The translations under genes were made by a program, and so were the position numbers. Of a stretch of 64,000 nt of DNA, positions 1 to 64,000 are shown piece after piece. Positions within the stretch are counted from its first letter, which is position 1, and the number at the start of each line of letters is the position of its first letter. The notes beneath the pieces were generated by a model. It saw only the letters and a list, made by a program, of their open reading frames with translations. It ran no database searches and was not told the origin of the DNA. Where the stretch lies: NCBI GenBank assembly GCA_036261135.1, contig DATALJ010000108.1, positions 15,971-79,970 of the forward strand, read 5' to 3'. This stretch comes from Bacteroidales bacterium (GTDB lineage Bacteria; Bacteroidota; Bacteroidia; Bacteroidales; JAAUTT01).

Positions 1-185
1 TTCAATATCTCGTTATACCTTCGTTTCTGTTCTGCCAAAAGAAGCGCCTGCTCCTCAGCCGTGTTTATCAATGCATTTTCCCCGGCAGCAGAAAGATGGT
101 CCTCATAACGATCCTGCGTAGGCGGGTATGCGTCGGGAGTCTTTATTAAAGTATTAGCTTCGGATGATTTATCGGTATCTTGCAT
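1..185 (-). CDS. hypothetical protein, N-terminal fragment (gene runs off the left edge)
   Basis: Own translation of the minus strand from the ATG at 185-183 gives MQDTDKSSEANTLIKTPDAYPPTQDRYEDHLSAAGENALINTAEEQALLLAEQKRRYNEIL. The frame stays open to position 1. No family recognised. Confidence 0.3.
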   Translation of the reverse strand, partial: MQDTDKSSEANTLIKTPDAYPPTQDRYEDHLSAAGENALINTAEEQALLLAEQKRRYNEIL

Positions 186-296
186 ATATGACTAGTTAGG
201 GGTTTGCAACGAAGGTGAAAATACTGATTAGTTAAGAGTTAACAATGAATCGTTCTAATCGATCAACTATTAACTCTTAACTATTTGACTATTTAA

Positions 297-974
297 CTAA
301 AATAGGAAAGTAATTCCAACATAAGCGCCATGCGATTGGCGGGATGCATTAACAACCACATTGTAGGATCCTTCTCCCGCATCATCGTTCATTTTCACGA
401 AGCCGAAAAAGCCTCTATAACCTAGGTCCAGTCGAACATTATGGTTACCAATGCCAAGGCCTGCACCATATGCAAAACCAATATCGCCCTTTTTCATTGC
501 TACAGTAGCGTTTAAGGTTCCTGTATTATCAGTTCCCGAGGTATTGAGGCGCGAACCTACATTAACACCAAATTGAGGACCAGCCACAAAATTCAGGTTT
601 ACGATGCCTGCTTTATTCGTATTTAGCGAAAGCAAAACAGGGATATTGATATAACGAAGCTTTACCGTGCGATCCAGGCTATTGTCTCTATAATCCTGCG
701 AAACCTGGTAATAATTAACTTCGCTTTGTATTCCCACATGCTGTCCGAAGTTAATTCCCAACATCACTCCAAATCCATGACGTACTTTAACTGAACCGTT
801 AATCACATCTCCGTTGGATGTTTGTACGTCAATGGACGAAAATGTGGGCATATAACGAAAACCCAGTTCAAGAACCGGTGCATGGTTCGAATCGTCCTGC
901 GCTACGGCAAAATTTGCAGTTAGCATAACAAATGCTGCTACAATGGCCATTTTAAATCTATTTCCTTTTTTCAT
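297..974 (-). CDS. outer-membrane beta-barrel protein (porin/OmpA-like barrel family)
   Basis: Signal peptide MKKGNRFKMAIVAAFVMLTANFAVAQ. Alternating Gly/aromatic beta-strand pattern and a C-terminal ...GITFLF ending in F. Confidence 0.6.
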   Translation of the reverse strand: MKKGNRFKMAIVAAFVMLTANFAVAQDDSNHAPVLELGFRYMPTFSSIDVQTSNGDVINGSVKVRHGFGVMLGINFGQHVGIQSEVNYYQVSQDYRDNSLDRTVKLRYINIPVLLSLNTNKAGIVNLNFVAGPQFGVNVGSRLNTSGTDNTGTLNATVAMKKGDIGFAYGAGLGIGNHNVRLDLGYRGFFGFVKMNDDAGEGSYNVVVNASRQSHGAYVGITFLF

Positions 975-1037
975 ATTGCTCGATTTTAAATTATTACTAT
1001 TGGTCGGGCTGGTTTTAATAATCAGCCATTAACTGTT

Positions 1038-1541
1038 TTACCTGAAAATGTAGGTGATTCCAAACTTGCCGCCCGCAAAGGCATTACTTCCGCCGAATTC
1101 AATATTGAGCCCTAAGTTGGGTTGAAAAAAGTATCGCCCGCCCACCTGAAGGCCCAGGCCAAGACCTGAAGAACCATCACCCGGATAATTGGAAGGAGTT
1201 GACCAAATGAAAAAGCCCAGGTTTAGTCCGGCATAGAAATCCCATTCGCTTGGAATGTTAAGCAGTGTATTGAAATGATAATTCCCATTTCCTGAAATTC
1301 CGATGATTGTGCTGTTATAACGTTTTCCACCTAGTCTTTCGTTGTAGAACCTGAACGATCCTTCGAAACCTAGTGTAAAATCCTTTCCTACACCGAAATC
1401 CATTCCTACATAAATGGGAATACCCCATCCGGAGGTTCCAACTCCTACGTTTAATTGTTTTCGTCCATTAGCTAATGGACTCTGGGCTACAACCGGCAAC
1501 ACCAATAAGGTAAGTAATACAACAATCAACAATTTTCTCAT
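1038..1541 (-). CDS. small outer-membrane beta-barrel protein
   Basis: Signal peptide MRKLLIVVLLTLLVLPVVAQ. Gly-rich amphipathic strands and a C-terminal GITYIFR. Confidence 0.5.
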   Translation of the reverse strand: MRKLLIVVLLTLLVLPVVAQSPLANGRKQLNVGVGTSGWGIPIYVGMDFGVGKDFTLGFEGSFRFYNERLGGKRYNSTIIGISGNGNYHFNTLLNIPSEWDFYAGLNLGFFIWSTPSNYPGDGSSGLGLGLQVGGRYFFQPNLGLNIEFGGSNAFAGGKFGITYIFR

Positions 1542-1705
1542 ACTTGCTACATTTCGTTACATTTCATTACTGAAAAACAGTAATACAAAGGTCTGCGCTA
1601 TTATTATGAATAGTATTACATGCGTTTTGCATTTAGTTACAAAATTCACACTTAGCCGCAAAAAGAAACACCTTCCGGTTTATCCGAAAGGTGCTCTGCT
1701 GTTGT

Positions 1706-2059
1706 TTATTTGTCCATCATATGCTTAATTGAGTCAGGTTTCATTCTTTTCTTCATATGCGAAGTGTCTCGTTGTATGTGTTTATGGCGGTTAATACTGG
1801 CGGTGTCCATAATTTCCTTCTTCATTTTGGTTCGATCCTTAGGCGTAGCTTGCTGAGGCTCCTTTTGCAGTTCGAGTGTCATCCCGCATCGTGGGCATTT
1901 CCCTGGCTTTGTTTGATGAACATCGGGATGCATGGGGCAGGTATATACTTTCTGCTTTTGCCCGGTTTGGGTATTCGTTTGTCCAAACGAGCCCGACTGT
2001 AAGCTAAACAGCAATATTCCAACGATAAGTATTTTTGTATAAAGGAACGATGTCTTCAT
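1706..2059 (-). CDS. secreted heavy-metal-binding-domain (HMBD) protein
   Basis: Motif YTCPMHPDV...KPGKCPRCGMTL matches the YxCPMHP...CPxCGM metal-binding domain seen at the N-termini of CusB-type proteins. The start was moved to the internal Met (MKTSFLYTKILIVGILLFSLQSGSFGQ), which gives a signal peptide. The ORF itself extends to 2101. Confidence 0.65.
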   Translation of the reverse strand: MKTSFLYTKILIVGILLFSLQSGSFGQTNTQTGQKQKVYTCPMHPDVHQTKPGKCPRCGMTLELQKEPQQATPKDRTKMKKEIMDTASINRHKHIQRDTSHMKKRMKPDSIKHMMDK

Positions 2060-2102
2060 AATAAAATTGATTAATGATTGTTTGCAAATTGTAATCTTCA
2101 AA

Positions 2103-2582
2103 TTATTTACCCGTATCTATTTTCTTTGTAGGTACAATAAACAGAGGTACAGACGACCGATGCAGAATCTCTTCTGAAACGCTTCCCATGAGGATCTGGT
2201 CAAGCCAACGACGGCTGTGCGTACCCATAACAATAATATCGGCTCTAATACGGGCGGCAGTATTAATTATTCCCCCGGCTGTATCGCCCTTTTCTACAAT
2301 GGTACGGATACTTTCGTCGCCCAGGTATTTCTTAAAATTATCGAGGAAGTACTGCGCTGCATTAGAAAGCTCATCGGCATTTACCATTTGGGAAAATGTG
2401 GCTTCGCTATACCCGGTAAAACCAGTAATTGGCGAATAATCAAGCGAAGAATAATAGGTATCGTCTACGGTAACATGGAGTAGAAAAACTTCAGCCCCGA
2501 TTCCACGGGCTAATTCATAACCAGCCTGGGCCACTTTACGGGCCGTAGGATCAAAATCGAGCGTTATTAATACTTTCTTCAT
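2103..2582 (-). CDS. universal stress protein (UspA family)
   Basis: 159 aa with MKKVLITLDF...FLLHV...IIVMGTHSRRWLDQILMGSVSEEILHRSSVPLFIVP, a typical Usp ATP-binding fold signature. Confidence 0.85.
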   Translation of the reverse strand: MKKVLITLDFDPTARKVAQAGYELARGIGAEVFLLHVTVDDTYYSSLDYSPITGFTGYSEATFSQMVNADELSNAAQYFLDNFKKYLGDESIRTIVEKGDTAGGIINTAARIRADIIVMGTHSRRWLDQILMGSVSEEILHRSSVPLFIVPTKKIDTGK

Positions 2583-2598
2583 AATACTAAAGCTTTAA

Positions 2599-3705
2599 TT
2601 AGGGAGTCTCTTTTTTCACGCGGGGTTTTGGAGTGTCTACTACGGGCATATCGTCGCCTAACAAATATCCCCAGGGTTTCAGCTGCTCAATATGCTCAAA
2701 AATAAGTTTCACAATGGCAGTTAGAGGTATGGATAAAAACATACCAGGAATTCCCCACAATGCCGAAAAAGCGATAACTACAAATATGGATACGAGTGCA
2801 TTTATGCGAACCTGAGAAGCTACAATACGAGGAACAATTATATTATTATCGATAAACTGAACAACAATGTAAACACCCATTACCAGCAAAGCATACCACA
2901 AGGAAGGCTTAGTTGCAACTGCAACCAGCATGGGCAACGCTGCAGCAATCCATGCACCCACATATGGAATTAGATTCAGGAATGCTCCCAAAACACCGAA
3001 AAAAATAGCATAATCGATACCAAGAATAAGCAGACCTGTCGTAAACAGGATTGCAATAATTCCGGTTTCCATCATTAAGCCCACTAAATATCGCTGAATA
3101 AGCATTTTAATGTCTGAAATTATCCCATGTACCTCAACTCGACGGTCAGCTCCGAATAAGCGGCTAAAAAATTCGAGAACCAACGGGTGATAGAACAAAA
3201 TCATAAAAATGTAGACAGGAATTAAAAGCAAGAGTATTAAGCCACTGCCAACACCAATTATTGTCTTTCCAATAAAGGCACTGCTCGTATTCAGCATTTC
3301 ACCCCGTGTTTTTTCTACCCAGTTATTTATCTTTTTCTCGCTTATATCAAAGTGTCCGGAAGCATATGTGGTTGCCTGGTTAACAACATCGGCCAGTTTA
3401 TCAATTAGCTTTGGAACCGATTCGCTTAACATTCCGGTTTTGGAAAACAAGAACAAGGCAATACCTGCGAAAACCAAAATAGCCATGGTAATTGTAAGTA
3501 CAATAGCAAAAACCCGGTTCATGCGCCACTGTATTAATTTATTTACTACCGGATGGAGCAAGCTGGCAGCAATAGCGGCAAAAATCAATGGCAGAATTAT
3601 GCCTTGAGCTAAGTACAATATGTAAACAAAGGCATACAAACCAATTAAAATGATCGATGCCTTTGCATAAAACGGAAGTTTTATTTCTTTACCATTGTTA
3701 TTCAC
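2599..3705 (-). CDS. AI-2E family transporter (PerM/UPF0118)
   Basis: Polytopic membrane protein with a C-terminal ...ALWGIPGMFLSIPLTAIVKLIFEHIE typical of the AI-2E family. The ORF extends to 3786 but would then overlap the upstream gene. The GTG at 3705 (giving MNNNGKEIKLPFYAK...) is proposed as the start and is uncertain. Confidence 0.75.
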   Translation of the reverse strand: MNNNGKEIKLPFYAKASIILIGLYAFVYILYLAQGIILPLIFAAIAASLLHPVVNKLIQWRMNRVFAIVLTITMAILVFAGIALFLFSKTGMLSESVPKLIDKLADVVNQATTYASGHFDISEKKINNWVEKTRGEMLNTSSAFIGKTIIGVGSGLILLLLIPVYIFMILFYHPLVLEFFSRLFGADRRVEVHGIISDIKMLIQRYLVGLMMETGIIAILFTTGLLILGIDYAIFFGVLGAFLNLIPYVGAWIAAALPMLVAVATKPSLWYALLVMGVYIVVQFIDNNIIVPRIVASQVRINALVSIFVVIAFSALWGIPGMFLSIPLTAIVKLIFEHIEQLKPWGYLLGDDMPVVDTPKPRVKKETP

Positions 3706-3736
3706 AAGGATGATGATTTGAGAAACATTGTACCAA

Positions 3737-4159
3737 CTAATTTGGGGATGGTTCAAAAATGGCAGTAGAAACAGTAAGCAATACAACGCTTTCGTCGATA
3801 GCAGCCAGACAATACTTCACATTTTCGTGTAATGTAAGCACTTGTCCACGTTCAAGCATAACCGTTTCCTTACTTGTTCTGAACTTCAATTTCCCCTGAA
3901 CGACCTGAAATGTAACTGAAGCACTCGATTGAAAGGATTCAATTTCCACGTTCTTTTTCATTGTTGTGAGAACAAGCTGCCGATCCGGTTTTTTCAACAG
4001 TATCATTGAATTCAGTCCTTTTCTCCTCGCTTTTGGAGAGTCGTTCCTTAACTTTTCAATGAGCAGTGGCAAATCAGATGTAGATAACAGAGAATCGTAA
4101 ACCGAATAGCCCTTCTTTAGCGAAGGTTTGGGTTCTAGCACGTCAGTTTCCATATGCAA
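3737..4159 (-). CDS. hypothetical protein, cupin-like fold
   Basis: 140 aa. The C-terminal half (VTFQVVQGKLKFRTSKETVMLERGQVLTLHENVKYCLAAIDESVVLLTV) reads like a cupin beta-barrel. No metal-binding His motif was seen. Confidence 0.4.
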   Translation of the reverse strand: MHMETDVLEPKPSLKKGYSVYDSLLSTSDLPLLIEKLRNDSPKARRKGLNSMILLKKPDRQLVLTTMKKNVEIESFQSSASVTFQVVQGKLKFRTSKETVMLERGQVLTLHENVKYCLAAIDESVVLLTVSTAIFEPSPN

Positions 4160-4192
4160 ATCTGGTTTTATATGAATTTAATCGTTCTTCCG

Positions 4193-4450
4193 CTAGGACA
4201 TTGCTCGTTTTGCAGCTTTAATTTTCTCGCTGGCAAATCGTGTAGCTTCTTCCTTAGCCATGTCAATCTTTTCGGAGATATCATCTTTCAAATCGCCGAT
4301 GGATTCTTTTATGTTCTCGGCATACGCTTCACCTTTTTTAATGATTCGGCGCCGGGTGCTCGATCCTTTTGCAGGAGCAAACAATACTCCCAATAAGGCT
4401 CCTACTGCTAAACCAGCTAATACGCTGGCTACAACTTTTCCTCCATTCAT
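4193..4450 (-). CDS. YtxH domain-containing protein
   Basis: N-terminal TM helix VVASVLAGLAVGALLGVLFAPAKGSSTRR followed by a charged helical tail. This is the typical YtxH general-stress protein layout. Confidence 0.75.
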   Translation of the reverse strand: MNGGKVVASVLAGLAVGALLGVLFAPAKGSSTRRRIIKKGEAYAENIKESIGDLKDDISEKIDMAKEEATRFASEKIKAAKRAMS

Positions 4451-4473
4451 AATCGTATGTTTTAAGGTTTATA

Positions 4474-4629
4474 CTAAATATCCCGTCGTCCGGAAATAAG
4501 ACGTAACAAAACAGCTATAACTGCTATTACCAGAAGAATGTGAATAATGCTTCCGGCATGAAAGCCGAACAAACCAATAAGCCATGCAATGACTAGTATT
4601 ACGGCAATAATGTATAGAAGATTTCCCAT
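4474..4629 (-). CDS. lmo0937-family small membrane protein (51 aa, below the ORF-track cutoff)
   Basis: Own translation gives MGNLLYIIAVILVIAWLIGLFGFHAGSIIHILLVIAVIAVLLRLISGRRDI*. Two TM helices and the GxxIHILLVIAxIxxxLRxIxGRR ending resemble the lmo0937 family. It lies 23 nt upstream of ytxH on the same strand. Confidence 0.65.
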   Translation of the reverse strand: MGNLLYIIAVILVIAWLIGLFGFHAGSIIHILLVIAVIAVLLRLISGRRDI

Positions 4630-4845
4630 AATTGTTGAGTTTTAATGATTAAACAAATGCTAATACTTTGATTACTGTTTTACTTTAAGTAGAACTTAAT
4701 GACGGGTAAAATCAATAATTTACATTACAAAGGTGGAACTCTTTCAAATAATGTGCGTTACAAAACTTTTATTATTAATTATAACATTCACACATTTCAC
4801 AACAAATGACGCGTTTTATTAAACAAAATGATTTTTCAAGAGATT

Positions 4846-4985
4846 TGTCATTCCGGCGAAGGCTTATAGCCGTCAATCTAAGCGCGCGTTGAATTGCCGT
4901 TGACTTTAGTCAAGGGCTTGTAATTATTAAAATAATAAGGCTTTAGCCGAAATTATTTAAAGTTTGGCTAAAGCCAGGTTGACCC
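4846..4985. repeat. REP/MITE-like structured repeat, long form, truncated copy (left terminus only)
   Basis: Starts with TGTCATTCCGGCGAAGGC. It shares a ~110-nt core with 16857-17025, including GTTGAATTGCCGTTGACTTTAGTCAA and the hairpin GGCTTTAGCC-17nt-GGCTAAAGCC. No matching right terminus. Confidence 0.7.
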
Positions 4986-5030
4986 ACTTATTACTTACCA
5001 TCTAAAGCAGGTGGCAATTCATATCAGCTA

Positions 5031-5441
5031 CTATCCTTCCTTCGGTAAGGCGCTCATGTCCATGTACACGACCTCCCATTGATGGCCGTCCAGATCGGCA
5101 AAGCTGTGTCCGTAAATCCAGCCATGATCTTCAGGATCGCGGTAAATGAGTCCTCCTGCATTCTGTGCTTTCCGGACGAGTTCATCTACCTCGGACCTCG
5201 ATGCTGCATCAATTGCAATTATAACTTCGGTACTATCCTTCGCGCTACTAATGGGTTTGTTCGTAAATGTTTTAAAAAATGGCTCAGCCAGAAGCATGGC
5301 AAAAATATTATTGCCAATAACCATGCAAGCGCCATTCTCGTCGGTAAACTGGGGATTAAAGCTGAATCCCAGTTGTGTAAAGAAATCCATTGATTTTTGA
5401 AGATCCTTAACCGGAAGGTTTATAAAGATTTGTGTTGCCAT
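5031..5441 (-). CDS. VOC (glyoxalase/bleomycin-resistance/dioxygenase) family protein
   Basis: 136 aa with MATQIFINLPVKDLQKSMDFFTQLGF...DPEDHGWIYGHSFADLDGHQWEVVYMD, a typical VOC fold signature. Confidence 0.8.
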   Translation of the reverse strand: MATQIFINLPVKDLQKSMDFFTQLGFSFNPQFTDENGACMVIGNNIFAMLLAEPFFKTFTNKPISSAKDSTEVIIAIDAASRSEVDELVRKAQNAGGLIYRDPEDHGWIYGHSFADLDGHQWEVVYMDMSALPKEG

Positions 5442-5600
5442 AATATAGGGTTTAGGTGTTTACCTATATACAATTTTGGTTACCGTTTGTTAAAAGCATA
5501 CAATAAGTAACCGTTTAAATCAAATAGATAATTATAATTCAATCAATTACATTAATGAAAAAAAATAGTAAAAAAAAGAAACACTGTAAGAAATAATACG

Positions 5601-5625
5601 TATTTTTGCATACCGCTTGTGCGGT
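5601..5625 (+). promoter_or_regulatory. candidate -7 box (TATTTTTG) abutting a palindromic operator ACCGCTTGTGCGGT upstream of tetR
   Basis: TATTTTTG at 5601-5608 fits the Bacteroides-type TAnnTTTG -7 consensus. The 14-bp palindrome at 5612-5625 recurs at 6267-6280. Confidence 0.45.
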
Positions 5626-5643
5626 TTTTTAAGATTAACACAA

Positions 5644-6240
5644 ATGAAAGATACAAAAGACATTATCCTGAAAACAGCCTACGATATGTTCTTATACAGT
5701 AACTACGAGGCTGTAACCATACGCAATATTATTAAAGCTACAGGTCTCACCAAAGGCGCAATCTATCATTATTACGAAAGCAAAGAAGAACTTTTCAAGG
5801 CTGTTGTTGATAAATATATGCTCGAAAACCTTGAGGATAGCGATGTAACTTATGATAAGCTTAAAGACATAATTCAACATACCATAGATACAATTAAAGG
5901 AAAAACCAATGGAATGCTAATAGAAAGCGGATCTTCGCAAATCATTCTGCCAATTAATTATATCTCGCTTATGGTTTCTGCATATCGTTACTACCCTGAT
6001 TATGAAAAAATTGGAAGAACATTTTTTAAGCGAAAAATGGGAAAATGGGAACAAACCATTAAAACAGCTATAGAAAAAGGAGAAATTCGCCAGGACACAG
6101 ATATAAGAGCTACTGTGGCTACATTTATGCAAGTAAGCACTGGAATTGTAGCTAATATGATGATGGGTGGTTCAATTACCTATGCACTTAATATGCTCGA
6201 ACGCCAATTTTGGGAACTATATAAAAACATTAAAAAGTAA
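5644..6240 (+). CDS. TetR/AcrR family transcriptional regulator
   Basis: N-terminal HTH ILKTAYDMFLYSNYEAVTIRNIIKATGLTKGAIYHYYESKEELF. The start was moved to the ATG at 5644 because the 5617 start lies inside the operator/promoter. Confidence 0.85.
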   Translation: MKDTKDIILKTAYDMFLYSNYEAVTIRNIIKATGLTKGAIYHYYESKEELFKAVVDKYMLENLEDSDVTYDKLKDIIQHTIDTIKGKTNGMLIESGSSQIILPINYISLMVSAYRYYPDYEKIGRTFFKRKMGKWEQTIKTAIEKGEIRQDTDIRATVATFMQVSTGIVANMMMGGSITYALNMLERQFWELYKNIKK

Positions 6241-6263
6241 ACAATATTTTTTTTGTCCAAAAA

Positions 6264-6284
6264 CATACCGCCTGTGCGGTTTTA
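6264..6284 (+). promoter_or_regulatory. second copy of the palindromic operator candidate (CATACCGCCTGTGCGGTTTT), upstream of the TolC-like gene
   Basis: ACCGCCTGTGCGGT at 6267-6280. The flanks CAT...TTTT are shared with the 5609-5629 copy. Confidence 0.45.
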
Positions 6285-6313
6285 TAAAAACAAATTGCAA
6301 TTATAATAACCAT

Positions 6314-7720
6314 ATGAAAATCAAAACAATCGTCATTTATTCTGTACTAGGTTTAAGTTTGGTTTGCACCCAGTTATCGGCGCAAACCAAACTTCCGGAT
6401 CTTATCTCCTACTCCCTGGAACATAGTCGGGATATTAAAAAAGCTGAGTTGCAGCACAAAGAAGCCTCCTATTTATACAAGGAAGTTCGAGGGAACGGCC
6501 TTCCACAAATAGAAGCAACCGCAAGTTATAGTAAGATGATGCTTCCTGAAATTGAGATACCTGGCGGTGCCGGAGATCGATTGGGAGGCATGCTGGACAT
6601 GATAATTAACGAAAACGTAAGCGCCGATACCAAGCAGGCGTTGAAAGACCAGCTTACCGGATCGCTGAACGGACTTTCCGGCTTGGATGCTTTATACACC
6701 GCCAGTGCTGGTATACAAGTTACACAGCTTATCTACAGCCAATCGTACTGGACTGGTCTGAAAACAGCAAAGAAAACAAAGGAACTGTATGCTCTCCTGA
6801 AAACAAAAACAGAAGAGGACGTGATAGCCGAAGTTGCCTCAGGTTATTATCAAGCAGGCTCTTTGATGCTGCAACTGCAAACGATTAATAAATCATTGGA
6901 CAACCTGAAAGAAATCCATCGCATTGCTGAGCTGAGCTACAAAAACGACTTAACAAAAGAAACCAATGTGAACCGATTAAAAGTTAGCATTTCGAACTTG
7001 CAGGTAACCCGACAAACCATACAAAATGGCATTACCATACAGTTGAATTACCTGAAAGCGCTTGCAGGTATGCCTTCCGACACGCTGATTGCTATAGATA
7101 CAACCGCGATGATCACTGATTTTGTAGCAAGCAGGAACGACGCTTCTTTCAGCGTAAATAATGTTCCCTCCTTCCAGGTTCTATTGAAACAAAATGAGGT
7201 GTACGGTCAACAAATTAAAAGTAGTCAGGCCAAGTATTATCCCACACTTGCAGCATTCGGACAGTTCAACTTCTCATCATATAGTACAACAGGAAGTATC
7301 GACAGGCTCAGTAACATGAATACCATAGGATTGAACTTATCGGTACCCATTTTCACTTCGGGCGTAAACAGTTCGAAGGTTAAACAAGCCAAACTCAAGC
7401 AGGCCCAATTGCAGGAAGACATCCTGAAAACCCAGGACCTGCTCACTGTGAATTACAACAACGCATACCTCGAATATCAGACATCGCGCGACATGCTGGC
7501 TGCACAAAAAGAAAACCGCGAGCTTGCTCAAAAAGTATATAATCAAACCTCGTTGCAATATCAGGAAGGTATGGCATCTATGGCCGACCTTCTTAATGTG
7601 AATTCGGACTTCCTGCAAGCCGATAATTCATACAACCAACAGGTTCTGAAATGCAAAACATCCGAAATCAATATGCTAAAGGCTTCGGGTAATCTTAAAT
7701 CATTAGTAAACAATAAATAA
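6314..7720 (+). CDS. TolC-family outer-membrane efflux protein
   Basis: Signal peptide MKIKTIVIYSVLGLSLVCTQLSAQ beginning at the ATG at 6314. Two repeated coiled-coil/barrel halves typical of OMFs. First gene of the efflux operon. Confidence 0.85.
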   Translation: MKIKTIVIYSVLGLSLVCTQLSAQTKLPDLISYSLEHSRDIKKAELQHKEASYLYKEVRGNGLPQIEATASYSKMMLPEIEIPGGAGDRLGGMLDMIINENVSADTKQALKDQLTGSLNGLSGLDALYTASAGIQVTQLIYSQSYWTGLKTAKKTKELYALLKTKTEEDVIAEVASGYYQAGSLMLQLQTINKSLDNLKEIHRIAELSYKNDLTKETNVNRLKVSISNLQVTRQTIQNGITIQLNYLKALAGMPSDTLIAIDTTAMITDFVASRNDASFSVNNVPSFQVLLKQNEVYGQQIKSSQAKYYPTLAAFGQFNFSSYSTTGSIDRLSNMNTIGLNLSVPIFTSGVNSSKVKQAKLKQAQLQEDILKTQDLLTVNYNNAYLEYQTSRDMLAAQKENRELAQKVYNQTSLQYQEGMASMADLLNVNSDFLQADNSYNQQVLKCKTSEINMLKASGNLKSLVNNK

Positions 7721-7760
7721 ATCATCCGCGAAAGCTCAAAGGGGATAACACTCGCAAGAT

Positions 7761-7827
7761 GTCATTCCGGCGCAGGCCGGAATCCCTTAACAACGGAGCT
7801 ACGGAGGCCGGCCTACGCCGGAATGAC
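7761..7827. repeat. REP-like hairpin element, short form
   Basis: GTCATTCCGGCGCAGGCCGG ... CCGGCCTACGCCGGAATGAC forms 20-nt terminal inverted repeats with 1 mismatch. It lies between the TolC and MFP genes. Confidence 0.75.
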
Positions 7828-7852
7828 AAATGAAACGCAAAAAAAAGAAAAT

Positions 7853-8917
7853 ATGAAAAGCAAAAGAACACGCATCATTGTAATCGCAGTTTTAGCTATG
7901 GCTGCTTTCTTTATGGTAGTAAGATTAAAGAGTAACAAAAAGCAATTTCAGGACGACATTGCCTTCTCTCAGCGTAAAATAGAAAAGATACCTGTAACCA
8001 TCGAAAAAGCTTCGAAAGGAATCATGTCGGAAAACGTAATTGCCACTGGTACTTTAGAAGCCGCCGATGTGTTAAATGTAATATCTGAAACCCAAGGAAA
8101 AATCGTGAAAATATACAAGGAAAAAGGCGACCATGTGAAAGCCGGCGACGTTCTTGTTAAAGTAGACGATGAAGTAATTGCTGCGAACGTACTTACAGCT
8201 GAAGCCAATTATGAACAATTCCAGAAAGATGTAGAACGCTTTACCCGTCTTGCAGTAGAAAATGCCATAACCAAACGCGACTTAGAACAGGCTAACATTG
8301 GTTTAAAGAAAGCCAAGGCAGACCTTACTACGGCTCAAAAAGCACTGAGCAATACCGCTATTAAAGCTCCCATTTCTGGCTACATCAATAGCGACAATGT
8401 TACACTCGGCCAATTTATTGCCGGTGGCTCTACAATTTGCGAAATTGTGAATAACAGCACGCTAAAGCTCAATATTCGCATATCCGAAAAAGAAGTGTAC
8501 CGCATCAGCAAAGGACAGAACGTGGTTGTACACCTGTCGGTTTTCCCCGATAAGAAATTCAGCGGAAAGATCACTGCCATAACCGAAAAAGCCGATGCTT
8601 CCATGAAATTCAATGTTGAGATTACGTTGAACAACAACGCACAGGCCCAACTCAGGAGCGGACTTTATGCCGAAGCTGAGCTTCCCATTAAAAACCAGGA
8701 AAACCTGATCATCAGCAAACGTTGCATTGTTGGAAGTATGGAAAGCCCAGTAGTATACGTTGTCGAAAATGGCAAAGCAATACGCCGCGAGCTGATTGTT
8801 GGACAAAGCAACGATAAACTCATAGAAGTACTCAGCGGTCTGGTTGAAGGCGACCAGGTAATTGTAAGCGGACAGCTCAATTTGAAAGATGGCGACGATG
8901 TAAATGTCGTTAAATAA
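7853..8917 (+). CDS. efflux RND transporter periplasmic adaptor subunit (MFP/HlyD family)
   Basis: N-terminal anchor RIIVIAVLAMAAFFMVV plus a lipoyl/barrel-sandwich pattern (GDHVKAGDVLVKVDD...IKAPISGYI). The ATG at 7823 lies inside the REP hairpin, so the ATG at 7853 is preferred. Confidence 0.85.
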   Translation: MKSKRTRIIVIAVLAMAAFFMVVRLKSNKKQFQDDIAFSQRKIEKIPVTIEKASKGIMSENVIATGTLEAADVLNVISETQGKIVKIYKEKGDHVKAGDVLVKVDDEVIAANVLTAEANYEQFQKDVERFTRLAVENAITKRDLEQANIGLKKAKADLTTAQKALSNTAIKAPISGYINSDNVTLGQFIAGGSTICEIVNNSTLKLNIRISEKEVYRISKGQNVVVHLSVFPDKKFSGKITAITEKADASMKFNVEITLNNNAQAQLRSGLYAEAELPIKNQENLIISKRCIVGSMESPVVYVVENGKAIRRELIVGQSNDKLIEVLSGLVEGDQVIVSGQLNLKDGDDVNVVK

Positions 8918-8938
8918 ATAGTTTAACAGATAGAAAAT

Positions 8939-11900
8939 ATGAAAATAACTGATATATCAATCAAACGGACAACAATACCTGTTGTTATATTCGTTTTACT
9001 TGCGCTTGGAGGGCTGTTCAGCTATACACTGCTGAATAAGGAACTGGCTCCGACCATGGATGTACCTATAAACACGATAACCACTATTTACCCGGGTGCA
9101 GCTCCTCTGGAAGTTGAGAGCTCGGTTACCAAAAAGGTGGAAGAAGCTGTTGCTGCTATCGAAGGTATTGATAAAATTACCTCCTACTCCTTCGAAGGTG
9201 TTTCTATGGTGATGATCCAGTACAAGGACGATGTTGATGCCGATCTTGCGCTTCAGGAATGCGAACGGAAGATAAATGCTATCAACGAAAACCTTCCAGA
9301 AAACAGCAAGGATCCTCGCTTTGCCAAGTTCGATATGAACTCGTTCCCAATTATGACCATTGCAGCGAATGCCAATATCCCTGAAACTGAGTTTTACGAT
9401 CTTATTGACCAGGATATCAAATCCAAACTCTCGCAGATTAAAGGTGTTGCGCAAGTGGATCTGATTGGTGGTAACCAGCGCGAAATTGAAATTAAGGCAA
9501 ACGCTCAAAAGCTTCAGCAGTATGGTATTTCGCTGCTTCAGGTGCAGCAGGTTATTCAGGCTGCAAACGTCGACTTCCCTACGGGGAAAATTAAGGACGA
9601 TAATACCAAGTATATCATCCGTATAGCCGGTAAGTTTGAGAACCTTGAGCAAATCAGAAACCTGGTTGTAAGCTCCAAGGACGGTTCTAATGTTAAAATT
9701 AGCGATGTAGCTACGGTTGTTGATGGAACCCGCAAGCCAACCCGGCTTGCACGTATTAATGGCCAGGCCGCAATTGGCTTGACCATACAAAAGCAAACCG
9801 ATGGTAACGCTGTAGAAATAAGCAAAGAAGTACAGACCGTGCTTGCCGATTTCGAAAAAGCATACGCAGGCCAGAACCTTAAATTCAACATAGCCAGCGA
9901 CGTTTCGGTATTTACCAATGAAGCCATCGAAGGCGTAATGATCGACCTGGTATTCGCGATTGTTCTGGTTTCAGTAACCATGCTATTATTCCTGCATACG
10001 TTCCGTAACCTGGTGTTCATCTTCGTATCCATTCCAACGTCAATCATTTCAACCTTTACCTTTTTCTGGATGTTCGGGTTTTCGCTTAACCTGCTCACTC
10101 TGTTGGCCATGTCCATTGTAGTTGGGGTAATTGTTGACGATGCCATTGTTGTTCTCGAAAACATATACCGCCACCTCGAAATGGGGAAAAGCCGCTGGCA
10201 GGCTACTCTAGATGCCACCAAGGAAATCGGTATAACAGTAAGCTCAATAACCGTTGTATTGGTGGCTGTGTTCCTTCCTATTGGTTTAACTGTAGGTTTA
10301 ACAGGACAGGTACTGCGTTCGTTCTCTATTGTTTTAGTAATATCAATTCTTTTAAGTCTTTTGGTGTCGTTTACCCTTGTTCCTTTGCTTACTTCCCGCT
10401 TTGCAAAACTTAAGGAATTTGACCGTAAAAAGCCCTTCGATAGGTTTTTGCTTTGGGTAGAGCATATTATCACCTGGTTGCGTTTAACCATGATTTCGGG
10501 TACCCGATGGGCGTTGAATCACAAACGCATAACCATAGGGGTATCCACTGTACTGCTCTTCGGATCATTCTATCTTGTGGGAGGGGGCTTTATACAAACC
10601 GACTTTATGGATGCAGGCGACCGTGGGGAATTTTTGGTTACCATGGAGCTGGACCGTACGGCAACACTCGAACAGACCAATGGTATGTGTTTCGCCATAG
10701 AAAAGAAATTGCTCGAATACCCCGAAGTAAAGAAAGTATTTACCAAAGTAGGGGTCAAAAGTGGGACTCTGAGCGTAACTGAAGCTCCTTATGGCGCAGA
10801 ATTCAACGTTCAGCTGGTCGACAGGGATAAAAGAGCCCTGAACTCTAAACTCTTTTCGAAAAAGCTTCAAAACGAGCTGGGTTCAATATTTCCAGGCCCT
10901 AAATTCAAAATTTCCGAGCTGAGTATGATGGGTAACACCACCACGCCGCTCGAAATATATGTTCGCAGCATCGATTTCGAAAAGGCAAAGGCCTATAGCC
11001 AAATAGTAACAAGGGAATTGCGTGATATTGAAGGTACCACCGACATTGAATCGAGCGTAGAAAGCGGCGATAAGGAAATTGTGATCCGATTCGACCGTGA
11101 GAAACTGGCCAAATTGGGTCTTACCATCGGCGAAGTAGGTTCTCAGATGTACATTTCGTTCGAAGGGAACCGCGATCTGAAATTCCGTGACGGAAGCAAT
11201 GAATACGATCTGTTTATATCGCTTGACGAATTCGACCGCAAGAGCAAAAGCGACATCGAAAACATTGCCTTTAGCAATCGATCGGGGCAGCTTATTAAGC
11301 TCTCGCAGGTAGCTGATATAACCGAAGGCGAAAGCCCTTCAACACTCATCCGCTTCAAAAAGATGCCATCGGTAAGAATTACCGGTAACATGATTGGTAA
11401 AACCGTTGGTACAGTGGGTAATGAAATTAAGGCGCGACTTGCACAAAACCCCATGCCTGCCGGAGTTGATGTTTACTATGCCGGTAACATGGAGCAGCAA
11501 TCCAAATCGTTTGCCAGCCTTGGCATAGCCTTTCTTGCCTCCATCATCTTTATGTATCTAATAATGGTTGCGCTGTACGATAGTTATATCTACCCCATGG
11601 TAGTTATGCTTTCGCTGCCACTATCGTTTATCGGGGCATTGCTCGCGTTGGCCCTTGCGGGTAAAAGCTTAAGCTTGTTTTCTTTCATGGGTATCATCAT
11701 GCTTATGGGGCTGGTTGCCAAAAACGCCATATTGGTGGTCGACTATGCCAATGGTTTGCAGGGAAAAGGTAAAAAAGCCTTTATTGCTATTATTGAAGCG
11801 ACCAATGTGCGCTTCCGTCCTATTTTAATGACCAACCTGGCACTTATTGTCGGTCTTTTGCCTATTGCACTTGGTTCAGGCGCAGGTGCAGAATGGAAAA

Positions 11901-12073
11901 ACGGCTTGGGATGGGTTCTTATAGGCGGGTTAACATGTTCCATGTTCCTTTCGCTTATCATTGTTCCAGTGCTTTATGTTATCCTGGATAAACTGGTAAA
12001 AAAGAAATCGAGCGCTGATATTGAAAAGGAACTCATTTACAAAAACAAAGAATTAAAAATAACTATAAACTAA
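8939..12073 (+). CDS. RND multidrug efflux permease (AcrB/HAE1 family)
   Basis: 1044 aa with 12-TM RND architecture and conserved segments such as VGVIVDDAIVVLENIYRH. Confidence 0.95.
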   Translation: MKITDISIKRTTIPVVIFVLLALGGLFSYTLLNKELAPTMDVPINTITTIYPGAAPLEVESSVTKKVEEAVAAIEGIDKITSYSFEGVSMVMIQYKDDVDADLALQECERKINAINENLPENSKDPRFAKFDMNSFPIMTIAANANIPETEFYDLIDQDIKSKLSQIKGVAQVDLIGGNQREIEIKANAQKLQQYGISLLQVQQVIQAANVDFPTGKIKDDNTKYIIRIAGKFENLEQIRNLVVSSKDGSNVKISDVATVVDGTRKPTRLARINGQAAIGLTIQKQTDGNAVEISKEVQTVLADFEKAYAGQNLKFNIASDVSVFTNEAIEGVMIDLVFAIVLVSVTMLLFLHTFRNLVFIFVSIPTSIISTFTFFWMFGFSLNLLTLLAMSIVVGVIVDDAIVVLENIYRHLEMGKSRWQATLDATKEIGITVSSITVVLVAVFLPIGLTVGLTGQVLRSFSIVLVISILLSLLVSFTLVPLLTSRFAKLKEFDRKKPFDRFLLWVEHIITWLRLTMISGTRWALNHKRITIGVSTVLLFGSFYLVGGGFIQTDFMDAGDRGEFLVTMELDRTATLEQTNGMCFAIEKKLLEYPEVKKVFTKVGVKSGTLSVTEAPYGAEFNVQLVDRDKRALNSKLFSKKLQNELGSIFPGPKFKISELSMMGNTTTPLEIYVRSIDFEKAKAYSQIVTRELRDIEGTTDIESSVESGDKEIVIRFDREKLAKLGLTIGEVGSQMYISFEGNRDLKFRDGSNEYDLFISLDEFDRKSKSDIENIAFSNRSGQLIKLSQVADITEGESPSTLIRFKKMPSVRITGNMIGKTVGTVGNEIKARLAQNPMPAGVDVYYAGNMEQQSKSFASLGIAFLASIIFMYLIMVALYDSYIYPMVVMLSLPLSFIGALLALALAGKSLSLFSFMGIIMLMGLVAKNAILVVDYANGLQGKGKKAFIAIIEATNVRFRPILMTNLALIVGLLPIALGSGAGAEWKNGLGWVLIGGLTCSMFLSLIIVPVLYVILDKLVKKKSSADIEKELIYKNKELKITIN

Positions 12074-12113
12074 TGTTTTTCATATTTAAGAAGAGAGCCT
12101 CAAAGTCAAGTAA

Positions 12114-12139
12114 TAAGCGTAGTCAGGAGACTACGCTTA
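12114..12139 (+). terminator. stem-loop downstream of the RND gene
   Basis: TAAGCGTAGTC-AGGA-GACTACGCTTA is a perfect 11-bp stem with a 4-nt loop. No T-run follows. Confidence 0.55.
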
Positions 12140-12220
12140 GCTGAGGAGCTGGCGCGCATTTATAACGCGTGCCATTTACAATGTTTTAGAATAGCTTCTT
12201 CTTTAATTATTTCAATTATC

Positions 12221-12466
12221 ATGAAAACCAAACTAATACTAACCACCCACACGAAAGCATTTGAGTTCTGGACCAATCTACCCTTCATTCCGCGAACCGG
12301 CGAATGGCTGAATGTTAAGGATATTCTGCTTCCACAAGAAATCGATAATATCATACAATCGGCCAATCAATGGAATGGCGAAAAAGGTATTATTCAGTGG
12401 GTTGAATACAGACATGATGATAATGATTTCTTTCTGGAAATCAGGGTATCATGCGAAGATGAATAA
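12221..12466 (+). CDS. hypothetical small protein (81 aa)
   Basis: ORF bracketed by two hairpins. No signal peptide and no recognisable motif. Confidence 0.35.
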   Translation: MKTKLILTTHTKAFEFWTNLPFIPRTGEWLNVKDILLPQEIDNIIQSANQWNGEKGIIQWVEYRHDDNDFFLEIRVSCEDE

Positions 12467-12474
12467 ACATAAAA

Positions 12475-12504
12475 AAAGAGACTATTCTCTCGAATAGCCT
12501 CTTT
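12475..12504. terminator. bidirectional stem-loop between convergent genes
   Basis: AAAGAGACTATTC-TCTC-GAATAGCCTCTTT is a 13-bp stem with 1 mismatch, flanked by an A-run and a T-rich run. Confidence 0.6.
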
Positions 12505-12525
12505 TAAATTTACCTAATCATCAAT

Positions 12526-15500
12526 TTATTGTACGATAAGCTTTTTATTGAGTAATTCTTGCTTACCTACAACTTTCACAAAGTATACACCCGGTGCATA
12601 CCCTGTTATGTCGAGCTCATATACATCCTGATTTTCCGTTTCCACGATTTTAACCATTCTGCCATTACTATCGAGTAGGAATACTTTCACTTTCTCTTTC
12701 TCCATATGCTGAGCAAAGCGAATGTATACTTTTCCCGAAGCAGGATTAGGATACACTTCTGCTGAAACCTGGTTATCATTGTCTGCAATTCCTGTAGCAG
12801 GACTAACAGTAATATATCCGGTCTTTGTTTCGGTATCTGTTGATCCGGTTTTGGAAACAACCAGTTTTACAGTATAAGTACCGGAAGTGGTGTATGTAAA
12901 CGATGGATTTTTGGTTGTTGCATCAACGGTTCCATCGTTGTCGAAATCCCAGGCCCAGGTTGTAGGCGTTCCTGTAGACTGATCAGTGAAATTAACCTGT
13001 AATGGAGCTGAACCAGTGGTTTTATTTGCTGTAAATGCAGCTTCAACCGGAGCAGAAACAGTTATGTAGGCTGTCTTTGTTTCGGTATCCGAAGATCCGG
13101 TTTTGGAAGCAACCAGTTTTACCGTATAAGTGCCAGCAGCCGAATACGTGTACGACGGATTCTGCGTAGTAGCGTCTACTGTACCATCGTTGTTGAAATC
13201 CCAGGCCCAGGTTGTTGGTGTTCCTGTAGATTGATCGGTAAAATTAACCTGGAGTGGAGCAAGTCCTGAAGTTACATTTGCAGAGAAAGCAGCTTCTACC
13301 GGAGCAGAAACAGTTATGTATGCCGTCTTTGTTTCAGTATCCGAAGATCCGGTTTTGGAAGCAACCAATTTTACGGTATAAGTACCAGCTGCCGAATACG
13401 TGAACGACGGATTCTGCGTAGTAGCATCTACTGTACCATCGTTGTTAAAGTCCCAGGCCCAGGTTGTAGGTGTTCCTGTAGATTGATCGGTGAACGAAAC
13501 TACCAACGGACTTACTCCCGATGTTTTATTGGCTGTGAATTGAGCATCCACGGGTACATCAACCCTAATTTCATCAATTCCAATATCCGAGTTTCCACAA
13601 TCAGAAGTAGCCTTAAACCTCAGAACTGCATTTGACGATGTTATGTTCCCCAAATCAACAGAGACTTCTGTCCACTGATAATTGTATGATTCTGTAACTA
13701 AAGCATCCCCGAATGTCAGTCCTCCATCAACTGAGAGATAAACTTTTAAAAAGTCGCTTCCACCCGCATTGATATTCTGAAAGGTTAGTCTTTTGTTTCC
13801 TGCCAATGAAGAAAAATCAATATAAAAATCCAGGTATCCCGACTTGCCGGTATTTGCATAATAAGAATGAAAGCGTGCCGAATGCAAAGTATTTAATGCA
13901 CCTTCAGGACTATATGAACCATAATTATTGGACCAAACCCCTCTTGCGTAACCATCATCCGATCTGCTCCAGGAGGAATCGGTAGTTGCAGGTGAATTAA
14001 TCGCATATATTGAAGGGACATCGCGGGTAGCTCCTCTATTTACCCATTCATTTTCGAAATTCTCGGTAAATGGTAATGGTGCCTTATTGCAGGTTGTTAT
14101 GTATTGATTCTTTATTCGCGAAGCTATTGCTCCCGGTTTTGAGGTTACCAGTTTTACCGAATAAGACCCGATAGTTGTAAAGGTATAAGATGGATTTTGC
14201 GTTGTAGCATCCGTAATGCCGTCGTTATTGAAATCCCATGCCCAGGTTGTCGGTTCACCGGTGGACTGATCGGAAAAATTGACAGTGAAAGGGATTGGCC
14301 CAGTTTTTTTGTCAGCAGTAAATTCTGCGTTAATTGGTGTACTGGTTCCTATAGAAATTTCATCCAATCCGATATCCCAACTGCCATACGAGCCCTTTCC
14401 CTTAAACCGGACGATGCCTGTTGCCGTAGTTACATTTCCTAAATCGACAGTAACCATTGTCCAGGCATCAACAACACCCCTTTTATCAAGTAAATTGAAA
14501 GTAGCACCATTATCAGTAGACAAATACACTTTCAAAGAATCTCTTTCACTATAGCTTAAATACCAAAATGTAAGCGATTTACTTCCAGCAAGGGTGGAGA
14601 AATTAATATAATAATCCAGATTACCCTCTGCGGAAGTACTACATGAGTGGAATCTTGCTGAATGCCCTGTATTATTAGCTCCTACCGGAGTATAGTTTCC
14701 ATACGAACTGCCCCAGGCCCCTCTTTTTTCGCCATCATCATTACGACTCCAGGAATTATTGTCAGTTGCAGGAGAATTTACCACATACAGCGAGGGAACA
14801 TCGCGTGTTGCAGCTCTACTAATCCAATCGCCTTCAAAATTTTCGAATAATGGCAATGAAGCATAGCCACCCACAAAAATGGAGGCATTTTTTGAAATCG
14901 TTTCGGAGGAACCGGTTTTGTATGCCCTAAATTTAACCGAATAAACACCGGGCGTACTATAAGTGTGTGTTGCGTTTTGTGTAGATGCATCTACAGTTCC
15001 GTTGTTATCAAAATCCCACTCCCAATTGGTTGGGGCACCTGTTGATACATCTTTAAAACTCATAGTAAATGGAGCTATACCATAGGGAGTACCTGTATAA
15101 TAATCAGCCTTAACCGGCGATGCAGAAGGACTTTCAACGTAAATCTGATCCAGTCCGATATCACTCATCCCATTATCACCATAGGCAACAAACCGTACAA
15201 CACCTGTAGCAGAATTTACATCTCCCAATTCGACCTTAACATAGGTCCATGATGCAGCAACTTTTTGAACAGAAAGCCCTTTTCCAAAACTTGCCCCACC
15301 ATCTGTTGACAGGAACACTTTCAAGCTGTCCGATCCACTGGTATTGATATACCAAAAGCTTAGTGTTTTTGAACCTGCTTGCGTCGAAAAGTTAAGATTA
15401 AGATCCAGGTAACCACTTCTGCTTGTGCTATAAGTATGAATACGGGCCGAATGGTTTGTGCCATGTGCACCTTGAGGGAGATAACCGCCAGAATAGAAAT

Positions 15501-16518
15501 AATCATCGCGTCTCCACGAATTACTTCCTGTCGAATACTGATTTCTGAAATAAAGCGAAGGAACATCCGCTATGCTATCGCGGTTTATCCAATTGTTTTC
15601 GAAATTTTCGGTAAAAGGTAAACTGGCATAAGTTTGAGGGAGAACAATAATGTAATTGCTTTTTGTTTTTGAGAACGTTTCCGATCCTTTCGTACCTGTG
15701 AATTTAACTGAGTACGTCCCTGGAGTTGTATATGTATAACGGAAACCTTGCGTGGACGCATCTGCCGTACCATCATTATTAATGTCCCATTCCCACGCAG
15801 TTAAATCGATTGACGAAGAATCGGCAAACTGAATAGTAACCGGAGCCATTCCCGTATGTCTGCTGGCGAAAAAATCTAGCGTAATTGGAGTTGTAGGTGT
15901 TGTAACGCTTACATTATCGATACCTAAATCATCAGCGCCATAATCGCCTATTCCAACAAAGCGCAATACACATGTTGCTGATGTGGTTGATCCCAGGCTA
16001 ACCGAATATTTTGTCCATTTATTGGTTGGGTTGGTATTTAATTTAATAATAGGTTCCCCAAATGAAGTGCCGCCATCGGTAGAAAAATAGACCTTTAAAC
16101 TATCTACACCACTGGGATTAATATACCAAAAGGTCAATGTTTTTGTATCCGCATAACCCGAACAGTCGAGGTACAAGTCTAAAACACCTTTATTCTTCTT
16201 TGGCACAATATAAGCACGAAATCGGGCCGAATGGTTTGAGTAATTTGCACCGGAAGGGGAATATGCACCTCCCATACCACTCCATGCTCCACGATTCTGG
16301 CCATCATCATCCCTGCTCCAGGATGAGTCCGTAGTTGCAGGGGTATTCTTCCAATACGCAGAAGGGACATCGCGGGTAGCATCTTTATTTACCCAGGTAC
16401 CCTCAAATTGCTCATTAAAAGGCAAAGGAGCATACGTTTGTGCCGAATTTTTCTGATTTACGAAAAACCCGAAAAAAGATAAAGCAAGTAACAGAATGTA
16501 AAATTTCTTCATACGCAT
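12526..16518 (-). CDS. T9SS-secreted modular protein: 4 MAM/choice-of-anchor-J-like modules + 6 PKD domains + Por C-terminal sorting domain
   Basis: Signal peptide MRMKKFYILLLALSFFGFFVNQKNSAQ. The module (PLPFxENFExxW...RDVPSxY...SWSRxDDG...HSARFH...LTFWYIN...DSLKVYLSTDGGxTFG) occurs four times. PKD motif FxDxSTGxPTxWxWDFxNDGTxDA...Y occurs six times. C-terminus VYPNPASGKVYIRF...GVYFVKVVGKQELLNKKLIVQ. Confidence 0.85.
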   Translation of the reverse strand: MRMKKFYILLLALSFFGFFVNQKNSAQTYAPLPFNEQFEGTWVNKDATRDVPSAYWKNTPATTDSSWSRDDDGQNRGAWSGMGGAYSPSGANYSNHSARFRAYIVPKKNKGVLDLYLDCSGYADTKTLTFWYINPSGVDSLKVYFSTDGGTSFGEPIIKLNTNPTNKWTKYSVSLGSTTSATCVLRFVGIGDYGADDLGIDNVSVTTPTTPITLDFFASRHTGMAPVTIQFADSSSIDLTAWEWDINNDGTADASTQGFRYTYTTPGTYSVKFTGTKGSETFSKTKSNYIIVLPQTYASLPFTENFENNWINRDSIADVPSLYFRNQYSTGSNSWRRDDYFYSGGYLPQGAHGTNHSARIHTYSTSRSGYLDLNLNFSTQAGSKTLSFWYINTSGSDSLKVFLSTDGGASFGKGLSVQKVAASWTYVKVELGDVNSATGVVRFVAYGDNGMSDIGLDQIYVESPSASPVKADYYTGTPYGIAPFTMSFKDVSTGAPTNWEWDFDNNGTVDASTQNATHTYSTPGVYSVKFRAYKTGSSETISKNASIFVGGYASLPLFENFEGDWISRAATRDVPSLYVVNSPATDNNSWSRNDDGEKRGAWGSSYGNYTPVGANNTGHSARFHSCSTSAEGNLDYYINFSTLAGSKSLTFWYLSYSERDSLKVYLSTDNGATFNLLDKRGVVDAWTMVTVDLGNVTTATGIVRFKGKGSYGSWDIGLDEISIGTSTPINAEFTADKKTGPIPFTVNFSDQSTGEPTTWAWDFNNDGITDATTQNPSYTFTTIGSYSVKLVTSKPGAIASRIKNQYITTCNKAPLPFTENFENEWVNRGATRDVPSIYAINSPATTDSSWSRSDDGYARGVWSNNYGSYSPEGALNTLHSARFHSYYANTGKSGYLDFYIDFSSLAGNKRLTFQNINAGGSDFLKVYLSVDGGLTFGDALVTESYNYQWTEVSVDLGNITSSNAVLRFKATSDCGNSDIGIDEIRVDVPVDAQFTANKTSGVSPLVVSFTDQSTGTPTTWAWDFNNDGTVDATTQNPSFTYSAAGTYTVKLVASKTGSSDTETKTAYITVSAPVEAAFSANVTSGLAPLQVNFTDQSTGTPTTWAWDFNNDGTVDATTQNPSYTYSAAGTYTVKLVASKTGSSDTETKTAYITVSAPVEAAFTANKTTGSAPLQVNFTDQSTGTPTTWAWDFDNDGTVDATTKNPSFTYTTSGTYTVKLVVSKTGSTDTETKTGYITVSPATGIADNDNQVSAEVYPNPASGKVYIRFAQHMEKEKVKVFLLDSNGRMVKIVETENQDVYELDITGYAPGVYFVKVVGKQELLNKKLIVQ
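12795..13550. repeat. 3 x 252-bp near-identical tandem repeat (PKD domains 4-6) inside the T9SS gene
   Basis: CCGGAGCAGAAACAGTTATGTA recurs at 13047 and 13299, exactly 252 bp apart. The encoded 84-aa units are nearly identical (VEAAF(S/T)AN...TKTAYITVSAP). Confidence 0.85.
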
Positions 16519-16690
16519 TTTATTAAGTTTTATACTTAAAAATGCAGGTTGTAACGCTATTTTTTAGCAATTGAGTTATTGAATGGTGAATAATTAACCG
16601 TGAGTGGTTTTATGATTGTGTGAATGGTAAATTGCGATATTTGTGATGCATATATTTGAAGTCGATGTATTAATTTCACTGTTCAGCGTC

Positions 16691-16838
16691 ACTCCGAAAG
16701 GGTAAAATTTTACTCTGAAAGGGTAAAACTTAACTCCGAACGACAAAAATTTCACTCCGAATGGGTCATAACCCACTCCGAAAGGCAAAAACTTAAGTCT
16801 GAATGGGGTAAAAACTATTCTGTAGGTCAAAAGTCAAT
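16691..16838. repeat. phased tandem array, about 7 degenerate copies of a 21-bp unit (ACTCCGAAAGGGTAAAANTTN)
   Basis: Units start at 16691, 16712, 16733, 16754 and 16775 (exactly 21 bp apart), then 16796 (a 22-bp unit) and 16818 (degenerate). The array lies 173-320 nt upstream of the T9SS gene start. Confidence 0.85.
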
Positions 16839-16856
16839 CGCAAAATGATACGAAGG

Positions 16857-17025
16857 TGCAATTCCAGCAAAGGCCCATGACCGTCAAGCTAACAAGTGTT
16901 GAATTGCCGTTGACTTTAGTCAACGGTTTGGAACTACTAAGCTAAAAAGGCTTTAGCCAAAACTTTTTAAAATTTGGCTAAAGCCAGCTTCGTAGCAAAC
17001 GGATTCCGGCCTTCGCCGGAATGAC
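16857..17025. repeat. REP/MITE-like structured repeat, long form, complete copy
   Basis: Degenerate left terminus (C)AATTCCAGCAAAGGCC and right terminus ATTCCGGCCTTCGCCGGAATGAC, which is the reverse complement of GTCATTCCGGCGAAGGCCGGAAT. Internal hairpins are CCGTTGAC-TTTA-GTCAACGG and GGCTTTAGCC-17nt-GGCTAAAGCC. Confidence 0.75.
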
Positions 17026-17046
17026 ATTTTCGGAGCTTAATTCTTG

Positions 17047-18111
17047 CTACTTATACCTCTTTTTGAACTCCTTAACCTCCCGTATCATTTTCCCAAACTG
17101 CTTTCCAAGGCGCTTCTTATCCTCGGCTTTCAGGGCAAAATGGGCTTGTTCACGCACCAGTTTAATATAATTGTTATACTGAACAGCCTCCAGGGTTCCA
17201 TTCGCCAGAGCTGCCAATACAGCGCATCCTGCTTCGTTGATATGGCGACAATCGGCATAATGGCAGTAGGATGCCAGTTCATCTATTGCCGGGAAAAGCG
17301 TATTGGATGATGTTTCCTCGTCAAAAGCCACACCAAACTCGCGCATTCCGGGAGAATCAATTACAAGGCTTCCATTCGGCAATTGAAACATGTCCCGGGT
17401 AGTGGTTACATGTTTTCCCTTACCAGTAGAAGCACTTATTTCGCCTGTTTCGCGCTTAATATCGGTCTTTAAGGCCTTCAGCAACGAGCTTTTACCTACT
17501 CCGGACGAGCCAATAAGAATGTATGTCTTTGCCGGATAAAGCGCCTTCTCCAAAATATCTGAAATACCGTATTGTGTATATGTACTGCATAAATATACCT
17601 GACAATTCCGGTGCAATTTACTTACTTCATTCTTGTAGAATTCAGGATTATCCGTTAAATCCATCTTATTGAGAATAACAATGGGCTCTATTCCGCAGGC
17701 CAATACCTGTACAATGTACCGTTCGAGCCTGGCTACATTGAAATTCTGATCGATACCCTGTACAATAAAGGCATAGTCAATATTCGCAGCCAGCACCTGT
17801 TTTTCTGTCTTGTTTCCCGGACTTTTTCTTGTGAGAGCATTGGTACGCGGCAGCAAATCAATGATGTATCCTAACGAATCGTAGGGCATATAAAACACCC
17901 AGTCGCCCACCTTTGGCAAATGCTCGGAATCGTTACCGTACAACATTTTACCTGAGAGCTCCGCCTCTATTTCTTCGTTGTTTGTGATAAGAAGGTATTT
18001 AAAACCCTGGATAGATATCACTCTTCCGATTTCAAACCCTTGATTATGTTTGTTACGATATTCGTTATAAAAATTATTCCAGCCGAAATTTTCTAAATTT
18101 TTCATTTTCAT
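17047..18111 (-). CDS. rsgA: ribosome small-subunit-dependent GTPase A
   Basis: Circularly permuted GTPase motifs (ILNKMDL ... GSSGVGKSSLLKAL) and a C-terminal zinc knuckle CHYADCRHINEAGCAV. Confidence 0.9.
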   Translation of the reverse strand: MKMKNLENFGWNNFYNEYRNKHNQGFEIGRVISIQGFKYLLITNNEEIEAELSGKMLYGNDSEHLPKVGDWVFYMPYDSLGYIIDLLPRTNALTRKSPGNKTEKQVLAANIDYAFIVQGIDQNFNVARLERYIVQVLACGIEPIVILNKMDLTDNPEFYKNEVSKLHRNCQVYLCSTYTQYGISDILEKALYPAKTYILIGSSGVGKSSLLKALKTDIKRETGEISASTGKGKHVTTTRDMFQLPNGSLVIDSPGMREFGVAFDEETSSNTLFPAIDELASYCHYADCRHINEAGCAVLAALANGTLEAVQYNNYIKLVREQAHFALKAEDKKRLGKQFGKMIREVKEFKKRYK

Positions 18112-18310
18112 TCAATTCATTTGGACAATGGAAAGCACAACTAACCAATGCCTTGTTAAACTTAAGTTTCATACAACAGCAGTTATTCGCAGGCAACAAA
18201 ACCAAAGCCTGCTTAAGCTACAATCATCCCGGCTGGGAGAAGATAATATGAATTGAAAATTGTTTTCATCCGATGCAAATGTAGGAAGAAATTGGCAAAA
18301 CGGCAGTCTA

Positions 18311-18350
18311 AAAAACAAAAATCCTGCAAATGCCGGGCACTTGCAGGATT
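18311..18350 (-). terminator. rho-independent terminator downstream of the OM barrel gene
   Basis: The minus strand reads AATCCTGCAA-11nt-TTGCAGGATT followed by TTTTTGTTTTTT. Confidence 0.75.
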
Positions 18351-18369
18351 CGAAGTACTAAATATTTAA

Positions 18370-19011
18370 TTAGAACTTAATAATAAGCCCTATGGAGAAG
18401 TCGCCGGTATTCACAACATCATCCAAACCAACACCAAAACCAAAGTTTGAGGTATTGTCAGTAAATTCGCTGTTGCCAGCTTCATTCTTTTCCGATTTGT
18501 AGTTATATCCGAAGGTGAAAAGGTTTACTTTTCCTTCGAGTTCCACGCGGTTACTTAATGCATAAGCAATTCCGGGAGTTACATTTAATCCAATAGCTGT
18601 AGTTTTAGGGCCGTCGGTTGAAACGCCATTCTCTTCAGTTTTCGCTTTTCCGAATACTAATGAAAGCTCAGCTTCGCCAAACAACGAAAATTTGTTCCAA
18701 TTTAAAGCATAGTATCTTGCAAAAGGAGCAATACCAAAAGCAGAATACTTGTTTATCCGATCATTGGTTGTAGGGGTCTTGGAAGTAGCAATAATGAGTT
18801 GTCCACCAAATGCAAACTTTTCTGAGAGGAAGTATCCAACTTTTGGGGTAAAAACAAACGAAGTTTCGCTTTCTTTATCCACAGAATTTCCATTGGATTT
18901 ATAACTACCACCTTCAGAGCTAAAGCTGAAACCACCACCAATAAAAAGCTGTGCGTTGGCCGAAACCCCGAGAACTAACAAGAATAATGCTACATTAAAA
19001 ATCTTTTTCAT
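18370..19011 (-). CDS. outer-membrane beta-barrel protein (porin family)
   Basis: Signal peptide MKKIFNVALFLLVLGVSANAQ, alternating strand pattern and a C-terminal SIGLIIKF. Confidence 0.6.
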   Translation of the reverse strand: MKKIFNVALFLLVLGVSANAQLFIGGGFSFSSEGGSYKSNGNSVDKESETSFVFTPKVGYFLSEKFAFGGQLIIATSKTPTTNDRINKYSAFGIAPFARYYALNWNKFSLFGEAELSLVFGKAKTEENGVSTDGPKTTAIGLNVTPGIAYALSNRVELEGKVNLFTFGYNYKSEKNEAGNSEFTDNTSNFGFGVGLDDVVNTGDFSIGLIIKF

Positions 19012-19134
19012 TTTGTTTTATTTACAATTTAATAATTGTCCTATTTTCAGGTATTGGGACTTTTACCCCCTACTCTTCAGTGGATTTTCGGGTATCTCCA
19101 TAATCCATGAGCCTTTATAATAAAGGTATTTCAC

Positions 19135-19162
19135 ATGATGAAAGACATACAACTTTCATCAT
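19135..19162 (-). terminator. stem-loop downstream of fabH
   Basis: ATGATGAAAG-8nt-CTTTCATCAT is a perfect 10-bp stem. No clear T-run. Confidence 0.45.
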
Positions 19163-19192
19163 CCAATTAAGTTCAATCTTTTTTAGTTGCGA

Positions 19193-20188
19193 TCAGGAAT
19201 TATAGGCCCATTTCAGGTACATGGATCCCCACGTAAAACCACCACCAAATGCTGAGATAATGAGGTTATCTCCTTTCTTCAGGCTCTTTTCGAGTTCCCA
19301 CATACACAAAGGAATGGTTGCAGCGGTTGTATTACCATAGCGCTGAATATTGATCATTACCTTGTCTTTACTTATTCCCATGCGGCGTCCAACAGCATCT
19401 ATTATCCTGAGGTTGGCCTGGTGTGGTATAAACCATGCAATATCATCGGGCTGTAGATTATTCTTCTCCATCATAGCTACAGACACATCGGCCATTTTAG
19501 TTACAGCCACTTTAAATACAGCCTGGCCATCCTGGTAAATATAATGTTCCTTGGCATCAACTGTTTGATGTGAGGCAGGTTTATACGATCCGCCCGCTTT
19601 TAAATTTAGCAATTCTTTGGCATAACCATCAATATGAAGTAAGCTGTCCATTACGCCAATTTCCTCGGTTGTAGGCTCAAGCATTAATGCAACCGCAGCA
19701 TCGCCAAACAAAACACAGGTTGTACGATCGGTATAATCCGTAATTGCCGACATTTTATCGCCAGCAACTAGTATAACTTTCTTATGATTTCCGCTTTCTA
19801 TAAATTGAATAGCAGTTTGCAACGAAAACAAGAATCCACAACAGGCAGCGCTTACGTCAAATCCATAGGCATTCTTAATTCCTGCTTTATGTGCTATAAG
19901 GCATGCAGTGGAAGGAAACATCATGTCGGGCGTAATGGTGCCGACTACGACTAATTCAACTTCTTCGGGCTTGGTTCCGGTTTTAGCTAGTAATTTTTTT
20001 ACGGCTTCTGCTCCCATGTCTGAAGTAGCGAGACCTTCACCTTTTAAAATTCTTCTTTCCTTAATACCTACACGCTGCATGATCCATTCATCGGATGTTT
20101 CAACCATACGGCTTAATTCTTCGTTGGTTAAAACATAGTCAGGCAGAAAGGCTTCTATACCTGTGATGGCTGCTCTAATTTTACTCAT
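19193..20188 (-). CDS. fabH: beta-ketoacyl-ACP synthase III
   Basis: 331 aa with [46 protein letters not shown], active-site context DVSAACCGF and C-terminal HQANLRI ... GGGFTWGS. Confidence 0.9.
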
Positions 20189-20232
20189 TTATTACGTATT
20201 TAAATTGTAAAACAAATCGGGGCTAAAGTTAA

Positions 20233-20985
20233 TTATCTTTTGGTTCGCACAAGCGACAAAACTCCGTTTATAAACGTTAAAGGATGCACAGGATTGCCTG
20301 GCACATATAAATCGATGGTATGTTTATCGAGAAATGACCGGTTAATTGCCGGACTATCAACGAATATGCCACCACTAATAGCATCTGTTCCCGCTAAAAT
20401 AATTATTTTGGGAGAAGGGATTGCGTTATACGTCATTTCTAGTGCGTCAGCCATATTGTGAGAGATAGGACCGGTAATTACAATCCCATCGGCGTGGCGG
20501 GGCGATGCCACAAACTCAATCCCAAAGCGGCCCATATCGAAGTTTACATTACTACATGCGTTCAACTCCCATTCGCAGCTGTTATCGCCGGCAGCCGAAA
20601 CCTGACGGAGCTTAAGCGATCCTTTAAAGAAGGAATAAATCTCCTTGCGTATCTTGTCTGGATTAACCTCTATGGGGGCATCCACGTTTTCACCGAGTAT
20701 TAAACGGTGCCTATCGTTGGTTGATAGCTTGTAATCCTTTGTAAACTTTATTTTCTCCGGGAATTCACGGGCACATTCCCCACAGAACGTGCATTTACCC
20801 AAATCTATCCGTACAGGATTTGAAAGAATAGCATCTGTGGGGCAAAGCGCCACTAATGACAGTTCATCAACCTTTACATCGGTAATTACAGGCCTTCCCC
20901 TGAAAATACCAGGAACCTGCGCTTTGGTAACGTCTGGTATGTATTGTTTACCCTGATGGTATAATATTTTAATATTTTCCAGCAT
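20233..20985 (-). CDS. ferredoxin-like domain fused to a NuoB/HycG-like small subunit, proximal-cluster ligands degenerate
   Basis: The C-terminal half, GRFGIEFVASPRHADGIVITGP...PSPKIIILAGTDAISGG...YVPGNPVHP, matches the NuoB/HycG pattern. However D, D and N sit where cysteines are expected. The N-terminus carries LCPTDAI and CTFCGECAREFP. Confidence 0.75.
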   Translation of the reverse strand: MLENIKILYHQGKQYIPDVTKAQVPGIFRGRPVITDVKVDELSLVALCPTDAILSNPVRIDLGKCTFCGECAREFPEKIKFTKDYKLSTNDRHRLILGENVDAPIEVNPDKIRKEIYSFFKGSLKLRQVSAAGDNSCEWELNACSNVNFDMGRFGIEFVASPRHADGIVITGPISHNMADALEMTYNAIPSPKIIILAGTDAISGGIFVDSPAINRSFLDKHTIDLYVPGNPVHPLTFINGVLSLVRTKR

Positions 20986-21027
20986 TTTTTTTCTTCATTT
21001 TCAAATTTCAAATTACCTCAATTCAAA

Positions 21028-22527
21028 TTATAGATCGTGGCCACAATAAGAAAGATTGAAGCTCTTGTTACATATAGGAAAATCGGAGATTTCATTGTTT
21101 CGTACCGCCAAGGCTAACGCCAACCAGTTATGGAATGAAGGATCCTTAATTTTATATGTAGCGAGCTCGCCTGCATTATCGGTTATAGCGGCATGGCAGA
21201 TCTCACCGCGCCATCCTTCGGTTAATGAGATGGCAAATGTATTTGGCATTAAGCGCATATCAGCTTTAGACGGTGTTACCTGCTCAGAGACCTGATTCAA
21301 CAATTGTTTTATATAACCAAGCGATTGCTGAACCTCCTGTTTTCGTATCTGCGTGCGGGAATATACATCGCCATGATGTTTAATAATAGGTTCATGATTG
21401 AACTCACTGTACAAGCCGTATGGATGCGACTTACGAATATCCCGTTCCAGCGCATTCATACGCGCTGCCATACCCACCGTACCGATCGATTCCAATTGCT
21501 CTTTGGACAATGCTCCTGTACGTTCCAAGCGTGAAAGTGCGCTGGGTAAGGTCGAAGTCTGCTGGTACATTTCGTAGAATTCGGGTTCGTAAGCGTTTAA
21601 AATTTCTATAAACCGATTGGCCAGTTCTGCTGTATACGGATATTGGTTTCGTCCCGGGCGAATAAGTCCCTTGGCTAAACGATTACCACACCACTCCTGA
21701 AAATAGTTAATAATAGGCGTTCGCAATCGTCCAAACACGGAGCTTCCCAGTTGGTAAGCTATATCGGTGCTTATTGCACTTAAATCGCCGGTATGAATGG
21801 CAACCCGTTCGATTTCCTGCGCCAAAGTCCTTGCAAATAATATATCGCGACCGGCTTCAAATCCCGAAAGGCTCTCCCACAAATAGGCAAAGGCAGTGGT
21901 ATGCCCTACAACACTGTCGCCAGCAATATTTTCCGCTAACGTAGTGCGCTGCAACAACTTCTTTTTATTCAGGAATAAGTGTTCTACCCCCCTATGCTGA
22001 AATCCGAGTTGTATTTCAAGGTGCAAAATCTGCTCTCCGTTGCATACAAAACGGAAATGCCCAGGCTCTATAACACCTGCATGAACCGGACCTACTCCTA
22101 CTTCGTGCAATTCCTCACTTTCAATACCAAAGAAAGGGTAATTGCCAATTACCTGGCTTTGATCAGCCCTGTTGAATGGGTATTTTACAGGTTTTAGCCA
22201 TGGGTGGCCAACAAAGTTAACACCAAAGTTTTCGTGTATCTCACGTTCAAATTTCTCAAACGAGAGATGCCTGGTTGTAAAAGACTCCAATGAGGCTTTA
22301 GGATCCACAATGCACGAAGAAACCATGATATTGTGCTGCTGATCGTCTGCAATACAGCAAATAAGCTTTATGCCATTATCGGTACGATACCCAAAATAGG
22401 TAGCACAATGCCTTTCCTCATGTTTATCAATCAACCCTGTATTCAGTGCAAAGAATGTATTATAATCCAGTTCCGGAATACTGCTTACCGGTGTTGTTCC
22501 CTGGTTTTGTATAGTGATATATTCCAT
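21028..22527 (-). CDS. fused NuoC-NuoD/HycE(HyfG)-like large subunit lacking NiFe ligands
   Basis: GPVHAGVIEPGHFRF...LEIQLGFQHRGVEH is the conserved group-4 hydrogenase/NuoD core. The CGxC site reads NIAGDSVVGH and the C-terminus reads SFNLSYCGHDL. There is no CxxC anywhere in the 499 aa. Confidence 0.8.
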   Translation of the reverse strand: MEYITIQNQGTTPVSSIPELDYNTFFALNTGLIDKHEERHCATYFGYRTDNGIKLICCIADDQQHNIMVSSCIVDPKASLESFTTRHLSFEKFEREIHENFGVNFVGHPWLKPVKYPFNRADQSQVIGNYPFFGIESEELHEVGVGPVHAGVIEPGHFRFVCNGEQILHLEIQLGFQHRGVEHLFLNKKKLLQRTTLAENIAGDSVVGHTTAFAYLWESLSGFEAGRDILFARTLAQEIERVAIHTGDLSAISTDIAYQLGSSVFGRLRTPIINYFQEWCGNRLAKGLIRPGRNQYPYTAELANRFIEILNAYEPEFYEMYQQTSTLPSALSRLERTGALSKEQLESIGTVGMAARMNALERDIRKSHPYGLYSEFNHEPIIKHHGDVYSRTQIRKQEVQQSLGYIKQLLNQVSEQVTPSKADMRLMPNTFAISLTEGWRGEICHAAITDNAGELATYKIKDPSFHNWLALALAVRNNEISDFPICNKSFNLSYCGHDL

Positions 22528-22530
22528 AAA

Positions 22531-23958
22531 CTACTTAGGTAAAATGTTTATAGCATCGTATATAAGGCTGTTAAAAGCGGCAGGCGGATTTAAACCAAGC
22601 CACATAGCCGCAAACAACAGTAAATACTGGGTTAACGATTCCCATGGATTTATTTTAGGCACACTTCCTTCGTCAAATCCGACAGGTGGTGTGAACAGAA
22701 TCTTGAAAATGTTCTTACCAAAGGCCCAGATGATAATGGTAAGCAGCAAAAGCACCAGCAGCAAGACGATGATAAAATGACCTTCGAAAAGCGACCGGAA
22801 AATAAGAAATTCACTCACAAACATTCCTGAAGGAGGCATCGCGGTTGCGCTTATAAAACCAATTAATAGCACAATGGCGCCAGCAGGGTTATATTTAAAG
22901 TAGTTGCCTACGTGAAATATGCTCTTATTTTGAAAGACACGATACAACTGGTTGAACTGAAAGAACAGACTCGATTTAACAAAGGTATGAAGTACAATAT
23001 GCAGTAATGCCGCATAATAACCAATACCCCCTGCCGCAATTCCAAGCATTACAATACCCATGTGCTCAATGCCCGAGTAAGCCAGCATGCGTTTGATGTT
23101 CATCACCTTGGTCATGTAAACCGTAGCTACGAAAATAGAAAGTATAGCAGAAATAAGGATTACAAGGTTAGCCCAATGATGCAGCGGGGTATGGGCAACA
23201 ACTGCGTAGAAACGGAAGAACCCAACAAACCCCATATTCATAAGCACACTGGCAAGCAATGCTCCTACAGGTGCTGGCGCTGTATCTTTAGCATCGATAC
23301 CAGCCGTATACATAGGAACAAGACCCAACTTAGCTGTAAAACCAGTAAAAATAAACAGAAATGCCAGCCGCAACCAGAATGGATTCAGTTTGCTGCTATT
23401 GGCCATTAAGTTGGCGAACGAAAGATCATCGGACCCGGCATGCTGCAGCGATAGGCTTAGAAACAATATCCCAATAAAAATAAAGGTAACACTGATAGCA
23501 CAAATAAATACGTATTTCCAAACTCCCTCCAATGCTAACTTATTACGGTGATGATATATCAGAGCCGAAGCACTAAGCGTTGTTAGTTCGGTAAATATCC
23601 AGATTACCGCTATATGATTGGATAAGTAAGCTGCAGTAATAGATGTAATAAGAATGATAATGGATGAGAAATATATAGCCCTGGATTGAGGCGTTTCCTT
23701 ATGGGTTTCGATATATATATAACTATGAATAAGTGCAGGAATACTTACAATACTAAGCGTTATAAGAAGCAATAAGCCCAAAGAATCGATAGTGAAGTAT
23801 TCCAGCTCGGTGGCCTTGTGATGGTAGCAGCTGTAAATGGTAAATCCCAATTGCAATGCAGCAAAAGCCCCAATAAGTATATTATTCAAAAGCTTGTTCC
23901 GGTTAACGAAAAGCAAACCGCCAATTACAAATGCCCCTATTAAATAAATTGCAGTCAT
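22531..23958 (-). CDS. NuoN/HyfF-like antiporter-type membrane subunit
   Basis: 475 aa, about 14 TM helices, Mrp/NuoLMN-type proton-conducting membrane transporter pattern (...AKLGLVPMYTAGIDAKDTAPAPVGALLASVLMN...). Confidence 0.8.
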   Translation of the reverse strand: MTAIYLIGAFVIGGLLFVNRNKLLNNILIGAFAALQLGFTIYSCYHHKATELEYFTIDSLGLLLLITLSIVSIPALIHSYIYIETHKETPQSRAIYFSSIIILITSITAAYLSNHIAVIWIFTELTTLSASALIYHHRNKLALEGVWKYVFICAISVTFIFIGILFLSLSLQHAGSDDLSFANLMANSSKLNPFWLRLAFLFIFTGFTAKLGLVPMYTAGIDAKDTAPAPVGALLASVLMNMGFVGFFRFYAVVAHTPLHHWANLVILISAILSIFVATVYMTKVMNIKRMLAYSGIEHMGIVMLGIAAGGIGYYAALLHIVLHTFVKSSLFFQFNQLYRVFQNKSIFHVGNYFKYNPAGAIVLLIGFISATAMPPSGMFVSEFLIFRSLFEGHFIIVLLLVLLLLTIIIWAFGKNIFKILFTPPVGFDEGSVPKINPWESLTQYLLLFAAMWLGLNPPAAFNSLIYDAINILPK

Positions 23959-23973
23959 TATCTGTATTGTATA

Positions 23974-24606
23974 TTAATAATCTTTTAAATTGCTCAACTG
24001 GTCCACATCTACATCCTTAAACACGTCGCCAATCTTTTGTAAGAAGATACCCAGAATTAATACGCTGGCAAAGATGTCAAGCATTACGCCAAGGTTCACC
24101 AGCATGGGCATCTCATTACCTACAGCCAGCGAAAGTACAAACACGCCGTTTTCTATAATCAGGTAACCAATTACGTGTGTAATAATCTTTCTGCGTGATG
24201 CAATAAGGTACAATCCTGTAAACAGCGTAGAAAGCGCTACAATAAAGAATATCTTGTCCAGTTTGGTATCCTTAATGGAATTGGCGAGCAAAATCGTCAC
24301 AATAATAATAACCGTGGTAATTACCAGCGAAAGAAAATTTGGGAGGTAAGGCTCAGCCTCACGTGTAATATTATTCCGTTTCAACAGGTAACCCAAAAAG
24401 ATAGGGACAGCAAGCGCTTTGAACACAACCGTTTCCAAAAGTATGAGCACCAGGTTCAATGTATTGATCTCGTGCAGTTGAAGAAATGTAACTCCAAAGA
24501 GAATAAAGCCCTGTGCGGTTAGTATGTTGACATAGGTAATGATCCTGTTGGCAATTGAAAGGTACAACAGCGTAATAATAAATGTAATGAGCAAAACGTT
24601 TATCAT
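23974..24606 (-). CDS. HyfE-like small membrane subunit (NuoK-related)
   Basis: 210 aa, six to seven TM helices. It sits between the NuoH-like and NuoN-like genes, as hyfE does. Confidence 0.65.
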   Translation of the reverse strand: MINVLLITFIITLLYLSIANRIITYVNILTAQGFILFGVTFLQLHEINTLNLVLILLETVVFKALAVPIFLGYLLKRNNITREAEPYLPNFLSLVITTVIIIVTILLANSIKDTKLDKIFFIVALSTLFTGLYLIASRRKIITHVIGYLIIENGVFVLSLAVGNEMPMLVNLGVMLDIFASVLILGIFLQKIGDVFKDVDVDQLSNLKDY

Positions 24607-24618
24607 TTCTTCAATTTT

Positions 24619-25524
24619 TTAAATGAATTTTCCCAAAACCAACAGTACTCCGAAAAATATAAGCAGGCTCACCGACGAAAGCGCAAATATGAACTGTGCA
24701 TTATGGCTCATGCGGAAACGGGCCATAAATGATTCGATTAAACCTACTGATATGGCAAACAGCACCTGCGCCCCGGCGAATATGGCCAATGAAACAGGTA
24801 ACGAAAGTCCGCCAATAAAGAGATTCGTAATAATTGCACCATACATGGCAAATTTCAGATAGCCGGCAGACAGAATCAGTCCCAGATCGAAACCGCTATT
24901 ATCAAGTACAATCACCTCGTGTACCATAGTAAGCTCGAGATGTGTTTTTGGGTCGTCTATTGGCATTCGACTATTTTCGATCATCGCAATCATCACCAAC
25001 ACGAAGGTTGCAAGAGCACCCAACGCGTAAGTTATGTAACTACCGAGATGTAAAGCCGCAAATATGTCGTGAAAAGAAGTATAGCCAGTTAACAAAGCAA
25101 ATGAGCCCATAAGAATGAAGAATGCAGGCTCAGCAAACATCGAATACAATGCTTCGCGGCTGGCGCCCATGCCTTCGAAACTACTTCCCGTATCGAGTGC
25201 GGAAATGATAGTAAAAAACTTACCCAGGGCCAGTAAATAGGCGAAAAAGATGAAATCTCCGTCGAAACTGATCAGTCCTTTTTCACTTCCAAAGGGTACA
25301 GCGCATAAGGCCATTGCAACAGAAGAGAAATAAACAACCGGAGCCAGCTTAAACACAAAACTGGTGGTTTCGCTATATACAGCACCTTTCTTGAACAAAC
25401 GAACCACATCTTTCAAGGGCTGGAAAATGCCAGGGCCTTTCCTTCCCGCAGTAATGCTCTTGGTTCGGATAATTATTCCTGTGAAAAACAGGCTGGCTAT
25501 AAGAATTAATAATAAGCTCAGCAT
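24619..25524 (-). CDS. NuoH/HycD(HyfC)-like membrane subunit
   Basis: 301 aa. The N-terminus IIRTKSITAGRKGPGIFQPLKDVVRLFKKG matches the NuoH/HycD signature (GRxGPxxxQPxxDxxKLxxK). Confidence 0.8.
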   Translation of the reverse strand: MLSLLLILIASLFFTGIIIRTKSITAGRKGPGIFQPLKDVVRLFKKGAVYSETTSFVFKLAPVVYFSSVAMALCAVPFGSEKGLISFDGDFIFFAYLLALGKFFTIISALDTGSSFEGMGASREALYSMFAEPAFFILMGSFALLTGYTSFHDIFAALHLGSYITYALGALATFVLVMIAMIENSRMPIDDPKTHLELTMVHEVIVLDNSGFDLGLILSAGYLKFAMYGAIITNLFIGGLSLPVSLAIFAGAQVLFAISVGLIESFMARFRMSHNAQFIFALSSVSLLIFFGVLLVLGKFI

Positions 25525-25525
25525 C

Positions 25526-27553
25526 TTATATATGATTTAAAAAGTTCAAAAATACGGTTATCTTTTCGATCAGTAAGGGAACCACTATTACAGCGCCTAT
25601 AAACAATATCCCATAGAGGATGTAAATTTGAAGATTCCCATTTTGCAGGAAGGCAAAACGATCGATCGCTGTTTTTATCCATAATAGGGGTTTATCAATA
25701 AATATACGCTCAATTTTATCGTATGGGTGCGTTTCGTAATGTTTCGACGAGGGAAACACCTCTGTAATTTCAATTTCTTTTTTACCTATGTCTAAAACAG
25801 GCTTCACCAGTTTAGTATAGCTGCGCACAAATGAATTAGCTGTGTACTGTAGCTTGGTATCGGTAGTTTCATAAGCGCAACCCCAGGTAGGTTGTACTTC
25901 TACATCTCTGTTTTTTGTGGCAAGCTTACGTAATCCATATATTATAAGAATGAGTACAAGAAAGCCCGCACTGTACCAGTTAATGTCGAATAGTGAATCG
26001 ATAGCACCAACCTTGATCAGGTTCAGATTAAACACCCCCTCCTGAATAAAAAGACGGACGGGCTGTTGCAAGATCGTAATAAACAAAGTGGGGAACAATC
26101 CTATCAAAACAATCAATGTACCTATCAGATATAATGGGAAAAGCTGCCAGAATGTAACCTCCTTGATATGTTTATGCTCCTTGTGGCGCATGTTACCTAA
26201 AAATACAATTCCAAATGCCTTGGTAAAACAGAGTAAAGCAAGTCCTCCGATCATCACAAGCCCCAGAATGGCGAAAATAATTACAATTAACGATACCAGA
26301 CCGGCACTAAACAGCCAGTTGTAAATTCCACCATATATCAAAAATTCCGACACGAAGCCATTCAAAGGAGGCAATCCGCAAATAGCAAGAGCAGCAAGCA
26401 AAAACAAGAATGCCGTTTGGGGCATCTTCTTCACAAAGCCACCCATTCGCTCAATGTTCATGGAATGGATCTTCTGGTAAATATTTCCTGTACTAAAGAA
26501 CAGAAGCGACTTAAACAACGAATGATTCAGCGTATGCAGCAAAGCACCGGAAAATCCGAGTATAGCCATCCATTTATTGGCTTCGCCGATGCCTAAACAT
26601 CCAATACCTATTCCAATGCCAATTATTCCAATGTTTTCGATACTGTGATAAGCCAGTAACCTTTTCAAATTGTGCTGTATAATAGCTAACATCACTCCAT
26701 AAACGCCCGAAATAAGCGATACAAATAATATAATAAAACCAATACTGGTATAATCCGCTTTTATAAGCAATAACATGCGAAGAATACCATAAATTCCTAT
26801 CTTAATGATAACTCCAGACATCATACCCGATACATGCGAAGGAGCAGCAGGGTGTGCATAAGGCAGCCATGTATGAAAAGGAACAAATCCAGCCTTTATA
26901 GCAAAGCCAATAAAGAAACACAAGAAAAGAACTGTTCCTGCGAGTAGCGTCTGGCTCGAAGAAAAGGCTGTTATTGCAGAGAACTGATAACTACCCGTTT
27001 TATATGCAACAAATATGAAAGCCAGCATAAGGAACACAATAGAAATATGCGATTGCACCAGGTAATTGATACCTGCCTTTAATGTGTCCTCCTTGTAATG
27101 CTCAAAAATGACCAATACAAATGCCGAAACAGCCATTATTTCCCAGCAAAGAAGAAATGCCATCCCGTTTTGTACTCCACAAATGCTGATTAGCCCGGCA
27201 TGAGTAAGTATAAAAGCAATACAATGCAGTGTAATATTGTTTTTTTGGTTAATATACTGCCGCATATAATGAAAACCGTATATTCCACCGGTTATCATCG
27301 TAAAGTTAATAGTCAAAATAAACCATGCGGACAAGGCATCAACGGAAACAGGCACTTGGCCGAACGAAGTGGCACCTGTTAATACAGTTTCGAAGGTATG
27401 TCCCATCAAAGCCTGCGCTGCAACAAAAGAACTTAACAAAGCATTTGTAATTACAGCAACAAGCGCAATAATCCCCTTGCCTTTGGTTCCGGCAAACAGG
27501 ATAGCGCCTATAGCTATAAAAACGATGATTAAAAAAACACTAATCAATGCCAT
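25526..27553 (-). CDS. NuoL/HyfB-like antiporter-type membrane subunit (copy 2)
   Basis: 675 aa with TWLPYAHPAAPSHVSGMMSGVIIKIGIYGILR and ...HSLFKSLLFFSTG. C-terminal extension containing TWGCAY. Confidence 0.85.
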   Translation of the reverse strand: MALISVFLIIVFIAIGAILFAGTKGKGIIALVAVITNALLSSFVAAQALMGHTFETVLTGATSFGQVPVSVDALSAWFILTINFTMITGGIYGFHYMRQYINQKNNITLHCIAFILTHAGLISICGVQNGMAFLLCWEIMAVSAFVLVIFEHYKEDTLKAGINYLVQSHISIVFLMLAFIFVAYKTGSYQFSAITAFSSSQTLLAGTVLFLCFFIGFAIKAGFVPFHTWLPYAHPAAPSHVSGMMSGVIIKIGIYGILRMLLLIKADYTSIGFIILFVSLISGVYGVMLAIIQHNLKRLLAYHSIENIGIIGIGIGIGCLGIGEANKWMAILGFSGALLHTLNHSLFKSLLFFSTGNIYQKIHSMNIERMGGFVKKMPQTAFLFLLAALAICGLPPLNGFVSEFLIYGGIYNWLFSAGLVSLIVIIFAILGLVMIGGLALLCFTKAFGIVFLGNMRHKEHKHIKEVTFWQLFPLYLIGTLIVLIGLFPTLFITILQQPVRLFIQEGVFNLNLIKVGAIDSLFDINWYSAGFLVLILIIYGLRKLATKNRDVEVQPTWGCAYETTDTKLQYTANSFVRSYTKLVKPVLDIGKKEIEITEVFPSSKHYETHPYDKIERIFIDKPLLWIKTAIDRFAFLQNGNLQIYILYGILFIGAVIVVPLLIEKITVFLNFLNHI

Positions 27554-29568
27554 AAATTCAGTATAGTTCCAATGAATACAAAGAGCACAAACAAGATTCC
27601 ATAAAGGACATAAGCCTGTACCTTACCGTTTTGTACAAATTTAAAAAGGTCTATAAAATATTGAAGTCGATCCGTTACAGGATTGATCATGCGTTGTTCA
27701 AAAAAATCTAGATAATGAGAAGAATATCTGCGGGTTTTCGGAAAAATCTCATCGCTTTTCAGCTCGGTGTATGACTTTTTCTCAATCAATACAAAATGAA
27801 ACAACTTGCCCAGCGACTTGGAGAAAGATTTCCCGGTATATTGAATTTTAGACGTAGGCGCAACATAGCCACAGCCCCATGTTTGCCCATAATTAATTTC
27901 CTTAGCCACAGAAACACGCGAACGCAACAGGTATATCAATCCAACAAAAGCCAGGAACAACAGAGAGTATAAACTAATCTGCTGCATTACAGACGCATAG
28001 TGAAAGAAAGCTGGATTAGCCACCATATTTAAATTGGGGAATATGCCTCCAACTACCGTATTCATCAACTGAATGAAATAACCGGGAAGAAAAGCTACCA
28101 ACAGCATAAACCCAACAACAACATACTGAGGGACCAGCATAATCTTAGAAACTTCTTCCGGTTCGTGGTGTAAATGTTGGCGTTGGGTGCCAAGAAAAAT
28201 GGTACCAAAGGTTTTCGTAAAAGTAAGTATTGAGATACCACCTATAATGCTTAATCCGGCAAAGGACAGCACCATCAGGGTTATTTCTGCGATGTTCGAC
28301 GACTCAATGCCATTCAACAACCCGCAATAGATAATGAATTCAGAAATAAAACCATTAAATGGGGGAATTCCTCCAATGGCAATAGCGCCAAGCAGGAATA
28401 AGACTGCTGTTTGGGGCATTTTCTTTGCCAATCCGCCCAGTTTATCCATATCGCGTGTATGTGTTTGCTGGTACACAGCGCCAACAGAGAAAAACAACAG
28501 CGACTTAAACAGCGAATGGTTGAGTACATGCAACAAAGCGCCACCAAATCCCAGGAAAACTAGGAGATTATTGCTTCGGCCCAAGCCTATTAAACCAAGT
28601 CCCATTCCTATTCCAATAATACCAATATTTTCGATGGTACAATACGCCAACATCCTTTTAAAATCGCGATGTACCGCAGCGTTCATTATACCAAACAAGC
28701 CGGTTAATACGGATACCGAAAGAACTATCTCTCCAAGTAATATAAAATCTGACTTTACAAAGGTTATAACACGCAAAATACCGTAAATACCCATTTTTAC
28801 AATTACCCCCGACATTACCCCAGATACATGCGAAGGTGCAGCGGGATGTGCATGAGGCAACCATGTGTGTAACCCTATAAACCCGGCTTTTAAACCAAAA
28901 CCTGCAAAAAACAGAAGAAAAAGCCAGATATTGGCATTAGTGCCAAAAAACGTTCCTATTCCTTTAAAATCGAATGTTCCGGTTTGAAAATATACCCAGA
29001 TAAAAGCAATGGTAAGAAACACAACACTCAGGTGCATTTGGACCATATAGTTTATGCCTGCTTTCAATACCTTGGGGTCGGTATGCTCAAACAATACAAG
29101 AAACATAGATGATATGGACATGATTTCCCAAGCTACCAGAAAGGCGATGCTGTTTTGGATCATGCAAACCCAAAGCATAGAAGACTGGAAAAGCAAAAAG
29201 AAAATCCAATGTACTGTTAATATGGACCGCAAAGGTTTATACGCTTTTAAATAGCCTATACCATAAAGAATGCCAGCGGTAGAGATTAGGTTTATAATCA
29301 GAATGAACCATGCAGAGAGTGGATCAATTCGAAAAGGTATCACACCTAAAAAAGTGCCTCCGGCAACGTTCACTTCAATTCCATTGGAAATGATGCCCTG
29401 GATCGCAATATAACTTGTTATCAGTGCGTTTAAACCGGCAAATACAAAAGTTGAAATGGCTTTTACACGTTCAGGCAGTAGTATTACCAACGTAATACCT
29501 GCCACCAATACCCCAAAATGCAATAATAAAAGAAAGCTATTCAATTCAAAACCTTCAAATCCCATCAT
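27544..29568 (-). CDS. NuoL/HyfB-like antiporter-type membrane subunit (copy 1)
   Basis: 674 aa, a paralogue of the next gene (TWLPHAHPAAPSHVSGVMSGVIVKMGIYGILR; C-terminal TWGCGY). Overlaps the next gene by 10 nt. Confidence 0.85.
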   Translation of the reverse strand: MMGFEGFELNSFLLLLHFGVLVAGITLVILLPERVKAISTFVFAGLNALITSYIAIQGIISNGIEVNVAGGTFLGVIPFRIDPLSAWFILIINLISTAGILYGIGYLKAYKPLRSILTVHWIFFLLFQSSMLWVCMIQNSIAFLVAWEIMSISSMFLVLFEHTDPKVLKAGINYMVQMHLSVVFLTIAFIWVYFQTGTFDFKGIGTFFGTNANIWLFLLFFAGFGLKAGFIGLHTWLPHAHPAAPSHVSGVMSGVIVKMGIYGILRVITFVKSDFILLGEIVLSVSVLTGLFGIMNAAVHRDFKRMLAYCTIENIGIIGIGMGLGLIGLGRSNNLLVFLGFGGALLHVLNHSLFKSLLFFSVGAVYQQTHTRDMDKLGGLAKKMPQTAVLFLLGAIAIGGIPPFNGFISEFIIYCGLLNGIESSNIAEITLMVLSFAGLSIIGGISILTFTKTFGTIFLGTQRQHLHHEPEEVSKIMLVPQYVVVGFMLLVAFLPGYFIQLMNTVVGGIFPNLNMVANPAFFHYASVMQQISLYSLLFLAFVGLIYLLRSRVSVAKEINYGQTWGCGYVAPTSKIQYTGKSFSKSLGKLFHFVLIEKKSYTELKSDEIFPKTRRYSSHYLDFFEQRMINPVTDRLQYFIDLFKFVQNGKVQAYVLYGILFVLFVFIGTILNLWH

Positions 29569-29778
29569 TCCAAAAATTATATCTTCAACGCTCGGTTTAA
29601 AAAATGCAAATTAAAAGTAAAATTTACGACAATAATCCCAAAAACGCGAAATAATTTAAAATATTACAATATTATATAATAAAACCGCTATTTTCAATAT
29701 CATATTCTTTGAATTTTATTACATAAATTTATAATATGTTAAAATATTTTATATTTTCGCAATACATTTTTTGACTTT

Positions 29779-30390
29779 ATGATCGGAGTAATCACGGGTA
29801 ACATCATCAATTCCAATAAGTACGATGCGAAGTTTTGGCTTCCTATACTCAAGCACACCTTATTGCAGTACGGAACCGAAACCAATACATGGGAAATCTT
29901 CCGGGGCGATCATTTTCACCTGGAAATCGGCAAACCCGAGCTCTCGCTTTTGGTTGCCATTCATATCAAAGCGGCCATAAGGCAGGTAAAAGGCCCCGAT
30001 GTGCGAATGGCCATAGGCATTGGCGAAAAAGGGAATAATAGCACCAAAATGTACGAAAACAATGGTAGTGCCTACATTTTTTCGAATGAAGAGTTTCATA
30101 AGCAAAAACAGCCCTTATCCTTAAAAACACAATGGCCGGAATTCGATAAGGAATACAACATTCACCTCGCACTTGCCTCTATAATCATTGACGGATGGAC
30201 CACTAATGCCGCAAAAACCATCAACACCATATTCGAAAGCCGGTCGCCATTATCGCAAGCCGAAATTGGCCAAAAACTAGGCATTAAACAATCTGGCACC
30301 AGCCAACGCTTGGCGCGCGCAAACTACAAAGAAATTATTGAGTTCGAAGAATTGTTCTGTAAGAAGGTTATTGAGCTGATTGGCGCTTAA
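29779..30390 (+). CDS. SatD-family-like putative transcriptional regulator (N-terminal cyclase-like fold, C-terminal HTH)
   Basis: MIGVITGNIINS..., ...IFRGDHFHLEI... and ...RMAIGIGEK... follow the SatD pattern (ITGDIxxS / GDEFQ / GIGIG). C-terminal HTH is LSQAEIGQKLGIKQSGTSQRLARA. Confidence 0.45.
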   Translation: MIGVITGNIINSNKYDAKFWLPILKHTLLQYGTETNTWEIFRGDHFHLEIGKPELSLLVAIHIKAAIRQVKGPDVRMAIGIGEKGNNSTKMYENNGSAYIFSNEEFHKQKQPLSLKTQWPEFDKEYNIHLALASIIIDGWTTNAAKTINTIFESRSPLSQAEIGQKLGIKQSGTSQRLARANYKEIIEFEELFCKKVIELIGA

Positions 30391-30450
30391 CGAAAAAACT
30401 CTTGTTAATTTGCAACGCGCAAATCAACAAGAGTTCATCTATAAACTATT

Positions 30451-31788
30451 TTAAATTCCGGCAACAACAACCCCGTCGAACACCAGACTTGGTGTGCGTA
30501 CGTTACTGTACATCCACGGATCGTTACCTACTTCGATAAGTTTATTCCAGAATTTCAAATGATTGTCGGCAAGGTTCATTTCTGCAACATTTTGCACAAA
30601 CTGGCCTTTGTTAAACAATTTTCCTTGAATTCCCACAGAAAAGTCGCCGGTTGTTGCATTGGAGTTTCCTCCCAAGAAGCCGGTAACCAACAAGCAGCGA
30701 TCCATATCCTTTATAATAGATTCGACATTACGCGTGCCCGGAGGAATAAGGACATTAGAAGTAGAACCCGATGTAGGCTCCCATCCCAGCTTACGCCCAT
30801 AATACCAATCAATCAAAAATTCGTTGAGCACTCCCTGTGTAAAGAATTCCCTTTTGCGTGCCGGGAATCCATCACCATCGTATGTTTTAGAGCCAAAACC
30901 TTGGGAAATGAAAGGATCATCCTGAATAGTAAATAGCTTACTGCCTATGGTTTGCCCCTTTTTATCAGCCAGAAACGATCGTTTCTGTTGAATATTTCCT
31001 GCACTCATAGGACCTACCAAACCAGATAAAAGGCGCGAAACAATACTGTTTTCAATAATAACAGGAAGTGTTTCGGTTTCTATTTTCTTTGCTCCCAGCA
31101 AATCCAGCGTTTTGATTGCGGCTATCTCGCCAACTTCTTTCAGCGACGGCAAATTACTACGATACCTGCTTCCTACCCAATAATATCCATTGGGTTTGCG
31201 GTCTCCTTCATCCTGGGCAGTCATGTCTGCGCCAGTCCATATCTCAGTTGAGCGGTACGAACCTTCAAAACCATTACTGGTCATTACCAATTCCTCGTAT
31301 ATCTGATCGTATTCTCCGGCTTCTACTGAAATTACCTTACTTCCACCCCGGTCAATACATGCAGATTCAACAGCTTTAACCATATCGTGACGCATTTCGG
31401 GCTGCAAGCTATTGTAAGAAGCATCTACCAGATCAAGATCCTTGTCAGATCGGCCTTTGAAATACTTTGGATCTGGTAAAGTCCGGAATGGATCTTCTTC
31501 CATGATCTTTGTATTATCTACCAAATCGGAAATAAAGCCACTGAGCGTGCTTTTGCGGAAATCAGGCGTTGATTGGCTTGAGAACCTGTTATTCTTATAA
31601 ATCTCCAATCGCAATCCCTGTGTGGTAGCCTCTTTAATTGTTTCAGGCTTTCGGTTGCGGTAGTTTATTTCTACAAACCGGTTTTTCGAGATGCCTACAC
31701 GACAATCATTTGCGCCTGCTTTCTTTGCCTGGTCTACAACCCACGAAGCTAATTCGCGAAATTCGCGTTGATAATCGTTATTACTCAT
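30451..31788 (-). CDS. TldD/PmbA-family metallopeptidase, PmbA(TldE)-like partner
   Basis: 445 aa with family-typical C-terminal segments (GFLGGNSNATTGDFSVGIQG). No signal peptide. The start overlaps the upstream gene by 4 nt (ATGA). Confidence 0.8.
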   Translation of the reverse strand: MSNNDYQREFRELASWVVDQAKKAGANDCRVGISKNRFVEINYRNRKPETIKEATTQGLRLEIYKNNRFSSQSTPDFRKSTLSGFISDLVDNTKIMEEDPFRTLPDPKYFKGRSDKDLDLVDASYNSLQPEMRHDMVKAVESACIDRGGSKVISVEAGEYDQIYEELVMTSNGFEGSYRSTEIWTGADMTAQDEGDRKPNGYYWVGSRYRSNLPSLKEVGEIAAIKTLDLLGAKKIETETLPVIIENSIVSRLLSGLVGPMSAGNIQQKRSFLADKKGQTIGSKLFTIQDDPFISQGFGSKTYDGDGFPARKREFFTQGVLNEFLIDWYYGRKLGWEPTSGSTSNVLIPPGTRNVESIIKDMDRCLLVTGFLGGNSNATTGDFSVGIQGKLFNKGQFVQNVAEMNLADNHLKFWNKLIEVGNDPWMYSNVRTPSLVFDGVVVAGI

Positions 31789-33332
31789 GACTGGCCTCCT
31801 TTCTGCTTTTGTGTTCCACCTACAGTTAACGATTTAACAAGACAAGTGGGCATGCCAAAAGATACAGGTACGCCCTGACTATTTTTACCGCACTGGCCTC
31901 CGCCACCATAAAACATCTCCATGTCGTTGGCAACCATCGTGATATTAGCTAGCATTTTGGGGCCATTTCCCATAATATTTACATCTTTTATTGGTGTTGT
32001 TAGTTTTCCATTCTCTATACGTCTGCCTTGCGAAACGTAGAAAGCAAAATCGCCTTCTCCTATCTTTACCTGGCCATTGCTTACATCCTCTACATAAATT
32101 CCATTGCCGGCAGCCTTAATCACGTCGTCTGGATTTGCCTGCCCACCTAACATGTAGGTATTACGCATACGCGGAATCGGGTAATTCTGGAAGTCCTGAC
32201 GGCGACCATTTCCTGTAGGTTCTACGCCATAATGTTTTGCAGATATTTTATCGTGTAGATAACCAGTAAGTATACCATTTTCAACCAATACGGTTCGCTT
32301 GCCGGGAGTACCCTCATCGTCTACATTGAGGCTGCCGGAAAGATTCATGTTGGTTCCATCATCTATAATGGTAACAAAGGGCTCTGCTACTTTCTTTCCA
32401 AGCATAGTGCTGTAGGTAGAAACCTTCTTACGGTTAAAGTCCGCTTCCATGCCATGACCAATAGCCTCATGCAATAAAACACCTGTAATTCCAGGACCTA
32501 ACACAACAGGCATTTCGCCTGCAGGCGGTTGTGAGGCATCAAAAAGATTCAATGCGTTATTAACCGATTTGCTGGCAACTTTATTAACTACATCGTCGGT
32601 ATAATAAGATAAATCGCGCATACCGCCAAGATTGTATGATGCCTGTTCGCGCTTACCATTCCGTTCGGCGACTACTGATGCGTACATATAACCCGACGGG
32701 ATAACGTCTTCGGCTATTGACCCGTCGGAAGTAACAATCATAATGCGTTTAAAGGTATTTGAGAACCCTGCATTTACTTTAACCAGCTCCGACGACAAGG
32801 AGAAACACTTCTGATTTAAAGCTTGCAGCAATGGAAGCTTCGATTTAGGTGGAATCCCATTAAAAGTAGCACTTACAGGATAGTAGTTGCCGACCTGAAC
32901 CTTATTAAAAGTACTGGAACTATTAGCAGCTTTCATGTTGCATATAGTTGCAGCCGTTCCTGCGGCAGAGAGCATCGATTCGGGCGTAAGTTCCTGCGTA
33001 AAGCCATAGCCAATCTGGTCGTCTTTAACAGTGCGTATACCAACACCAAGAGAGATCCTCCCGGACGATTGGTTCACCTTGCCATCTTCCAAACCAATAT
33101 AGTTTGATACCGTGTATTCAAAATACAAGTCAGCGAAATCGCCACCTTTAGAGAGTGCCTTTGCCAATAATTTACGGCAAATGTTTTCATCAATCCCGAA
33201 CTCGTTCAGGAAATAGTTTGCAGGCCCTTTTGCTTCAACAAAATCGAAAGCCTCGAGCCCCGGAAGTAACAACAAAGCTCCACCAGCCATGGCAGTGCCT
33301 TGGATAAATTTTCGACGGGATAAGTTTTTCAT
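31785..33332 (-). CDS. TldD-family metallopeptidase with twin-arginine signal peptide
   Basis: N-terminus MKNLSRRKFIQGTAMAGGALLLLPGLEA (SRRxFI Tat motif). Active-site motif HEAIGHGMEADF. Confidence 0.85.
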   Translation of the reverse strand: MKNLSRRKFIQGTAMAGGALLLLPGLEAFDFVEAKGPANYFLNEFGIDENICRKLLAKALSKGGDFADLYFEYTVSNYIGLEDGKVNQSSGRISLGVGIRTVKDDQIGYGFTQELTPESMLSAAGTAATICNMKAANSSSTFNKVQVGNYYPVSATFNGIPPKSKLPLLQALNQKCFSLSSELVKVNAGFSNTFKRIMIVTSDGSIAEDVIPSGYMYASVVAERNGKREQASYNLGGMRDLSYYTDDVVNKVASKSVNNALNLFDASQPPAGEMPVVLGPGITGVLLHEAIGHGMEADFNRKKVSTYSTMLGKKVAEPFVTIIDDGTNMNLSGSLNVDDEGTPGKRTVLVENGILTGYLHDKISAKHYGVEPTGNGRRQDFQNYPIPRMRNTYMLGGQANPDDVIKAAGNGIYVEDVSNGQVKIGEGDFAFYVSQGRRIENGKLTTPIKDVNIMGNGPKMLANITMVANDMEMFYGGGGQCGKNSQGVPVSFGMPTCLVKSLTVGGTQKQKGGQS

Positions 33333-33447
33333 TGTTGCGGTTAGATTTTATGAATGAACAATTTATGAAATTTTTGTGAATTCGGATATTTTTTATTTTG
33401 GCATTTTTAGATTATATTAACTAATATTGAATTTTATTACAAACAGT

Positions 33448-34002
33448 ATGACCGAACAAATCAGACTTATAGCAGAAAGACTTAAGGGATTCAGGGATAT
33501 TGAAGGTATTTCGGCCGAAACATTGGCTAAAGAACTCAATATACCTATTGCAACGTACGTTGCATACGAAAAAGGCGACATGGATATTCCTGTTGGCTTC
33601 CTTATGGACTTTGCACAACGCTTCGATATTGAGCTCTCTGTTCTCTTAACAGGTGAAGATCCGAAGTTGAAGACGTACTGCGTGGTTCGCAAAGGAAAAG
33701 GCATAAAAGTAGAGCGCCGCAAACAATACAAGTACGAAAACCTTGCCTTTAACTTTGTCGATAAAAAGGCTGAGCCATTCATGGTAACCGTAGAGCCATC
33801 GGCAGAAAATACGCCTGTGGAATTCAACTCCCACCGGGGTCATGAATACAATTATATAATTGAAGGGTCAATGAAGCTTTTTATTGACACCCACGAGGTA
33901 GTGCTTAATGAAGGCGACTCGATATATTTCGATTCGGGGCACAAACATGCCATGAAAGCGTTAAACAACGCAACGGTTAAATTCCTCGCTATCATTCTAT
34001 AA
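33448..34002 (+). CDS. XRE-family HTH regulator with C-terminal cupin domain
   Basis: HTH_3-like region RLKGFRDIEGISAETLAKELNIPIATYVAYEKGDMDIPVGFL and a cupin region (HRGHEYNYIIEGSMKLFID...GDSIYFDSGHKHAMKA). The start at MTEQ (33448) is preferred over 33427. Confidence 0.8.
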   Translation: MTEQIRLIAERLKGFRDIEGISAETLAKELNIPIATYVAYEKGDMDIPVGFLMDFAQRFDIELSVLLTGEDPKLKTYCVVRKGKGIKVERRKQYKYENLAFNFVDKKAEPFMVTVEPSAENTPVEFNSHRGHEYNYIIEGSMKLFIDTHEVVLNEGDSIYFDSGHKHAMKALNNATVKFLAIIL

Positions 34003-34080
34003 ATATTACAAAATCATAAACACCTATAAACTTAAGTTTTCAGCTTACGACTGGAAACTTACGACTAAATAATTAATACA

Positions 34081-35742
34081 ATGAGCATCCTTAACAAATA
34101 CCTTTCGCAGGTAAATTTCAATTCTTACGAAGACTTTGTTGACAACTTTCACCTAAACATCCCTGAAAACTTCAATTTCGCGTACGATGTGGTTGACGAA
34201 ATAGCTGCTACAACGCCCGAAAAAATCGCCATGGTTTGGTGCGACGATAAAGGCGAAGAAGCAGTGTTTACCTTCGAGCAAATGAAGTATTTCAGCGATA
34301 AAGCTGCCAACTTCTTTAAAACAATTGGCATTAAAAAAGGCGATCCGGTAATGCTGATTCTTAAAAGACGTTACGAATTCTGGTTTTGCACGCTTGCTTT
34401 AAATAAAATTGGCGCTGTAACTATACCCGCAACACATCTTTTATGTAAAAAAGACATTGTTTACAGGAACAACGCGGCCGACATAAAGATGATCGTTTGT
34501 GTTCCCGAGGAGGAAGTAATTACACACGTTGAGGCCTCTGAACCAGAATCGCCATCGCTCATTCGCAAAGCACTCATTGGCGAAAGCCGCGAAGGGTGGC
34601 TCAATTTCAATACAGGGATGGAAAAAAGTCCGGCCGAGTTTGTTCGCCCAACAGGTAACGAAGCAACATGCAATACGGATACCATGTTGCTGTATTTCAC
34701 ATCTGGAACCACCGGTATGCCTAAAATGGTAAGCCACAATTTCACCTACCCGCTGGGTCACATCATTACTGCCCGTTATTGGCAGAATGTAGAAGATAAT
34801 GGGTTGCACTTTACCGTTGCCGATACAGGATGGGCAAAATCGGCCTGGGGTAAATTATACGGACAATGGCTTTCAGGTAGTGCAGTTATGACCTACGATT
34901 TCGATAAATTCATACCCAAAAACCTGATGGAGGTTATTGAACGCTACAAGGTTACTACATTCTGCGCCCCTCCTACCATTTATCGTTTCCTTATTAAAGA
35001 AGACCTTACCAAATATAACCTGAAGCATCTTAAATACTGTGTAGTTGCCGGCGAACCACTGAACCCCGAGGTATACAAGCAGTTCCTCGATATTACAGGC
35101 ATTAAGCTTATGGAGGGCTACGGACAAACCGAACTAACAGTTGTAATGGGTACCTACCCCTGGATGGAGCCTAAACCTGGCTCAATGGGCATGCCTTCGC
35201 CAGGATATGAAGTAGACCTCGTTGACGAAAACGGCAATACATGCGAAGTAGGCGACGAAGGCCAGATTGTAATTCATACCTCGAGAAAACAACCTGTAGG
35301 CATGTTCGATGGCTATTATCGCGACGAACAGCTTACCCATAAGGTTTGGCATGATGGTGTTTATTACACCGGCGATATGGCTTGGCGCGACGAGGATGGT
35401 TACTTCTGGTTTGTAGGAAGAGCCGACGATGTGATTAAAAGTTCCGGATACCGTATTGGACCTTTCGAAGTAGAAAGTGCATTACTTGAACACCCTGCTG
35501 TATTGGAATGTGCGATTACTGCCGTGCCCGACCCCGATCGTGGGCAGGTTGTGAAAGCAACCATCGTACTCACCAAGAATTACAGTGCCAGCGATGTTTT
35601 GGCAAAAGAATTACAGGAGCATGTTAAAAAAGTTACGGCTCCGTACAAATATCCCCGTATTGTTGAATTTGTGAACGAATTACCAAAGACGATCAGCGGT
35701 AAAATACGCCGTGTTCAGATCCGGGACAGCGATAACGCCTGA
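34081..35742 (+). CDS. AMP-forming acyl-CoA synthetase (medium-chain/ACSM-like)
   Basis: AMP-binding motif [15 protein letters not shown] plus [40 protein letters not shown] and a C-terminal [10 protein letters not shown]. Confidence 0.9.
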
Positions 35743-35748
35743 TTAATT

Positions 35749-35803
35749 GTCATTCCGGCGAAGGCCGAACCATTCACTTGCGACTAGTCTTTGCCGGAAT
35801 GAC
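35749..35803. repeat. REP-like hairpin element, short form, between convergent genes
   Basis: GTCATTCCGGCGAAGG...25 nt...CTTTGCCGGAATGAC. Same termini as the 7761-7827 copy. Confidence 0.75.
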
Positions 35804-35832
35804 AACCATCTTTACACAAACCTTCATTTTAC

Positions 35833-38697
35833 TCAGTATTTATTAATCTTAGCGAGAAGTTCTTCTCTCTTGATGGGTTTTGTTATATAGTCGACAAAAC
35901 CGCTCTTCATCAAATGTTCTTTTTCGTCGGATAGCACATAGGCCGTTTGAGCAATTATGGGCAGATTGGGTCGAAGCCCTTTGATGATGCGCATTGCCGT
36001 TTGTCCGTCCATTTCAGGCATTTTTATATCCATCAAAACGAGATCAATTCTGGCGCTTCTCTTGCATATTTCTACCGCTTCGAATCCATTTCTGGCATAC
36101 AGTAATGTAATATTCTTACCCGAAAGAATCTCTGCGATTAACTGATAATTATAATCTTCATCCTCGGCGATTAAAATAGTTCTGTGCCGCTCAACCGTTT
36201 TTTGCACATCTCTCGATTCTTGATTTTCCGTAGAAATAACCTCTTTATAAGGTATCGTAAATAAGAACTCTGCACCTTGACCAAATGTTGATTCCACCCA
36301 TATTTTACCCCCCAATAACTGTACGTAGGCCTTGCAGATTGACAAACCAAGCCCTGTTCCTCCATACTTTTTGTTTATAGAGACATCGGCCTGCGCAAAG
36401 CGCTCAAAAATAAACTCCTGATGCTCAGGCTTAATACCTATTCCGGTATCTTTAACATAAAACTCGAGGAATTCACCTTTACGAACGTAGCCAAAATCAA
36501 TAGTTCCACTATGTGTAAACCTTAATGAATTACTGATAAGATTAGACAATATCTGGTTTAGCTTGGTTGTATCGGTGAAAATTTCAGCATTTTCATTACT
36601 TAATGGATGTGAAACCGAAAGTAAAAGCCTTTTTTCGGTAGCTTTCGAATTAAAAATATACTGCAAACTATCACACAACTTATTAACATTAACTACAGTG
36701 TAATTCGCAACCTCCTGGCCAGTTTGGATGCGGGCCACCGTTAATATATCGTTTACAATAGAGAGCAACTGGTTACTGCTATTTATTATAATGGATGAAT
36801 AATTCTGTAACTTTTCAGGTGTAATGCCTGCATCAGTCAACAATTCAGAAAAACCAACAATGGCATTAAGTGGAGTGCGAATTTCGTGCGACATATTCTG
36901 AAGGAACGCATCTTTGAGCTTATCTGATTTCTCAGCACGCTCCAAAGCCAACATCAATGATTGCTCGGCCTTTTTTCGATCGGTAATATCCAGTGTAAAT
37001 CCGGCCAGCATAGGCTTCATACCTTCAATCTCTATGGGGAACTTAATGGTTGTGAAATACCTGCCATTAAATTCTTCGTCAACCTCCACCAGTTGGCCTT
37101 CTGTTAAAATCCGTTTATCATCTTCGACCATATTCTTTGCCAAATCGGACGGAAACAGGTCAAACATGGTTTTCCCAAGTATTTCAGAAAGCGGAAGACC
37201 TATCATCTTTTCATAATTGCGGCTCAGATGAATGGCTTTGATATCATGGTCTTTGAAGAAAATATAAACCGGGCTGAATTCCATCAGGGACTGAAAAACA
37301 ATATCTTTCTCGTGAAGCAGATTTTCCTGTTTCCTGAATTCGGTAATATCCTGAATGGTTCCAAAAACAACGTGATTAGCGTCATCGTATGCTGCAACCG
37401 ATCGTATCCAAAGGATTTCTTCGGTATTTGGTTTCTTAATCTTAAATTCAACATCGTACGGTTCACCGTTCTTAACAAGCGCAAGTATAGCTAAATCAAT
37501 CATTGAACGGTATTCAGGCAATGTCAATTCCTGAATCTTACTTGCAGGCCAGCATTCGCCTTCCATCCCGTATATTTGCTGGGCGCCTAAAGAGGCATAA
37601 ATTAGTCCATCGTTAAGATGCATCTCCCAATTACCTGTTTTTGAGATAAATTCGGCACGTTTTAACCGGGCGGAACCCTGCTCAATCTGGTTTAACACGG
37701 CGCGCTCATTTTTGCGCTGCTGCAATACGAGTAAAATACCGATGCCTGCTATCGATAACAAAATAAGAAAAGCTACAACCAGCACAGTTACCCCTGCACG
37801 AAAACGTAATTCCGAAAAAATCTCAGCCTTATCTACTTTAGTTACAATAAACCAATTGGTTCCTTCTATGTGCCTTACATCACTAAGTACCTCCACATTA
37901 CGGTAATCAATGCCTTCGAATTGTCCTTCCCTTCCAAGAATAGCCTGCACTGCCGGAGATGACAGTTTTTTAACAGAAACAGCAAGTGAAAAAGCAGTAT
38001 TTGACTTGTTTCGCATTTCGTTGACAAATAGCACACTATCTCCGTTACGCCGTAATATTGCTACTTCTGATGACTTGCTTGGAATAGGTAAATCATTAAC
38101 CAAAGGATAAAAATAATTCGCCGGATCTACCAAAAATACAAGCGCAGCAACCACCTTATCATTTCTGTTAATAATAGGAGAAATAATTGGCAAATGAATG
38201 TTGTGGGTTGCAGGATTAATGTAGAAATCAGAAAAACAAATCGTCCGTTTAATAAATACAGAATCAATATATTTTGACAAAATGCTGTCTGCATTGGGTT
38301 GGATTGAATCTGTTGATCCCAAATACAATTTATCGGGCGTTGCAATAAAAACTGATTCGAAACCACGCAGTTCTTTAATTAATTTATTCCTTCGGATTAT
38401 TTCAACTTCAAGCTTTTTGTCCCTGGTTTTTATTAGTTTTTCAAGCGCATCAACATACAAAGGGCTTGAAGAAAAGTGCACAGCGTCGGCCAACCGCTCT
38501 TTCTTCCATTCCAATATCTGATCAATTTTAAAATCGGTGATCGTTTTAAGATAAAGGTATTTTTCCTTTCTAATCCGGTAGGCTTCCTCCTTATAGTAAT
38601 AATAACCACCCAGAATCAGCAAAAAACTTAATACCACAATGAACAGATAGATATATTTCTGCCATGTGTTTTTGAAAAAGGCTTTAGCTCTGCTCAT
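35833..38697 (-). CDS. hybrid sensor histidine kinase/response regulator (Cache-like periplasmic domain, 2 PAS, HisKA, HATPase, REC)
   Basis: TM1 YIYLFIVVLSFLLILGGYYYY, a ~270-aa periplasmic domain and TM2 VTVLVVAFLILLSIAGIGILLVL. H-box FLQNMSHEIRTPLNAI, G-box GTGLGLSICKAYV and a receiver domain ILIAEDEDYN...DLVLMDIKMPEMDG. Confidence 0.9.
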   Translation of the reverse strand: MSRAKAFFKNTWQKYIYLFIVVLSFLLILGGYYYYKEEAYRIRKEKYLYLKTITDFKIDQILEWKKERLADAVHFSSSPLYVDALEKLIKTRDKKLEVEIIRRNKLIKELRGFESVFIATPDKLYLGSTDSIQPNADSILSKYIDSVFIKRTICFSDFYINPATHNIHLPIISPIINRNDKVVAALVFLVDPANYFYPLVNDLPIPSKSSEVAILRRNGDSVLFVNEMRNKSNTAFSLAVSVKKLSSPAVQAILGREGQFEGIDYRNVEVLSDVRHIEGTNWFIVTKVDKAEIFSELRFRAGVTVLVVAFLILLSIAGIGILLVLQQRKNERAVLNQIEQGSARLKRAEFISKTGNWEMHLNDGLIYASLGAQQIYGMEGECWPASKIQELTLPEYRSMIDLAILALVKNGEPYDVEFKIKKPNTEEILWIRSVAAYDDANHVVFGTIQDITEFRKQENLLHEKDIVFQSLMEFSPVYIFFKDHDIKAIHLSRNYEKMIGLPLSEILGKTMFDLFPSDLAKNMVEDDKRILTEGQLVEVDEEFNGRYFTTIKFPIEIEGMKPMLAGFTLDITDRKKAEQSLMLALERAEKSDKLKDAFLQNMSHEIRTPLNAIVGFSELLTDAGITPEKLQNYSSIIINSSNQLLSIVNDILTVARIQTGQEVANYTVVNVNKLCDSLQYIFNSKATEKRLLLSVSHPLSNENAEIFTDTTKLNQILSNLISNSLRFTHSGTIDFGYVRKGEFLEFYVKDTGIGIKPEHQEFIFERFAQADVSINKKYGGTGLGLSICKAYVQLLGGKIWVESTFGQGAEFLFTIPYKEVISTENQESRDVQKTVERHRTILIAEDEDYNYQLIAEILSGKNITLLYARNGFEAVEICKRSARIDLVLMDIKMPEMDGQTAMRIIKGLRPNLPIIAQTAYVLSDEKEHLMKSGFVDYITKPIKREELLAKINKY

Positions 38698-38842
38698 TTC
38701 AAATTGAAAATAAAAGGGGAATGTATGTTTTAAATATACACAACTGTTTATTAATAAACAAGTGGTTATAGGCAGTATTTATTTAAACAAGGCCAAGAAG
38801 ATATACTCAATAAACCTCCATTCTTTCAATCAAAAAAAATAT

Positions 38843-38850
38843 TACTTTTG
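38843..38850 (+). promoter_or_regulatory. candidate Bacteroides-type -7 box TACTTTTG
   Basis: Matches TAnnTTTG, 15 nt upstream of the ATG at 38865. No clear -33 TTTG was seen. Confidence 0.4.
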
Positions 38851-38864
38851 ATCCGATATAGATC

Positions 38865-39176
38865 ATGAAAATAATAGTAGCCATATTATCCGTTTACACC
38901 TTATTCCTAACAGCAATGCCATGCGTTGATGTCGTAAAGGATCGTATTGGCCATGCAACAGAGCATAGTACATCGTCAGACAACCACCATATGCCTGGTG
39001 ACGACCATTGTTCGCCCTTCTGCTCTTGCCAGTGCTGCGCTACACCAGTTGTTTTTATGGATTATACGGTTCAATTTGACTGTTTTCCTTTTGTTCAGAA
39101 ACTCCTTTCGGGATATTCCCCATCGTACCTTTCAATCACGCATATTGCCATCTGGCAGCCCCCAAAAACCGCTTAA
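38865..39176 (+). CDS. DUF6660-like Cys/His-rich small protein
   Basis: N-terminal hydrophobic helix MKIIVAILSVYTLFLTAMPCVD, then HATEHSTSSDNHHMPGDDHCSPFCSCQCC. As I recall, this pattern occurs in small proteins that precede czcA in Bacteroidota. Confidence 0.6.
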   Translation: MKIIVAILSVYTLFLTAMPCVDVVKDRIGHATEHSTSSDNHHMPGDDHCSPFCSCQCCATPVVFMDYTVQFDCFPFVQKLLSGYSPSYLSITHIAIWQPPKTA

Positions 39177-39316
39177 GAAATCTGTTTGAATTACGGAATT
39201 GAGATTGCATGTAATCTTCGTCGATTAACATGTAGTTTTTGTGTGTTATTCTGCATTGCAGGACATTCACCTTTTCTATGCCTATTCATTACTCCTTATT
39301 TATAATTCAAAAACAC

Positions 39317-42300
39317 ATGATTGAACGTATTATTCATTTTTCGATAAAGAATAAATTTATTGTTGGCTTGTTTGTTGTGGCTTTAATTAGCTGGGGGACT
39401 TATTCGCTTACGCGACTGCCTATTGATGCCATACCGGATATTACCAACAACCAGATACAGGTTATTTCGCTGGCTCCCTCGCTGGCAACACAAGAAATAG
39501 AAAGCTTTATAACTGCTCCAATTGAAGTGGCTGTAGCAAATATCCCCGATATTATTGAGCTTCGGTCCATCTCGCGGCTTGGATTGTCGGTTGTAACGGT
39601 AGTTTTTAAAGATGGTGTAGATGTATACTGGGCGAGGCAACAGCTTAGTGAACGCCTGAAAGAAGCCGAAGAAGCAATTCCCGAAGGCCTCGCTAGAATA
39701 GAGCTAGCTCCCGTTTCTACTGGTTTGGGTGAAATTTATCAATACCGGCTGGCGGTAAAAAAGGGATTTGAAGAGAAATACTCGGCAATGGACCTGCGCA
39801 CCTTTCAGGACTGGATAGTTCGCCGTGAAATGTTAGGTACACCAGGCATAGCTGATATTAATAGTTATGGAGGCTATGTAAAACAGTACGAAGTAGCCGT
39901 TAACCCCGAAAGACTGAGAGGGATGGACCTTACACTAAATGATATTTTCGAAGCCCTCGAAAAAAATAATGAAAATACAGGTAGTGCCTATATCGACAAG
40001 AAGCCCACTGCCTATTTCATTCGAGGCATCGGCCTGGTGAAGAATCTCGGAGACATTGAGAAAATAGTGGTAAAATCCAATGCCTCTGGCCTTCCTGTTT
40101 TAATACGCGATGTTGCAACCGTTCAATTCGGCAATGCTACAAGATATGGAGCACTGGTTATTGATACCACCGAAGCTGTAGGCGGTGTTGTAATGATGCT
40201 GAAAGGCGCCAACGCCCACGAAGTAATAAAAAACGTTGAAAAAAGAATAGAGTCCATCCAGAAATCGCTTCCAGAGGGGGTTATCATAGAACCATTCCTC
40301 AACCGGTCAGACCTGGTTGACCGTTCCATTGGTACAGTTACACGCAACTTAATAGAAGGTGCTTTAATTGTCATTTTCATATTGGTATTAATGCTTGGAA
40401 ACTTTAGGGCCGGGTTAGTGGTAGCATCGGTTATTCCACTTTCCATGCTATTTGCCATATCCATGATGCACATCTTCGGTGTTTCAGGTAACCTGATGAG
40501 TTTAGGAGCAATCGACTTTGGGTTGATAGTGGACGGAGCGGTCATCATTGTGGAAAGTGTTGTTCACCGCATATTTATGAGCAAGCACCACCATCCCGGC
40601 GTTATAAGGCTCACTCAGCAACAAATGGATGAGAATGTATTTGAATCGGCCCGGCGCATGATGAGTTCTGCAACCTTCGGACAAATAATCATTCTTATTG
40701 TATATCTGCCCATTATGGCCCTGGTAGGTATCGAAGGTAAGATGTTCAGGCCTATGGCGCAGGTTGTTGTTTTTGCATTGATAGGAGCAGCTATCCTTTC
40801 ACTTACCTATGTACCCATGGCTTCTGCATTATTCCTGAGCAAAAGCACGGAGCATAAAAGAAACTTCTCGGATAAGCTGATGGATGGGCTGCACAAGGCC
40901 TTCAATCCTCTTATTTTATTTGCTCTTCGCAGAAAGTTGCTTGTATCTGTTTCTGTAATAGTATTATTCATCCTCAGCTTATTTACATTTAGCAGGTTGG
41001 GCGGCGAATTCATACCGCAACTCGAAGAGGGCGACCTGGCAGCGGGCGTTATGACACTGCAGGGTGGTTCTCTTTCTTACACCATCGAAACCATAGAAAA
41101 GGCCAATAAGATACTGCTCGATAATTTCCCGGAAATAGAACATGCAGTTTGTAAAATCGGCGCCAGCGAAATACCTACCGACCCCACCCCAATGGAGACT
41201 GGCGATTACATTATTACGCTCAAGGATAAGCGTGAATGGACATCGGCTAAAACCCGCGAGGAACTTGTAGAAAAGATGGAAGAAAAACTCCTGGTGCTTG
41301 CTGGCGTTAAGTTTGAGTTCCAGCAACCCATACAAATGCGCTTCAATGAACTACTTTCGGGATCGAAACAGGATATTGCAGTTAAAATTTATGGCGACGA
41401 CCTCAATACGCTGGCCGAAAAAGCCGCAGAAGTTGAAAAATTGATACTTAACATTGAAGGTGTAGAGGACATTAATGTGGAAAAAGTAACCGGTCTGGCT
41501 CAGGTTCAGATCGATTATAACCGCGAAAAGCTGGCGCAGTATGGCTTATCTATTGATGATGTAAACCGGGTATTACGTGCCGCCTTTGCCGGAAGCCAGG
41601 CAGGTGTAGTTTTTGAGGAAGAGAAACGCTTTGCCCTTTTGGTGCGGCTTGATAAAGATTACCGCCAAAACCTGGAAGACATTAAAAATCTCACCGTTTC
41701 AGCGCCTAACAGCGTGCAGGTGCCATTTGAGCAGATCGCTTCTATCGAAATTAAGTCGGGTCCTGCCCAGGTGTCGCGCGAAGATACCAAACGCCGTATT
41801 ACCGTTGGGTTCAACGTACGAAACCGCGACATGCAAAGCGTTATAAAGGAAGTAAGCAGCCTTATTGATACACGCATTAATCTTCCAACGGGTTATTATG
41901 TTACCTACGGCGGACAATTCCAAAACCTTGAAGCTGCGAAAAATCGTCTCGCCATTGCTGTGCCGGTTGCGTTATTGCTCATCTTTGTTCTGTTGTTCTT
42001 CACATTTCATTCGGTAAAACAAACCTTGCTAATTTATACCGCAGTTCCGATGTCGGCTATAGGTGGTGTATTCGCCTTATGGATGAGAGATATGAACTTT
42101 TCAATATCTGCCGGTGTCGGTTTCATAGCATTATTCGGGGTTGCCGTACTCAATGGTATCGTACTTATATCTGAATTCAACCGTTTAGAAAAAGAAGGAG
42201 TTGCCGACATCACAGAGCGCGTACTTAAAGGACTTAAAACCCGCCTTCGACCTGTAATTATGACCGCAGGCGTTGCATCGTTAGGGTTTCTACCCATGGC

Positions 42301-43708
42301 TTTATCTACATCGGCGGGAGCCGAAGTGCAAAAACCGTTGGCAACCGTAGTTATTGGAGGGCTCATCTCCTCTACATTCCTTACGCTTGTTGTTTTGCCC
42401 ATATTTTACATTTTCTTTTCCACACATCATTTGCGACTTTCATTTATGCGGAAAAATTTAAGATCATTGTCAATTGTTGGTATCATTTCAACGTTAACGT
42501 TATACTCCAACACATTAAATGCACAGGAAACCAGGAAAATTGACCTTACCCAGGCCATACAAATGGCCTTGGACAGCAATTTAGCGGTACGCTCGGCATC
42601 CTATGCTGTAGATGCACAAAAGGCGTTGAAAGGAGCCTCATGGGACATTCCCAAAACCTCAATTGAAGCGGAATACGGGCAAATCAATTCGTACACAAAG
42701 GATAACAGCTTTACCATTTCGCAGACCTTTGCTTTCCCATCGGTGTATATAAACCAGAATAAACGGGCAAAAGCCAACATTAAAAGCAGTGAATGGGAAC
42801 TCAAAGCAAAACAGCTCGATATTGCTACGCAGGTAAAGCAGATATACTGGCAGTTAGCTTATTTATATTCCAAACAACACTTATATTCGTGGCAGGATAG
42901 CATGTACGATGGCCTCCTCAGGGCCGCTAAACTTAAGTCGGAGCTGGGAGAAAGTAATAAATTGGAGGTAATCACAGCTCGTTCGCAAAGCATGGAAGTT
43001 AAAAACCAATTACAGCAGGTAATATCAGATATTACCACATACAAACAAAAGCTGCAGCTGGCTTTAAATACAGATGCTCCTCTATCCATAATCGACACGG
43101 TATTACGACATGCAGGCGTGCATGAACCTCATGATACCGTAGCCTTAGCTTCAAACCCATCATTGGCGTATATGGAGCAACAAACGGCCATTGCGCATTT
43201 CGAGAAAAAGATAGAACGCAGCCAAATGATGCCGGACCTCACCATCGGATATTTCAGCCAAACCATGCAAGGCACACAGGAAGTAAATAGCATACCCCGT
43301 ACATTCAATACTGGTGATCGATTTACAGGCATCCAGGCTGGTATAGGCATTCCGTTGTGGTTTCGTTCGTACACATCGCGTTCTAAAGCAGCCCGGATTA
43401 AGGAGCAGGTAGCTCAAACCAATGCAAAATATTATGCAATGGAGCTTTCAGGAAATTACCGTGAATTACTTAATGAATATTCCAAGTATAACAGCAGCCT
43501 TGCATATTTCGAAAATCAGGCACTTCCTGAAGCCAACCTGATTATTGAGCAGATAACACGTATGTACAAAGCAGGCGCTATCGATTATTCCGACTATATC
43601 CTGAGTTTTGGCAGAGCCTTGGATATCAGACAGAATTACCTCGAAACGCTGAACGCATACAACCAAACCCTCATCAATATTGAATTTATTAACGGCAAAA
43701 TTTATTAA
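39317..43708 (+). CDS. CusA/CzcA-family heavy-metal efflux RND permease fused in frame to a TolC/CzcC-like outer-membrane factor
   Basis: Start at MIERIIHFSIKNKF (ATG 39317). The CzcA-like body covers 1043 codons. The frame then continues without a stop into MRKNLRSLSIVGIISTLTLYSNTLNAQ-ETRKIDLTQAIQMALDSNLAVR... (ATG 42446), a 420-aa OMF-like domain. Confidence 0.8.
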   Translation: MIERIIHFSIKNKFIVGLFVVALISWGTYSLTRLPIDAIPDITNNQIQVISLAPSLATQEIESFITAPIEVAVANIPDIIELRSISRLGLSVVTVVFKDGVDVYWARQQLSERLKEAEEAIPEGLARIELAPVSTGLGEIYQYRLAVKKGFEEKYSAMDLRTFQDWIVRREMLGTPGIADINSYGGYVKQYEVAVNPERLRGMDLTLNDIFEALEKNNENTGSAYIDKKPTAYFIRGIGLVKNLGDIEKIVVKSNASGLPVLIRDVATVQFGNATRYGALVIDTTEAVGGVVMMLKGANAHEVIKNVEKRIESIQKSLPEGVIIEPFLNRSDLVDRSIGTVTRNLIEGALIVIFILVLMLGNFRAGLVVASVIPLSMLFAISMMHIFGVSGNLMSLGAIDFGLIVDGAVIIVESVVHRIFMSKHHHPGVIRLTQQQMDENVFESARRMMSSATFGQIIILIVYLPIMALVGIEGKMFRPMAQVVVFALIGAAILSLTYVPMASALFLSKSTEHKRNFSDKLMDGLHKAFNPLILFALRRKLLVSVSVIVLFILSLFTFSRLGGEFIPQLEEGDLAAGVMTLQGGSLSYTIETIEKANKILLDNFPEIEHAVCKIGASEIPTDPTPMETGDYIITLKDKREWTSAKTREELVEKMEEKLLVLAGVKFEFQQPIQMRFNELLSGSKQDIAVKIYGDDLNTLAEKAAEVEKLILNIEGVEDINVEKVTGLAQVQIDYNREKLAQYGLSIDDVNRVLRAAFAGSQAGVVFEEEKRFALLVRLDKDYRQNLEDIKNLTVSAPNSVQVPFEQIASIEIKSGPAQVSREDTKRRITVGFNVRNRDMQSVIKEVSSLIDTRINLPTGYYVTYGGQFQNLEAAKNRLAIAVPVALLLIFVLLFFTFHSVKQTLLIYTAVPMSAIGGVFALWMRDMNFSISAGVGFIALFGVAVLNGIVLISEFNRLEKEGVADITERVLKGLKTRLRPVIMTAGVASLGFLPMALSTSAGAEVQKPLATVVIGGLISSTFLTLVVLPIFYIFFSTHHLRLSFMRKNLRSLSIVGIISTLTLYSNTLNAQETRKIDLTQAIQMALDSNLAVRSASYAVDAQKALKGASWDIPKTSIEAEYGQINSYTKDNSFTISQTFAFPSVYINQNKRAKANIKSSEWELKAKQLDIATQVKQIYWQLAYLYSKQHLYSWQDSMYDGLLRAAKLKSELGESNKLEVITARSQSMEVKNQLQQVISDITTYKQKLQLALNTDAPLSIIDTVLRHAGVHEPHDTVALASNPSLAYMEQQTAIAHFEKKIERSQMMPDLTIGYFSQTMQGTQEVNSIPRTFNTGDRFTGIQAGIGIPLWFRSYTSRSKAARIKEQVAQTNAKYYAMELSGNYRELLNEYSKYNSSLAYFENQALPEANLIIEQITRMYKAGAIDYSDYILSFGRALDIRQNYLETLNAYNQTLINIEFINGKIY

Positions 43709-43711
43709 AAC

Positions 43712-44899
43712 ATGACTAAATTTAAATATAGAACATTCCTTGTAATGATAATATCAGCATTATTGCTGACTGCAGCCTGCAATAGCGACAAAAAGGTGAA
43801 TGTACAGGAAATGGAAGAAGAAGTACTCCCTGAAGATATTGTGGAGCTTAGAGAAGATCAGATTAAGCTTGCGCAAATTGAGATGGGATCAGTAGAGTTA
43901 ATTTCACTGAAAGGATTACTAAAAGTAAACGGCATTGTTAGTGTTTCGCCTCAAAACCTTGCTACAGTTTGCATGCCAATGAACGGATTTATAAAAAGCA
44001 CATCGCTGCTTCCCGGAAACGCAGTAACGAAAGGGCAAACCTTAGCTATTCTCGAAAGTCCGGATTTTATTGAATTACAGCAAAGCTATCTCGAAACCAA
44101 AAACAAGTACGAATACGCCGAAGCTGAATACAAGCGGCATAGCGAGCTCTACCTCGATGAAGTATACTCGCAGAAGAACATGCAACAGGTTGCCTCCGAT
44201 TACAAAACACTTAAAGCCCAGTCAAATGCTTTAAAACAAAAACTCGCTCTTATCGGAATAAACGCTGCATCGCTTACCGAGGATAATATCAGCAGTTCCG
44301 TAGCGCTAATTTCGCCCATCACTGGGTATATAAAATCCATCAATGTGAATATCGGCAAATACGTTGCAACATCCGATGTGCTATTCGAAATTGTGAACAG
44401 CGACAAGCTTTCGCTGGAGCTAACCTTATTCGAAAAAGATGCAGAGAAGGTTTCGAAAGGTCAGAAAATCCGATTCTTCATAAACAATGAAACTGAACAA
44501 CACGAGGCCTCGATTTACCAGACAGGCAAATCGATTGACGCTGACAAAACCTATAAAGTTTATGCAAATGTTGTAGGAACCTGCAAAAATATATTACCTG
44601 GAATGTACGTGAACGCTGTTATAGAGACTTCAGGCAATAAGGTAACTGCCCTTCCGAGTGAGGCTATTGTTAGCTTCGATGACAAGGAATACATTTTCGT
44701 ATTCGATAAAAACAAGGAGGAAGATGGAAAGCCATTTACTGAATACCGCATGATTGAGGTGCATAAAGGGATTACCGATAACGGATACACCGAAATTATT
44801 CTGCCCGAAGGATTTGACGCAAATGGCAAAAAGGTAGTAATAAAAGGAGCCTACAATCTGTTATCCGCTAAAAAGAATGCCGGAGAAATGGCCTGCTAA
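43712..44899 (+). CDS. efflux RND periplasmic adaptor (CzcB/CusB-like lipoprotein)
   Basis: Lipobox LLLTAAC plus an MFP barrel-sandwich pattern (GNAVTKGQTLAILESPD...LISPITGYIKSINV). Starts 3 nt after the fusion gene. Confidence 0.85.
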   Translation: MTKFKYRTFLVMIISALLLTAACNSDKKVNVQEMEEEVLPEDIVELREDQIKLAQIEMGSVELISLKGLLKVNGIVSVSPQNLATVCMPMNGFIKSTSLLPGNAVTKGQTLAILESPDFIELQQSYLETKNKYEYAEAEYKRHSELYLDEVYSQKNMQQVASDYKTLKAQSNALKQKLALIGINAASLTEDNISSSVALISPITGYIKSINVNIGKYVATSDVLFEIVNSDKLSLELTLFEKDAEKVSKGQKIRFFINNETEQHEASIYQTGKSIDADKTYKVYANVVGTCKNILPGMYVNAVIETSGNKVTALPSEAIVSFDDKEYIFVFDKNKEEDGKPFTEYRMIEVHKGITDNGYTEIILPEGFDANGKKVVIKGAYNLLSAKKNAGEMAC

Positions 44900-44934
44900 C
44901 CGAAACAAGAATTTATGTATTTTGAAGCAACAAT

Positions 44935-44970
44935 AATCCGATTCGTTGATACCAATTGACGAATCGGATT
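44935..44970 (+). terminator. stem-loop downstream of the czc-like operon
   Basis: AATCCGATTCG-14nt-CGAATCGGATT is a perfect 11-bp stem. Confidence 0.55.
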
Positions 44971-45006
44971 GTTATCTTTATGTTCTAAATACTAAAAGAC
45001 TTTAAC

Positions 45007-46209
45007 GTGACCTATTACATTATAATAATTCTCTGCTTTATAGTATTAATCGCCTATCTTTTCGAAATCACCACCAAATTCACCAAAATACCGGGCGTTA
45101 TTTTATTAATGGCTTTAGGACTAACACTCAGGCACCTCGCCACTTTCTATGGCTTTCGAATGCCCGATTTTTCTATTCTTCTCCCAATCATGGGCACGCT
45201 GGGGCTTATTTTGATTGTTTTGGAAGGCAGTTTGGATTTAACCATAAGTACACACAAAAAACAATTACTCAAAACATCCTTTGCATCTGCGTTTTTCCTG
45301 TTTCTGATTTTTGTAACAGTTGTCGCCACTATTCTCTACTACTTCCTGGGCGTTCCTTTAAAAACAACGCTGATCAATGCCATTCCAATTGGTATTATAA
45401 GCAGTGCAGTAGCTATTCCATCGGCATTAAACCTTGAAACCAGCGACAGAGAATTTGTAATTTACGAAAGCTCTGTTTCGGATATCATTGGCATTTTGTT
45501 GTTTGACTTTGTGTTATATAATCAGTACTCTATTGGAGGTGGATTGATGTTTTTTTTACTTCAGATTGTGGTAAGTATTATAATTTCAGTGATCATCAGT
45601 GCAGGGTTAGCTTACATGCTCCATAAAATCAACCATCATGTAAAGTATATTATTATCTTAACAGCAGTGATTCTGGTGTTCATAGTTGCCAAAATGATTC
45701 ATTGGCCTTCGCTTATTGTTGTCCTGATTTTCGGACTAATTCTGAACAACAATCACCTTTTCCGGAACCTTATTATAACCAGAAGCATCAATTTTAATGA
45801 GTTTAATACGAATCTGTCTTCCTTCAAACAAATTACAGGCGAACTTACCTTTCTGGTCCGGTCTTTTTTCTTCCTTATATTTGGCTTCTATACGCCGGTT
45901 GAGGAGCTACTAAACCTTCAGAGCCTTGCCATTTCGGCATCTATATACCTGCTTATCCTTTTATTACGAGGCCTTTTCTTCCGGTTCATCATCAAAAAAT
46001 CGTTGGTTCCGCTCCTTTACTTTGCTCCACGAGGTCTTATTACCATTCTTCTGTTTTTAAGCATCCCTGCGCACTATAAACTGCCTTTTATCAACGAAGG
46101 AGTTGTTACCCAAACCATTTTCATCTCTATTATTATGATGACTGTAGGAACGATGCTTTCCTCCACGAGTAAAGAGCCTGCATTTAAGGAGAATTCAACT
46201 AATTCATAA
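45007..46209 (+). CDS. cation:proton antiporter family membrane protein (GTG start)
   Basis: 400-aa polytopic membrane protein with a Na+/H+-exchanger-like N-terminal region. No soluble domain. Confidence 0.5.
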   Translation: MTYYIIIILCFIVLIAYLFEITTKFTKIPGVILLMALGLTLRHLATFYGFRMPDFSILLPIMGTLGLILIVLEGSLDLTISTHKKQLLKTSFASAFFLFLIFVTVVATILYYFLGVPLKTTLINAIPIGIISSAVAIPSALNLETSDREFVIYESSVSDIIGILLFDFVLYNQYSIGGGLMFFLLQIVVSIIISVIISAGLAYMLHKINHHVKYIIILTAVILVFIVAKMIHWPSLIVVLIFGLILNNNHLFRNLIITRSINFNEFNTNLSSFKQITGELTFLVRSFFFLIFGFYTPVEELLNLQSLAISASIYLLILLLRGLFFRFIIKKSLVPLLYFAPRGLITILLFLSIPAHYKLPFINEGVVTQTIFISIIMMTVGTMLSSTSKEPAFKENSTNS

Positions 46210-46371
46210 CGTCAAACAGCTTTATTTTTCATTAAATACCGAATAGAATCAAACAAAATTCCCGGTTTTTTGTACTCTTTACAACTTTTGTAACTAACCG
46301 TTTTCATTAGTATCTTAGTAAATGATTAAACTGAAAGTAAGCACGGTTACAAACTTAGTATTCGCTGGAAT

Positions 46372-48165
46372 ATGGACAATCTGAATTATGGAGTAGTAGG
46401 CAACTGCAGAAGTGCAGCGCTTATATCGGACAAAGGTAGTATTGATTGGTTATGTATGCCCGATTTTGACTCACCATCGGTATTTGCTAAAATACTGGAT
46501 AAGGAAAAAGGCGGCAGCTTTAGCTTTGAAGTGGACGATACGTACACAATTAAGCAAAAATACATGCTTCGCACCAATATTTTGTGCACGCAATTTCATT
46601 CACCACAAGGGGCTTTTGAGATTATCGACTTTATGCCTCGCTATAAGACAGACGAAGCAACCTACTTTATTCCCGCTGAATTATACCGTTATATCAGGCT
46701 TATTTCAGGCTGTCCAAAGTTCAGGATTTCGTACAAACCTATGCTGAACTATGCTAGAGACGAGGTTTCGCATGTAGTGCAGGACGATCACGTGCGCACT
46801 TATTCAGTACAAAACCCAACCGATTGTCTTTACTTGTATACAAGCTTCGCATTCGATGAAATACTGGAATCAAAAGAGATTACGCTTACCGAACATCAGT
46901 TTGTGCTGCTTTCATATAACCAAAAGCTTATCGACATAGATATATACCGCGTATATCTTGAGTACCAGCGAACCAAAGTTTACTGGCTCAACTGGACCAA
47001 CCGCTCCAAAAAGTTTGAACAGTACACCGAAGAAATCATCCGTAGTTTGCTTATTTTGAAAGTGATGTCGTACGAGCCATCCGGAGCAATATTGGCAGCC
47101 CTCACAACCAGCATTCCTGAGACGATTGGCGAAGTGCGAAACTGGGATTATCGTTTTTGCTGGCTTCGCGATGCATCTATGTCCATAGATACCTTGGTGC
47201 ATATGGGTCATAAAAAGTCCGCAGAAAGTTTTCTGAGTTATATCAAAGGTATTTTAAAGACCAAACAGGATACCTTCCAGATTATGTATGGTATACGAGG
47301 AGAACGCGATTTAACCGAAGTATTACTGACCCATTTGTCGGGTTATGAGAATTCGCAACCTGTAAGAATTGGGAATGCAGCATACTATCAACGCCAAAAC
47401 GATGTATTTGGCTATTTGATGAATGTTATTCATCAGTATTACGCTTATTTTCCGGGAACGTTGGATGAAATTGAAGATATGTGGGAAATAGTGCGTAATA
47501 TAGCGCGGACTGTTTCCACCCACTGGGAGCAACCTGACAAAGGAATATGGGAAATACGTAAAACCGAACGCCACTTTGTGTTTTCGAAGATAATGAGTTG
47601 GGTAGCCATGGACCGGGCTGCAAAGATTGCCCGAATACTCCATAAAACCTACTACCTGGACACCTGGCAGGATGTTGCCGACGATATAAAGAAAGACATT
47701 CTAACGAATGGCTGGAACGACTCACTCCAAACCTTTACACAGACTTATGGCAGCCTCGATTTGGATGCATCGCTGCTATTAATGGCCGAGTATGGTTTCA
47801 TTGAATCGACCGATGAGAAGTTTCATAAGACGGTTAAAGCGGTTAAAGATGCCTTATTCTATAATGGATTGATGTATCGCTATGTTAATGTGGACGATTT
47901 TGGGAAACCATCGTCATCATTCACCATATGTACATTCTGGCTTATTCAGGCCTTACACCAGATAGGAGAAGTGGAAGAAGCCAAGGAAATCTTCGATCAT
48001 TTGCTCACTTTCGGGAATCACTTGGGGCTTTTCAGCGAAGATATTGACTTTATGTCGGGAAGGTTGTTAGGAAATTTTCCGCAAGCCTACTCTCACCTTG
48101 CATTAATAAATACGGCCCGCCTGTTTTCCAAGGAACGATTTGTTACAAGGTTTAACAAGCCCTAA
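46372..48165 (+). CDS. glycoside hydrolase family 15 protein (glucoamylase/trehalase-related)
   Basis: N-terminus MDNLNYGVVGNCRSAALISDKGSIDWLCMPDFDSPSVFAKILD and the catalytic region RNWDYRFCWLRDAS are typical of bacterial GH15. Confidence 0.85.
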   Translation: MDNLNYGVVGNCRSAALISDKGSIDWLCMPDFDSPSVFAKILDKEKGGSFSFEVDDTYTIKQKYMLRTNILCTQFHSPQGAFEIIDFMPRYKTDEATYFIPAELYRYIRLISGCPKFRISYKPMLNYARDEVSHVVQDDHVRTYSVQNPTDCLYLYTSFAFDEILESKEITLTEHQFVLLSYNQKLIDIDIYRVYLEYQRTKVYWLNWTNRSKKFEQYTEEIIRSLLILKVMSYEPSGAILAALTTSIPETIGEVRNWDYRFCWLRDASMSIDTLVHMGHKKSAESFLSYIKGILKTKQDTFQIMYGIRGERDLTEVLLTHLSGYENSQPVRIGNAAYYQRQNDVFGYLMNVIHQYYAYFPGTLDEIEDMWEIVRNIARTVSTHWEQPDKGIWEIRKTERHFVFSKIMSWVAMDRAAKIARILHKTYYLDTWQDVADDIKKDILTNGWNDSLQTFTQTYGSLDLDASLLLMAEYGFIESTDEKFHKTVKAVKDALFYNGLMYRYVNVDDFGKPSSSFTICTFWLIQALHQIGEVEEAKEIFDHLLTFGNHLGLFSEDIDFMSGRLLGNFPQAYSHLALINTARLFSKERFVTRFNKP

Positions 48166-48174
48166 ATAGACGTG

Positions 48175-49182
48175 CTAAACCTGTGTTGTAATAATATCAA
48201 CTATAGCCGAAGCCCATTCATCCGAATCATTCAGGCTTTTAACCAGTGTTAAATTGCGCCCGCCGTGCTCTATAAACAGTTGCTTATAATCCATTTCAAT
48301 TTCTACAATGGTTTCGAGGCAATCGGCAACAAACGATGGAGCTACAACGAGGATATTGGCGTTTCCTTTTGAAGCCTGCTCTTTAATAAGCTCGTCCGTA
48401 AACGGACTAAGCCAGTTACGCGTCAGGCGTGACTGAAATGCAACTGAAAATTTATGATCAGGAATGTTCAACGTTTTCACCAAGAGCCTTGTAGTTTCGT
48501 AGCAATTTGCTTTGTAGCACCATGTGCCACATTCAGGCATAGACTGTTCACATGAACAACCGTTGCAATTGTTCTCCGGATGTATCTTACGTATCTGGCT
48601 CAAGGGCAATCCATGATACGAGAAAATAATATGATCAAACCATTGCGGATTATACTTTCCAATTTGCGAGGAAAAAGCACTGATAAAAGCAGGATGGCTG
48701 TAAAAACGATCAATCACCCGTATGTCAGGAATAGCTTCCCATTTCTTTACTATTTCAAAAACTTTCTCGGTTACAGAGCCTGTTGTAGAGGATGCATACT
48801 GAGGGAACAAGGGCAATACAATAATTTCATCAGTATTTCGCTTCTTTAATTGCGCCAATCCCTCCTTTAATGAAGGCTCTCCGTACCTCATGCAGGCGTA
48901 AACATCGTATTTTCCTGCAAGTAGTTGGCTCAGCTTATCCTTAAGGCTTAATAAATGCAACAGAAGAGGAGATCCTTCGGGTGTCCAGAGCTTTTTATAG
49001 AGCGCTGTCGACTTCATTACCCGGAACGGGATAATTATCAGGTTTACTAGTATTTTCCGGAAAAGCCAAGGAATATCAATTACTCGCTTATCGTTCAAAA
49101 AAGCAGTAAGGAACTTCCGAACAGCCTTGGGTTCAGGCTTTTCTGGCGTTCCGACATTTACAAGCAATAGCGCTTTTTTCAT
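48175..49182 (-). CDS. hemH: ferrochelatase
   Basis: MKKALLLVNVGTPEKPEPKAVRKFLTAFLNDKRVIDIPW... and ...FSYHGLP are typical HemH signatures. Confidence 0.9.
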   Translation of the reverse strand: MKKALLLVNVGTPEKPEPKAVRKFLTAFLNDKRVIDIPWLFRKILVNLIIIPFRVMKSTALYKKLWTPEGSPLLLHLLSLKDKLSQLLAGKYDVYACMRYGEPSLKEGLAQLKKRNTDEIIVLPLFPQYASSTTGSVTEKVFEIVKKWEAIPDIRVIDRFYSHPAFISAFSSQIGKYNPQWFDHIIFSYHGLPLSQIRKIHPENNCNGCSCEQSMPECGTWCYKANCYETTRLLVKTLNIPDHKFSVAFQSRLTRNWLSPFTDELIKEQASKGNANILVVAPSFVADCLETIVEIEMDYKQLFIEHGGRNLTLVKSLNDSDEWASAIVDIITTQV

Positions 49183-49289
49183 CCCTTTTAATATTTATAT
49201 ATTTAATACCACCGCTTTTATACAATAAAGAAGGTAGGGTTATTTAGTTCTGAATCAACACCATATCGTTTACTACGAAGCTCAGTCCT

Positions 49290-49423
49290 CCTTGGCGAAG
49301 GGGGCCGGGGGGATTGAAGCATTATAATCAACTAAGTTCAATATCTATTTTACCAAAAAAAATAAGAGATAAATAGATATTGTTGTCCAACAAAATCAAT
49401 CCCCCTGCCCCCCTTCGCCAAGG
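49290..49423. repeat. nested inverted repeat (28-nt G/C-run arms around a 12-bp AT-rich inner hairpin)
   Basis: The outer arms CCTTGGCGAAGGGGGCCGGGGGGATTGA (49290-49317) and TCAATCCCCCTGCCCCCCTTCGCCAAGG (49396-49423) are complementary at 26 of 28 positions. The inner hairpin CAATATCTATTT (49339-49350) / AAATAGATATTG (49371-49382) is perfect. Confidence 0.85.
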
Positions 49424-49466
49424 GGGAAACCGACGTACCATGTATCAATATAAGTAAGACCTGATT

Positions 49467-50846
49467 TCAACCCCAATTCATATTAATCAAGCTATCTGCT
49501 ATTTGTACGGCCTGTTTAACCCTGTCGGACATACCAATGCCATTGCGGATATTCCCAGCCAGTATAAGACCTGGAAACCGGCTCTGAATATCTTCGATAG
49601 CCTGAAAACGTTGTCCGCTGCTTAGTTCGTATTGTGGAATAGCGTTTTCGTGCCGGAATATCTTAATCAAATCGGGCTTTTGCTCGCATTGCAAAGTCTC
49701 TTTTAATTCATTAAGAACTATTTGCGTAATTTCTTCATTCGATTTGGTAATAATTTCAGGCTTTTTAATGCCTCCCAAAAACATAGAAAGCAACGCTCCG
49801 CCCTCAGGTGCACGGTTTTCGAAAAGCGACGACGGAAAAAGAATACCCAGGCAGTTTCTTTTCTCCAATGAAGGAACCAGACCACCAAATGCATTCAGGG
49901 GTTTGCCTGTCCATGTTTTATAACCAACCGCTACCTGAACGACTTTCGCGTAATTCAAATTGGTAATCGGCTGCAAATCCTTATCATCTAAAAAGGAGAA
50001 CATTCCAGGCAAACAATTACCGGGAACGGTACTCACTACATATTGGGATTGAAGCTGTATATTCGAACTCTCCTTGTTTGTAAAACTACAAACATAGCCA
50101 TTATCGTCTTTATGCACTTTTATGCCATGGCAATCTGTTATAACGTGCTGCTCTCCTATTCCTGTGTACAAAGCCTGAATTAAATGCTTCAAACCTCCTC
50201 TAGCTGAAAAAACCTCTCGCGTCACTCGTTTTTCCAATGCGGTTTTTGGCAACTTTCTCTTTTTCATCGAGCCTTTTACAAAGCTTCCGTAGTTATTTTC
50301 GAGCGCATACAGCTTAGGCAGGGCAAATCGGGTAACCAACCGGTGCGGATCGCCGGCGTAAACACCAGAGATAAAAGGATCGACTGCGTAATCAAGAAAA
50401 CTACGACCCATACGACGGATAACCATGTCCGCTACTGTTTCGTCAGGGTTTGTGCCCGGTTTGCGAAAAGGCTCGCCCAGAATTCTGAACTTATCTTTCA
50501 TTGTAAATAAGGGCGTTGAAATTGCCGATAGTAACCCGGATGGCAATGCGTTCCATTTCCCATCTTTCCATATCCAGCGGAATTTGGCTTCGGGACCCGG
50601 AGTTTCAACATTCAAGGTACCTTTCAGGCTATCGAATAAAGCAACCAATTCGGGAGAACCTATAACACCAGTATTGGGGCCGGTTTCATATGTAAAGCCA
50701 TTTTCTGTATTTGTGTTAATAACACCTCCAACATGGCTGCTTCTTTCTAATACTTTTACCTCTTTGCCTGCCTTGCGCAGCCAATACGCAAGCGATAATC
50801 CTGTAAGGCCTGCACCAATTATGACTATGTCTGTTTTAGTTTCCAT
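49467..50846 (-). CDS. hemY: protoporphyrinogen/coproporphyrinogen oxidase, FAD-dependent (HemY type)
   Basis: N-terminal FAD fold DIVIIGAGLTGLSLAYWL. 459 aa. C-terminus GLILAGNIRNGIGMSDRV. Confidence 0.8.
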   Translation of the reverse strand: METKTDIVIIGAGLTGLSLAYWLRKAGKEVKVLERSSHVGGVINTNTENGFTYETGPNTGVIGSPELVALFDSLKGTLNVETPGPEAKFRWIWKDGKWNALPSGLLSAISTPLFTMKDKFRILGEPFRKPGTNPDETVADMVIRRMGRSFLDYAVDPFISGVYAGDPHRLVTRFALPKLYALENNYGSFVKGSMKKRKLPKTALEKRVTREVFSARGGLKHLIQALYTGIGEQHVITDCHGIKVHKDDNGYVCSFTNKESSNIQLQSQYVVSTVPGNCLPGMFSFLDDKDLQPITNLNYAKVVQVAVGYKTWTGKPLNAFGGLVPSLEKRNCLGILFPSSLFENRAPEGGALLSMFLGGIKKPEIITKSNEEITQIVLNELKETLQCEQKPDLIKIFRHENAIPQYELSSGQRFQAIEDIQSRFPGLILAGNIRNGIGMSDRVKQAVQIADSLINMNWG

Positions 50847-50847
50847 C

Positions 50848-52227
50848 TTATACCGTTTTTGAATACAGGTTACTCTGCTGCCTGTAAGCCGGATCGAACA
50901 ATGCCGCGATATTCCTTATAAAGAGTTCTCCTGTTTCGGAAACCAGGATCTTTTCATCTGTATATTCCAGAAGCCCATCCTCAATAAAGGGCGTTAACTT
51001 ATCCACTTTAAAGCCAGTGATGACATAAAAAGCCTCTTTTGTTATTTCATGAGCCTTGCAAAACGAATCAATATCAAGATAGTTATTACACATAACCGAT
51101 GTAATCAACTCTTTTATTACTTTCTCGCTTTTACTGAGGATATATCCCTTTTCAATGGGTAATTTATCGGTATCCATCAGCGATATGTAGAGGTCCACCT
51201 CTTTTACATTCTGAATAAAGCCATCCTCTAGCTGACTAATAGCCGAAACGCCGAAAGCATAAACCTGTCCGGTAGTGCGCCGTGTACAGTAACCCTGAAA
51301 GTTACGGTGCAGCAGATTTTGACGCAATGCCAGATTCAATTCGTCATTGGGCAACACATAATGATCCAATCCCACAGGTAAATAACCCGCAGCTTTAAGT
51401 ATTTCCCGGGATGCAAGGAACATATCCATTTTCTCTTCTGCACCCGGCAGACCTTTCTTTGCCAGTATTTCCTGGTGCTTCTTTAGCCAGGGTACATGTG
51501 CGTATGAGAAAGTTACCAAGCGGTCCGGCCTTACCTCTATTGCCTGCGATATAGTTTCAGAGAAGCTTTCGACCGTTTGACCCGGCAAACCATAAATAAA
51601 ATCAAGATTTACGGTGTTTGCACTATTCAACTGCTTGATAAAATGGACCAGTTCAGGAACTGGAATAGCTGAAGGCTCACGGTTTACTGTTTTCAGCACC
51701 GATGTATCAAAATCCTGAATACCCAGGCTGAACCGGTTGAACCCAGCTTTAACCAAATGCTCAATATATTGAAAATCTAAGTATGCAGGATTGCATTCAA
51801 TAGCAATTTCAGGATTTTCAATAAAAGTAAAGTTACGGGCAAATAAATCTACGATTTCTCCGAGATAATGCGCATCAATGGCATTGGGAGTGCCTCCGCC
51901 AAAATGGATTTGAGAAACCTTGCGGTTTTTATCCAGCATTGGTATTACATTTTCGATTTCCTTTTTTAGCGCCTTAATGTAGTTCTCTACTTCAGCGCCT
52001 TTTTTTAAGGCACAGGCATTACAACCACAGTAAAAGCAAATCTTTTTACAAAAAGGAATATGAATGTAAAACCCGATATGAGCGGGTTGTCCGGCATTCG
52101 ACCGTTCTACCATGCTGATATAATCAGCATCTGCCAGCTTATCGTGAAAATAATTTGCAGGTGGATAGCTGGTATAGCGGGGTACCGGATAGTTATATTT
52201 ATCTATTAAAGACTTAGTCAATTTCAT
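50848..52227 (-). CDS. hemN: oxygen-independent coproporphyrinogen III oxidase (radical SAM)
   Basis: 459 aa with the radical-SAM motif YIHIPFCKKICFYCGCN (CxxxCxxC) and HemN-length N- and C-terminal domains. Confidence 0.85.
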   Translation of the reverse strand: MKLTKSLIDKYNYPVPRYTSYPPANYFHDKLADADYISMVERSNAGQPAHIGFYIHIPFCKKICFYCGCNACALKKGAEVENYIKALKKEIENVIPMLDKNRKVSQIHFGGGTPNAIDAHYLGEIVDLFARNFTFIENPEIAIECNPAYLDFQYIEHLVKAGFNRFSLGIQDFDTSVLKTVNREPSAIPVPELVHFIKQLNSANTVNLDFIYGLPGQTVESFSETISQAIEVRPDRLVTFSYAHVPWLKKHQEILAKKGLPGAEEKMDMFLASREILKAAGYLPVGLDHYVLPNDELNLALRQNLLHRNFQGYCTRRTTGQVYAFGVSAISQLEDGFIQNVKEVDLYISLMDTDKLPIEKGYILSKSEKVIKELITSVMCNNYLDIDSFCKAHEITKEAFYVITGFKVDKLTPFIEDGLLEYTDEKILVSETGELFIRNIAALFDPAYRQQSNLYSKTV

Positions 52228-53425
52228 TTTTCGCGAATTTTAAGGGATAATTGTAATATACAAGGCCCAATGTTACTAACCCAAACAGTATCTCGGTTAC
52301 AAACAATCCACTATAGCCAAACTTGTCGCCAAGCCGGCTGCAAATTATGGTCACAAGCAAACTGCTTAAATGCGAGACAACAATCTGTATGGTAAAGTCT
52401 GTACCCTCACTGTTTCTGCGCACTTTGTCCATTGACGACGTGTAAATGATTACTGTAGAGAACCCGTACGCCCCCCACAGCAAGCAAATACCCGTATATA
52501 TTCCCATTAAGGATGGTACTTGCTTCGAAAGGAAGAAAAAGTAAGCCGCTACTGCAATATTTAAGCAGGCAAACAGGTAAAATGATGCTCTGCGGCCAAT
52601 CTTCTTCACTACAAAACCGCCAAGCAACGCACACAAAGCTGCAACCGAAGTACCTACTATACCCGACATAAAACCAATTTGCTTAATGTTATATCCAAGG
52701 TCTACCAGGTAAGGTTTTAGCATAGCCAGAATCCCTATAAGTGCCGAATAATAAAAGATAAGCAATAGCATATGCCGGAAAGTATCCTTGCTGTTGAAGA
52801 ATAGGAATACATCCTTTATTTTTACCTTTTTTTTCGGCTCCTCGCTCGTGTTTAAATCTGGCTTATAAAGTAATACCGGAATTAGCGCAAAAACAACAAA
52901 CGAAGCCAGCACAAATAGCAGGTTTTGCCACCCGAAATAATGGTAAACAACCAATAATACACCGGTTCCAAAAAGGCTGCCAACAAAACTTCCGGCGGAT
53001 TGCATACTGTTACCAAGGCTGCGTTCATTGTGTTTCAACACCTTTATGGCAAATATATCGGTTGCAATATCCTGCGTTGCCGACAATATGAATGCGGCAA
53101 TAATCAGTGTTACAATAAGAACAAAATCTGTCTTGAGATCAAAAAAGCCAATTCCAAGGATAATAGCAGCATAGAACAGCTCCGAAATCACGATCCATTG
53201 GCGTATCTGTCTTCTATTGGCTGTATGGTTATCAACCAAAGGCGCCCATAGGAATTTAATAATCCATGGCAGCTTAACCAATTGCAGCAAACCTATTGAG
53301 CCGAGCGAATAGTTCCCCTGCCGCATAATAACTGGAATCACGGTTGAGAAAAAGCTCATGGGTATAGACTGCGCTATGTACAGACTAAATAAAACAGGAA
53401 ACTTTGGCCAATTCTTTGAATTCAT
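52214..53425 (-). CDS. MFS transporter, AmpG/acetyl-CoA-transporter-like
   Basis: 12-TM protein. The N-terminus ...LLQLVKLPWIIKFLWAPLVD resembles the AmpG signature (xKFLWSPLMD). Its stop overlaps the hemN start by 14 nt. Confidence 0.7.
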   Translation of the reverse strand: MNSKNWPKFPVLFSLYIAQSIPMSFFSTVIPVIMRQGNYSLGSIGLLQLVKLPWIIKFLWAPLVDNHTANRRQIRQWIVISELFYAAIILGIGFFDLKTDFVLIVTLIIAAFILSATQDIATDIFAIKVLKHNERSLGNSMQSAGSFVGSLFGTGVLLVVYHYFGWQNLLFVLASFVVFALIPVLLYKPDLNTSEEPKKKVKIKDVFLFFNSKDTFRHMLLLIFYYSALIGILAMLKPYLVDLGYNIKQIGFMSGIVGTSVAALCALLGGFVVKKIGRRASFYLFACLNIAVAAYFFFLSKQVPSLMGIYTGICLLWGAYGFSTVIIYTSSMDKVRRNSEGTDFTIQIVVSHLSSLLVTIICSRLGDKFGYSGLFVTEILFGLVTLGLVYYNYPLKFAKNEID

Positions 53426-53439
53426 TATTATTTATTTTA

Positions 53440-55539
53440 TTAAAATTTTACCAACACATTTACGCCCAATTGCATAGGCTTTCCTTTTTGAATATAGGTA
53501 TTCCCCAGTGCTTCGAACAAAAATGAATGATAATCGGCATTCAGGAGATTTTTGCCCCAAATATCAAACTGAACATTGCCTTTGATAAATGAGACCTTTG
53601 CACTTAGTGTTCGGTAGGGTGTTTCAATAAGTCTATAGGCCCTTTTATTAAGATTATTTTCCAAATCCCAATACAAAAGTCCATTTTGGTTATATAATAC
53701 ATTCAGCTTAATTTGATCAATAAAAGACGATTTATTAAACAATAAAGTTTGGGTGGCCTGAATTGCCAAGGTGTGGCGAGGTATATATTGTGTAAAGTTG
53801 TTGTTATAATTGGTAACCGCATCTTTTTCATATTTAAGTATTTTAGAATACGTGTATCCATAAGCTACCATCGCTTCGAAACCTCTTACTGGGCTACTTT
53901 TCAAAGTTACTTCAATTCCCTTGTTCTCGGAAACACCGGCATTTTCTAAATATGCGCCCCGCCCACTCAGCGTAGTGCGATAAATCTGCTGGTCTTTCAA
54001 TTTAGTATAAAACAAAGCCAAATCTGCGTAAAGCAAACTGAATAGAGATGCTTTAGCACCCACTTCATAATTATTGCTCTTTTCGTTTTTGAATTTCAAA
54101 TCCTCCGGGCGCTCAAACGTTGTATTGAAGCCTCCTGGTTTGTAACCCCAGGTATACGACGCGTACACCGAAACATGGTTGAATTTATAGTTTAGCGCCA
54201 GTTTGGGTAAAAAGATATGATCTTTCATATCCGGATAAATAGTATCCGTGCGGGGCAGCTCAATATTTGCCTTTGTAGACCTGTATTTATAGTGTAAACC
54301 CGAGGTTTCGTAATCGAATCGAAGTCCTCCTGTAACCGATAAATTATCCGTTACCTTAAACGTGGATTGATGAAAGAAAGCAACTCCCGTCACATCTGCA
54401 TCATATGTCTTCAGATACCACAACTTGATCTTATAGGTATTTACGTCAACATCCGACTCTGAGCCCTGCATAAACCCGAAAGCACCGAATAACCAGCTAT
54501 ATCTGCTATTTCCACGCGACTTGACCATCAATTCATTAGCTACCATTTGCTGGGTTTGAAGTTGTTTTATAAAATACAGTGAATCGGGCGTAAAATCCTG
54601 GTCTATCTTCTGAATATCGTCAATATACTGGTACGAAACGGTATTGGTGAGCTCCCAGTTAGCGGCTGTATACTTAAAATTCAAGGCATCCGAAAACATC
54701 AACCGGTCGTATGAACTGGGCTGGTTATAACTTACATCTCCGTCAGTCTGCGTTTCAACATTATACAAGGCATACGGATAACCACCCTGCTTACTGTTAT
54801 CGATTGATGCTACATTTTCGACGGTAAATTTGCCAGAAGCCTGATAAACAATCTTATTTCTGAAACCAAAAGAATTGAGTTTATCTACCTTCTGATTAAG
54901 AAACTTGTTTTCGTAAAAGCCATCGTTGTGCAAATAGTTGCCAGAAAGCGATACAGCCAGTTTATCGTTCAATTTCATGTAGCCACCGCCACGTAGCCTA
55001 TACGAACCATAGGTAGCAGCAGATACGCTCAAATTGGCACCCTGATAATTCAGAGGCGAACGGGTAACAATGTTTATGAGCCCACCCATGCTGTTACGAC
55101 CATACAATGTACCTTGTGGGCCACGTAGTATTTCAATCCGTTCCAGATCGAAGAAGTCGAATTCGAAGGCAGATTTTTCGAAGTACGGCACATTGTCTAC
55201 ATACAACCCAATTGACGGATTGTTGATGCGCGAACCAATACCACGTATATACACTGGCGAAGTAAGTTTCGATCCGTATTCGGGCATTACAAAATTGGGG
55301 GATAAAGTACCCAACTGGCTTAAAGATGTGATTTCGTTGGCCGTAATAGATTTCATAGGAATTACAGAAACAGATGCGGGTAATTCCTTAAGTTTGGTTT
55401 CGTTTTTTGAGGCGGTGATTACAATTTCGGATAGTTCAACCTGGGTCGACAGGGTGCTGTCGGGCCGGAGAACGAGCGTTTGAGCACTCAGCCCATAACT
55501 ATATAACAGGAGAATGATGGTTAAATATTTATATCTCAT
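53440..55539 (-). CDS. TonB-dependent receptor
   Basis: Signal peptide MRYKYLTIILLLYSYGLSAQ, plug motifs (IEILRGPQGTLYGRNSMGGLINIVT) and a 22-strand-type C-terminus ending in VNVLVKF. Confidence 0.9.
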   Translation of the reverse strand: MRYKYLTIILLLYSYGLSAQTLVLRPDSTLSTQVELSEIVITASKNETKLKELPASVSVIPMKSITANEITSLSQLGTLSPNFVMPEYGSKLTSPVYIRGIGSRINNPSIGLYVDNVPYFEKSAFEFDFFDLERIEILRGPQGTLYGRNSMGGLINIVTRSPLNYQGANLSVSAATYGSYRLRGGGYMKLNDKLAVSLSGNYLHNDGFYENKFLNQKVDKLNSFGFRNKIVYQASGKFTVENVASIDNSKQGGYPYALYNVETQTDGDVSYNQPSSYDRLMFSDALNFKYTAANWELTNTVSYQYIDDIQKIDQDFTPDSLYFIKQLQTQQMVANELMVKSRGNSRYSWLFGAFGFMQGSESDVDVNTYKIKLWYLKTYDADVTGVAFFHQSTFKVTDNLSVTGGLRFDYETSGLHYKYRSTKANIELPRTDTIYPDMKDHIFLPKLALNYKFNHVSVYASYTWGYKPGGFNTTFERPEDLKFKNEKSNNYEVGAKASLFSLLYADLALFYTKLKDQQIYRTTLSGRGAYLENAGVSENKGIEVTLKSSPVRGFEAMVAYGYTYSKILKYEKDAVTNYNNNFTQYIPRHTLAIQATQTLLFNKSSFIDQIKLNVLYNQNGLLYWDLENNLNKRAYRLIETPYRTLSAKVSFIKGNVQFDIWGKNLLNADYHSFLFEALGNTYIQKGKPMQLGVNVLVKF

Positions 55540-55613
55540 GCGATTAATTTATGTAAAAATGAAATACAAAGCATCCCTTTTCACAAAGGAGCTTGAAAAT
55601 TTAAATAAATCGA

Positions 55614-55967
55614 TTAGGAAAATGAGACTGGCGGTGGGTTAGGAAACAGCTTGAAAAACAAGCACTGCGTTACAAGCTTGAAATCTCTTATTTCGTAATT
55701 GGGAACAACGGCTACATGTACTATGGGTAAAGCCTTTTCCTCTTGTTTGATGAGTAAAAAATCAGTATAAAACGCGTTTCTATGGCAGGCAGCCCTCTCA
55801 ACTTTAATATCGTTAACGCTTATCGACTTTACCTCGCATGTATTGGGATTGAAACCTTCGAAACCGGGATTAAGTTTTACAAATGCAAATGTAATCAGGT
55901 ATATCGAATAAAATATACCGATTATAATATAAGGCAGATGCGTAGAAAATAGCCCGAAAAAGAACAT
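55614..55967 (-). CDS. hypothetical membrane-anchored protein (117 aa)
   Basis: The start was moved to MFFFGLFSTHLPYIIIGIFYSIYLITFAFV because a -7 box lies inside the longer ORF (which runs to 56024). One N-terminal TM segment. No family recognised. Confidence 0.35.
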   Translation of the reverse strand: MFFFGLFSTHLPYIIIGIFYSIYLITFAFVKLNPGFEGFNPNTCEVKSISVNDIKVERAACHRNAFYTDFLLIKQEEKALPIVHVAVVPNYEIRDFKLVTQCLFFKLFPNPPPVSFS

Positions 55968-55981
55968 TTTTGCATTTTTGC

Positions 55982-55989
55982 CAAATATA
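55982..55989 (-). promoter_or_regulatory. candidate Bacteroides-type -7 box TATATTTG (minus strand)
   Basis: The plus strand reads CAAATATA. It lies 14 nt upstream of the ATG at 55967 and would drive the hyp-TBDR-MFS-hemN-hemY cluster. Confidence 0.4.
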
Positions 55990-56061
55990 TAAATACTTCC
56001 CTTTGAAAAGTGATTTTTTTGCAAAAAAACAAAAAAAAACTGGCAAAAAAGTTCTATTCCC

Positions 56062-57330
56062 TTATCCTAATGCCCATTGTTGCAATATAAACATCATTGA
56101 TCCGCCCAAAAACCCAAAAAATGCGAGCCAACTAATGTTTTTCATATACCAGCCAAATGAAATTTTTTCAATGCCCATAACTGCCACGCCAGCCGCTGAA
56201 CCTATAATAATAGCACTGCCGCCGGTTCCTGTAGACAAGGCAAGAAATTGCCAGAAATTATGATCGGTAGGATACATATCCATGCTAAACATGCCTTGTG
56301 CAGCAGCAACAAGAGGTACATTATCCACTATAGCCGAAAGAATCCCAAGTATGCCCCCGATAAGATATTGGTTATTGACATGTGCTACTGCAAACTGAGC
56401 CAGGTCTCCCAGTATGTTGAAGGCCTGAAGCGCCGAAACCGCCAATAAAATACCTAAGAAGAACAAAATACTTGAATTGTCAATTTTATGCAGAGCATTC
56501 GTTACAGAGTATTTGTACCTTTCCTCAGGATGTTTTCGGAAATGAATAATGCTGCTTACAAACCAGATGATACCTAAAGACAACAGCATACCCATAAAAG
56601 GCGGCATGTGCGTAATGGTTTTAAAGACAGGAACAAACACAAGCAGCAATACGCCTGTAATTAACATGATTATACTTTCAACAGGATGCTTTATTTGCTG
56701 TTTGGAGGCGCTTTCGATGTGCTGACCACGAAACCTGGCCATCAGTATCAATAAAGGCACAACGGCAACTACAATGCTAGGCAAAAAAGTATTTAATACG
56801 ATTTTGGAGGCTGTAATCTGTTCCCCAATCCAAAGCATGGTTGTGGTAACATCACCCAAAGGCGACCAAGCTCCACCGGCATTTGCAGCAATAATAACCA
56901 TTGAAACAAACCATAAACGGTCACTTTTATCCGTTAGTAACTTGCGACATAAAGATGTCATCACAATGGCCGTAGTCAGGTTATCTAAAATGGCTGATAA
57001 AAAGAAAGTAAACGAAGTTACGATGATCAAAAGCTTAGATTTAGAGCGTGTTTGAATAGCATCCGTAATAACACTGAAACCATTGTGGGAGTCTACAACT
57101 TCAACAATGGTCATTGCGCCCATAAGAAAAAACAGAATAGTTGCAATTTCGCCCATATGATGCATTAACAGCTCTTCTGACTCAGCCGCTGATGGACCAC
57201 TGAAGAAATAAAGTGTCCAGCACTGGATACCAATTACAAGTGCCATTCCTGCTTTATCTACTTTCGTGTTATGTTCTAAAGCTATACCAATATAGCCCAA
57301 TACAAATATTACAATTGTTACAGTAATCAT
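56062..57330 (-). CDS. nhaD: NhaD-family Na+/H+ antiporter (ArsB/NhaD permease superfamily)
   Basis: 422 aa, polytopic. The N-terminus VLGYIGIALEHNTKVDKAGMAL and the overall layout resemble NhaD. Confidence 0.65.
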   Translation of the reverse strand: MITVTIVIFVLGYIGIALEHNTKVDKAGMALVIGIQCWTLYFFSGPSAAESEELLMHHMGEIATILFFLMGAMTIVEVVDSHNGFSVITDAIQTRSKSKLLIIVTSFTFFLSAILDNLTTAIVMTSLCRKLLTDKSDRLWFVSMVIIAANAGGAWSPLGDVTTTMLWIGEQITASKIVLNTFLPSIVVAVVPLLILMARFRGQHIESASKQQIKHPVESIIMLITGVLLLVFVPVFKTITHMPPFMGMLLSLGIIWFVSSIIHFRKHPEERYKYSVTNALHKIDNSSILFFLGILLAVSALQAFNILGDLAQFAVAHVNNQYLIGGILGILSAIVDNVPLVAAAQGMFSMDMYPTDHNFWQFLALSTGTGGSAIIIGSAAGVAVMGIEKISFGWYMKNISWLAFFGFLGGSMMFILQQWALG

Positions 57331-57406
57331 TGTTTCTAGTATTTAAAGGCCAAAAATATTATTTTAAACTTCATGCTGAAATGTTGCGGGAAAATTTAAT
57401 AACATT

Positions 57407-59005
57407 TTAATGTACTAATTGCCTGTATTTTAATTTAAGATCAAGATACACCCCGTTGGTCCACCCAAAACCATCCTGATTAGGGTATTCGCCATTGCTT
57501 GGCGAGAGTGTTGTATCCACTACATTGTACTTTTCGACCATTTTATGTGTTTTGCTGAAGTATGATTCGTTCAGTGTTAACCATCTGTTTTCTACCGTAT
57601 CTGCAAGTCCGTTGTATTCATAATTACGTAACCCTTGAATAGAAATCCATTGCAGCGGAGCCCATCCGTTGGGTGCGTCCCACTGTTGACCTGAGCGTAT
57701 TAACGTGGTTACCAACCCGCCATACTTAAGAAACCGGCTACGAACAACTTGTGTAACCTTGGCGGCTTGAGAGGAATCTGCAAGCCCCATAAACAAAGGA
57801 AACATCGCTGCAAGTGTGTATCTTCCGGATGTTTTATGGTATTTCAAATGATAATCGAAATAAAAGCCCGCCTCTTCATCCCAGAAATAGGTATTAATTA
57901 ATGTTTTTCGCATTTGCGCGATCAATGCATATTTTGCAGCTTTGTATTTGTCCTTTTTTAGATTGTAAGCTTTACTCAGCGTTTTTTCGAGATGATAAAG
58001 CAAGCAATTCAAGTCGACAGGAAGAATGTCAAGCGTAGAAGTAGTTGCCAGATTGGTAGTGTCAGCCATCCAGCGCGACGAAAAGTCCCATCCAGACTCC
58101 GCAGCGGTTCGGATATTCCGGTAGAAAACGCCCTCGTTGTATATGATGTGCCTGTTTTGATTATACGTTTGAACGTCGGCATGGAACATTTCAACCCTGG
58201 GTTCATAATTATTGTCGTAATACCGGTGCAAAAATGCTGTATCGTCTAATATAACCGAGTGCTTATGAAGTGTTTTCCCGCCCGTGTATTCAGTCCAGTA
58301 GGCATATTCTTTCTCCATAGCTGGTAAAAAGTGCAAATACATTGAGTCTCCTGCTACCTGGGCATTCATCTCAACAATAAGCGAGAAGAAGGGCGGCTGC
58401 GAGCGCGACAGATAATAGCTTCGGTTGCCATTAGGCATAAATCCGAATTTATGAATGAGGTAAGCCATGTTTTCCGTGACCGTGTAAACCACGTCATTCC
58501 TTTTCAGGGCTTTATATCCCAGCAAAGTAAAATACGTATCCCAATAGTAAATCTCACGGAAACGGCCACCAGGAATCACAAAATCGTTGGGCAGCGGGAT
58601 GAGCGAAGAATTCTCTGGCTGTTTATCGCTTTGTACAAGCAGAGCATTAAACACATCCTTAACATGTTCAAGAATATGGGTACTGTGAGGAACTGAGTCG
58701 ATATATAATCCAGGAAGATCAAAGTGCGCCAGCACAAAGTCTTTTAATTCTTCCGGCTTATGCGCAATGTTCCAGAACCGATATTTGAAATTAATGCGCC
58801 ATGGAGCCATTTTCGGCACACAATCGGCGAAAGTTTTATCGTCGGGGAAAACCTGGCGGTACTGAACATCGCGGAATAAACGTGGGAAAGCCCTTTCAGG
58901 GTAAATAAATTTATCGCTGGGGCCACTACAAAGGACAAATAACAAGAGAACAACCGGAATAACCCATGCAATATGCTTTACAACTTTCACTTTTTTCATT
59001 TCCAA
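57407..59005 (-). CDS. treA: alpha,alpha-trehalase (GH37), secreted/lipoprotein
   Basis: Trehalase signature 1 PGGRFREIYYWDTYF and signature 2 region QWDAPNGWAPLQ. N-terminal signal sequence with LFVLC. Confidence 0.9.
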   Translation of the reverse strand: MEMKKVKVVKHIAWVIPVVLLLFVLCSGPSDKFIYPERAFPRLFRDVQYRQVFPDDKTFADCVPKMAPWRINFKYRFWNIAHKPEELKDFVLAHFDLPGLYIDSVPHSTHILEHVKDVFNALLVQSDKQPENSSLIPLPNDFVIPGGRFREIYYWDTYFTLLGYKALKRNDVVYTVTENMAYLIHKFGFMPNGNRSYYLSRSQPPFFSLIVEMNAQVAGDSMYLHFLPAMEKEYAYWTEYTGGKTLHKHSVILDDTAFLHRYYDNNYEPRVEMFHADVQTYNQNRHIIYNEGVFYRNIRTAAESGWDFSSRWMADTTNLATTSTLDILPVDLNCLLYHLEKTLSKAYNLKKDKYKAAKYALIAQMRKTLINTYFWDEEAGFYFDYHLKYHKTSGRYTLAAMFPLFMGLADSSQAAKVTQVVRSRFLKYGGLVTTLIRSGQQWDAPNGWAPLQWISIQGLRNYEYNGLADTVENRWLTLNESYFSKTHKMVEKYNVVDTTLSPSNGEYPNQDGFGWTNGVYLDLKLKYRQLVH

Positions 59006-59143
59006 AGTATTAACAGCTATTCCAATCTTTAAAACGTTTTCACAGGTTTATTGTTTATTCTTCTCAATTACCATTTCATTGACTATGGCGTATTTGTGAC
59101 CATATTTTTCTTGTATCAATTTTTCGTTTACTTTTACAACATC

Positions 59144-59521
59144 ATGATAAAGATTCTTCTCATCATAGGCACAGGCAGCTTTGTAGGAGGTATTTCGCGG
59201 TTTCTGGCTTCCAGATTCGTGCAAAACACCGTGATATCTGCTTTTCCTTATGGAACATTTGTTGTAAACATACTCGGATGCTTTCTTATTGGCTTGTTTT
59301 ACGGTATATCGGAACGTGGCAGTATAATGAGCAATGAATGGCGTATATTCCTCACCGTTGGTTTCTGTGGCGGCTTTACAACCTTCTCTACCTTCGCCAA
59401 TGAGAATCTGGCATTACTCAAAGACGGAAGCTTCTTCCATTTTGCGCTGTATACCAGTTTGAGCGTTTTTATTGGTCTTATGGCCACCTATCTGGGCAAT
59501 TTAACCACCAAAATATTTTAG
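59144..59521 (+). CDS. crcB: fluoride ion channel CrcB (Fluc)
   Basis: MIKILLIIGTGSFVGGISRF... and ...GFCGGFTTFSTF are typical of CrcB. The start at ATG 59144 is preferred over 59051. Confidence 0.9.
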   Translation: MIKILLIIGTGSFVGGISRFLASRFVQNTVISAFPYGTFVVNILGCFLIGLFYGISERGSIMSNEWRIFLTVGFCGGFTTFSTFANENLALLKDGSFFHFALYTSLSVFIGLMATYLGNLTTKIF

Positions 59522-59523
59522 TT

Positions 59524-59877
59524 ATGGAAATAAAAGGAGAAGCGAAGCTATTACGCATTTTCATTAGCAATACCGACAATTTCAAACATACCCCACTGTA
59601 CGAAACCATTGTTTATGCGGCTAAGCGATATGGTATGGCCGGAGCAACAGTTCTAAAAGGCACCATGGGATTTGGCTCCAGCAATATAGTGCGTTCGGCA
59701 AAATTCTGGGAACTCACCGAAAAGCTCCCCTTAGTGATTGAAATTATTGATGAAGCCGACAAAATCGACAAATTCACAGAAAAGATTCTTCCCTGGTTTG
59801 ACAAACTGCGGTACGGATGTATGATTACCGTTGAAAAAGCAAATATAGTGCTGTATAAGAAGGGGACAAAAGCATAA
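59524..59877 (+). CDS. DUF190 domain protein (PII-like, commonly crcB-associated)
   Basis: 117 aa with KLLRIFISNTDNFKHTPLYETIVYAAKRYGMAGATVLKGTMGFG, matching the DUF190 pattern. Starts 2 nt after crcB. Confidence 0.8.
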   Translation: MEIKGEAKLLRIFISNTDNFKHTPLYETIVYAAKRYGMAGATVLKGTMGFGSSNIVRSAKFWELTEKLPLVIEIIDEADKIDKFTEKILPWFDKLRYGCMITVEKANIVLYKKGTKA

Positions 59878-59927
59878 ATATCCCTGGCATCCTGCATTAC
59901 CAAGAAAAAGGTTGAAAACCGTTTTGT

Positions 59928-59953
59928 GCTTAGGAAAAAATAATTTCCTAAGC
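59928..59953. terminator. stem-loop between convergent genes
   Basis: GCTTAGGAAA-6nt-TTTCCTAAGC is a perfect 10-bp stem. Confidence 0.5.
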
Positions 59954-59980
59954 AGCGGAGAAAATTTTCCTAGTTAAGAA

Positions 59981-60010
59981 ATTTTAATTTTCTGCTTAGA
60001 AAATTAAAAT
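59981..60010. terminator. AT-rich stem-loop between convergent genes
   Basis: ATTTTAATTTTCT-GCTT-AGAAAATTAAAAT is a perfect 13-bp stem. Confidence 0.45.
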
Positions 60011-60087
60011 CCCCTAGCTATCTGTTTCTTCTTTCATAAGTACTCAAAGACGCCATTTTTTTTCTCTGAAGATTGTACAATTGATTA

Positions 60088-61146
60088 TTACTGCTTCAAA
60101 TAAGCTATGGCACTCTCCAGTACCCTGTCATTTGAGGCGGCGATATCATCTTTGGTGTTTTCAACCCATATATCGGGAACAATTCCGATTCCTTCAGGAC
60201 ATTTGCCATCGGGCGTTGTTGTGAGTGTGCATGGGTAGCGGAATGTCCATCCATTGGGCATTTGCGCCATATTGGTCACTTCACCGAACTCACCAAAGGT
60301 TGTATCGCCGATATGCTTTGTATAAGGAAGATTTTTAAAAATCTGAGTAAAGTATTCGCCGCCACTGCCGGTAAACCGGTTGGTAAGCAAAGCAATCTTC
60401 TTTGTAAAGGGAACTATTCCCGAACGCGGACTAACGGAAACAGGCAACTTCTCCCCCAGATCATTATGCTTGGCGCCTGTTTTTCGCTGAGAGTACAAGT
60501 AAGTTATGGGATGATCGATAAACGCGGCAGCAATGGTGTTTTCGTTTACAATCAATCCCCCGCCATTATTGCGTAAATCGATGATCATGGCATCACAATT
60601 CTTGAGCGCTGCAATGGCTTTGTCGATATCGAAGGCCCAATTACTCATGCTTCCTGTCGAGCCCGCAAAGGACGCTATATGGATATAACCCATTCTTTCA
60701 TTTCGTACCAGCCCATATGTAATATAGCCCTCTCCAATGGTTTTTGGATTATCGATAAATTTCGACCTCACCAGATTAAGGCTGAAGTCATCTGGCACTC
60801 TTGTGCGGACGAGTTTACTTGCACTTACAACTTTTGTAGCTCCTTTGTTGAATATATTCACATGACCATCGTCAAGGTTCAAAATCAGATCGGAGGCTAT
60901 GTTCCACAATTCTGCGTCGGTAGTTGTGCTATTTATTTTGCTGCTATAAACCACATACAACGAATCCCAGTTTGCATGACGGACTTCAAACTGAGCATAG
61001 TTCTCGTCGAGCGTTTTCCAAAGCACATCGAAATTACCCTTGGGCGTATTCTCAGGTTCTTTTCCTATCAGCATCTTGTCGCAACTCCCGAAAAGAAGCG
61101 GAATTACCATGAAAACAAAAAGTATCGTGTTTCTCATTTCTTCCAT
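60088..61146 (-). CDS. S41-family peptidase (tail-specific protease-like)
   Basis: Motif MIIDLRNNGGGLI and ...LTNRFTGSGGEYF are typical of S41. N-terminal signal/lipobox-like LLFGSC. Confidence 0.8.
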   Translation of the reverse strand: MEEMRNTILFVFMVIPLLFGSCDKMLIGKEPENTPKGNFDVLWKTLDENYAQFEVRHANWDSLYVVYSSKINSTTTDAELWNIASDLILNLDDGHVNIFNKGATKVVSASKLVRTRVPDDFSLNLVRSKFIDNPKTIGEGYITYGLVRNERMGYIHIASFAGSTGSMSNWAFDIDKAIAALKNCDAMIIDLRNNGGGLIVNENTIAAAFIDHPITYLYSQRKTGAKHNDLGEKLPVSVSPRSGIVPFTKKIALLTNRFTGSGGEYFTQIFKNLPYTKHIGDTTFGEFGEVTNMAQMPNGWTFRYPCTLTTTPDGKCPEGIGIVPDIWVENTKDDIAASNDRVLESAIAYLKQ

Positions 61147-61941
61147 TTAAAAGCAATAAAACAAACCAATTCTAAAGGCATTGGAATACATTTTCAATTC
61201 AACAGGTTTCGTATATTTTACATGCTGAAATTCATAGCTCAATTGCAGATTAAACTTCTCTGCAAGCAATGTTTGAAAGGCTATATGGGCATTGAATGAA
61301 AGATTATCCGTTAAGAATACCGTTTTGCCAAACGTTTTCATATCCCAGCTGTTTGTGGTATAGTTGTAATCGCCACTCGGTGAATATTCCGGTCGGGAAA
61401 CATTACTGATCAAAGGAATAAACAACCTTGCTGTTATAAATTTGCGGGAAGCAAAGGAATATTCAACCTGCGAAGCCAGATCGAACGAATGACTCCAGTA
61501 CCAAGAAGTTATTGCCCGCACATTGGGAATGGTTAAATACGTGTAGCTATAATCGGACCGATTGAAAAACGATTGAATGGAACCTCCGGCGTATATATGA
61601 AGCCTTTCATTGCTACGAAATAAATTAGTCATTAACGCATACCTGACTCTTCCGGCGTAATGCTGTGTGGTGAAGTTATCGGGCAAAGCTTTGAGCTTGT
61701 TATACGCAAAAGACACCTCTGCAAAGTGAATATAGACGTCCGATTGGTGTATAAATTGAAGCGACGGAGCAATGCCATTGCTTCTATAAATCAATGGTGA
61801 TGCATGCTGATCCTGTAAATGAAGATTGCTGCCACCAAAACAAATTCCCAAATAGTTGAGGGCACTCTGTGCTAAAACATTACATGAATTCCAAACCAAA
61901 ACAGCAATAAGAGCAAGCGATACAAACGTTTTACGTGTCAT
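61147..61941 (-). CDS. hypothetical outer-membrane beta-barrel-like protein
   Basis: Signal peptide MTRKTFVSLALIAVLVWNSCNVLAQ, Tyr/Ser-rich strand pattern and a C-terminal RIGLFYCF. Its stop directly abuts the S41 start. Confidence 0.45.
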   Translation of the reverse strand: MTRKTFVSLALIAVLVWNSCNVLAQSALNYLGICFGGSNLHLQDQHASPLIYRSNGIAPSLQFIHQSDVYIHFAEVSFAYNKLKALPDNFTTQHYAGRVRYALMTNLFRSNERLHIYAGGSIQSFFNRSDYSYTYLTIPNVRAITSWYWSHSFDLASQVEYSFASRKFITARLFIPLISNVSRPEYSPSGDYNYTTNSWDMKTFGKTVFLTDNLSFNAHIAFQTLLAEKFNLQLSYEFQHVKYTKPVELKMYSNAFRIGLFYCF

Positions 61942-62155
61942 GGAGGCAAATTAAGATAATTGCTAGCGGCTATTTGAAGCTATGTGCCAAAGGTATAATT
62001 ATTTAAGATATCGCAAAATGATTGATACTATAATTAATAGATTAAACAAAAGACCATCGCAAGTCAAAGCTATTAGCTCGTGACTCTCATTATGGAATTC
62101 ACACTTTCTTAAAAAGTTCCAACAAATTATTTTCGCATCCTAGCATGGTTTGTAT

Positions 62156-62163
62156 TATATTTG
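62156..62163 (+). promoter_or_regulatory. candidate Bacteroides-type -7 box TATATTTG
   Basis: Matches TAnnTTTG, 35 nt upstream of the ATG at 62199. It lies inside the longer ORF-track call, which argues against the 62145 start. Confidence 0.45.
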
Positions 62164-62198
62164 TCGCCGAAAATAATTCAAATCCAAATTATAATTAT

Positions 62199-62891
62199 AT
62201 GAGTTTCACACACGAAGTTGAAGGAATGATCTGCCTTGCCCAAGGCGCGAATCATGGCCCTGCCCCAATTCCCGAAGAAGGTCGTTGGGTAAAGGCAAAA
62301 GAAGTTAAAGATATCTCGGGGTTGACCCACGGTGTTGGCTGGTGTGCTCCACAACAAGGCGCTTGCAAGCTCACATTAAACGTAAAAGACGGTATTATCC
62401 AGGAAGCATTGGTAGAAACTATCGGTTGCACCGGTATGACTCACTCTGCTGCTATGGCTGCCGAAATTCTACCCAACAAAACCATTCTCGAAGCATTGAA
62501 CACTGACTTGGTTTGCGATGCAATCAACACAGCAATGCGCGAATTATTCCTGCAAATCGTTTACGGACGTACACAAACTGCATTCTCTGAAGGCGGTCTG
62601 CCTATTGGTGCTGGTCTCGAAGACTTAGGTAAAGGCCTTCGTGGTGTTACCGGTACATTGTATGGAACATCGGCTAAAGGTCCTCGCTACCTCGAAATGG
62701 CCGAAGGTTATATCACCAAAATCGGTATCGACAAAGACAACGAAATTATCGGTTACGAATTCGTTAGCCTTGGCCGTATGATGGATATGATCAAAACCGG
62801 TATGGATGCTAATGAAGCATTAAAGAAAGCATCTGGCAAATATGGCCGTATAGAAGATGCAGTAAAAGTTATTGACCCACGTAAAGAATAG
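62199..62891 (+). CDS. NifU/IscU-N-terminal-like protein with a ~100-aa C-terminal extension
   Basis: Three Cys contexts parallel IscU: GVGWCAPQQGAC, ETIGCTGMTHSAAMAAEIL and DLVCDAINTAM. A Gly-rich extension follows. Confidence 0.65.
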   Translation: MSFTHEVEGMICLAQGANHGPAPIPEEGRWVKAKEVKDISGLTHGVGWCAPQQGACKLTLNVKDGIIQEALVETIGCTGMTHSAAMAAEILPNKTILEALNTDLVCDAINTAMRELFLQIVYGRTQTAFSEGGLPIGAGLEDLGKGLRGVTGTLYGTSAKGPRYLEMAEGYITKIGIDKDNEIIGYEFVSLGRMMDMIKTGMDANEALKKASGKYGRIEDAVKVIDPRKE

Positions 62892-62903
62892 GAGGAACTG
62901 AAG

Positions 62904-63908
62904 ATGTCACAAAACGCACAATTATTCGAAAGCTACGGCCGCCGTATTAACCAAATCAACAAAGTCCTCAATTCTTACGGAATTTCTTCAATTGAAGAAG
63001 CTAAAAAGATTTGCGACGACAAAGGTGTTGACGTTTACAAGATTGTAAAAGACATTCAACCTATTGCATTTGAAAACGCAATGTGGGCTTACATTACAGG
63101 CGCTGCTATTGCTATCAAAAAAGGTCAGAAGAATGCTGCTGAAATCGCTGAAACATTAGGCGAAGGCTTACAGGCTTTCTGTATCCCTGGCTCAGTAGCC
63201 GACGACCGTAAGGTAGGTCTTGGCCATGGTAACCTCGCGGCGATGTTGCTTCGCGAAGAAACCAAATGTTTCGCATTCCTCGCTGGTCACGAATCATTCG
63301 CTGCTGCCGAAGGTGCTATTGGTATTGCTAAATCGGCAAACAAAGTACGTAAAGAACCACTCCGCGTTATTCTTAACGGTTTAGGTAAGGACGCAGCTAA
63401 GATCATTGCTCGTATAAACGGCTTTACTTATGTTCAAACCCAGTTCGACTATGCTACCGGCGAAGTAAAAGAAGTAAAACGTACAGCTTACTCAACCGGC
63501 GACCGTGCTAAGGTTAACTGCTATGGTGCTGACGATGTTCGCGAAGGTGTTGCTATTTTCCACAAGGAAGGTGTAGACGTATCGATTACCGGTAACTCTA
63601 CCAACCCTACCCGCTTCCAACACCCTGTAGCTGGTACTTACAAGAAAGAATGTATCGAACAAGGCAAGAAATACTTCTCTGTAGCTTCTGGTGGCGGTAC
63701 AGGACGTACATTACATCCTGATAACATGGCTGCTGGTCCTGCTTCGTATGGTATGACTGATACAATGGGTCGCATGCACTCTGATGCTCAGTTTGCCGGT
63801 TCTTCTTCAGTTCCTGCTCACGTTGAAATGATGGGTCTTATCGGTATGGGTAACAACCCAATGGTAGGCGCATCTGTAGCTGTAGCTGTAGCATTATCTC
63901 AGGCTTAA
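62904..63908 (+). CDS. GGGtGRT-family protein (function unknown)
   Basis: 334 aa containing the name-giving motif SVASGGGTGRTLHPDNMAAGPASYGMTD and a C-terminal GMGNNPMVGASVAVAVA. Confidence 0.8.
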   Translation: MSQNAQLFESYGRRINQINKVLNSYGISSIEEAKKICDDKGVDVYKIVKDIQPIAFENAMWAYITGAAIAIKKGQKNAAEIAETLGEGLQAFCIPGSVADDRKVGLGHGNLAAMLLREETKCFAFLAGHESFAAAEGAIGIAKSANKVRKEPLRVILNGLGKDAAKIIARINGFTYVQTQFDYATGEVKEVKRTAYSTGDRAKVNCYGADDVREGVAIFHKEGVDVSITGNSTNPTRFQHPVAGTYKKECIEQGKKYFSVASGGGTGRTLHPDNMAAGPASYGMTDTMGRMHSDAQFAGSSSVPAHVEMMGLIGMGNNPMVGASVAVAVALSQA

Positions 63909-63942
63909 ATAATACACATAGTAAACACGGAGGCACTGAGGC

Positions 63943-63971
63943 ACGGAGATCATCCGGCTCTTTGTCTCCGT
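63943..63971 (+). terminator. stem-loop followed by a T-rich run
   Basis: ACGGAGA-15nt-TCTCCGT followed by TTTATTTGT. Confidence 0.5.
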
Positions 63972-64000
63972 TTTATTTGTACCAACTGTCTTCCAAGTAA

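Follow-up and report, generated by a model that had tools for sequence, protein, structure and literature searches.

The locus

The DNA analysed here is a 64-kb stretch of a Bacteroidales genome, referred to below as the window. It carries on its minus strand a tightly packed operon of seven genes in the order ehrA1-A2-B-C-D-L-S, with gaps of -10 to +42 nt between them. This gene order is kept in 49 full-length loci and is consistent in all truncated loci. The predicted products are as follows.

27544..29568, minus strand: EhrA-1, HyfB/NuoL-type antiporter-like membrane subunit of 674 aa, encoded at the head of the operon (PF00361, 5.6e-53)
25526..27553, minus strand: EhrA-2, a further antiporter-like subunit of HyfB type with 675 aa (PF00361, 2.7e-52), overlapping EhrA-1 by 10 nt
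24619..25524, minus strand: EhrB, NuoH/HycD-type membrane subunit, 301 aa (PF00146, 3.5e-36)
23974..24606, minus strand: EhrC, HyfE-like small membrane subunit with a NuoK-like C-terminal half, 210 aa
22531..23958, minus strand: EhrD, HyfF/NuoN-type antiporter-like subunit, 475 aa (PF00361, 1.4e-41)
21028..22527, minus strand: EhrL, fusion of a NuoC-like domain (residues 1 to ~135) and a NuoD/HycE-like domain (~140 to 499) without Ni-Fe ligands
20233..20985, minus strand: EhrS, 250 aa, in which a remnant of HycF/NuoI at the N terminus is joined to a domain resembling NuoB/HycG

The sixth of these genes is the one on which a sequence-only reading of the DNA had centred. The full-length open reading frame described there, for which no strand had been named, runs from 22527 to 21028 on the minus strand, with an ATG start, 499 amino acid codons and a stop codon at 21028-21030. 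[quoted passage not shown]

Three segments of EhrL are referred to throughout.

22057..22092, minus strand: EhrL residues 146-157, GPVHAGVIEPGH, a beta1-beta2 loop of hydrogenase type in which Glu154 is conserved and Ile153 occupies the position of the complex I quinone His
21901..21933, minus strand: EhrL residues 199-209, ENIAGDSVVGH, in place of R-x-C-G-x-C-x-x-x-H; A202 corresponds to Cys1 and S205 to Cys2, and D204 is a family-specific Asp
21031..21069, minus strand: EhrL residues 487-499, NKSFNLSYCGHDL, in place of D-P-C-x-x-C-x-x-R; S493 corresponds to Cys3 and G496 to Cys4

The strings on which the sequence-only reading relied, namely GPVHAGVIEPGHFRF (residues 146-160), LEIQLGFQHRGVEH, AENIAGDSVVGHTTAF (residues 198-213) and the terminal SFNLSYCGHDL, are all found in EhrL, as are its nine cysteines (41, 57, 58, 72, 162, 280, 444, 486 and 495) in the contexts listed there, and no CxxC pair is present. 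In a residue-by-residue HMMER alignment, LAENIAGDSVVGH of EhrL pairs with LAERMCGICSFSH of MbhL and LSDRVCGICGFAH of HycE, and SFNLSY lies opposite SLDPCY of HycE; a MAFFT alignment with E. coli HycE and HyfG places SFNLSYCGHDL against SLDPCYSCTDR. In these alignments, A202, S205, S493 and G496 occupy the positions of the four cysteines of MbhL and HycE, in support of the proposal that all four Ni-Fe ligands have been replaced. The N-terminal motif R-x-C-G-x-C-x-x-x-H, which is RMCGICSFSH in MbhL and RVCGICGFAH in HycE, reads N200-I-A202-G-D-S205-V-V-G-H209 in EhrL, with N200 at the position of the arginine and the histidine retained as H209. At the C terminus, where the motif D-P-C-x-x-C-x-x-R/H takes the form D-P-C-Y-S-C-T-D-R in HycE, EhrL has N491-L-S493-Y-C-G496-H-D-L, and the end of the protein coincides with that of mature HycE.

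Two sets of cysteines were considered as substitutes and set aside. C495, as a shifted ligand, immediately precedes the position of the fourth ligand and is not conserved, with Cys in 158, Ser in 34 and Ala in 7 of 200 orthologues. C41, C57, C58, C162 and C444, as a new metal site or family feature, are fixed in the close clade only, with hydrophobic residues at these positions elsewhere in the superfamily.

The relationship to group-4-type large subunits claimed in the sequence-only reading is evident from PDB sequence matches to MbhL (2.2e-28) and HycE (2e-27), with similarity at the level of 1e-28 to hydrogenase subunits compared with 1e-18 to NuoD. An AlphaFold2 model (pTM 0.75) matches the fold of HycE (7z0s_E) with a TM score of 0.68, and is adequate for this purpose while too uncertain around the pocket for site geometry, with pLDDT below 50 at residues 124-179 and 464-499, the segments that form the pocket. 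EhrL matches PF00346 and PF00329 only; PF00374 (NiFeSe_Hases), found in a Cys-bearing relative (L087), is absent. Scores against the NCBIfam NuoD equivalogs fall well below the cut-offs (144 bits versus 360 for NF004739 and 118 versus 459 for TIGR01962).

The quinone head-group ligands of Thermus thermophilus Nqo4 are Y87 and H38, the latter in the beta1-beta2 loop. In alignments with Nqo4 and with E. coli NuoCD, the corresponding positions of EhrL are G203 and I153, both essentially invariant across the family, which agrees with the earlier view that the protein did not obviously resemble a quinone-pocket NuoD. EhrL is therefore clearly predicted to be neither a hydrogenase nor NuoD, because its HycE-type scaffold could not bind a Ni-Fe centre and lacks the Tyr and His with which complex I holds quinone.

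A homologue of the group-4 large subunit without Ni-Fe cysteines is what defines the Ehr class (PMC6349859, PMC10284858, PMC3569383), and EhrL answers to this description. Fusions of NuoC with NuoD and of NuoI with NuoB have been reported for many Ehr (PMC6349859 Suppl. Note 4), and both are found here, as PF00329 plus PF00346 in EhrL and Fer4 plus PF01058 in EhrS. On homology and gene content, the gene is firmly assigned to an Ehr complex, with EhrL as the predicted large subunit. It is no new kind of gene, since it belongs to a named class, and its novelty is lower than had been implied by the sequence-only reading, in which Ehr figured as a comparator only. The class was reportedly named in 2005.

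Conservation and selection

None of 200 EhrL orthologues (65-98% identity) carries a Cys pair at the ligand positions, and the substitutions are therefore not an artefact. Across the same set, E199, G203 and D204 are each found in all 200 sequences and H209 in 199, and S493 and G496 are invariant. Among 102 more widely drawn Cys-less representatives, residue 204 is Asp in 95, as opposed to Ala, Ile or Val in the Cys-bearing relatives, and on this distribution Asp204 is evidently a superfamily-wide gain. E154 is Glu in 96 of the 102 and in all sequences of the CCCC type. H209 and H497 are found in 69 and 31 of the 102, respectively, and these residues and D498 are fixed within the Bacteroidia clade. 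A conserved motif has thus come to stand in place of the cysteines, as had been suggested: G-D-[ST] is near-universal, and the x-x-G-H that follows is conserved within the Bacteroidia clade.

The phylogenetic placement called for in the sequence-only reading, a neighbour-joining tree without bootstrap of 118 sequences (102 Cys-less representatives among them and no curated Ehr reference), puts EhrL inside a large Cys-less radiation, with a small CCCC clade near the base and HycE/HyfG outside. Ehr have been described as close to group 4f (PMC10284858).

That the gene is maintained rather than decayed is in keeping with its dN/dS of 0.047, which resembles that of housekeeping neighbours and was obtained from one pair only, the window and a locus with a 91%-identical orthologue (L081), with dS near 1. 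In this single comparison strong purifying selection is seen on every gene of the operon (0.014-0.053), with a value of 0.051 for EhrS and the strongest constraint on EhrB (0.014). Intact full-length orthologues are found in more than 580 species genomes, including those of the abundant gut genus Alistipes. These genomes and the low ratio for EhrL speak against a decaying pseudogene or an assembly artefact, both of which were rejected.

Lost iron-sulfur clusters in the small subunit

EhrS matches PF01058 (1.3e-18) and, weakly, Fer4, and its PDB matches are MbhJ (1.7e-21) and HycG (1.2e-16). Its cluster-binding regions are as follows.

20773..20844, minus strand: EhrS residues 48-71, CP...CxxCxxC, the sole complete four-Cys [4Fe-4S] site remaining
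20575..20586, minus strand: EhrS residues 134-137, DNSC, with ligand 1 of the proximal (N2-type) cluster as Asp134 and ligand 2 as Cys137
20371..20391, minus strand: EhrS residues 199-205, GTDAISG, with proximal ligand 3 as Asp201
20281..20301, minus strand: EhrS residues 229-235, PGNPVHP, with proximal ligand 4 as Asn231

When the ferredoxin domain is aligned to HyfH, HycF and NuoI, the first CxxCxxC is seen to have been deleted, and Phe75 stands at the final Cys of the second. The four cysteines of the remaining site are highly conserved: C48 is found in 77 of 78 orthologues, C65, C68 and C71 in all 78, and all four in each of 120 sequences of the Rikenellaceae/Alistipes clade. At the proximal site, D134/C137/D201/N231 replace the four cysteines of MbhJ, HycG, HyfI and NuoB. 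D134 and the nearby H234 are present in 78/78 orthologues, D201 and N231 in 77/78 and C137 in 68/78. In the Rikenellaceae/Alistipes sister clade the proximal pattern is mostly D/V/E/A (n = 120) with H234 in 120/120; the cluster loss is shared by that clade.

The Ehr of three other lineages differ in this respect: those of L085 (Acidobacteriota), L086 (Acidimicrobiales) and L090 keep all four proximal cysteines, and L085 and L090 keep both ferredoxin motifs. Judged by its ligand residues, the Bacteroidales Ehr is clearly a further derived form, in which EhrS is predicted to have lost the proximal [4Fe-4S] cluster and one of two ferredoxin-type clusters, leaving one four-Cys site. Two of three Fe-S sites have been lost despite purifying selection, and it follows that the role of this Ehr cannot rest on the canonical electron wire.

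This loss, in the subunit adjacent to EhrL, does not feature in the sequence-only reading and is more unusual than the EhrL substitutions. The literature searched holds no statement on small-subunit cluster loss in Ehr, and one may already stand in Marreiros 2013 or Coppi 2005.

The membrane subunits

The best NCBIfam match of EhrA-1 is hydrogenase 4 subunit B, at 485 bits against a cut-off of 667, and its Glu148 (TM5), Lys227 (TM7), Lys258 (TM8) and Glu410 (TM12) align with the key residues of E. coli NuoM and HyfB. E138, K220, K251 and E403 are conserved in EhrA-2, and E124, K210 and E383 in EhrD, which like HyfF has Asn (N241) in TM8. The TM5 Glu, TM7 Lys and TM12 Glu are thus present in all three antiporter-like subunits, in line with the TM5 Glu, TM7 Lys and TM12 Lys/Glu of MrpA/D-type proteins. 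In EhrB, R28, D39, D90, R123, E132, D190, E197, R269 and R271 are the same as in HyfC, HycD and NuoH. EhrC matches the NCBIfam hydrogenase 4 membrane subunit (HyfE; 1.8e-18, below cut-off) and, weakly, PF00420. These alignments clearly indicate that the three antiporter-like subunits and EhrB keep the charged residues predicted to make up the ion-translocation machinery of complex I and Mrp.

Surroundings of the operon

Maturation genes (hyp, hycI or endopeptidase) are absent from the large open reading frames of the window, and no hyp or endopeptidase gene is a conserved neighbour in 80 loci. Nor does any partner enzyme or regulator accompany the operon, no neighbouring family being found in more than 8 of the 80 loci. 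On this basis the Ehr operon is self-contained, and the genes on either side, for FabH downstream and for an HTH/SatD-like protein upstream, are there by local accident. An Rfam scan of the whole window gave no match of any kind, and hence no riboswitch upstream of the operon, and in the region of the operon a search for sigma-70 promoters and terminators, which does not cover Bacteroidota promoters, gave counts equal to the shuffled expectation.

Comparison with known systems

Ehr complexes occur in many phyla, being known from Geobacter, Mycobacterium tuberculosis (Rv0081-87 region), Nitrospira, Margulisbacteria, CPR and ammonia-oxidising archaea, and in evolutionary schemes they stand between the hydrogenases and complex I. 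Their function is called unknown in the literature (PMC10284858, PMC6728331), and HydDB explicitly leaves them out as non-H2-metabolising (PMC5037454). The Ehr of Geobacter sulfurreducens (GSU0739-0745), for which subunits EhrA-1, A-2, B, C, L and S have been named (GSU0739-45; PMC7894505, PMC13194489), has by its published description the same seven-gene composition and order, the same fusions, HyfB/HyfE/HyfF/HycD-type subunits and a Cys-less large subunit.

Sister hydrogenases that retain their cysteines (such as P0208 and P0284, 'Candidatus Wujingus', Planctomycetota) are probably of the HydDB group 4f type. They have the A-B-C-D-L-S layout in common with the window operon, and share with EhrL the loop GP[VI]HAGIIEPGH and an N-K-S-F signature at the C terminus, at an identity of ~33-36%. 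Unlike the window proteins, they possess CGxC...LCYxC, PF00374, four proximal cysteines and both ferredoxin motifs, with Ala, Ile or Val at position 204.

E. coli hydrogenase-4 (HyfA-J) and hydrogenase-3/formate hydrogenlyase (HycB-G; 7z0s) contain the same subunit types as the window operon (HyfB, C, E, F, G and I). The antiporter Lys/Glu and the acidic residues of HycD/HyfC are conserved between them, and HycE is the best structural match to EhrL. In contrast to the window, the E. coli systems have the Ni-Fe cysteines, a C-terminal extension that HycI removes, a two-cluster HycF/HyfH as a separate protein, a proximal cluster in HycG/HyfI, HycB/HyfA and formate dehydrogenase partners, and hyp genes. 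Pyrococcus furiosus MBH (6cfw) provides the best PDB sequence matches, in MbhL for EhrL and MbhJ for EhrS, and MBS/Mbx (6u8y), whose MbsL is a much weaker match (3.6e-11), offers a precedent for the loss of H2 production by a module of hydrogenase descent. MBH has both a Ni-Fe centre and a proximal cluster, and MBH and MBS have Mrp-type multi-subunit Na+ modules; the window operon has none of these.

The Q-module of complex I (NuoCD/NuoB/NuoI/NuoH) has a homologous fold, and an E. coli-like NuoC-NuoD fusion and three antiporter-like subunits are common to both systems. Unlike complex I, the window operon encodes no quinone Tyr/His, no N2, only one of N6a/N6b, and no NuoEFG, NuoA or separate NuoJ/K. 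The Mrp antiporters resemble it in having MrpA/D-type subunits with conserved Lys/Glu and no obvious redox drive, but they lack NuoH-, NuoD- and NuoB-like subunits and Fe-S clusters; conversely, the window operon is without the MrpB/E/F/G-type genes that complete the MrpA-G composition.

Proposed mechanism

The full three-cluster chain of other Ehr lineages suggests that the ancestral function was probably redox-driven. Because the charged residues of the membrane subunits have been kept, while ligands and clusters have been lost, the Bacteroidales complex probably still moves ions, without delivering electrons to the old L pocket by the standard route. The explanation as a whole, a derived Ehr with a broken Fe-S wire that has kept ion transport, seems to us evenly balanced between right and wrong. 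The Bacteroidales Ehr may possess an unknown route or cofactor for electrons. The bolder proposition, that electron transfer was given up entirely and that the L/S module is now a non-redox ion-binding/gating or catalytic site coupled to the three antiporter modules, we regard as unlikely.

As to mechanism, we prefer a redox-independent cation/proton transporter, similar to an Mrp antiporter with a cap, at a probability of roughly one in three. In this model the old active site would have become a conserved acidic/polar network made up of EhrL E154, E199, D204, S493, D498 and the C-terminal carboxylate together with EhrS D134/D201/H234, which could function as a charge-relay or ion-loading/gating element linked to EhrB. 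The remaining EhrS cluster would then be structural or redox-sensing.

Several observations sit uneasily with an antiporter. The invariant four-Cys site of EhrS implies that an Fe-S cluster is still needed, and a redox role accounts for this no less well than a structural role. An antiporter would have no obvious need of L and S subunits, neither of which is found in true Mrp. The Asp/Asp(Glu) replacements of EhrS could also simply fill the space vacated by the cluster.

A redox-driven ion pump, which we consider doubtful, would take electrons from reduced ferredoxin or another donor through the remaining EhrS [4Fe-4S] cluster to an acceptor or unrecognised cofactor, either near that cluster or at the D/C/D/N site, and would thereby power the membrane arm in the manner of MBH, MBS and complex I. 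Redox coupling is favoured by published Ehr hypotheses (PMC6349859), and Geobacter Ehr proteins are commoner on formate (PMC7894505); the cysteines of the remaining cluster are invariant in ~200 small subunits from two clades, and the full chain in other lineages points to redox ancestry. However, only one of the four proximal ligands is left and that one varies, EhrL contains neither Ni-Fe ligands nor the quinone Tyr/His, and no oxidoreductase partner is conserved beside the operon in the 80 loci. By the geometry of complex I, moreover, a cluster set one place further away would lie beyond the reach of physiological electron transfer to the L pocket, which also counts against a redox pump.

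Less probable still is a new non-redox catalytic or metal site, with carboxylates and His in place of thiolates, that would be coupled to the ion gradient by a logic analogous to that of CO2 hydration in cyanobacterial NDH-1MS. The substitutions are not random but specific and conserved, with D204 gained throughout the superfamily and EhrL H209, H497 and D498 and EhrS D134, D201, N231 and H234 fixed in the Bacteroidia clade, and non-redox chemistry in complex-I-type modules has a precedent (10.64898/2026.08.03.742399). Against such a site, H209 and H497 are far from universal across the superfamily, the sister clade has Val and Ala at two of the EhrS positions, no accessory gene in the 80 loci hints at a substrate, and the EhrL model gives no support for convergence of the residues.

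An enzyme like complex I that reduces quinone, with EhrL in the part of NuoD, would agree with the public annotation and the PF00346 match, but is very improbable in view of the sub-threshold equivalog scores, the closer PDB similarity to hydrogenase subunits, G203/I153 at the quinone Tyr/His and the missing N2 ligands of EhrS. A working [NiFe]-hydrogenase with unconventional ligands, in line with a JGI label on homologues, is scarcely credible, as are the pseudogene and the artefact, since no ligand position bears a thiolate in the 200 orthologues and ~100 distant representatives, maturation genes are absent nearby and HydDB excludes Ehr (PMC5037454).

Implications

Without two of the three Fe-S sites on the route to the old active site, the Bacteroidales Ehr narrows the question of function, and represents a natural 'minimal' Ehr in which to ask whether ion transport can be independent of redox chemistry. 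If electron transfer has indeed been abandoned, the complex would be a new functional class among the relatives of complex I, abundant in gut Alistipes and sediment Bacteroidia, and the 'universal adaptor' module would work without a redox reaction.

There is also a consequence for annotation. Homologues of EhrL are publicly labelled 'NADH-quinone oxidoreductase subunit C' or 'NADH dehydrogenase subunit' and, at JGI, 'Ni,Fe-hydrogenase III large subunit'. The labels 'Ni,Fe-hydrogenase III large subunit' and 'NADH-quinone oxidoreductase subunit C' are wrong for thousands of Bacteroidota proteins, and hydrogenase counts for gut and sediment metagenomes built on such labels would be too high.

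Identity of EhrL

The product of window 21028-22527 is EhrL of the known Ehr (Ech- or energy-converting-hydrogenase-related) class, relatives of group-4 hydrogenases in which the large subunit lacks the Ni-Fe cysteines (PMC6349859, PMC10284858, PMC3569383, PMC6728331). The protein is encoded by the sixth gene in a tightly packed minus-strand run of seven, whose intergenic gaps range from -10 to +42 nt.

Genes of the ehr operon (window coordinates)
29568-27544, minus: EhrA-1, HyfB/NuoL-type antiporter-like subunit
27553-25526, minus: EhrA-2, second HyfB/NuoL-type antiporter-like subunit
25524-24619, minus: EhrB, NuoH/HycD-like subunit
24606-23974, minus: EhrC, HyfE-like subunit
23958-22531, minus: EhrD, HyfF/NuoN-like subunit
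21028-22527, minus: EhrL, 499 aa, ATG start, stop codon at 21028-21030
20985-20233, minus: EhrS, 250 aa, N-terminal ferredoxin-type remnant and C-terminal NuoB/HycG-like part

Likened by published subunit descriptions, this set agrees with GSU0739-45 of Geobacter sulfurreducens, which comprises EhrA-1 (NuoL-like), EhrA-2 (annotated as hydrogenase-4 component B), EhrB (annotated as formate hydrogenlyase subunit 4), EhrC (HyfE-like), EhrL, and EhrS (PMC7894505, PMC13194489). Both NuoC-NuoD and NuoI-NuoB fusions are on record for Ehr (PMC6349859, Supplementary Note 4), and the HydDB classifier was trained to leave Ehr out as non-H2-metabolizing homologues (PMC5037454).

EhrL contains the NuoC-like Pfam domain PF00329 followed by the NuoD-like PF00346 and does not match the Ni-Fe hydrogenase family PF00374; every NCBIfam match is far under its curated cut-off. 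An exhaustive representative search returned 4520 clusters (50% identity) related to EhrL at E ≤ 1e-3 and 499 at E ≤ 1e-30. Nearly all of the best 150 of the 4520 representatives (32-51% identity) are Cys-less, with [AS]-G-D-[ST] at the N-terminal motif and K-S-F-[ND]-L-S-Y-x-G-x-D-L at the C-terminal one; CGxC…LCYxC is present in only four representatives. In a neighbor-joining tree of the NuoD-like domain, distance-based and without support values, EhrL is nested deep among the Cys-less sequences, the four Cys-bearing representatives branch as a small clade close to the base of this radiation, Escherichia coli HycE and HyfG fall outside it, and NuoCD is the outgroup. Named members of the superfamily belong to the Acidobacteriota, Longimicrobiales, Thermodesulfovibrio, Acidimicrobiales, and Thermoplasmatota, and the Cys-bearing clade to the Planctomycetota. 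The predicted structure of EhrL (pTM 0.75), unreliable around the pocket (pLDDT <50 at residues 124-179 and 464-499), has its best match in HycE from the formate hydrogenlyase complex (TM 0.68 over 499 residues), followed by fused NuoCD chains and MbhL.

Substitution of the Ni-Fe ligands

Motif positions were set by HMMER alignments to the solved structures of P. furiosus MbhL (6cfw_L; E = 2.2e-28) and E. coli HycE (7z0s_E; E = 2.3e-27). Opposite their N-terminal motifs, LAERMCGICSFSH and LSDRVCGICGFAH, respectively, EhrL reads LAENIAGDSVVGH, and its C terminus, SFNLSYCGHDL, lies opposite SLDPCYSCTDR of HycE. The Ni-Fe ligand positions in EhrL are therefore A202, S205, S493, and G496, all four substituted, as the sequence-only reading had maintained; the Arg of the hydrogenase motif is replaced by N200, and its His is kept as H209. 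Every string quoted in that reading is present, the nine cysteines (residues 41, 57, 58, 72, 162, 280, 444, 486, and 495) form no CxxC pair, just as it had claimed, and we judge its observation and reasoning sound.

EhrL is shown, as judged from its aligned residues, to be neither a hydrogenase nor a quinone reductase. Absence of the Ni-Fe cysteines effectively excludes the former. A quinone-pocket NuoD, which had already been doubted, is effectively excluded by G203 and I153 at the quinone-ligand Tyr and His positions (alignments to Thermus thermophilus Nqo4 and E. coli NuoCD) and by a NuoD score (144 bits) far short of the 360-bit cut-off. The hydrogenase-type loop GP[VI]HAG[VI]IEPGH, including Glu154, is kept.

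Readings of the gene as a pseudogene or an artefact are likewise effectively excluded. By the Nei-Gojobori method, with a single orthologous locus as comparison (L081; 91% identical, same flanking genes) and dS of about 1, near saturation, dN/dS is 0.047 for EhrL, 0.051 for EhrS, and 0.014-0.053 for the membrane subunits, of which the NuoH-like one is under the strongest constraint in the whole operon; the neighbors FabH and RsgA give 0.018 and 0.053. EhrL is thus maintained rather than decayed, and in 200 orthologues (65-98% identity) the ligand positions never carry a Cys pair, so the check for CxxC-retaining orthologues gave no sign of an artefact.

In all 200, E199, G203, D204, N487-F490, S493, Y494, G496, D498, and L499 are each kept, with H209 in 199, G208 in 198, and H497 in 197. 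Conservation among 102 distant Cys-less representatives (E154 96, G203 96, D204 95, S493 96, G496 96, and D498 100) therefore bears out the proposed replacement motif G-D-S-x-x-G-H at superfamily level as far as G-D-[ST]; the final G-H holds only within the clade, and H209 and H497 are not conserved (69/102 and 31/102). Position 204 is A, I, or V in Cys-bearing relatives. Close relatives of EhrL occur in >580 species-level genomes, nearly all Bacteroidia, among them Prolixibacteraceae, Paludibacter, Lentimicrobiaceae, Draconibacterium, Salinivirgaceae, and Rikenellaceae.

Away from the Ni-Fe ligand positions, the cysteines C41, C57, C58, C162, and C444 show little or no variation (each kept in at least 198 of the 200 orthologues). 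The NuoC-like domain holds three of them, and all five positions are hydrophobic in the wider superfamily, marking a clade-specific feature.

Loss of Fe-S ligands from EhrS

The C-terminal part of EhrS can be aligned with MbhJ, HycG, HyfI, and NuoB, and the four cysteine positions of the proximal (N2-type) [4Fe-4S] cluster are occupied by D134, C137, D201, and N231. In the N-terminal domain, alignable with HycF, HyfH, and NuoI, a deletion has removed the first CxxCxxC motif and Phe75 stands in place of the last Cys of the second, leaving C48 (the 'CP' of motif 1), C65, C68, and C71. In a 2×[4Fe-4S] ferredoxin fold, these four make up the full ligand set of exactly one cluster, presumably N6b, the neighbor of N2 in the T. 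thermophilus structure. The sequence-only reading did not notice this ligand loss.

Among 78 EhrS orthologues, D134 and H234 are kept in all, D201 and N231 in 77, and C137 in only 68; C65, C68, and C71 are invariant, and C48 is kept in 77. The next-nearest lineage (46% large-subunit identity), representing Rikenellaceae/Alistipes in a search with its small subunit, has the same loss, with D/V/E/A at the proximal positions. All 120 Rikenellaceae/Alistipes small subunits among the matches listed have the four ferredoxin cysteines intact, and their proximal positions read DVEA in 95, DVET in 15, DIEA in 5, DNDA in 3, and DVGA and DVCC in 1 each. From the ligand states of these two groups, Bacteroidales Ehr thus retains one Fe-S site of three; Asp is invariant at ligand position 1, position 3 is acidic, and His234 is invariant.

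The loss of the predicted proximal cluster is not general across Ehr: all four proximal cysteines are kept in three other Cys-less lineages, L085 (Acidobacteriota), L090, and L086 (Acidimicrobiales), with large subunits 45, 42, and 35% identical to EhrL. Both ferredoxin motifs are kept in L085 and L090, and also in the Cys-bearing Planctomycetota operon L087. EhrL itself belongs to a known class; what is added is the Bacteroidales branch as a reduced form, abundant and strongly conserved, in which a single Fe-S site is left. No description of it was found in the searchable literature, the primary Ehr descriptions lying outside that search.

Membrane arm and possible function

Alignments with E. 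coli NuoL/M/N and HyfB/D/F show that all three antiporter-like subunits have kept the Glu of TM5, the Lys of TM7, and the Glu of TM12. The TM8 Lys is also kept in both HyfB-like subunits, whereas EhrD has Asn there, as does E. coli HyfF. The NuoH-like subunit shares nine identical charged residues with HyfC, HycD, and NuoH, and its loop region MPIDDPKTHLELTMVHE shows no variation across 68 orthologues. The putative ion-translocation residues of the membrane arm are thus shown to be intact, and the standard electron path to the EhrL pocket is shown to be interrupted at its predicted ligands. We infer that the complex still moves ions.

Our preferred reading, possible rather than probable, is redox-independent cation/proton transport of an Mrp-like kind. 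The remodeled acidic and polar pocket of EhrL would form a charge-relay or ion-loading gate leading to EhrB, and the one remaining EhrS cluster may have a structural or sensory role. The invariance of that cluster's cysteines and the intact Fe-S chains of other Ehr lineages speak for its main rival, in which the single cluster still takes electrons and an acceptor or cofactor still to be identified is used; we consider this rather unlikely. There is a slim chance that a new non-redox catalytic metal site has arisen.

Genomic surroundings

The seven-gene order is complete in 49 of 80 related reference-genome loci and holds as far as the contig reaches in the others, which are truncated. No gene family beyond the seven occurs in more than 8 of the 80, and the cluster therefore stands by itself, linked to no formate dehydrogenase, hyp genes, or other partner; the operon is shown to be under strong purifying selection with no linked partner. 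The other large ORFs of the 64-kb window have functions typical of Bacteroidota, with no hydrogenase maturation genes among them, and no Rfam family, tRNA included, reaches its gathering threshold anywhere in the window.

Divergent from the operon is a 203-aa gene (29779-30390, plus) with weak SatD-family and HTH (sigma-70 region 4/MarR) matches; it is not a conserved neighbor in other loci and so is probably not a dedicated ehr regulator. A 1489-aa ORF (39239-43708, plus) encodes both a full AcrB/RND pump (residues 31-1060) and an outer-membrane-factor OEP domain (1302-1484), and is either a two-gene read-through or an RND-OMF fusion of an unusual kind; an HlyD-type adaptor gene (43712-44899) follows it. 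In a 1330-aa secreted protein (12526-16518, minus), four MAM-like repeats of ~270 aa are joined by six PKD domains and a C-terminal sorting domain for type-IX secretion; this protein identifies the source organism as one of the Bacteroidota. A heme-biosynthesis-type trio (48175-52227, minus) of ferrochelatase, flavin amine-oxidase-type enzyme (HemY-like), and radical-SAM enzyme (HemN-like) adjoins MFS transporter and TonB-dependent receptor genes.

Related loci have their own oddities. An 'orphan' EhrL homologue of 500 aa (P0123; L088:4001-5503, ENA ERZ27256806 k141_577306), 49% identical and with AGDS and KSFDLSYCGHDL motifs, is found on ten contigs; it is flanked by mutS and a 532-aa Pur_ac_phosph_N-like gene, without adjoining membrane or small-subunit genes. 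In the Acidobacteriota locus L085 (JAGNHB010000003.1; 1-1991 and 4936-12515), a second group-4-type cluster ~3 kb upstream of the Ehr operon includes a large subunit with a PF00374 match, a NuoH-like gene, and a ferredoxin gene, which places a predicted bona fide hydrogenase and Ehr side by side. The Cys-bearing sister operon of a 'Ca. Wujingus'-type planctomycete has a 130-aa PDDEXK_3 nuclease-family gene (L087:11644-12036) between its large and small subunit genes.

Follow-up and report, generated by a model that had tools for sequence, protein, structure and literature searches.

The 64-kb stretch of Bacteroidales DNA analysed here (hereafter the window) carries a single reading frame in which a heavy-metal RND permease continues into a TolC-family outer-membrane factor (OMF), and most likely this pump and this channel are made together and cut apart afterwards. 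We put the probability that the fused gene encodes a polyprotein which signal peptidase I (SPase I) cleaves at A1069|Q1070 at about 0.75. The ORF listing and the translation agree that 39239..43708 (+) is one open frame with no stop codon between the two parts, as the first-pass annotation had claimed. The ATG at 39317 (MIERIIHFSIKNKF...) agrees with the consensus N-terminus of the homologues and gives a product of 1463 aa, in which the signal-peptide-like segment occupies aa 1035-1069 and the OMF aa 1070-1463. The gene and its surroundings are organised as follows.

38843..38850, + strand: candidate operon promoter TACTTTTG, fitting the Bacteroides-type -7 motif TAnnTTTG, 14 nt ahead of the start codon of the DUF6660 gene
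38865..39176, + strand: small Cys/His-rich DUF6660 protein of 103 aa, the first gene of the cluster (Pfam PF20365, E 9e-8)
39317..43708, + strand: fused ORF of 1463 codons (TAA at 43706-43708), comprising RND permease, putative internal signal peptide and OMF
39317..42418, + strand: RND permease part of the heavy-metal CusA/CzcA type, aa 1-1034, through TM12, with DFGLIVDGAVIIVES in TM4 as read from the translation
42419..42466, + strand: basic linker, predicted to be cytoplasmic and equivalent to an n-region, S1035-S1050 (STHHLRLSFMRKNLRS), containing the non-conserved Met1044 (ATG 42446-42448)
42467..42505, + strand: hydrophobic core, equivalent to an h-region and a candidate 13th TM segment, L1051-Y1063 (LSIVGIISTLTLY)
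42506..42526, + strand: c-region and predicted SPase I site SNTLNA|Q, the cut falling between A1069 (42521-42523) and Q1070 (42524-42526)
42524..43705, + strand: predicted mature TolC-family OMF, Q1070-Y1463, 394 aa
43712..44899, + strand: CzcB-like periplasmic adaptor (MFP) of 395 aa (Pfam HlyD_D23; NCBIfam TIGR01730/TIGR00999)

Pfam detected both domains in the fused protein, namely ACR_tran at aa 5-1034 (E 6e-282) and two OEP repeats, and the C-terminal 420 aa alone matched OEP with an E value of 4e-34. The NCBIfam model of the CusA/CzcA family, TIGR00914, was hit with 1158 bits (cutoff 701). ZneA (4k0e, E 7e-199) and CusA (E 3.5e-184), the closest solved relatives in the PDB, cover the RND part from end to end in alignments over query aa 1-1040. 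A phmmer search of the OMF part against the PDB returned no match. The AF2 model of this part reaches pLDDT values of 80-97, and Foldseek paired it with CmeC, SilC, CusC, TolC, OprM and others over ~405-415 columns at a probability of 1.0, with TM-scores of 0.64-0.77 (normalised to the target) and an identity to the solved OMFs of 12-17% in the structural alignment. As modelled, the OMF part is a full TolC-family protomer including the beta-barrel strands. It has no lipobox Cys. A helix of low confidence was predicted at model residues 89-105, corresponding to aa 1048-1064.

The fusion is genuine and not an artefact, because both domains are present in the best 120 homologues and the frame is open in 80 of 80 genomes. 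The window's protein is 100% identical to that of a Bacteroidales metagenome-assembled genome (P0001). The 120 best matches, drawn from NCBI, JGI, ENA and Logan, are 1456-1477 aa long and contain both Pfam domains, with the exception of one N-terminally truncated entry of 1306 aa; this confirms the ~1450-aa CzcA annotations that the first-pass annotation mentioned for Bacteroidota. The junction was open in every one of the 80 loci aligned, each from a genome of a distinct species, in a sample of close relatives whose OMF parts are 58-67% identical. Representatives of 50%-identity clusters (1422-1463 aa) also keep the fusion, down to 32% identity, and one such cluster of fused proteins has 1147 members including a RefSeq protein of the cultured Phocaeicola plebeius. 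As judged from these homologues, the fused architecture occurs across hundreds of related species.

The order DUF6660 protein, fused A::C gene, MFP adaptor had been recognised in the first-pass annotation as non-classical, and it proved to be conserved, the MFP gene lying directly downstream of the fused gene in 78 of 80 related loci and DUF6660 being detected upstream by tblastn in 45 of 80. In the window, the ATG of the MFP gene is found 3 nt past the TAA that ends the fused gene. The N-terminus of the MFP (...LLLTAAC) resembles a lipoprotein signal. An alignment of 46 copies of the DUF6660 protein revealed a hydrophobic helix at the N-terminus that ends in PCxD, followed by D-x-CSPFC-x-C-x-CC and WQPPK motifs. 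TAnnTTTG is reportedly the -7 promoter motif of the Bacteroides type. On the + strand it occurs only twice between 38600 and 45100 (at 38843 and 41308), but the candidate promoter is weak evidence when taken alone, because the whole 64-kb window contains 22 matches on that strand.

The junction reads ...VVLPIFYIFFSTHHLRLSF-MRKNLRSLSIVGIISTLTLYSNTLNAQETRKIDLTQAIQMAL..., with the ATG at 42446-42448, as the first-pass annotation wrote it. Junction statistics were computed over 139 divergent fused representatives, and the assignment of the cut site is based on these motif statistics. The n-region contains on average 4.3 K+R against 0.9 D+E, an 11-residue hydrophobic window was found in 139 of 139 representatives (Kyte-Doolittle mean 2.70, minimum 1.95), and the uncharged stretch typically comprises 16-21 residues. 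The -1 residue is A (107), S (16) or G (12) in 135 of 136 representatives, the -3 residue is small or aliphatic (A, S, L, T, V or I) in 114 of 136, and Gln occupies +1 in 136 of 139. The A|Q motif is missing in a few fused representatives (P0244, P0218 and P0266), of which P0266 still has ASA|V. As far as these alignments tell, the junction varies in sequence yet retains the n/h/c character of a signal peptide. The conservation of the aligned Gln matches the Q-rule, in which Gln at +1 is a phylum-specific mark of Bacteroidetes SPase I substrates (PMC5837995). For instance, the stand-alone outer-membrane efflux protein Tanf_07615 of T. forsythia has an N-terminal pyroglutamate verified by mass spectrometry, QEVLTLDQCR after ...CAMA/Q (PMC5837995 supplement), and its ...A|Q site and mature start QEVLTLDQC... 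are similar to the predicted site and the QETRKIDLTQA... start of the OMF here. The first-pass annotation had placed the cut at AQ|E, one residue later than the conserved motif does (after Ala1069, A|Q). Its suggestion that a signal-like helix exports the OMF, which signal peptidase then releases, is favoured by the n/h/c pattern, the -3/-1 residues and the Gln seen in 135-136 of the 139 representatives.

RND pumps have 12 TM helices in an N-in/C-in topology, and the charge pattern of the junction is what the positive-inside rule would predict for a segment running N-in/C-out after a cytoplasmic C-terminus. We propose that the RND part enters the inner membrane with 12 helices and that its C-terminus would therefore be cytoplasmic, as homology to CusA and ZneA suggests. 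The next 35 residues would act as an internal Sec signal peptide, the basic stretch remaining in the cytoplasm and the uncharged core of 13-19 residues spanning the membrane N-in/C-out. The 394 residues after the core would be threaded into the periplasm, SPase I would cleave after Ala1069 (-3 Leu, -1 Ala), and Gln1070, once exposed, would probably cyclise to pyroglutamate, as happens in most SPase I substrates of Bacteroidetes. The freed TolC-family protein would assemble in the outer membrane, the pump may retain a short additional C-terminal membrane segment, and the MFP adaptor would be translated separately from the next gene. Experimental proof of cleavage for any member was found neither in the literature searched nor in the Q-rule proteomics supplement or the PDB; literature and PDB searches returned no paper, review or solved structure describing such an RND-OMF fusion, and none of the solved RND chains in the PDB has a comparable C-terminal extension.

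Alternatively, the OMF could be made separately from the ATG at 42446, with a signal peptide of its own, the read-through fusion being a by-product or a second isoform, which we regard as unlikely. This ATG is in frame at the exact start of the basic n-region in the window, the closest relative (P0009, 90% identical) also has the Met, and between roughly a quarter and a third of the homologues have some Met in the n-region stretch; the missing Shine-Dalgarno sequence at 42446 is uninformative, because Bacteroidota do not rely on such sites. Nevertheless, most close homologues carry K or R in the Met1044 column, and 90 of 119 of them lack this Met, while an n-region Met is present in 42 of the 139 divergent representatives and absent in 97 (~70%), a frequency over the 12-15-residue stretch that is close to chance by a rough estimate. 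At the DNA level, 22 of 79 junctions have an in-frame ATG and 38 of 79 lack ATG, GTG and TTG altogether, yet the start-less junctions all keep the signal-peptide-like segment and the cleavage motif, neither of which would be of any use unless translation started upstream. The true start at 39317 is preceded by A-rich bases but 42446 is not (tcattt lies just 5' of it), and no TAnnTTTG motif lies within 1.1 kb upstream of 42446. Even if initiation at 42446 happens, the full-length chain would still be produced and need processing. Because no start codon is conserved at the aligned junctions, internal initiation, also raised in the first-pass annotation, cannot be the general mechanism; additional internal initiation could contribute in the window's own lineage, as the window gene and its closest relative keep the Met.

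It is considerably less probable still that the chain stays uncleaved, the hydrophobic segment serving as a permanent 13th TM helix that tethers the OMF-like domain to the RND part. In favour of this reading, the searches returned no experimental proof of cleavage, and an uncharged stretch of 16-21 residues can span a membrane. Nevertheless, about 97% of the divergent members have A/S/G at -1, a small or aliphatic residue at -3 and Gln at +1, a pattern that points to recognition by a peptidase rather than to the requirements of an anchor, and the modelled OMF part is complete as a TolC-family protomer with beta-barrel strands. The first conserved OMF element follows the hydrophobic segment after only ~5 residues, and in solved channels of the TolC/CusC type the distance between the N-terminal region and the inner membrane is large, of the order of 100 Angstrom; thus, a tethered OMF would be unable to reach the outer membrane. 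The idea that a stop codon between two genes was lost through a sequencing or assembly error or a recent mutation has a negligible probability. The window derives from a metagenome-assembled genome, and four related assemblies (L008, L030, L068 and L082) are broken within the RND part. However, these breaks are far upstream of the junction, and two of the four loci (L008 and L030) have 'tig' contig names, which we take to indicate long-read assemblies. The in-frame junction in all 80 species-level genomes, in the 120 best matches and in representatives down to 32% identity effectively refutes an artefact or pseudogene.

Our preferred reading, a polyprotein precursor, can be compared with several known systems. 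The fused SecDF of Thermus thermophilus is a fusion within one membrane in the RND superfamily (PMC8277102). Usually separate partners are likewise joined in one chain, but the two inner-membrane halves of SecDF stay together and need no cleavage, whereas the partners here belong to different membranes. Stand-alone outer-membrane efflux proteins such as Tanf_07615 are translated separately with a signal peptide at the true N-terminus, whereas the putative signal peptide here is found 1035 residues into the chain, usually with no start codon ahead. The fbcH precursor of Bradyrhizobium japonicum reportedly gives rise to cytochromes b and c1 via an internal signal peptide. As in FbcH, one gene encodes a polytopic inner-membrane protein and then an internal signal-peptide-like segment that would export the downstream protein, and cleavage would yield two subunits of one complex at a fixed 1:1 ratio. 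However, both FbcH products remain at the inner membrane, whereas the second product here would go to the outer membrane, and FbcH cleavage has reportedly been shown experimentally whereas the cleavage here is predicted.

The proteobacterial HME-RND systems CzcCBA, CusCBA and ZneCBA have the same three components in one cluster, namely an RND permease, a TolC-family OMF and a CzcB-type adaptor. CzcCBA-type systems have separate genes in the order C-B-A, whereas the order here is DUF6660, A::C, B, with permease and OMF joined by the putative internal signal peptide, and their solved OMFs are very distant in sequence from the OMF here. Tripartite complexes of the CzcCBA type contain 3 RND, 6 MFP and 3 OMF subunits, and the same stoichiometry is expected here. 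The single frame would fix the synthesis of pump and channel at 1:1, matching the 3:3 of the assembled complex, and this may be the selective advantage of the fusion.

The plus-strand frame running from 39239 to 43708 in the window contains no stop codon (ORF listing and translation), and the first-pass annotation of one continuous frame for a permease and an outer-membrane factor (OMF) at 39317-43708 held on translation, which was stop-free and yielded both Pfam domains. We placed the start at ATG 39317, since the product then opens with MIERIIHFSIKNKF, the N-terminus of the homologue consensus. Re-reading of the sequence returned the junction between the two halves as originally transcribed, including an ATG at 42446. 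The gene and its surroundings comprise the following features (a slash between residues marks a cleavage site).

35833-38697, minus strand: hybrid sensor kinase, 954 aa, with dCache, PAS, HisKA, HATPase and receiver domains; upstream and divergent
38843-38850, plus strand: promoter-motif match TACTTTTG, fitting the Bacteroides -7 motif TAnnTTTG, 14 nt before the start of the DUF6660 gene
38865-39176, plus strand: Cys/His-rich DUF6660 protein, 103 aa (Pfam), opening the cluster
39317-43708, plus strand: fused gene, 1463 aa, with its TAA stop at 43706-43708
42521-42523 and 42524-42526, plus strand: A1069 and Q1070, flanking the predicted cut SNTLNA/QETRK at the conserved A/Q motif
43712-44899, plus strand: CzcB-type periplasmic adaptor (MFP), starting 3 nt past the TAA of the fused gene
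45007-46209, plus strand: very hydrophobic protein, 400 aa, just downstream of the adaptor

In the permease half, the Pfam model ACR_tran covered aa 5-1034 (E 6e-282), with two OEP repeats in the same protein. The NCBIfam model TIGR00914 (CusA/CzcA family) scored 1157.8 bits against a cutoff of 701.45, and aligned aa 1-1037 with model positions 1-1038 of 1051. The best solved relative was ZneA (4k0e; E 7e-199; query 1-1037 against chain 1-1018), and the solved CusA aligned with query 1-1040 (E 3.5e-184). Judged from these end-to-end matches to ZneA and CusA, the permease half is complete, and the homology implies 12 transmembrane (TM) helices, a pair of large loops in the periplasm and a C-terminus on the cytoplasmic side. 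No solved RND chain found by the PDB sequence search carried a C-terminal extension beyond query position ~1033-1040. The motif DFGxxxDGAxxxVEN was reportedly described by Nies in 2003 as the charged TM4 motif of HME pumps for divalent cations. The corresponding stretch of the fused protein, DFGLIVDGAVIIVES, keeps the motif except for its last residue, which is S and not N, too little alone to assign a substrate.

The OMF half was recognised by PF02321 (OEP) in two stretches (E 9e-32 when the whole protein was searched, 4e-34 when only the C-terminal 420 aa were). By sequence, this half gave either no match in the PDB or one of E ~0.3 at best; being too divergent from solved structures, it required structure prediction and Foldseek. 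An AlphaFold2 model of aa 960-1463 reached pLDDT values of 80-97 across the OMF part (aa 1069-1463), which was modelled with two beta-strand pairs (model residues 156-179 and 348-385) and with helices of 35-70 residues arranged in long hairpins. In Foldseek, the modelled part matched CmeC, SilC, CusC, TolC, VceC and OprM with probability 1.0 and target-normalised TM scores of 0.64-0.77, the alignments spanning 403-415 columns. On the model, the OMF part is a whole TolC-family protomer and no remnant.

What appears to be a Sec signal peptide stands directly ahead of the OMF domain, but internally in the chain, and its n, h and c regions and A/Q site are kept in 135-136 of 139 cluster representatives spanning the junction, on which our junction statistics were based. 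Lys and Arg average 4.3 against 0.9 for Asp and Glu in the stretch ahead of the hydrophobic core. A hydrophobic 11-residue window is present in every representative (Kyte-Doolittle mean 2.70, minimum 1.95), and the uncharged stretch to position -1 measures 16-21 residues where the c-region is uncharged. A small residue (Ala, Gly, Ser, Thr or Cys) followed by Gln at +1 was found in 136/139. In representatives with the site, the residue ahead of the conserved Gln was Ala in 107, Ser in 16 and Gly in 12, and position -3 was A, S, L, T, V or I in 114/136. Among 120 close homologues, the junction varies freely in sequence, yet it always passes from a basic stretch through a hydrophobic run to x-x-A-Q, after which the mature OMF starts with the conserved I/V-N/D-L-x-Q-A-[IV]-Q-M-A-L. 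By these sequence criteria, the junction is built like a cleavable Sec signal peptide and includes a site for signal peptidase I (SPase I). The cut had initially been assigned to AQ/E; the conserved motif moves the predicted cut one residue earlier, to A/Q. The OMF lacks a lipobox Cys, so its export signal would be of the SPase I and not of the lipoprotein type; lipoprotein-type processing was ruled out, Cys being absent at +1 in the window and in the representatives.

In most SPase I substrates of Bacteroidetes, the exposed N-terminus is a Gln, which becomes cyclised to pyroglutamate; this phylum-specific pattern is known as the Q-rule (PMC5837995). A stand-alone outer-membrane efflux protein of T. 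forsythia has an MS-verified N-terminus of pyroGlu-EVLTLDQCR after ...PFCAMA/Q (PMC5837995 supplement); the fused OMF shares with it the kind of site and a similar mature N-terminus. That supplement, which covers P. gingivalis and T. forsythia proteomics, contained no internal pyroGlu peptide from a CzcA-type protein, and in P. gingivalis czcA and tolC are separate genes (PMC10434189). In file 3 of the same supplement, we noticed a pyroGlu peptide of Tanf_07885 whose upstream sequence is written '???...RNIRFTLSALVLFFMPFSSRLIA/Q', with the start of the signal peptide unassigned; the start could have been annotated wrongly, or T. forsythia could have another internal signal peptide here. The P0266 cluster, a gut-Bacteroidaceae branch of fused proteins (1446 aa) that includes Phocaeicola plebeius WP_204396616.1, has the junction ...AASASA/VTPTPQ, an AxA site without Gln at +1; only two others of the 139 representatives depart from the Gln pattern.

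The fusion is widespread. An identical protein is present in a Bacteroidales MAG, and the 120 best matches among 5.8 billion proteins, drawn from NCBI, JGI, ENA and Logan assemblies, have both Pfam domains without exception; they are 76-79% identical and 1456-1477 aa long, except for one N-terminally truncated entry (P0009; 90% identical, 1306 aa). When aa 901-1463 were searched against 15 billion proteins clustered at 50% identity, each cluster standing in by a single representative, 1073 representatives were recovered at E <= 1e-30. In the best 150 of these the alignment ran unbroken through the junction unless a contig end intervened, with fused representatives down to 32% identity and full-length members of 1422-1463 aa; one divergent fused representative, P0266, heads a cluster of 1147 members. 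A second homologue search, based on an alignment of 11 diverse sequences (A1), yielded for the most part fragments truncated by contig ends and contributed little on taxonomy. Many database entries are 552, 538, 482 or 470 aa long, start inside the last RND helices and lie on contigs of 1.5-3 kb; they look like gene calls cut back to conserved internal Met residues rather than a distinct short form.

At the level of DNA, a scan of 185,579 species, one genome per species, with two peptide patterns from the OMF part located relatives in 335 genome stretches. The stop codon or frameshift between the halves that the first-pass annotation had proposed to look for in orthologues was absent, the junction frame being open in all of the best 80 loci; no split relative with a stop at the junction occurred among them. 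This, together with the database homologues, rules out a sequencing or assembly artefact. The scan was built on a closer alignment (A2), and the 80 loci are thus biased to close relatives. They derive from Bacteroidales, Prolixibacteraceae, Paludibacter, Lentimicrobiaceae, Saprospiraceae and Muribaculaceae, plus one bin labelled Candidatus Cloacimonadota (L036); all are Bacteroidota apart from this bin and L058, which is labelled 'metagenome' only. The L036 gene is cut by a contig end, and mis-binning and horizontal transfer are indistinguishable there. Two database proteins considered as split relatives were dismissed: P0371 is merely cut by a contig end, and P0377 breaks ~300 aa upstream of the junction, in the RND part, on a 2.75-Mb contig. 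In four loci (L008, L030, L068 and L082 (3266-7659)), the RND part has a break 440-680 aa ahead of the OMF part, with the junction open. The L008 and L030 contigs are named 'tig', as is typical of long-read assemblies, and some of these breaks are thus probably indel errors; there may also be real pseudogenes among the four.

We put the probability at roughly 0.75 that the single frame is translated into a polyprotein from which SPase I cleavage releases the OMF. Of the two resolutions originally offered for the fusion, release by signal peptidase behind an internal export signal gains support from the conserved signal-peptide/SPase I motif, which points to cleavage. Both termini of RND pumps are cytoplasmic, so the basic stretch after TM12 would stay inside and the hydrophobic core would insert N-in/C-out; this orientation is supported by the homology to CusA and ZneA and by the positive-inside charge pattern. 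As N-in/C-out is the orientation of a signal peptide, the topological paradox of the fusion would disappear. The OMF part would then be translocated by Sec, cut by SPase I at A1069/Q1070, probably pyroglutamylated, and passed to the outer-membrane assembly pathway. About 35 additional residues, a short membrane segment among them, would remain at the C-terminus of the pump. Synthesis of pump and channel would be fixed at 1:1, equal to the 3:3 ratio in the assembled pump, and the adaptor, of which six copies are required, would be translated separately.

The other resolution, that the OMF is made separately by initiation at ATG 42446, fails as a general mechanism. The Met1044 column is Lys or Arg in most close homologues, and any Met between TM12 and the hydrophobic core occurs in 29/119 close homologues and 42/139 divergent representatives, close to chance for 12-15 residues by a rough estimate without a control. 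An in-frame ATG was found in 22 of 79 junctions and some ATG, GTG or TTG in 41, leaving 38 with none, and the signal-peptide-like segment is kept in all of them, start codon or not. Since the segment is kept throughout and many junctions lack a start codon, an OMF with an export signal must in general come from the long chain. Internal initiation could contribute in the window's own lineage, in that the closest relative of its protein keeps the Met, but nothing beyond this retained Met favours it: the bases ahead of 42446 are not A-rich, in contrast to those ahead of the true start, and the Bacteroides-type -7 motif TAnnTTTG is absent within 1.1 kb upstream of the junction, itself weak evidence. 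It is also very unlikely that the chain stays uncleaved with the OMF covalently held by the pump. The hydrophobic core is followed, after only about five residues, by the first conserved OMF element, which lies far from the inner membrane in known OMF structures, and a peptidase-type -3/-1/+1 motif would not be kept in a plain anchor.

The fusion most likely arose by loss of a stop codon between adjacent czcA and tolC genes; clusters with a TolC gene directly after czcA are known in B. thetaiotaomicron (PMC10434189). It is attractive to speculate further, if only tentatively, that the fusion goes beyond a shortcut in expression and that these pumps are obligatorily built from a two-destination precursor, in which the ribosome, docked at the Sec translocon since synthesis of the RND part, feeds the channel subunit into the periplasm next to its own pump protomer and the leftover segment serves as a functional 13th helix. 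The small protein AcrZ, which packs on AcrB, offers a model for such a helix against the transmembrane domain. Bacteroidota translate independently of Shine-Dalgarno sites, with weak coupling between adjacent genes, and the two-destination precursor may have evolved as an adaptation to this.

The adaptor gene lies directly downstream of the fused gene in 78/80 loci. Its product matched TIGR01730 with 123.9 bits (cutoff 94.9) and Pfam HlyD_D23, and relatives matched CzcB-family Pfam models. Its N-terminus, MTKFKYRTFLVMIISALLLTAAC, resembles a lipoprotein signal and includes a lipobox Cys; the adaptor is therefore probably lipid-anchored, unlike the channel. DUF6660 was detectable upstream of the fused gene in 45/80 loci. 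An alignment of 46 copies shows strong conservation, with an N-terminal hydrophobic helix ending in ...PCxD, then D-x-CSPFC-x-C-x-CC, and a C-terminal WQPPK; from its sequence, the protein looks like a small Cys-rich partner of the pumps that is anchored in the membrane and possibly binds metal. The TAnnTTTG match hints, if only weakly given the 22 such matches on the plus strand of the window, that DUF6660, fused gene and adaptor form one operon. The sensor kinase is probably no dedicated regulator of the pump, as matches occurred in only 8/80 loci, mostly 26-50% identical, of partial length and on either strand (tblastn). The 400-aa hydrophobic protein had no Pfam match and stood beside the pump in none of the 80 related loci.

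The locus has the same components as CzcCBA, CusCBA and ZneCBA and differs from these systems by its covalent A::C precursor and its gene order; CzcA and TolC are encoded separately in B. thetaiotaomicron and P. gingivalis (PMC10434189). The closest mechanistic precedent known to us is fbcH of Bradyrhizobium japonicum, which reportedly yields cytochromes b and c1 when its product is cleaved at an internal signal peptide. As there, a single frame encodes two proteins that other organisms make from separate genes, and an internal signal-peptide segment with a -3/-1 motif follows a cytoplasmic end. Both FbcH products remain at the inner membrane, whereas the channel of the fused gene would move on to the outer membrane. 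Open-access full texts yielded no account of an RND-OMF fusion or polyprotein, and there was no mention of one in a 2021 Chemical Reviews survey of tripartite pumps or in a survey of outer-membrane protein fusions; others may have noted it, as the architecture is visible in public databases. A proteomic or biochemical record of the separated products was likewise found neither in the literature nor in the PMC5837995 supplement. The fusion is genuine and conserved, and it represents a variant in the biogenesis of a familiar type of pump that has apparently not been described before.

Public annotation names the ~1460-aa proteins merely 'CusA/CzcA family transporter', so that the outer-membrane component goes uncounted and the operons seem to lack an exit duct. 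The B. thetaiotaomicron cluster BT3968-BT3972 is listed with an adaptor and a CusA/CzcA transporter and no TolC, and other czc clusters there list one (PMC10434189); BT3969 may be a fused member, its channel part hidden by annotation. As cultured human-gut Bacteroidaceae (Phocaeicola plebeius) have members, the prediction is directly testable. If true, it would provide a rare bacterial polyprotein processed by signal peptidase, a built-in solution to subunit stoichiometry, and a natural test case of an outer-membrane protein exported co-translationally behind a 12-helix membrane protein. To our knowledge, the parts of tripartite efflux pumps, which belong to different membranes, have always been described as separate gene products, and a two-destination precursor would be the first case of a bacterial envelope-spanning machine with inner- and outer-membrane subunits made in one chain.

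Follow-up and report, generated by a model that had tools for sequence, protein, structure and literature searches.

The window, a 64,000-nt stretch of DNA from an uncultured Bacteroidales bacterium, carries a two-gene unit that is closed by a strong hairpin and comprises the following features.

62156 to 62163, forward strand: candidate Bacteroidota -7 promoter element TATATTTG (consensus TAnnTTTG), 36 nt 5' of the gene A start
62199 to 62891, forward strand: gene A, 230 aa, predicted IscU-fold protein
62890 to 62895, forward strand: Shine-Dalgarno-like AGGAGG, read from the sequence, overlapping the gene A stop codon, with the gene B ATG 8 nt further on
62904 to 63908, forward strand: gene B, 334 aa, GGGtGRT protein (PF14057)
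63916 to 63980, forward strand: intrinsic-terminator-like hairpin followed by a T-run, 3' of gene B

Both open reading frames were recovered where the preliminary description had placed them, and the 12-nt spacing it gave is exact, the gap running from 62892 to 62903. From the ATG at 62199, gene A encodes 230 amino acids, the length of nearly all of its homologues (83–95% identical), and a longer open reading frame starting at 62145 was for this reason ruled out as the gene. The terminator that had been noted 3' of gene B is real, with a minimum free energy of -28.6 kcal/mol (z = -4.71; none of 200 shuffles was equally good) and a T-run immediately after it; a simple terminator scan of the region missed it because its loop exceeds 8 nt. 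The promoter suggested at 62156 fared less well: TATATTTG is indeed present there, inside a 257-nt divergent intergenic region, but the window shows no excess of TAnnTTTG (53 occurrences against 76 expected), so that the element is a positional candidate only. Motifs resembling TAnnTTTG also occur upstream in related Bacteroidales loci. A sigma-70 promoter scan gave nothing above chance, and a search for riboswitches and other RNA elements returned no Rfam match at E ≤ 1 within 61800–64000. Upstream of gene B, a GGAG, GAGG or AGGA core lies within 20 nt of the start in 52 of 57 loci.

The pairing of the two genes, which had been described as conserved, proved to be so without exception, gene A immediately preceding gene B, in the same orientation, in 78/78 testable loci, that is, those with room upstream in an 80-locus set from about ten phyla. 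The pair is found in Bacteroidota, Bacillota, Spirochaetota, Myxococcota, Desulfobacterota, Verrucomicrobiota, Acidobacteriota, Actinomycetota and Lentisphaerota, as well as on a Vibrio chromid, and its distribution is confined to anaerobes. The products are 70–93% identical across phyla, with about half of all positions invariant, and A and B show correlated pairwise distances (r = 0.65). A divergent clade also keeps the pair, and here the two partners have diverged by similar amounts (50% for A, 52–58% for B). The main clade has no third conserved gene, since the 111 immediate neighbours contain 193 Pfam families with at most four instances of any one, and neither HscAB nor a ferredoxin partner is conserved in this immediate-neighbour scan. 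Long database matches that resembled natural A–B fusions were all assembly chimeras or internal duplications.

The codon usage of the pair is extreme within the window, for which the comparison set was 47 genes with no ribosomal protein genes among them. The effective number of codons is 42.2 for gene A and 38.2 for gene B, the two lowest values of the 47 (next 45.0), and the fraction of C-ending codons among the two-fold pyrimidine sets and Ile is 0.64 in each gene, the top two values (next 0.54). Consistent use of GGT, GCT, CGT, GAA and AAA had been noted by eye; the first four hold, with GGT at 0.59 versus 0.30 and GCT at 0.59 versus 0.31 for pair and window (Fisher p 1e-3 to 7e-7), CGT or CGC as the only Arg codons (21/21) and GAA for every Glu (38/38), but AAA is unbiased (0.68 versus 0.63). 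AGA, AGG, CGA, CGG and ATA are avoided in both genes, and GC3 is unremarkable (0.36–0.39 versus about 0.42 in the window). The bias is thus of the translational-selection type. Together with proteomics of orthologues (PMC11204068, PMC7035244, PMC5395762), it bears out the suggestion that the pair looks highly expressed; gut and rumen proteomes contain both proteins in large amounts, comparable to those of glycolytic enzymes and ribosomal proteins (PMC11204068, PMC7035244).

Gene B carries the GGGTGRT motif reported for it at residues 263–269 and matches PF14057 over its full length (651.7 bits, cut-off 27, E 2.4e-196, profile positions 1–327 of 327), its 334 residues falling within the ~330–350 typical of the family; all of 100 aligned homologues have the motif unchanged. 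The protein divides into a helical N-domain (~11–116), an alpha/beta domain (~122–261), a segment rich in Gly, Ser, Met, His and Asp (263–311) and a C-terminal helix (317–333). In the AF2 monomer model (pLDDT 79.5, pTM 0.83), residues 263–311 score below 50, so that the most invariant 49 residues of the protein, with 94% of positions unchanged across 56 species, are unstructured in the model. No structural relative of gene B was found in the PDB by sequence or by Foldseek, which gave no match at E ≤ 1e-3 and TM values below 0.25; a ferritin match in the PDB profile search (E 0.68) was discarded as chance level. Nor did either protein match any Pfam or NCBIfam family beyond PF14057 and a weak NifU_N when sub-domains were tested to E 10. 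The gene B fold is therefore an orphan.

Gene A consists of an IscU-like core (~41–122), an invariant Gly-rich linker (123–151) and a C-terminal alpha/beta domain (152–230). The region beyond the core had been described as a Gly-rich tail of ~100 residues, which is accurate for residues 123–165 (26% Gly) but not for 166–230, where a folded alpha/beta domain is predicted. As in gene B, the most conserved segment of gene A is the one that the monomer AF2 model leaves unordered, and these conserved but unordered segments are, as far as predicted models allow, a hint of an interface or active site. By sequence, the relation to the NifU/IscU family is distant: PF01592 NifU_N scores 19.4 bits (gathering cut-off 22), TIGR01999 18.8 (192.4) and TIGR03419 23.1 (187.9), and the Vibrio homologue narrowly exceeds the PF01592 cut-off at 26.5. 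A Foldseek search with a low-confidence model (pLDDT 61.7) returned IscU and SufU as best matches, with IscU of several species at probability 0.9–1.0 and TM(target) ~0.5; ~96 columns align at an rmsd of 2.8–3.0 Å, covering the three-stranded sheet and helices of IscU/NifU_N. On the evidence of this model, gene A is an IscU-fold protein.

The residues that make IscU a scaffold are nevertheless only partly retained. Three IscU-type cysteine contexts had been proposed; two of them stand, since the GC(T/S)G and C-terminal contexts place C77 and C106 in line with IscU Cys63 and Cys106, whereas the position of Cys37 is occupied by Gln53. In HMMER alignments to IscU, this Gln is flanked within the same loop by the invariant C49 and C56, a CX6C pair that brings the number of invariant cysteines to four. 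Both clades keep H44, C49, C56, C77, C106 and D107 without change. In further contrast to IscU, the aligned positions of Asp39 and His105 read Ala55 and Val105, gene A has NTDLVC before C106 where IscU has LPPVKIHC and thus lacks the LPPVK chaperone (HscA) motif, and a conserved C-terminal part of 108 residues is added. Gene A is, moreover, always tied to GGGtGRT and has no linkage to a cysteine desulfurase: IscS, NifS and SufS are absent from the recurrent neighbours of the 80 loci, occur at most once among the 111 neighbours scanned, and do not adjoin the pair in the window. The lack of Asp39, His105 and LPPVK, the fourth invariant Cys and the near-complete absence of an adjacent desulfurase speak against the earlier view that gene A is functionally scaffold-like. 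Judged from the conserved residues, a putative permanent subunit that carries a cluster is a better fit to these features than a scaffold of the transient kind.

Orthologues of the pair are present in the literature. BT0174 (annotated NifU) and BT0173 (GGGtGRT) of Bacteroides thetaiotaomicron, published as one locus, and F502_05017/F502_05012 of Clostridium pasteurianum comprise these two families side by side, arranged as in the window; they differ from the window pair in organism, and the match identifies the family rather than the mechanism. The preliminary description was correct that the pair lacks an assigned function, as was still the case in 2025 (PMC12078515), but it went too far in presenting the system as undescribed, given that the BT0173–BT0174 operon and its high expression had already been reported. 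The pair is an unknown that has already been catalogued rather than a new family. Iron depletion lowers BT0173–74 11 to 12.8-fold (PMC10434189), and iron excess in C. pasteurianum raises the GGGtGRT protein 7.1-fold and the NifU-related protein next to it 2.4 to 3.7-fold (PMC5395762), so that published work documents iron induction of orthologues in two phyla. When B. thetaiotaomicron was screened for mutants in which glucose no longer represses Cur, the only hits were pfkA, BT0173-4 and a peptidase that controls the level of pyruvate kinase; insertion mutants in BT0173-4 show normal growth on glucose and the signalling effect is just 2-fold, from which it follows that any glycolytic role is redundant or conditional (bioRxiv 10.64898/2026.04.10.717545).

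A further indication comes from gene neighbourhoods. In the divergent clade, the pair lies with a His_Phos_1 gene in 6/6 contexts and, wherever there is room upstream, is accompanied by an ApgM-type phosphoglycerate mutase that scores above the NF003104 equivalog cut-off; a bacterial iPGM is additionally present in one context and a HAD phosphatase in one. Within ±6 kb of the 80 main-clade loci there are only three genes of the PGM superfamily, an iPGM (locus L061) and two His_Phos_1 genes (L018 and L067), all of them adjacent and co-directional, for which we roughly estimate a chance of ~0.005. The His_Phos_1 neighbours score below every equivalog cut-off and so could be phosphatases with other substrates. 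These neighbourhoods point to phosphorylated three-carbon metabolism, a link whose main basis is a divergent clade that may have been neofunctionalised, together with 3 of ~78 main-clade loci. Also near the divergent cluster are a 2-TM protein, an HTH protein and a transposase. The cluster was separately considered as a defence system and rejected, as PADLOC gave no match for A, B, the 2-TM protein, ApgM or His_Phos_1.

We tentatively put forward the following account, to which we assign somewhat less than an even chance of being right: the pair would form the two subunits of one abundant, iron-dependent Fe-S metalloprotein of anaerobes, likely an enzyme. The complex would be cytoplasmic and probably oxygen-sensitive, produced when iron is plentiful and spared when it is scarce. 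Gene A would represent an IscU-fold scaffold turned into a permanent subunit, with an Fe-S cluster held by C49, C56, C77 and C106 and possibly also by H44 or D107. Residues 263–311 of gene B and the gene A linker 123–151 may take on an ordered structure only upon complex formation, around the cluster and the substrate, and together could make up the active site. Such a complex is more probably an enzyme than a biogenesis factor, although we infer both the enzymatic nature of the pair and its binding of Fe-S, and iron-responsive expression would fit an assembly or storage role too. The likeliest field of action would be phosphorylated three-carbon acids beside phosphoglycerate mutase, in lower glycolysis/gluconeogenesis or a branch of it.

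Analogous to this arrangement are the two-subunit [4Fe-4S] hydro-lyases (L-serine dehydratase beta/alpha, class I fumarase and tartrate dehydratase), which consist of small and large subunits encoded by adjacent genes, are oxygen-sensitive and iron-dependent, and act on small hydroxy or phospho acids. Genes A and B likewise are adjacent and encode a small and a large protein, similar in size to those subunits. The analogy is functional only and implies no membership: in the hydro-lyases the cluster ligands reside in the large subunit, whereas the conserved cysteines of the pair are in the small, IscU-like one, and the SDH_alpha/beta, Fumerase and TtdA/B profiles match neither gene A nor gene B, with sub-domains tested to E 10. 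A more far-reaching version of the proposal, which we consider unlikely, is that the pair constitutes a very widespread, hitherto unrecognised Fe-S enzyme of new fold in the central carbon metabolism of anaerobes, providing an iron-dependent step or bypass on phosphoglycerate-type substrates with its cluster on a domesticated IscU-fold subunit; if true, its reach would include the dominant gut Bacteroidales and Clostridia.

Few proteins of unassigned function in anaerobic bacteria rival this pair in conservation and abundance. A function for it would supply a missing piece of core physiology in the main gut bacteria, be it a central-metabolism enzyme or a new way of handling Fe-S, and would also reveal that the IscU fold can be put to a new use, that of a permanent subunit. 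With the neighbourhoods containing phosphoglycerate mutase and the glucose-signalling phenotype from the literature, the candidates narrow to a short, testable list of substrates.

The foremost alternative is that the pair is an anaerobe module for Fe-S assembly, storage or delivery, with gene A as a derived scaffold or carrier and the GGGtGRT protein as its partner, donating iron or sulfide or serving as chaperone or cluster reservoir; glycolytic signalling would then be affected indirectly, by way of Fe-S enzymes. We regard this as rather unlikely, even though the IscU fold and conserved cysteines of gene A, the restriction of the pair to anaerobes and the iron-dependent expression of orthologues would all agree with it, as would the lack of enzyme-like homology in GGGtGRT. 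E. coli also reduces iscSUA when iron is scarce, and Bacteroides is generally held to depend on SUF and to have no ISC, so that an additional IscU-like protein could fill a role there. Against it, the IscU features of lability and hand-over (Asp39, His105, LPPVK) are missing and a fourth Cys is present, and the neighbour scan shows no conserved desulfurase, HscAB or ferredoxin partner. Proteins as abundant as ribosomal proteins and glycolytic enzymes are more easily understood as a stoichiometric enzyme or a store than as an assembly catalyst, and the phosphoglycerate-mutase neighbourhoods are left unexplained.

It is also conceivable, but quite improbable, that the pair acts in sulfur relay or thiolation, gene A serving as a SufU-like, zinc-bound persulfide carrier and the SGGGTGRT loop of the GGGtGRT protein binding a nucleotide or phosphate to activate a substrate into which sulfur is then inserted. 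Four cysteines in an IscU/SufU fold could ligate zinc instead of Fe-S, and SufU, the zinc-dependent sulfur-transfer protein of Bacillota, is of the same fold class, appears among the Foldseek matches of gene A (probability 0.4–0.8) and shares a Cys plus Asp ligand set, here including C106–D107. Gene A nonetheless has no significant sequence similarity to SufU and no adjoining SufS or SufBCD, and neither a sulfurtransferase nor a desulfurase is kept near the pair. In gene B, the SxxxxGRT that follows a beta-strand presumably resembles a P-loop or PP-loop, and there are weak fold matches to USP/AANH-like and SRP-GTPase alpha/beta domains (probability <0.5); all of the fold matches fall short of significance by the Foldseek values given above, and no gene B sub-domain matches a Pfam nucleotide-binding family. 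A 12-fold repression under iron limitation is, in addition, not obvious for a zinc protein.

Finally, a horizontally spread cassette that retains the codon usage of a donor genome and whose products act independently is very improbable and already largely refuted: phylum-crossing placements in a tree of A+B and a Shine-Dalgarno sequence that is unusual for Bacteroidota would be in its favour, but the bias is of the translational-selection type at an unremarkable GC3, the orthologues have been measured as abundant proteins, and 78/78 adjacency with co-divergence over about ten phyla is unexpected for unrelated functions. Two apparent signs of mobility were set aside on inspection, the 'phage' records that contain the gene being unannotated faecal metagenome contigs and the plasmid matches being chromids or large secondary replicons. 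In the A+B tree, the clade of the window groups with Myxococcota and Desulfobacterota, a copy from Muribaculaceae joins Erysipelotrichia, and one from Bacteroidaceae falls inside Lachnospiraceae.

Gene A, encoding an IscU-like protein, and gene B, encoding a GGGtGRT protein, lie co-directionally in the final 1.9 kb of the window, and both ORFs are found, 12 nt apart, where the preliminary description had placed them.

Features of the pair
62199-62891, + strand: gene A, 230-aa ORF
62904-63908, + strand: gene B, 334-aa ORF
62156, + strand: candidate -7 promoter element TATATTTG, fitting TAnnTTTG
62890-62895, + strand: strong Shine-Dalgarno-like AGGAGG, overlapping the stop of gene A and 8 nt ahead of the start of gene B

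The next ORF upstream (61147-61941) points the other way, which makes 61942-62198 (257 nt) a divergent promoter region. A strong hairpin followed by a T-run lies 3' of gene B (-28.6 kcal/mol, z = -4.7, equalled by 0 of 200 shuffles), as had been proposed, and together with the divergent neighbour this indicates that the pair is its own transcription unit. TAnnTTTG is the Bacteroidota -7 consensus, as in Bacteroides promoters. The promoter previously ascribed to the pair fits it, but occurrences of the motif in the window, 53 against 76 expected, show no enrichment, and TATATTTG is therefore a positional candidate only. An Rfam search of the pair's region matched no family. Bacteroidota are not generally known to use Shine-Dalgarno pairing; of 57 loci, 52 keep a Shine-Dalgarno-like core upstream of gene B, among them those of Prevotella, Muribaculaceae and Bacteroidaceae, and the core is absent from Alistipes, Paludibacter and Akkermansia. 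The other neighbours (trehalase, CrcB, DUF190, S41 peptidase and the 264-aa protein of 61147-61941, without Pfam match) are functionally unrelated to the pair. This last protein, on the - strand, has a signal-peptide-like N terminus and a C-terminal aromatic residue, and is possibly an outer-membrane β-barrel. The crcB-DUF190 genes, at 59144-59877, lie ~2.3 kb upstream of the pair and are directly upstream of it in the Prolixibacteraceae locus L003 (4379-5124), a local synteny confined to close relatives.

Among the 47 ORF-based gene calls of the window, a comparison set that holds no ribosomal protein gene, the pair shows the strongest codon bias on every measure (Fisher p 1e-3 to 7e-7; S-type index 1.23). 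Its effective numbers of codons, 42.2 and 38.2, are the two lowest (next 45.0; typical ~55), and the C-ending fraction of two-fold pyrimidine and Ile codons, 0.64 in each gene, is the highest (next 0.54). Glutamate is encoded by GAA in 38 of 38 cases and arginine by CGT or CGC only, while GGT and GCT are used at about twice background. The earlier reading of a GGT/GCT/CGT/GAA preference is thus upheld, but no bias towards AAA was found in the pair. GC3 is unremarkable, so the bias is of the translational-selection type rather than a sign of foreign composition. Published data on orthologues, independent of the codon analysis, agree with high expression: the GGGtGRT and 'NifU' proteins are highly expressed in vivo in the chicken caecum, in Bacteroidetes, Megamonas, Blautia and others (PMC11204068), recur in rumen metaproteomes (PMC7035244; PMC12643325), and both give spots on 2-D gels of Clostridium pasteurianum (PMC5395762).

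The family assignment of gene B is secure, with a full-length match to Pfam PF14057 'GGGtGRT protein' (E 2.4e-196); NCBIfam holds no model for it. The AlphaFold2 model, built from a 100-sequence alignment including the divergent clade (GGGtGRT proteins 52-58% identical to that of the window), is confident (pLDDT 79.5, pTM 0.83) and comprises a helical N-domain and an α/β domain. Foldseek against the PDB returned nothing at E ≤ 1e-3, with TM-scores all below 0.25, the family profile matched no PDB sequence, and the sub-domains matched no Pfam family besides PF14057; within reach of these searches, GGGtGRT is an orphan fold. Conservation peaks in residues 263-311 (GGGTGRTLHPDNMAAGPASYGMTDTMGRMHSDAQFAGSSSVPAHVEMMG), where 94% of positions are invariant across 56 species and where the model stays below pLDDT 50.

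For gene A, the IscU fold assignment holds, while strict IscU/NifU family membership does not. Profile searches gave 19.4 bits against NifU_N (cut-off 22) and 18.8 bits against TIGR01999 (cut-off 192), and by sequence the top PDB hits are IscU proteins (E 0.003-0.3). Although the AlphaFold2 model is of low confidence (pLDDT 61.7), Foldseek with its core (41-122) places IscU of several species at the top (probability 0.9-1.0, ~96 columns, 2.8-3.0 Å). HMMER alignments pair C77 and C106 with IscU Cys63 and Cys106 and put Gln53 at the Cys37 position, so that two of the three IscU-type cysteine contexts previously described are positional matches; instead of Cys37, this loop is flanked by a CX6C pair (C49, C56). 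All homologues examined, down to a clade at only 50% identity, share C49, C56, C77, C106, H44 and D107. The 'Gly-rich tail' of ~100 aa is in fact a further 108 residues, without Pfam match, of which a linker is Gly-rich (26% Gly over residues 123-165) and the rest a predicted α/β domain. Linker residues 123-151 are invariant and unordered in the monomer model, and we infer that they and gene B 263-311 may become ordered only in contact with each other or around a cofactor. That the pair serves as an Fe-S assembly, storage or delivery module would suit the IscU fold, and we consider it unlikely. The Asp39 and His105 positions and the LPPVK chaperone motif of IscU are not kept, and the 'scaffold' label of the preliminary description does not match the sequence of gene A.

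Pairing is strict. GGGtGRT occurs in at least 598 species (scan of one genome per species), and in each of the 78 loci with room gene A immediately precedes gene B in the same orientation, usually with a gap of 10-40 nt, in line with the claim of a conserved pair. The 80 retained loci, with gene B 78-93% identical, span Bacteroidota, Bacillota, Treponema, Myxococcota, Desulfobacterota (including Geobacter and Syntrophobacter), Akkermansia, Holophaga, Eggerthellaceae and Lentisphaeria; the pair is also found on a Vibrio chromid. The best 120 homologues are ≥93% identical for gene B and 83-95% for gene A, roughly half the positions of each protein do not vary across 56 species, and the pairwise distances of A correlate with those of B (r = 0.65). 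A library of 1.8 billion representatives of 50%-identity clusters contains the family as essentially one full-length cluster and one divergent clade at ~53% identity. Long database matches were rejected as natural A/B fusions: P0002, P0121, P0241, P0251, P0277 and P0317, retrieved proteins mistakable for domain fusions, are assembly artefacts that carry internal tandem duplications or are joined to unrelated proteins. Otherwise the genes next to the pair are random (193 Pfam families in 111 neighbours, each in ≤4 loci), and the recurrent families include no cysteine desulfurase; a SufU-like sulfur relay in which GGGtGRT would bind a nucleotide, and which would also draw on the IscU-like fold, appears distinctly improbable. 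The neighbour-joining tree is coherent at family level with several phylum-crossing placements, the window's own clade lying beside Myxococcota and Desulfobacterota, indicating slow evolution with some horizontal transfer. A coincidental or transferred cassette of no special meaning, for which such placements might speak, is very hard to credit beside the unbroken pairing.

No paper in the literature searched assigns the pair a function, and a 2025 paper calls its role unclear (PMC12078515). Expression follows iron: the B. thetaiotaomicron orthologues BT0173-BT0174 drop 11 to 12.8-fold when iron is depleted (PMC10434189), and in C. pasteurianum iron excess raises GGGtGRT 7.1-fold and its NifU-related neighbour 2.4 to 3.7-fold (PMC5395762). 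A B. thetaiotaomicron transposon screen for loss of Cur glucose repression yielded three loci only, namely pfkA, an M16 peptidase acting via pyruvate kinase abundance, and BT0173-4, whose mutants show a 2-fold effect on repression and normal growth (bioRxiv 10.64898/2026.04.10.717545). In a virulence-factor screen of Clostridium innocuum, GGGtGRT was among the highest-scoring 'putative virulence factors' (bioRxiv 10.1101/2022.06.29.498201), implying that some virulence database holds a GGGtGRT entry.

A new lead comes from the divergent clade, which keeps a gene-A-like partner overlapping the GGGtGRT start, within a conserved gene cluster in 6 of 6 independent contexts.

Divergent-clade contexts (locus, positions)
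L081: 2997-7606
L084: 1581-7589
L086: 391-6859
L088: 301-5405
L092: 118-3526
L094: 742-6041

The order is HTH regulator, ApgM-type phosphoglycerate mutase (passing the NF003104 equivalog cut-off), A-like gene, GGGtGRT, a 317-332-aa protein and a His_Phos_1 protein of the dPGM/phosphatase superfamily; a bacterial iPGM is also present in one context, and a HAD phosphatase in one. The 317-332-aa protein, without Pfam, NCBIfam, PADLOC or PDB match, appears from its sequence to have two N-terminal membrane helices. For the main, window-type clade, tblastn of the 80 loci ±6 kb found only three phosphoglycerate-mutase-superfamily genes, all directly adjoining the pair and co-directional (an upstream iPGM in a Lachnospiraceae genome; His_Phos_1 in [Eubacterium] hominis and Thermodesulfatator), with a roughly estimated chance of ~0.005 that all three would be immediate neighbours. 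Circumstantially, these neighbourhoods and the Cur screen point to phosphorylated three-carbon metabolism.

We tentatively favour an obligate two-subunit metalloprotein, in which the IscU-fold subunit would hold a permanent Fe-S cluster on its four invariant cysteines and GGGtGRT would provide the substrate site. The complex would be abundant, oxygen-sensitive and produced in iron-rich conditions, and would probably be an enzyme next to phosphoglycerate mutase. A two-subunit complex with an Fe-S cofactor we rate at a little under even chances; that its substrate is of the class next to phosphoglycerate mutase is unlikely. The preliminary description was accurate in observation and largely right in interpretation, the caveats being the scaffold label and that the pair is an already catalogued, occasionally remarked-upon unknown, of which the window copy is a further member. 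The question has become more testable through the strict pairing, the orphan fold, a candidate active site that is invariant but resists modelling, the response to iron in two phyla and the phosphoglycerate-mutase neighbourhood.

Elsewhere in the window, a gene run at 20233-29568 (- strand) for a complex-I-like or Mrp-type membrane module, with a fused 30-kDa/49-kDa-type subunit (21028-22527, - strand) and large proton-antiporter-like subunits (25526-29568), resembles a membrane-bound hydrogenase or formate-hydrogenlyase-type complex. A possible late haem-biosynthesis row at 48175-52227 (- strand) comprises genes for ferrochelatase, for a flavin amine-oxidase-type protein that may be HemY-like and for a radical-SAM protein that may be HemN-like, with a TonB-receptor-sized ORF further on.
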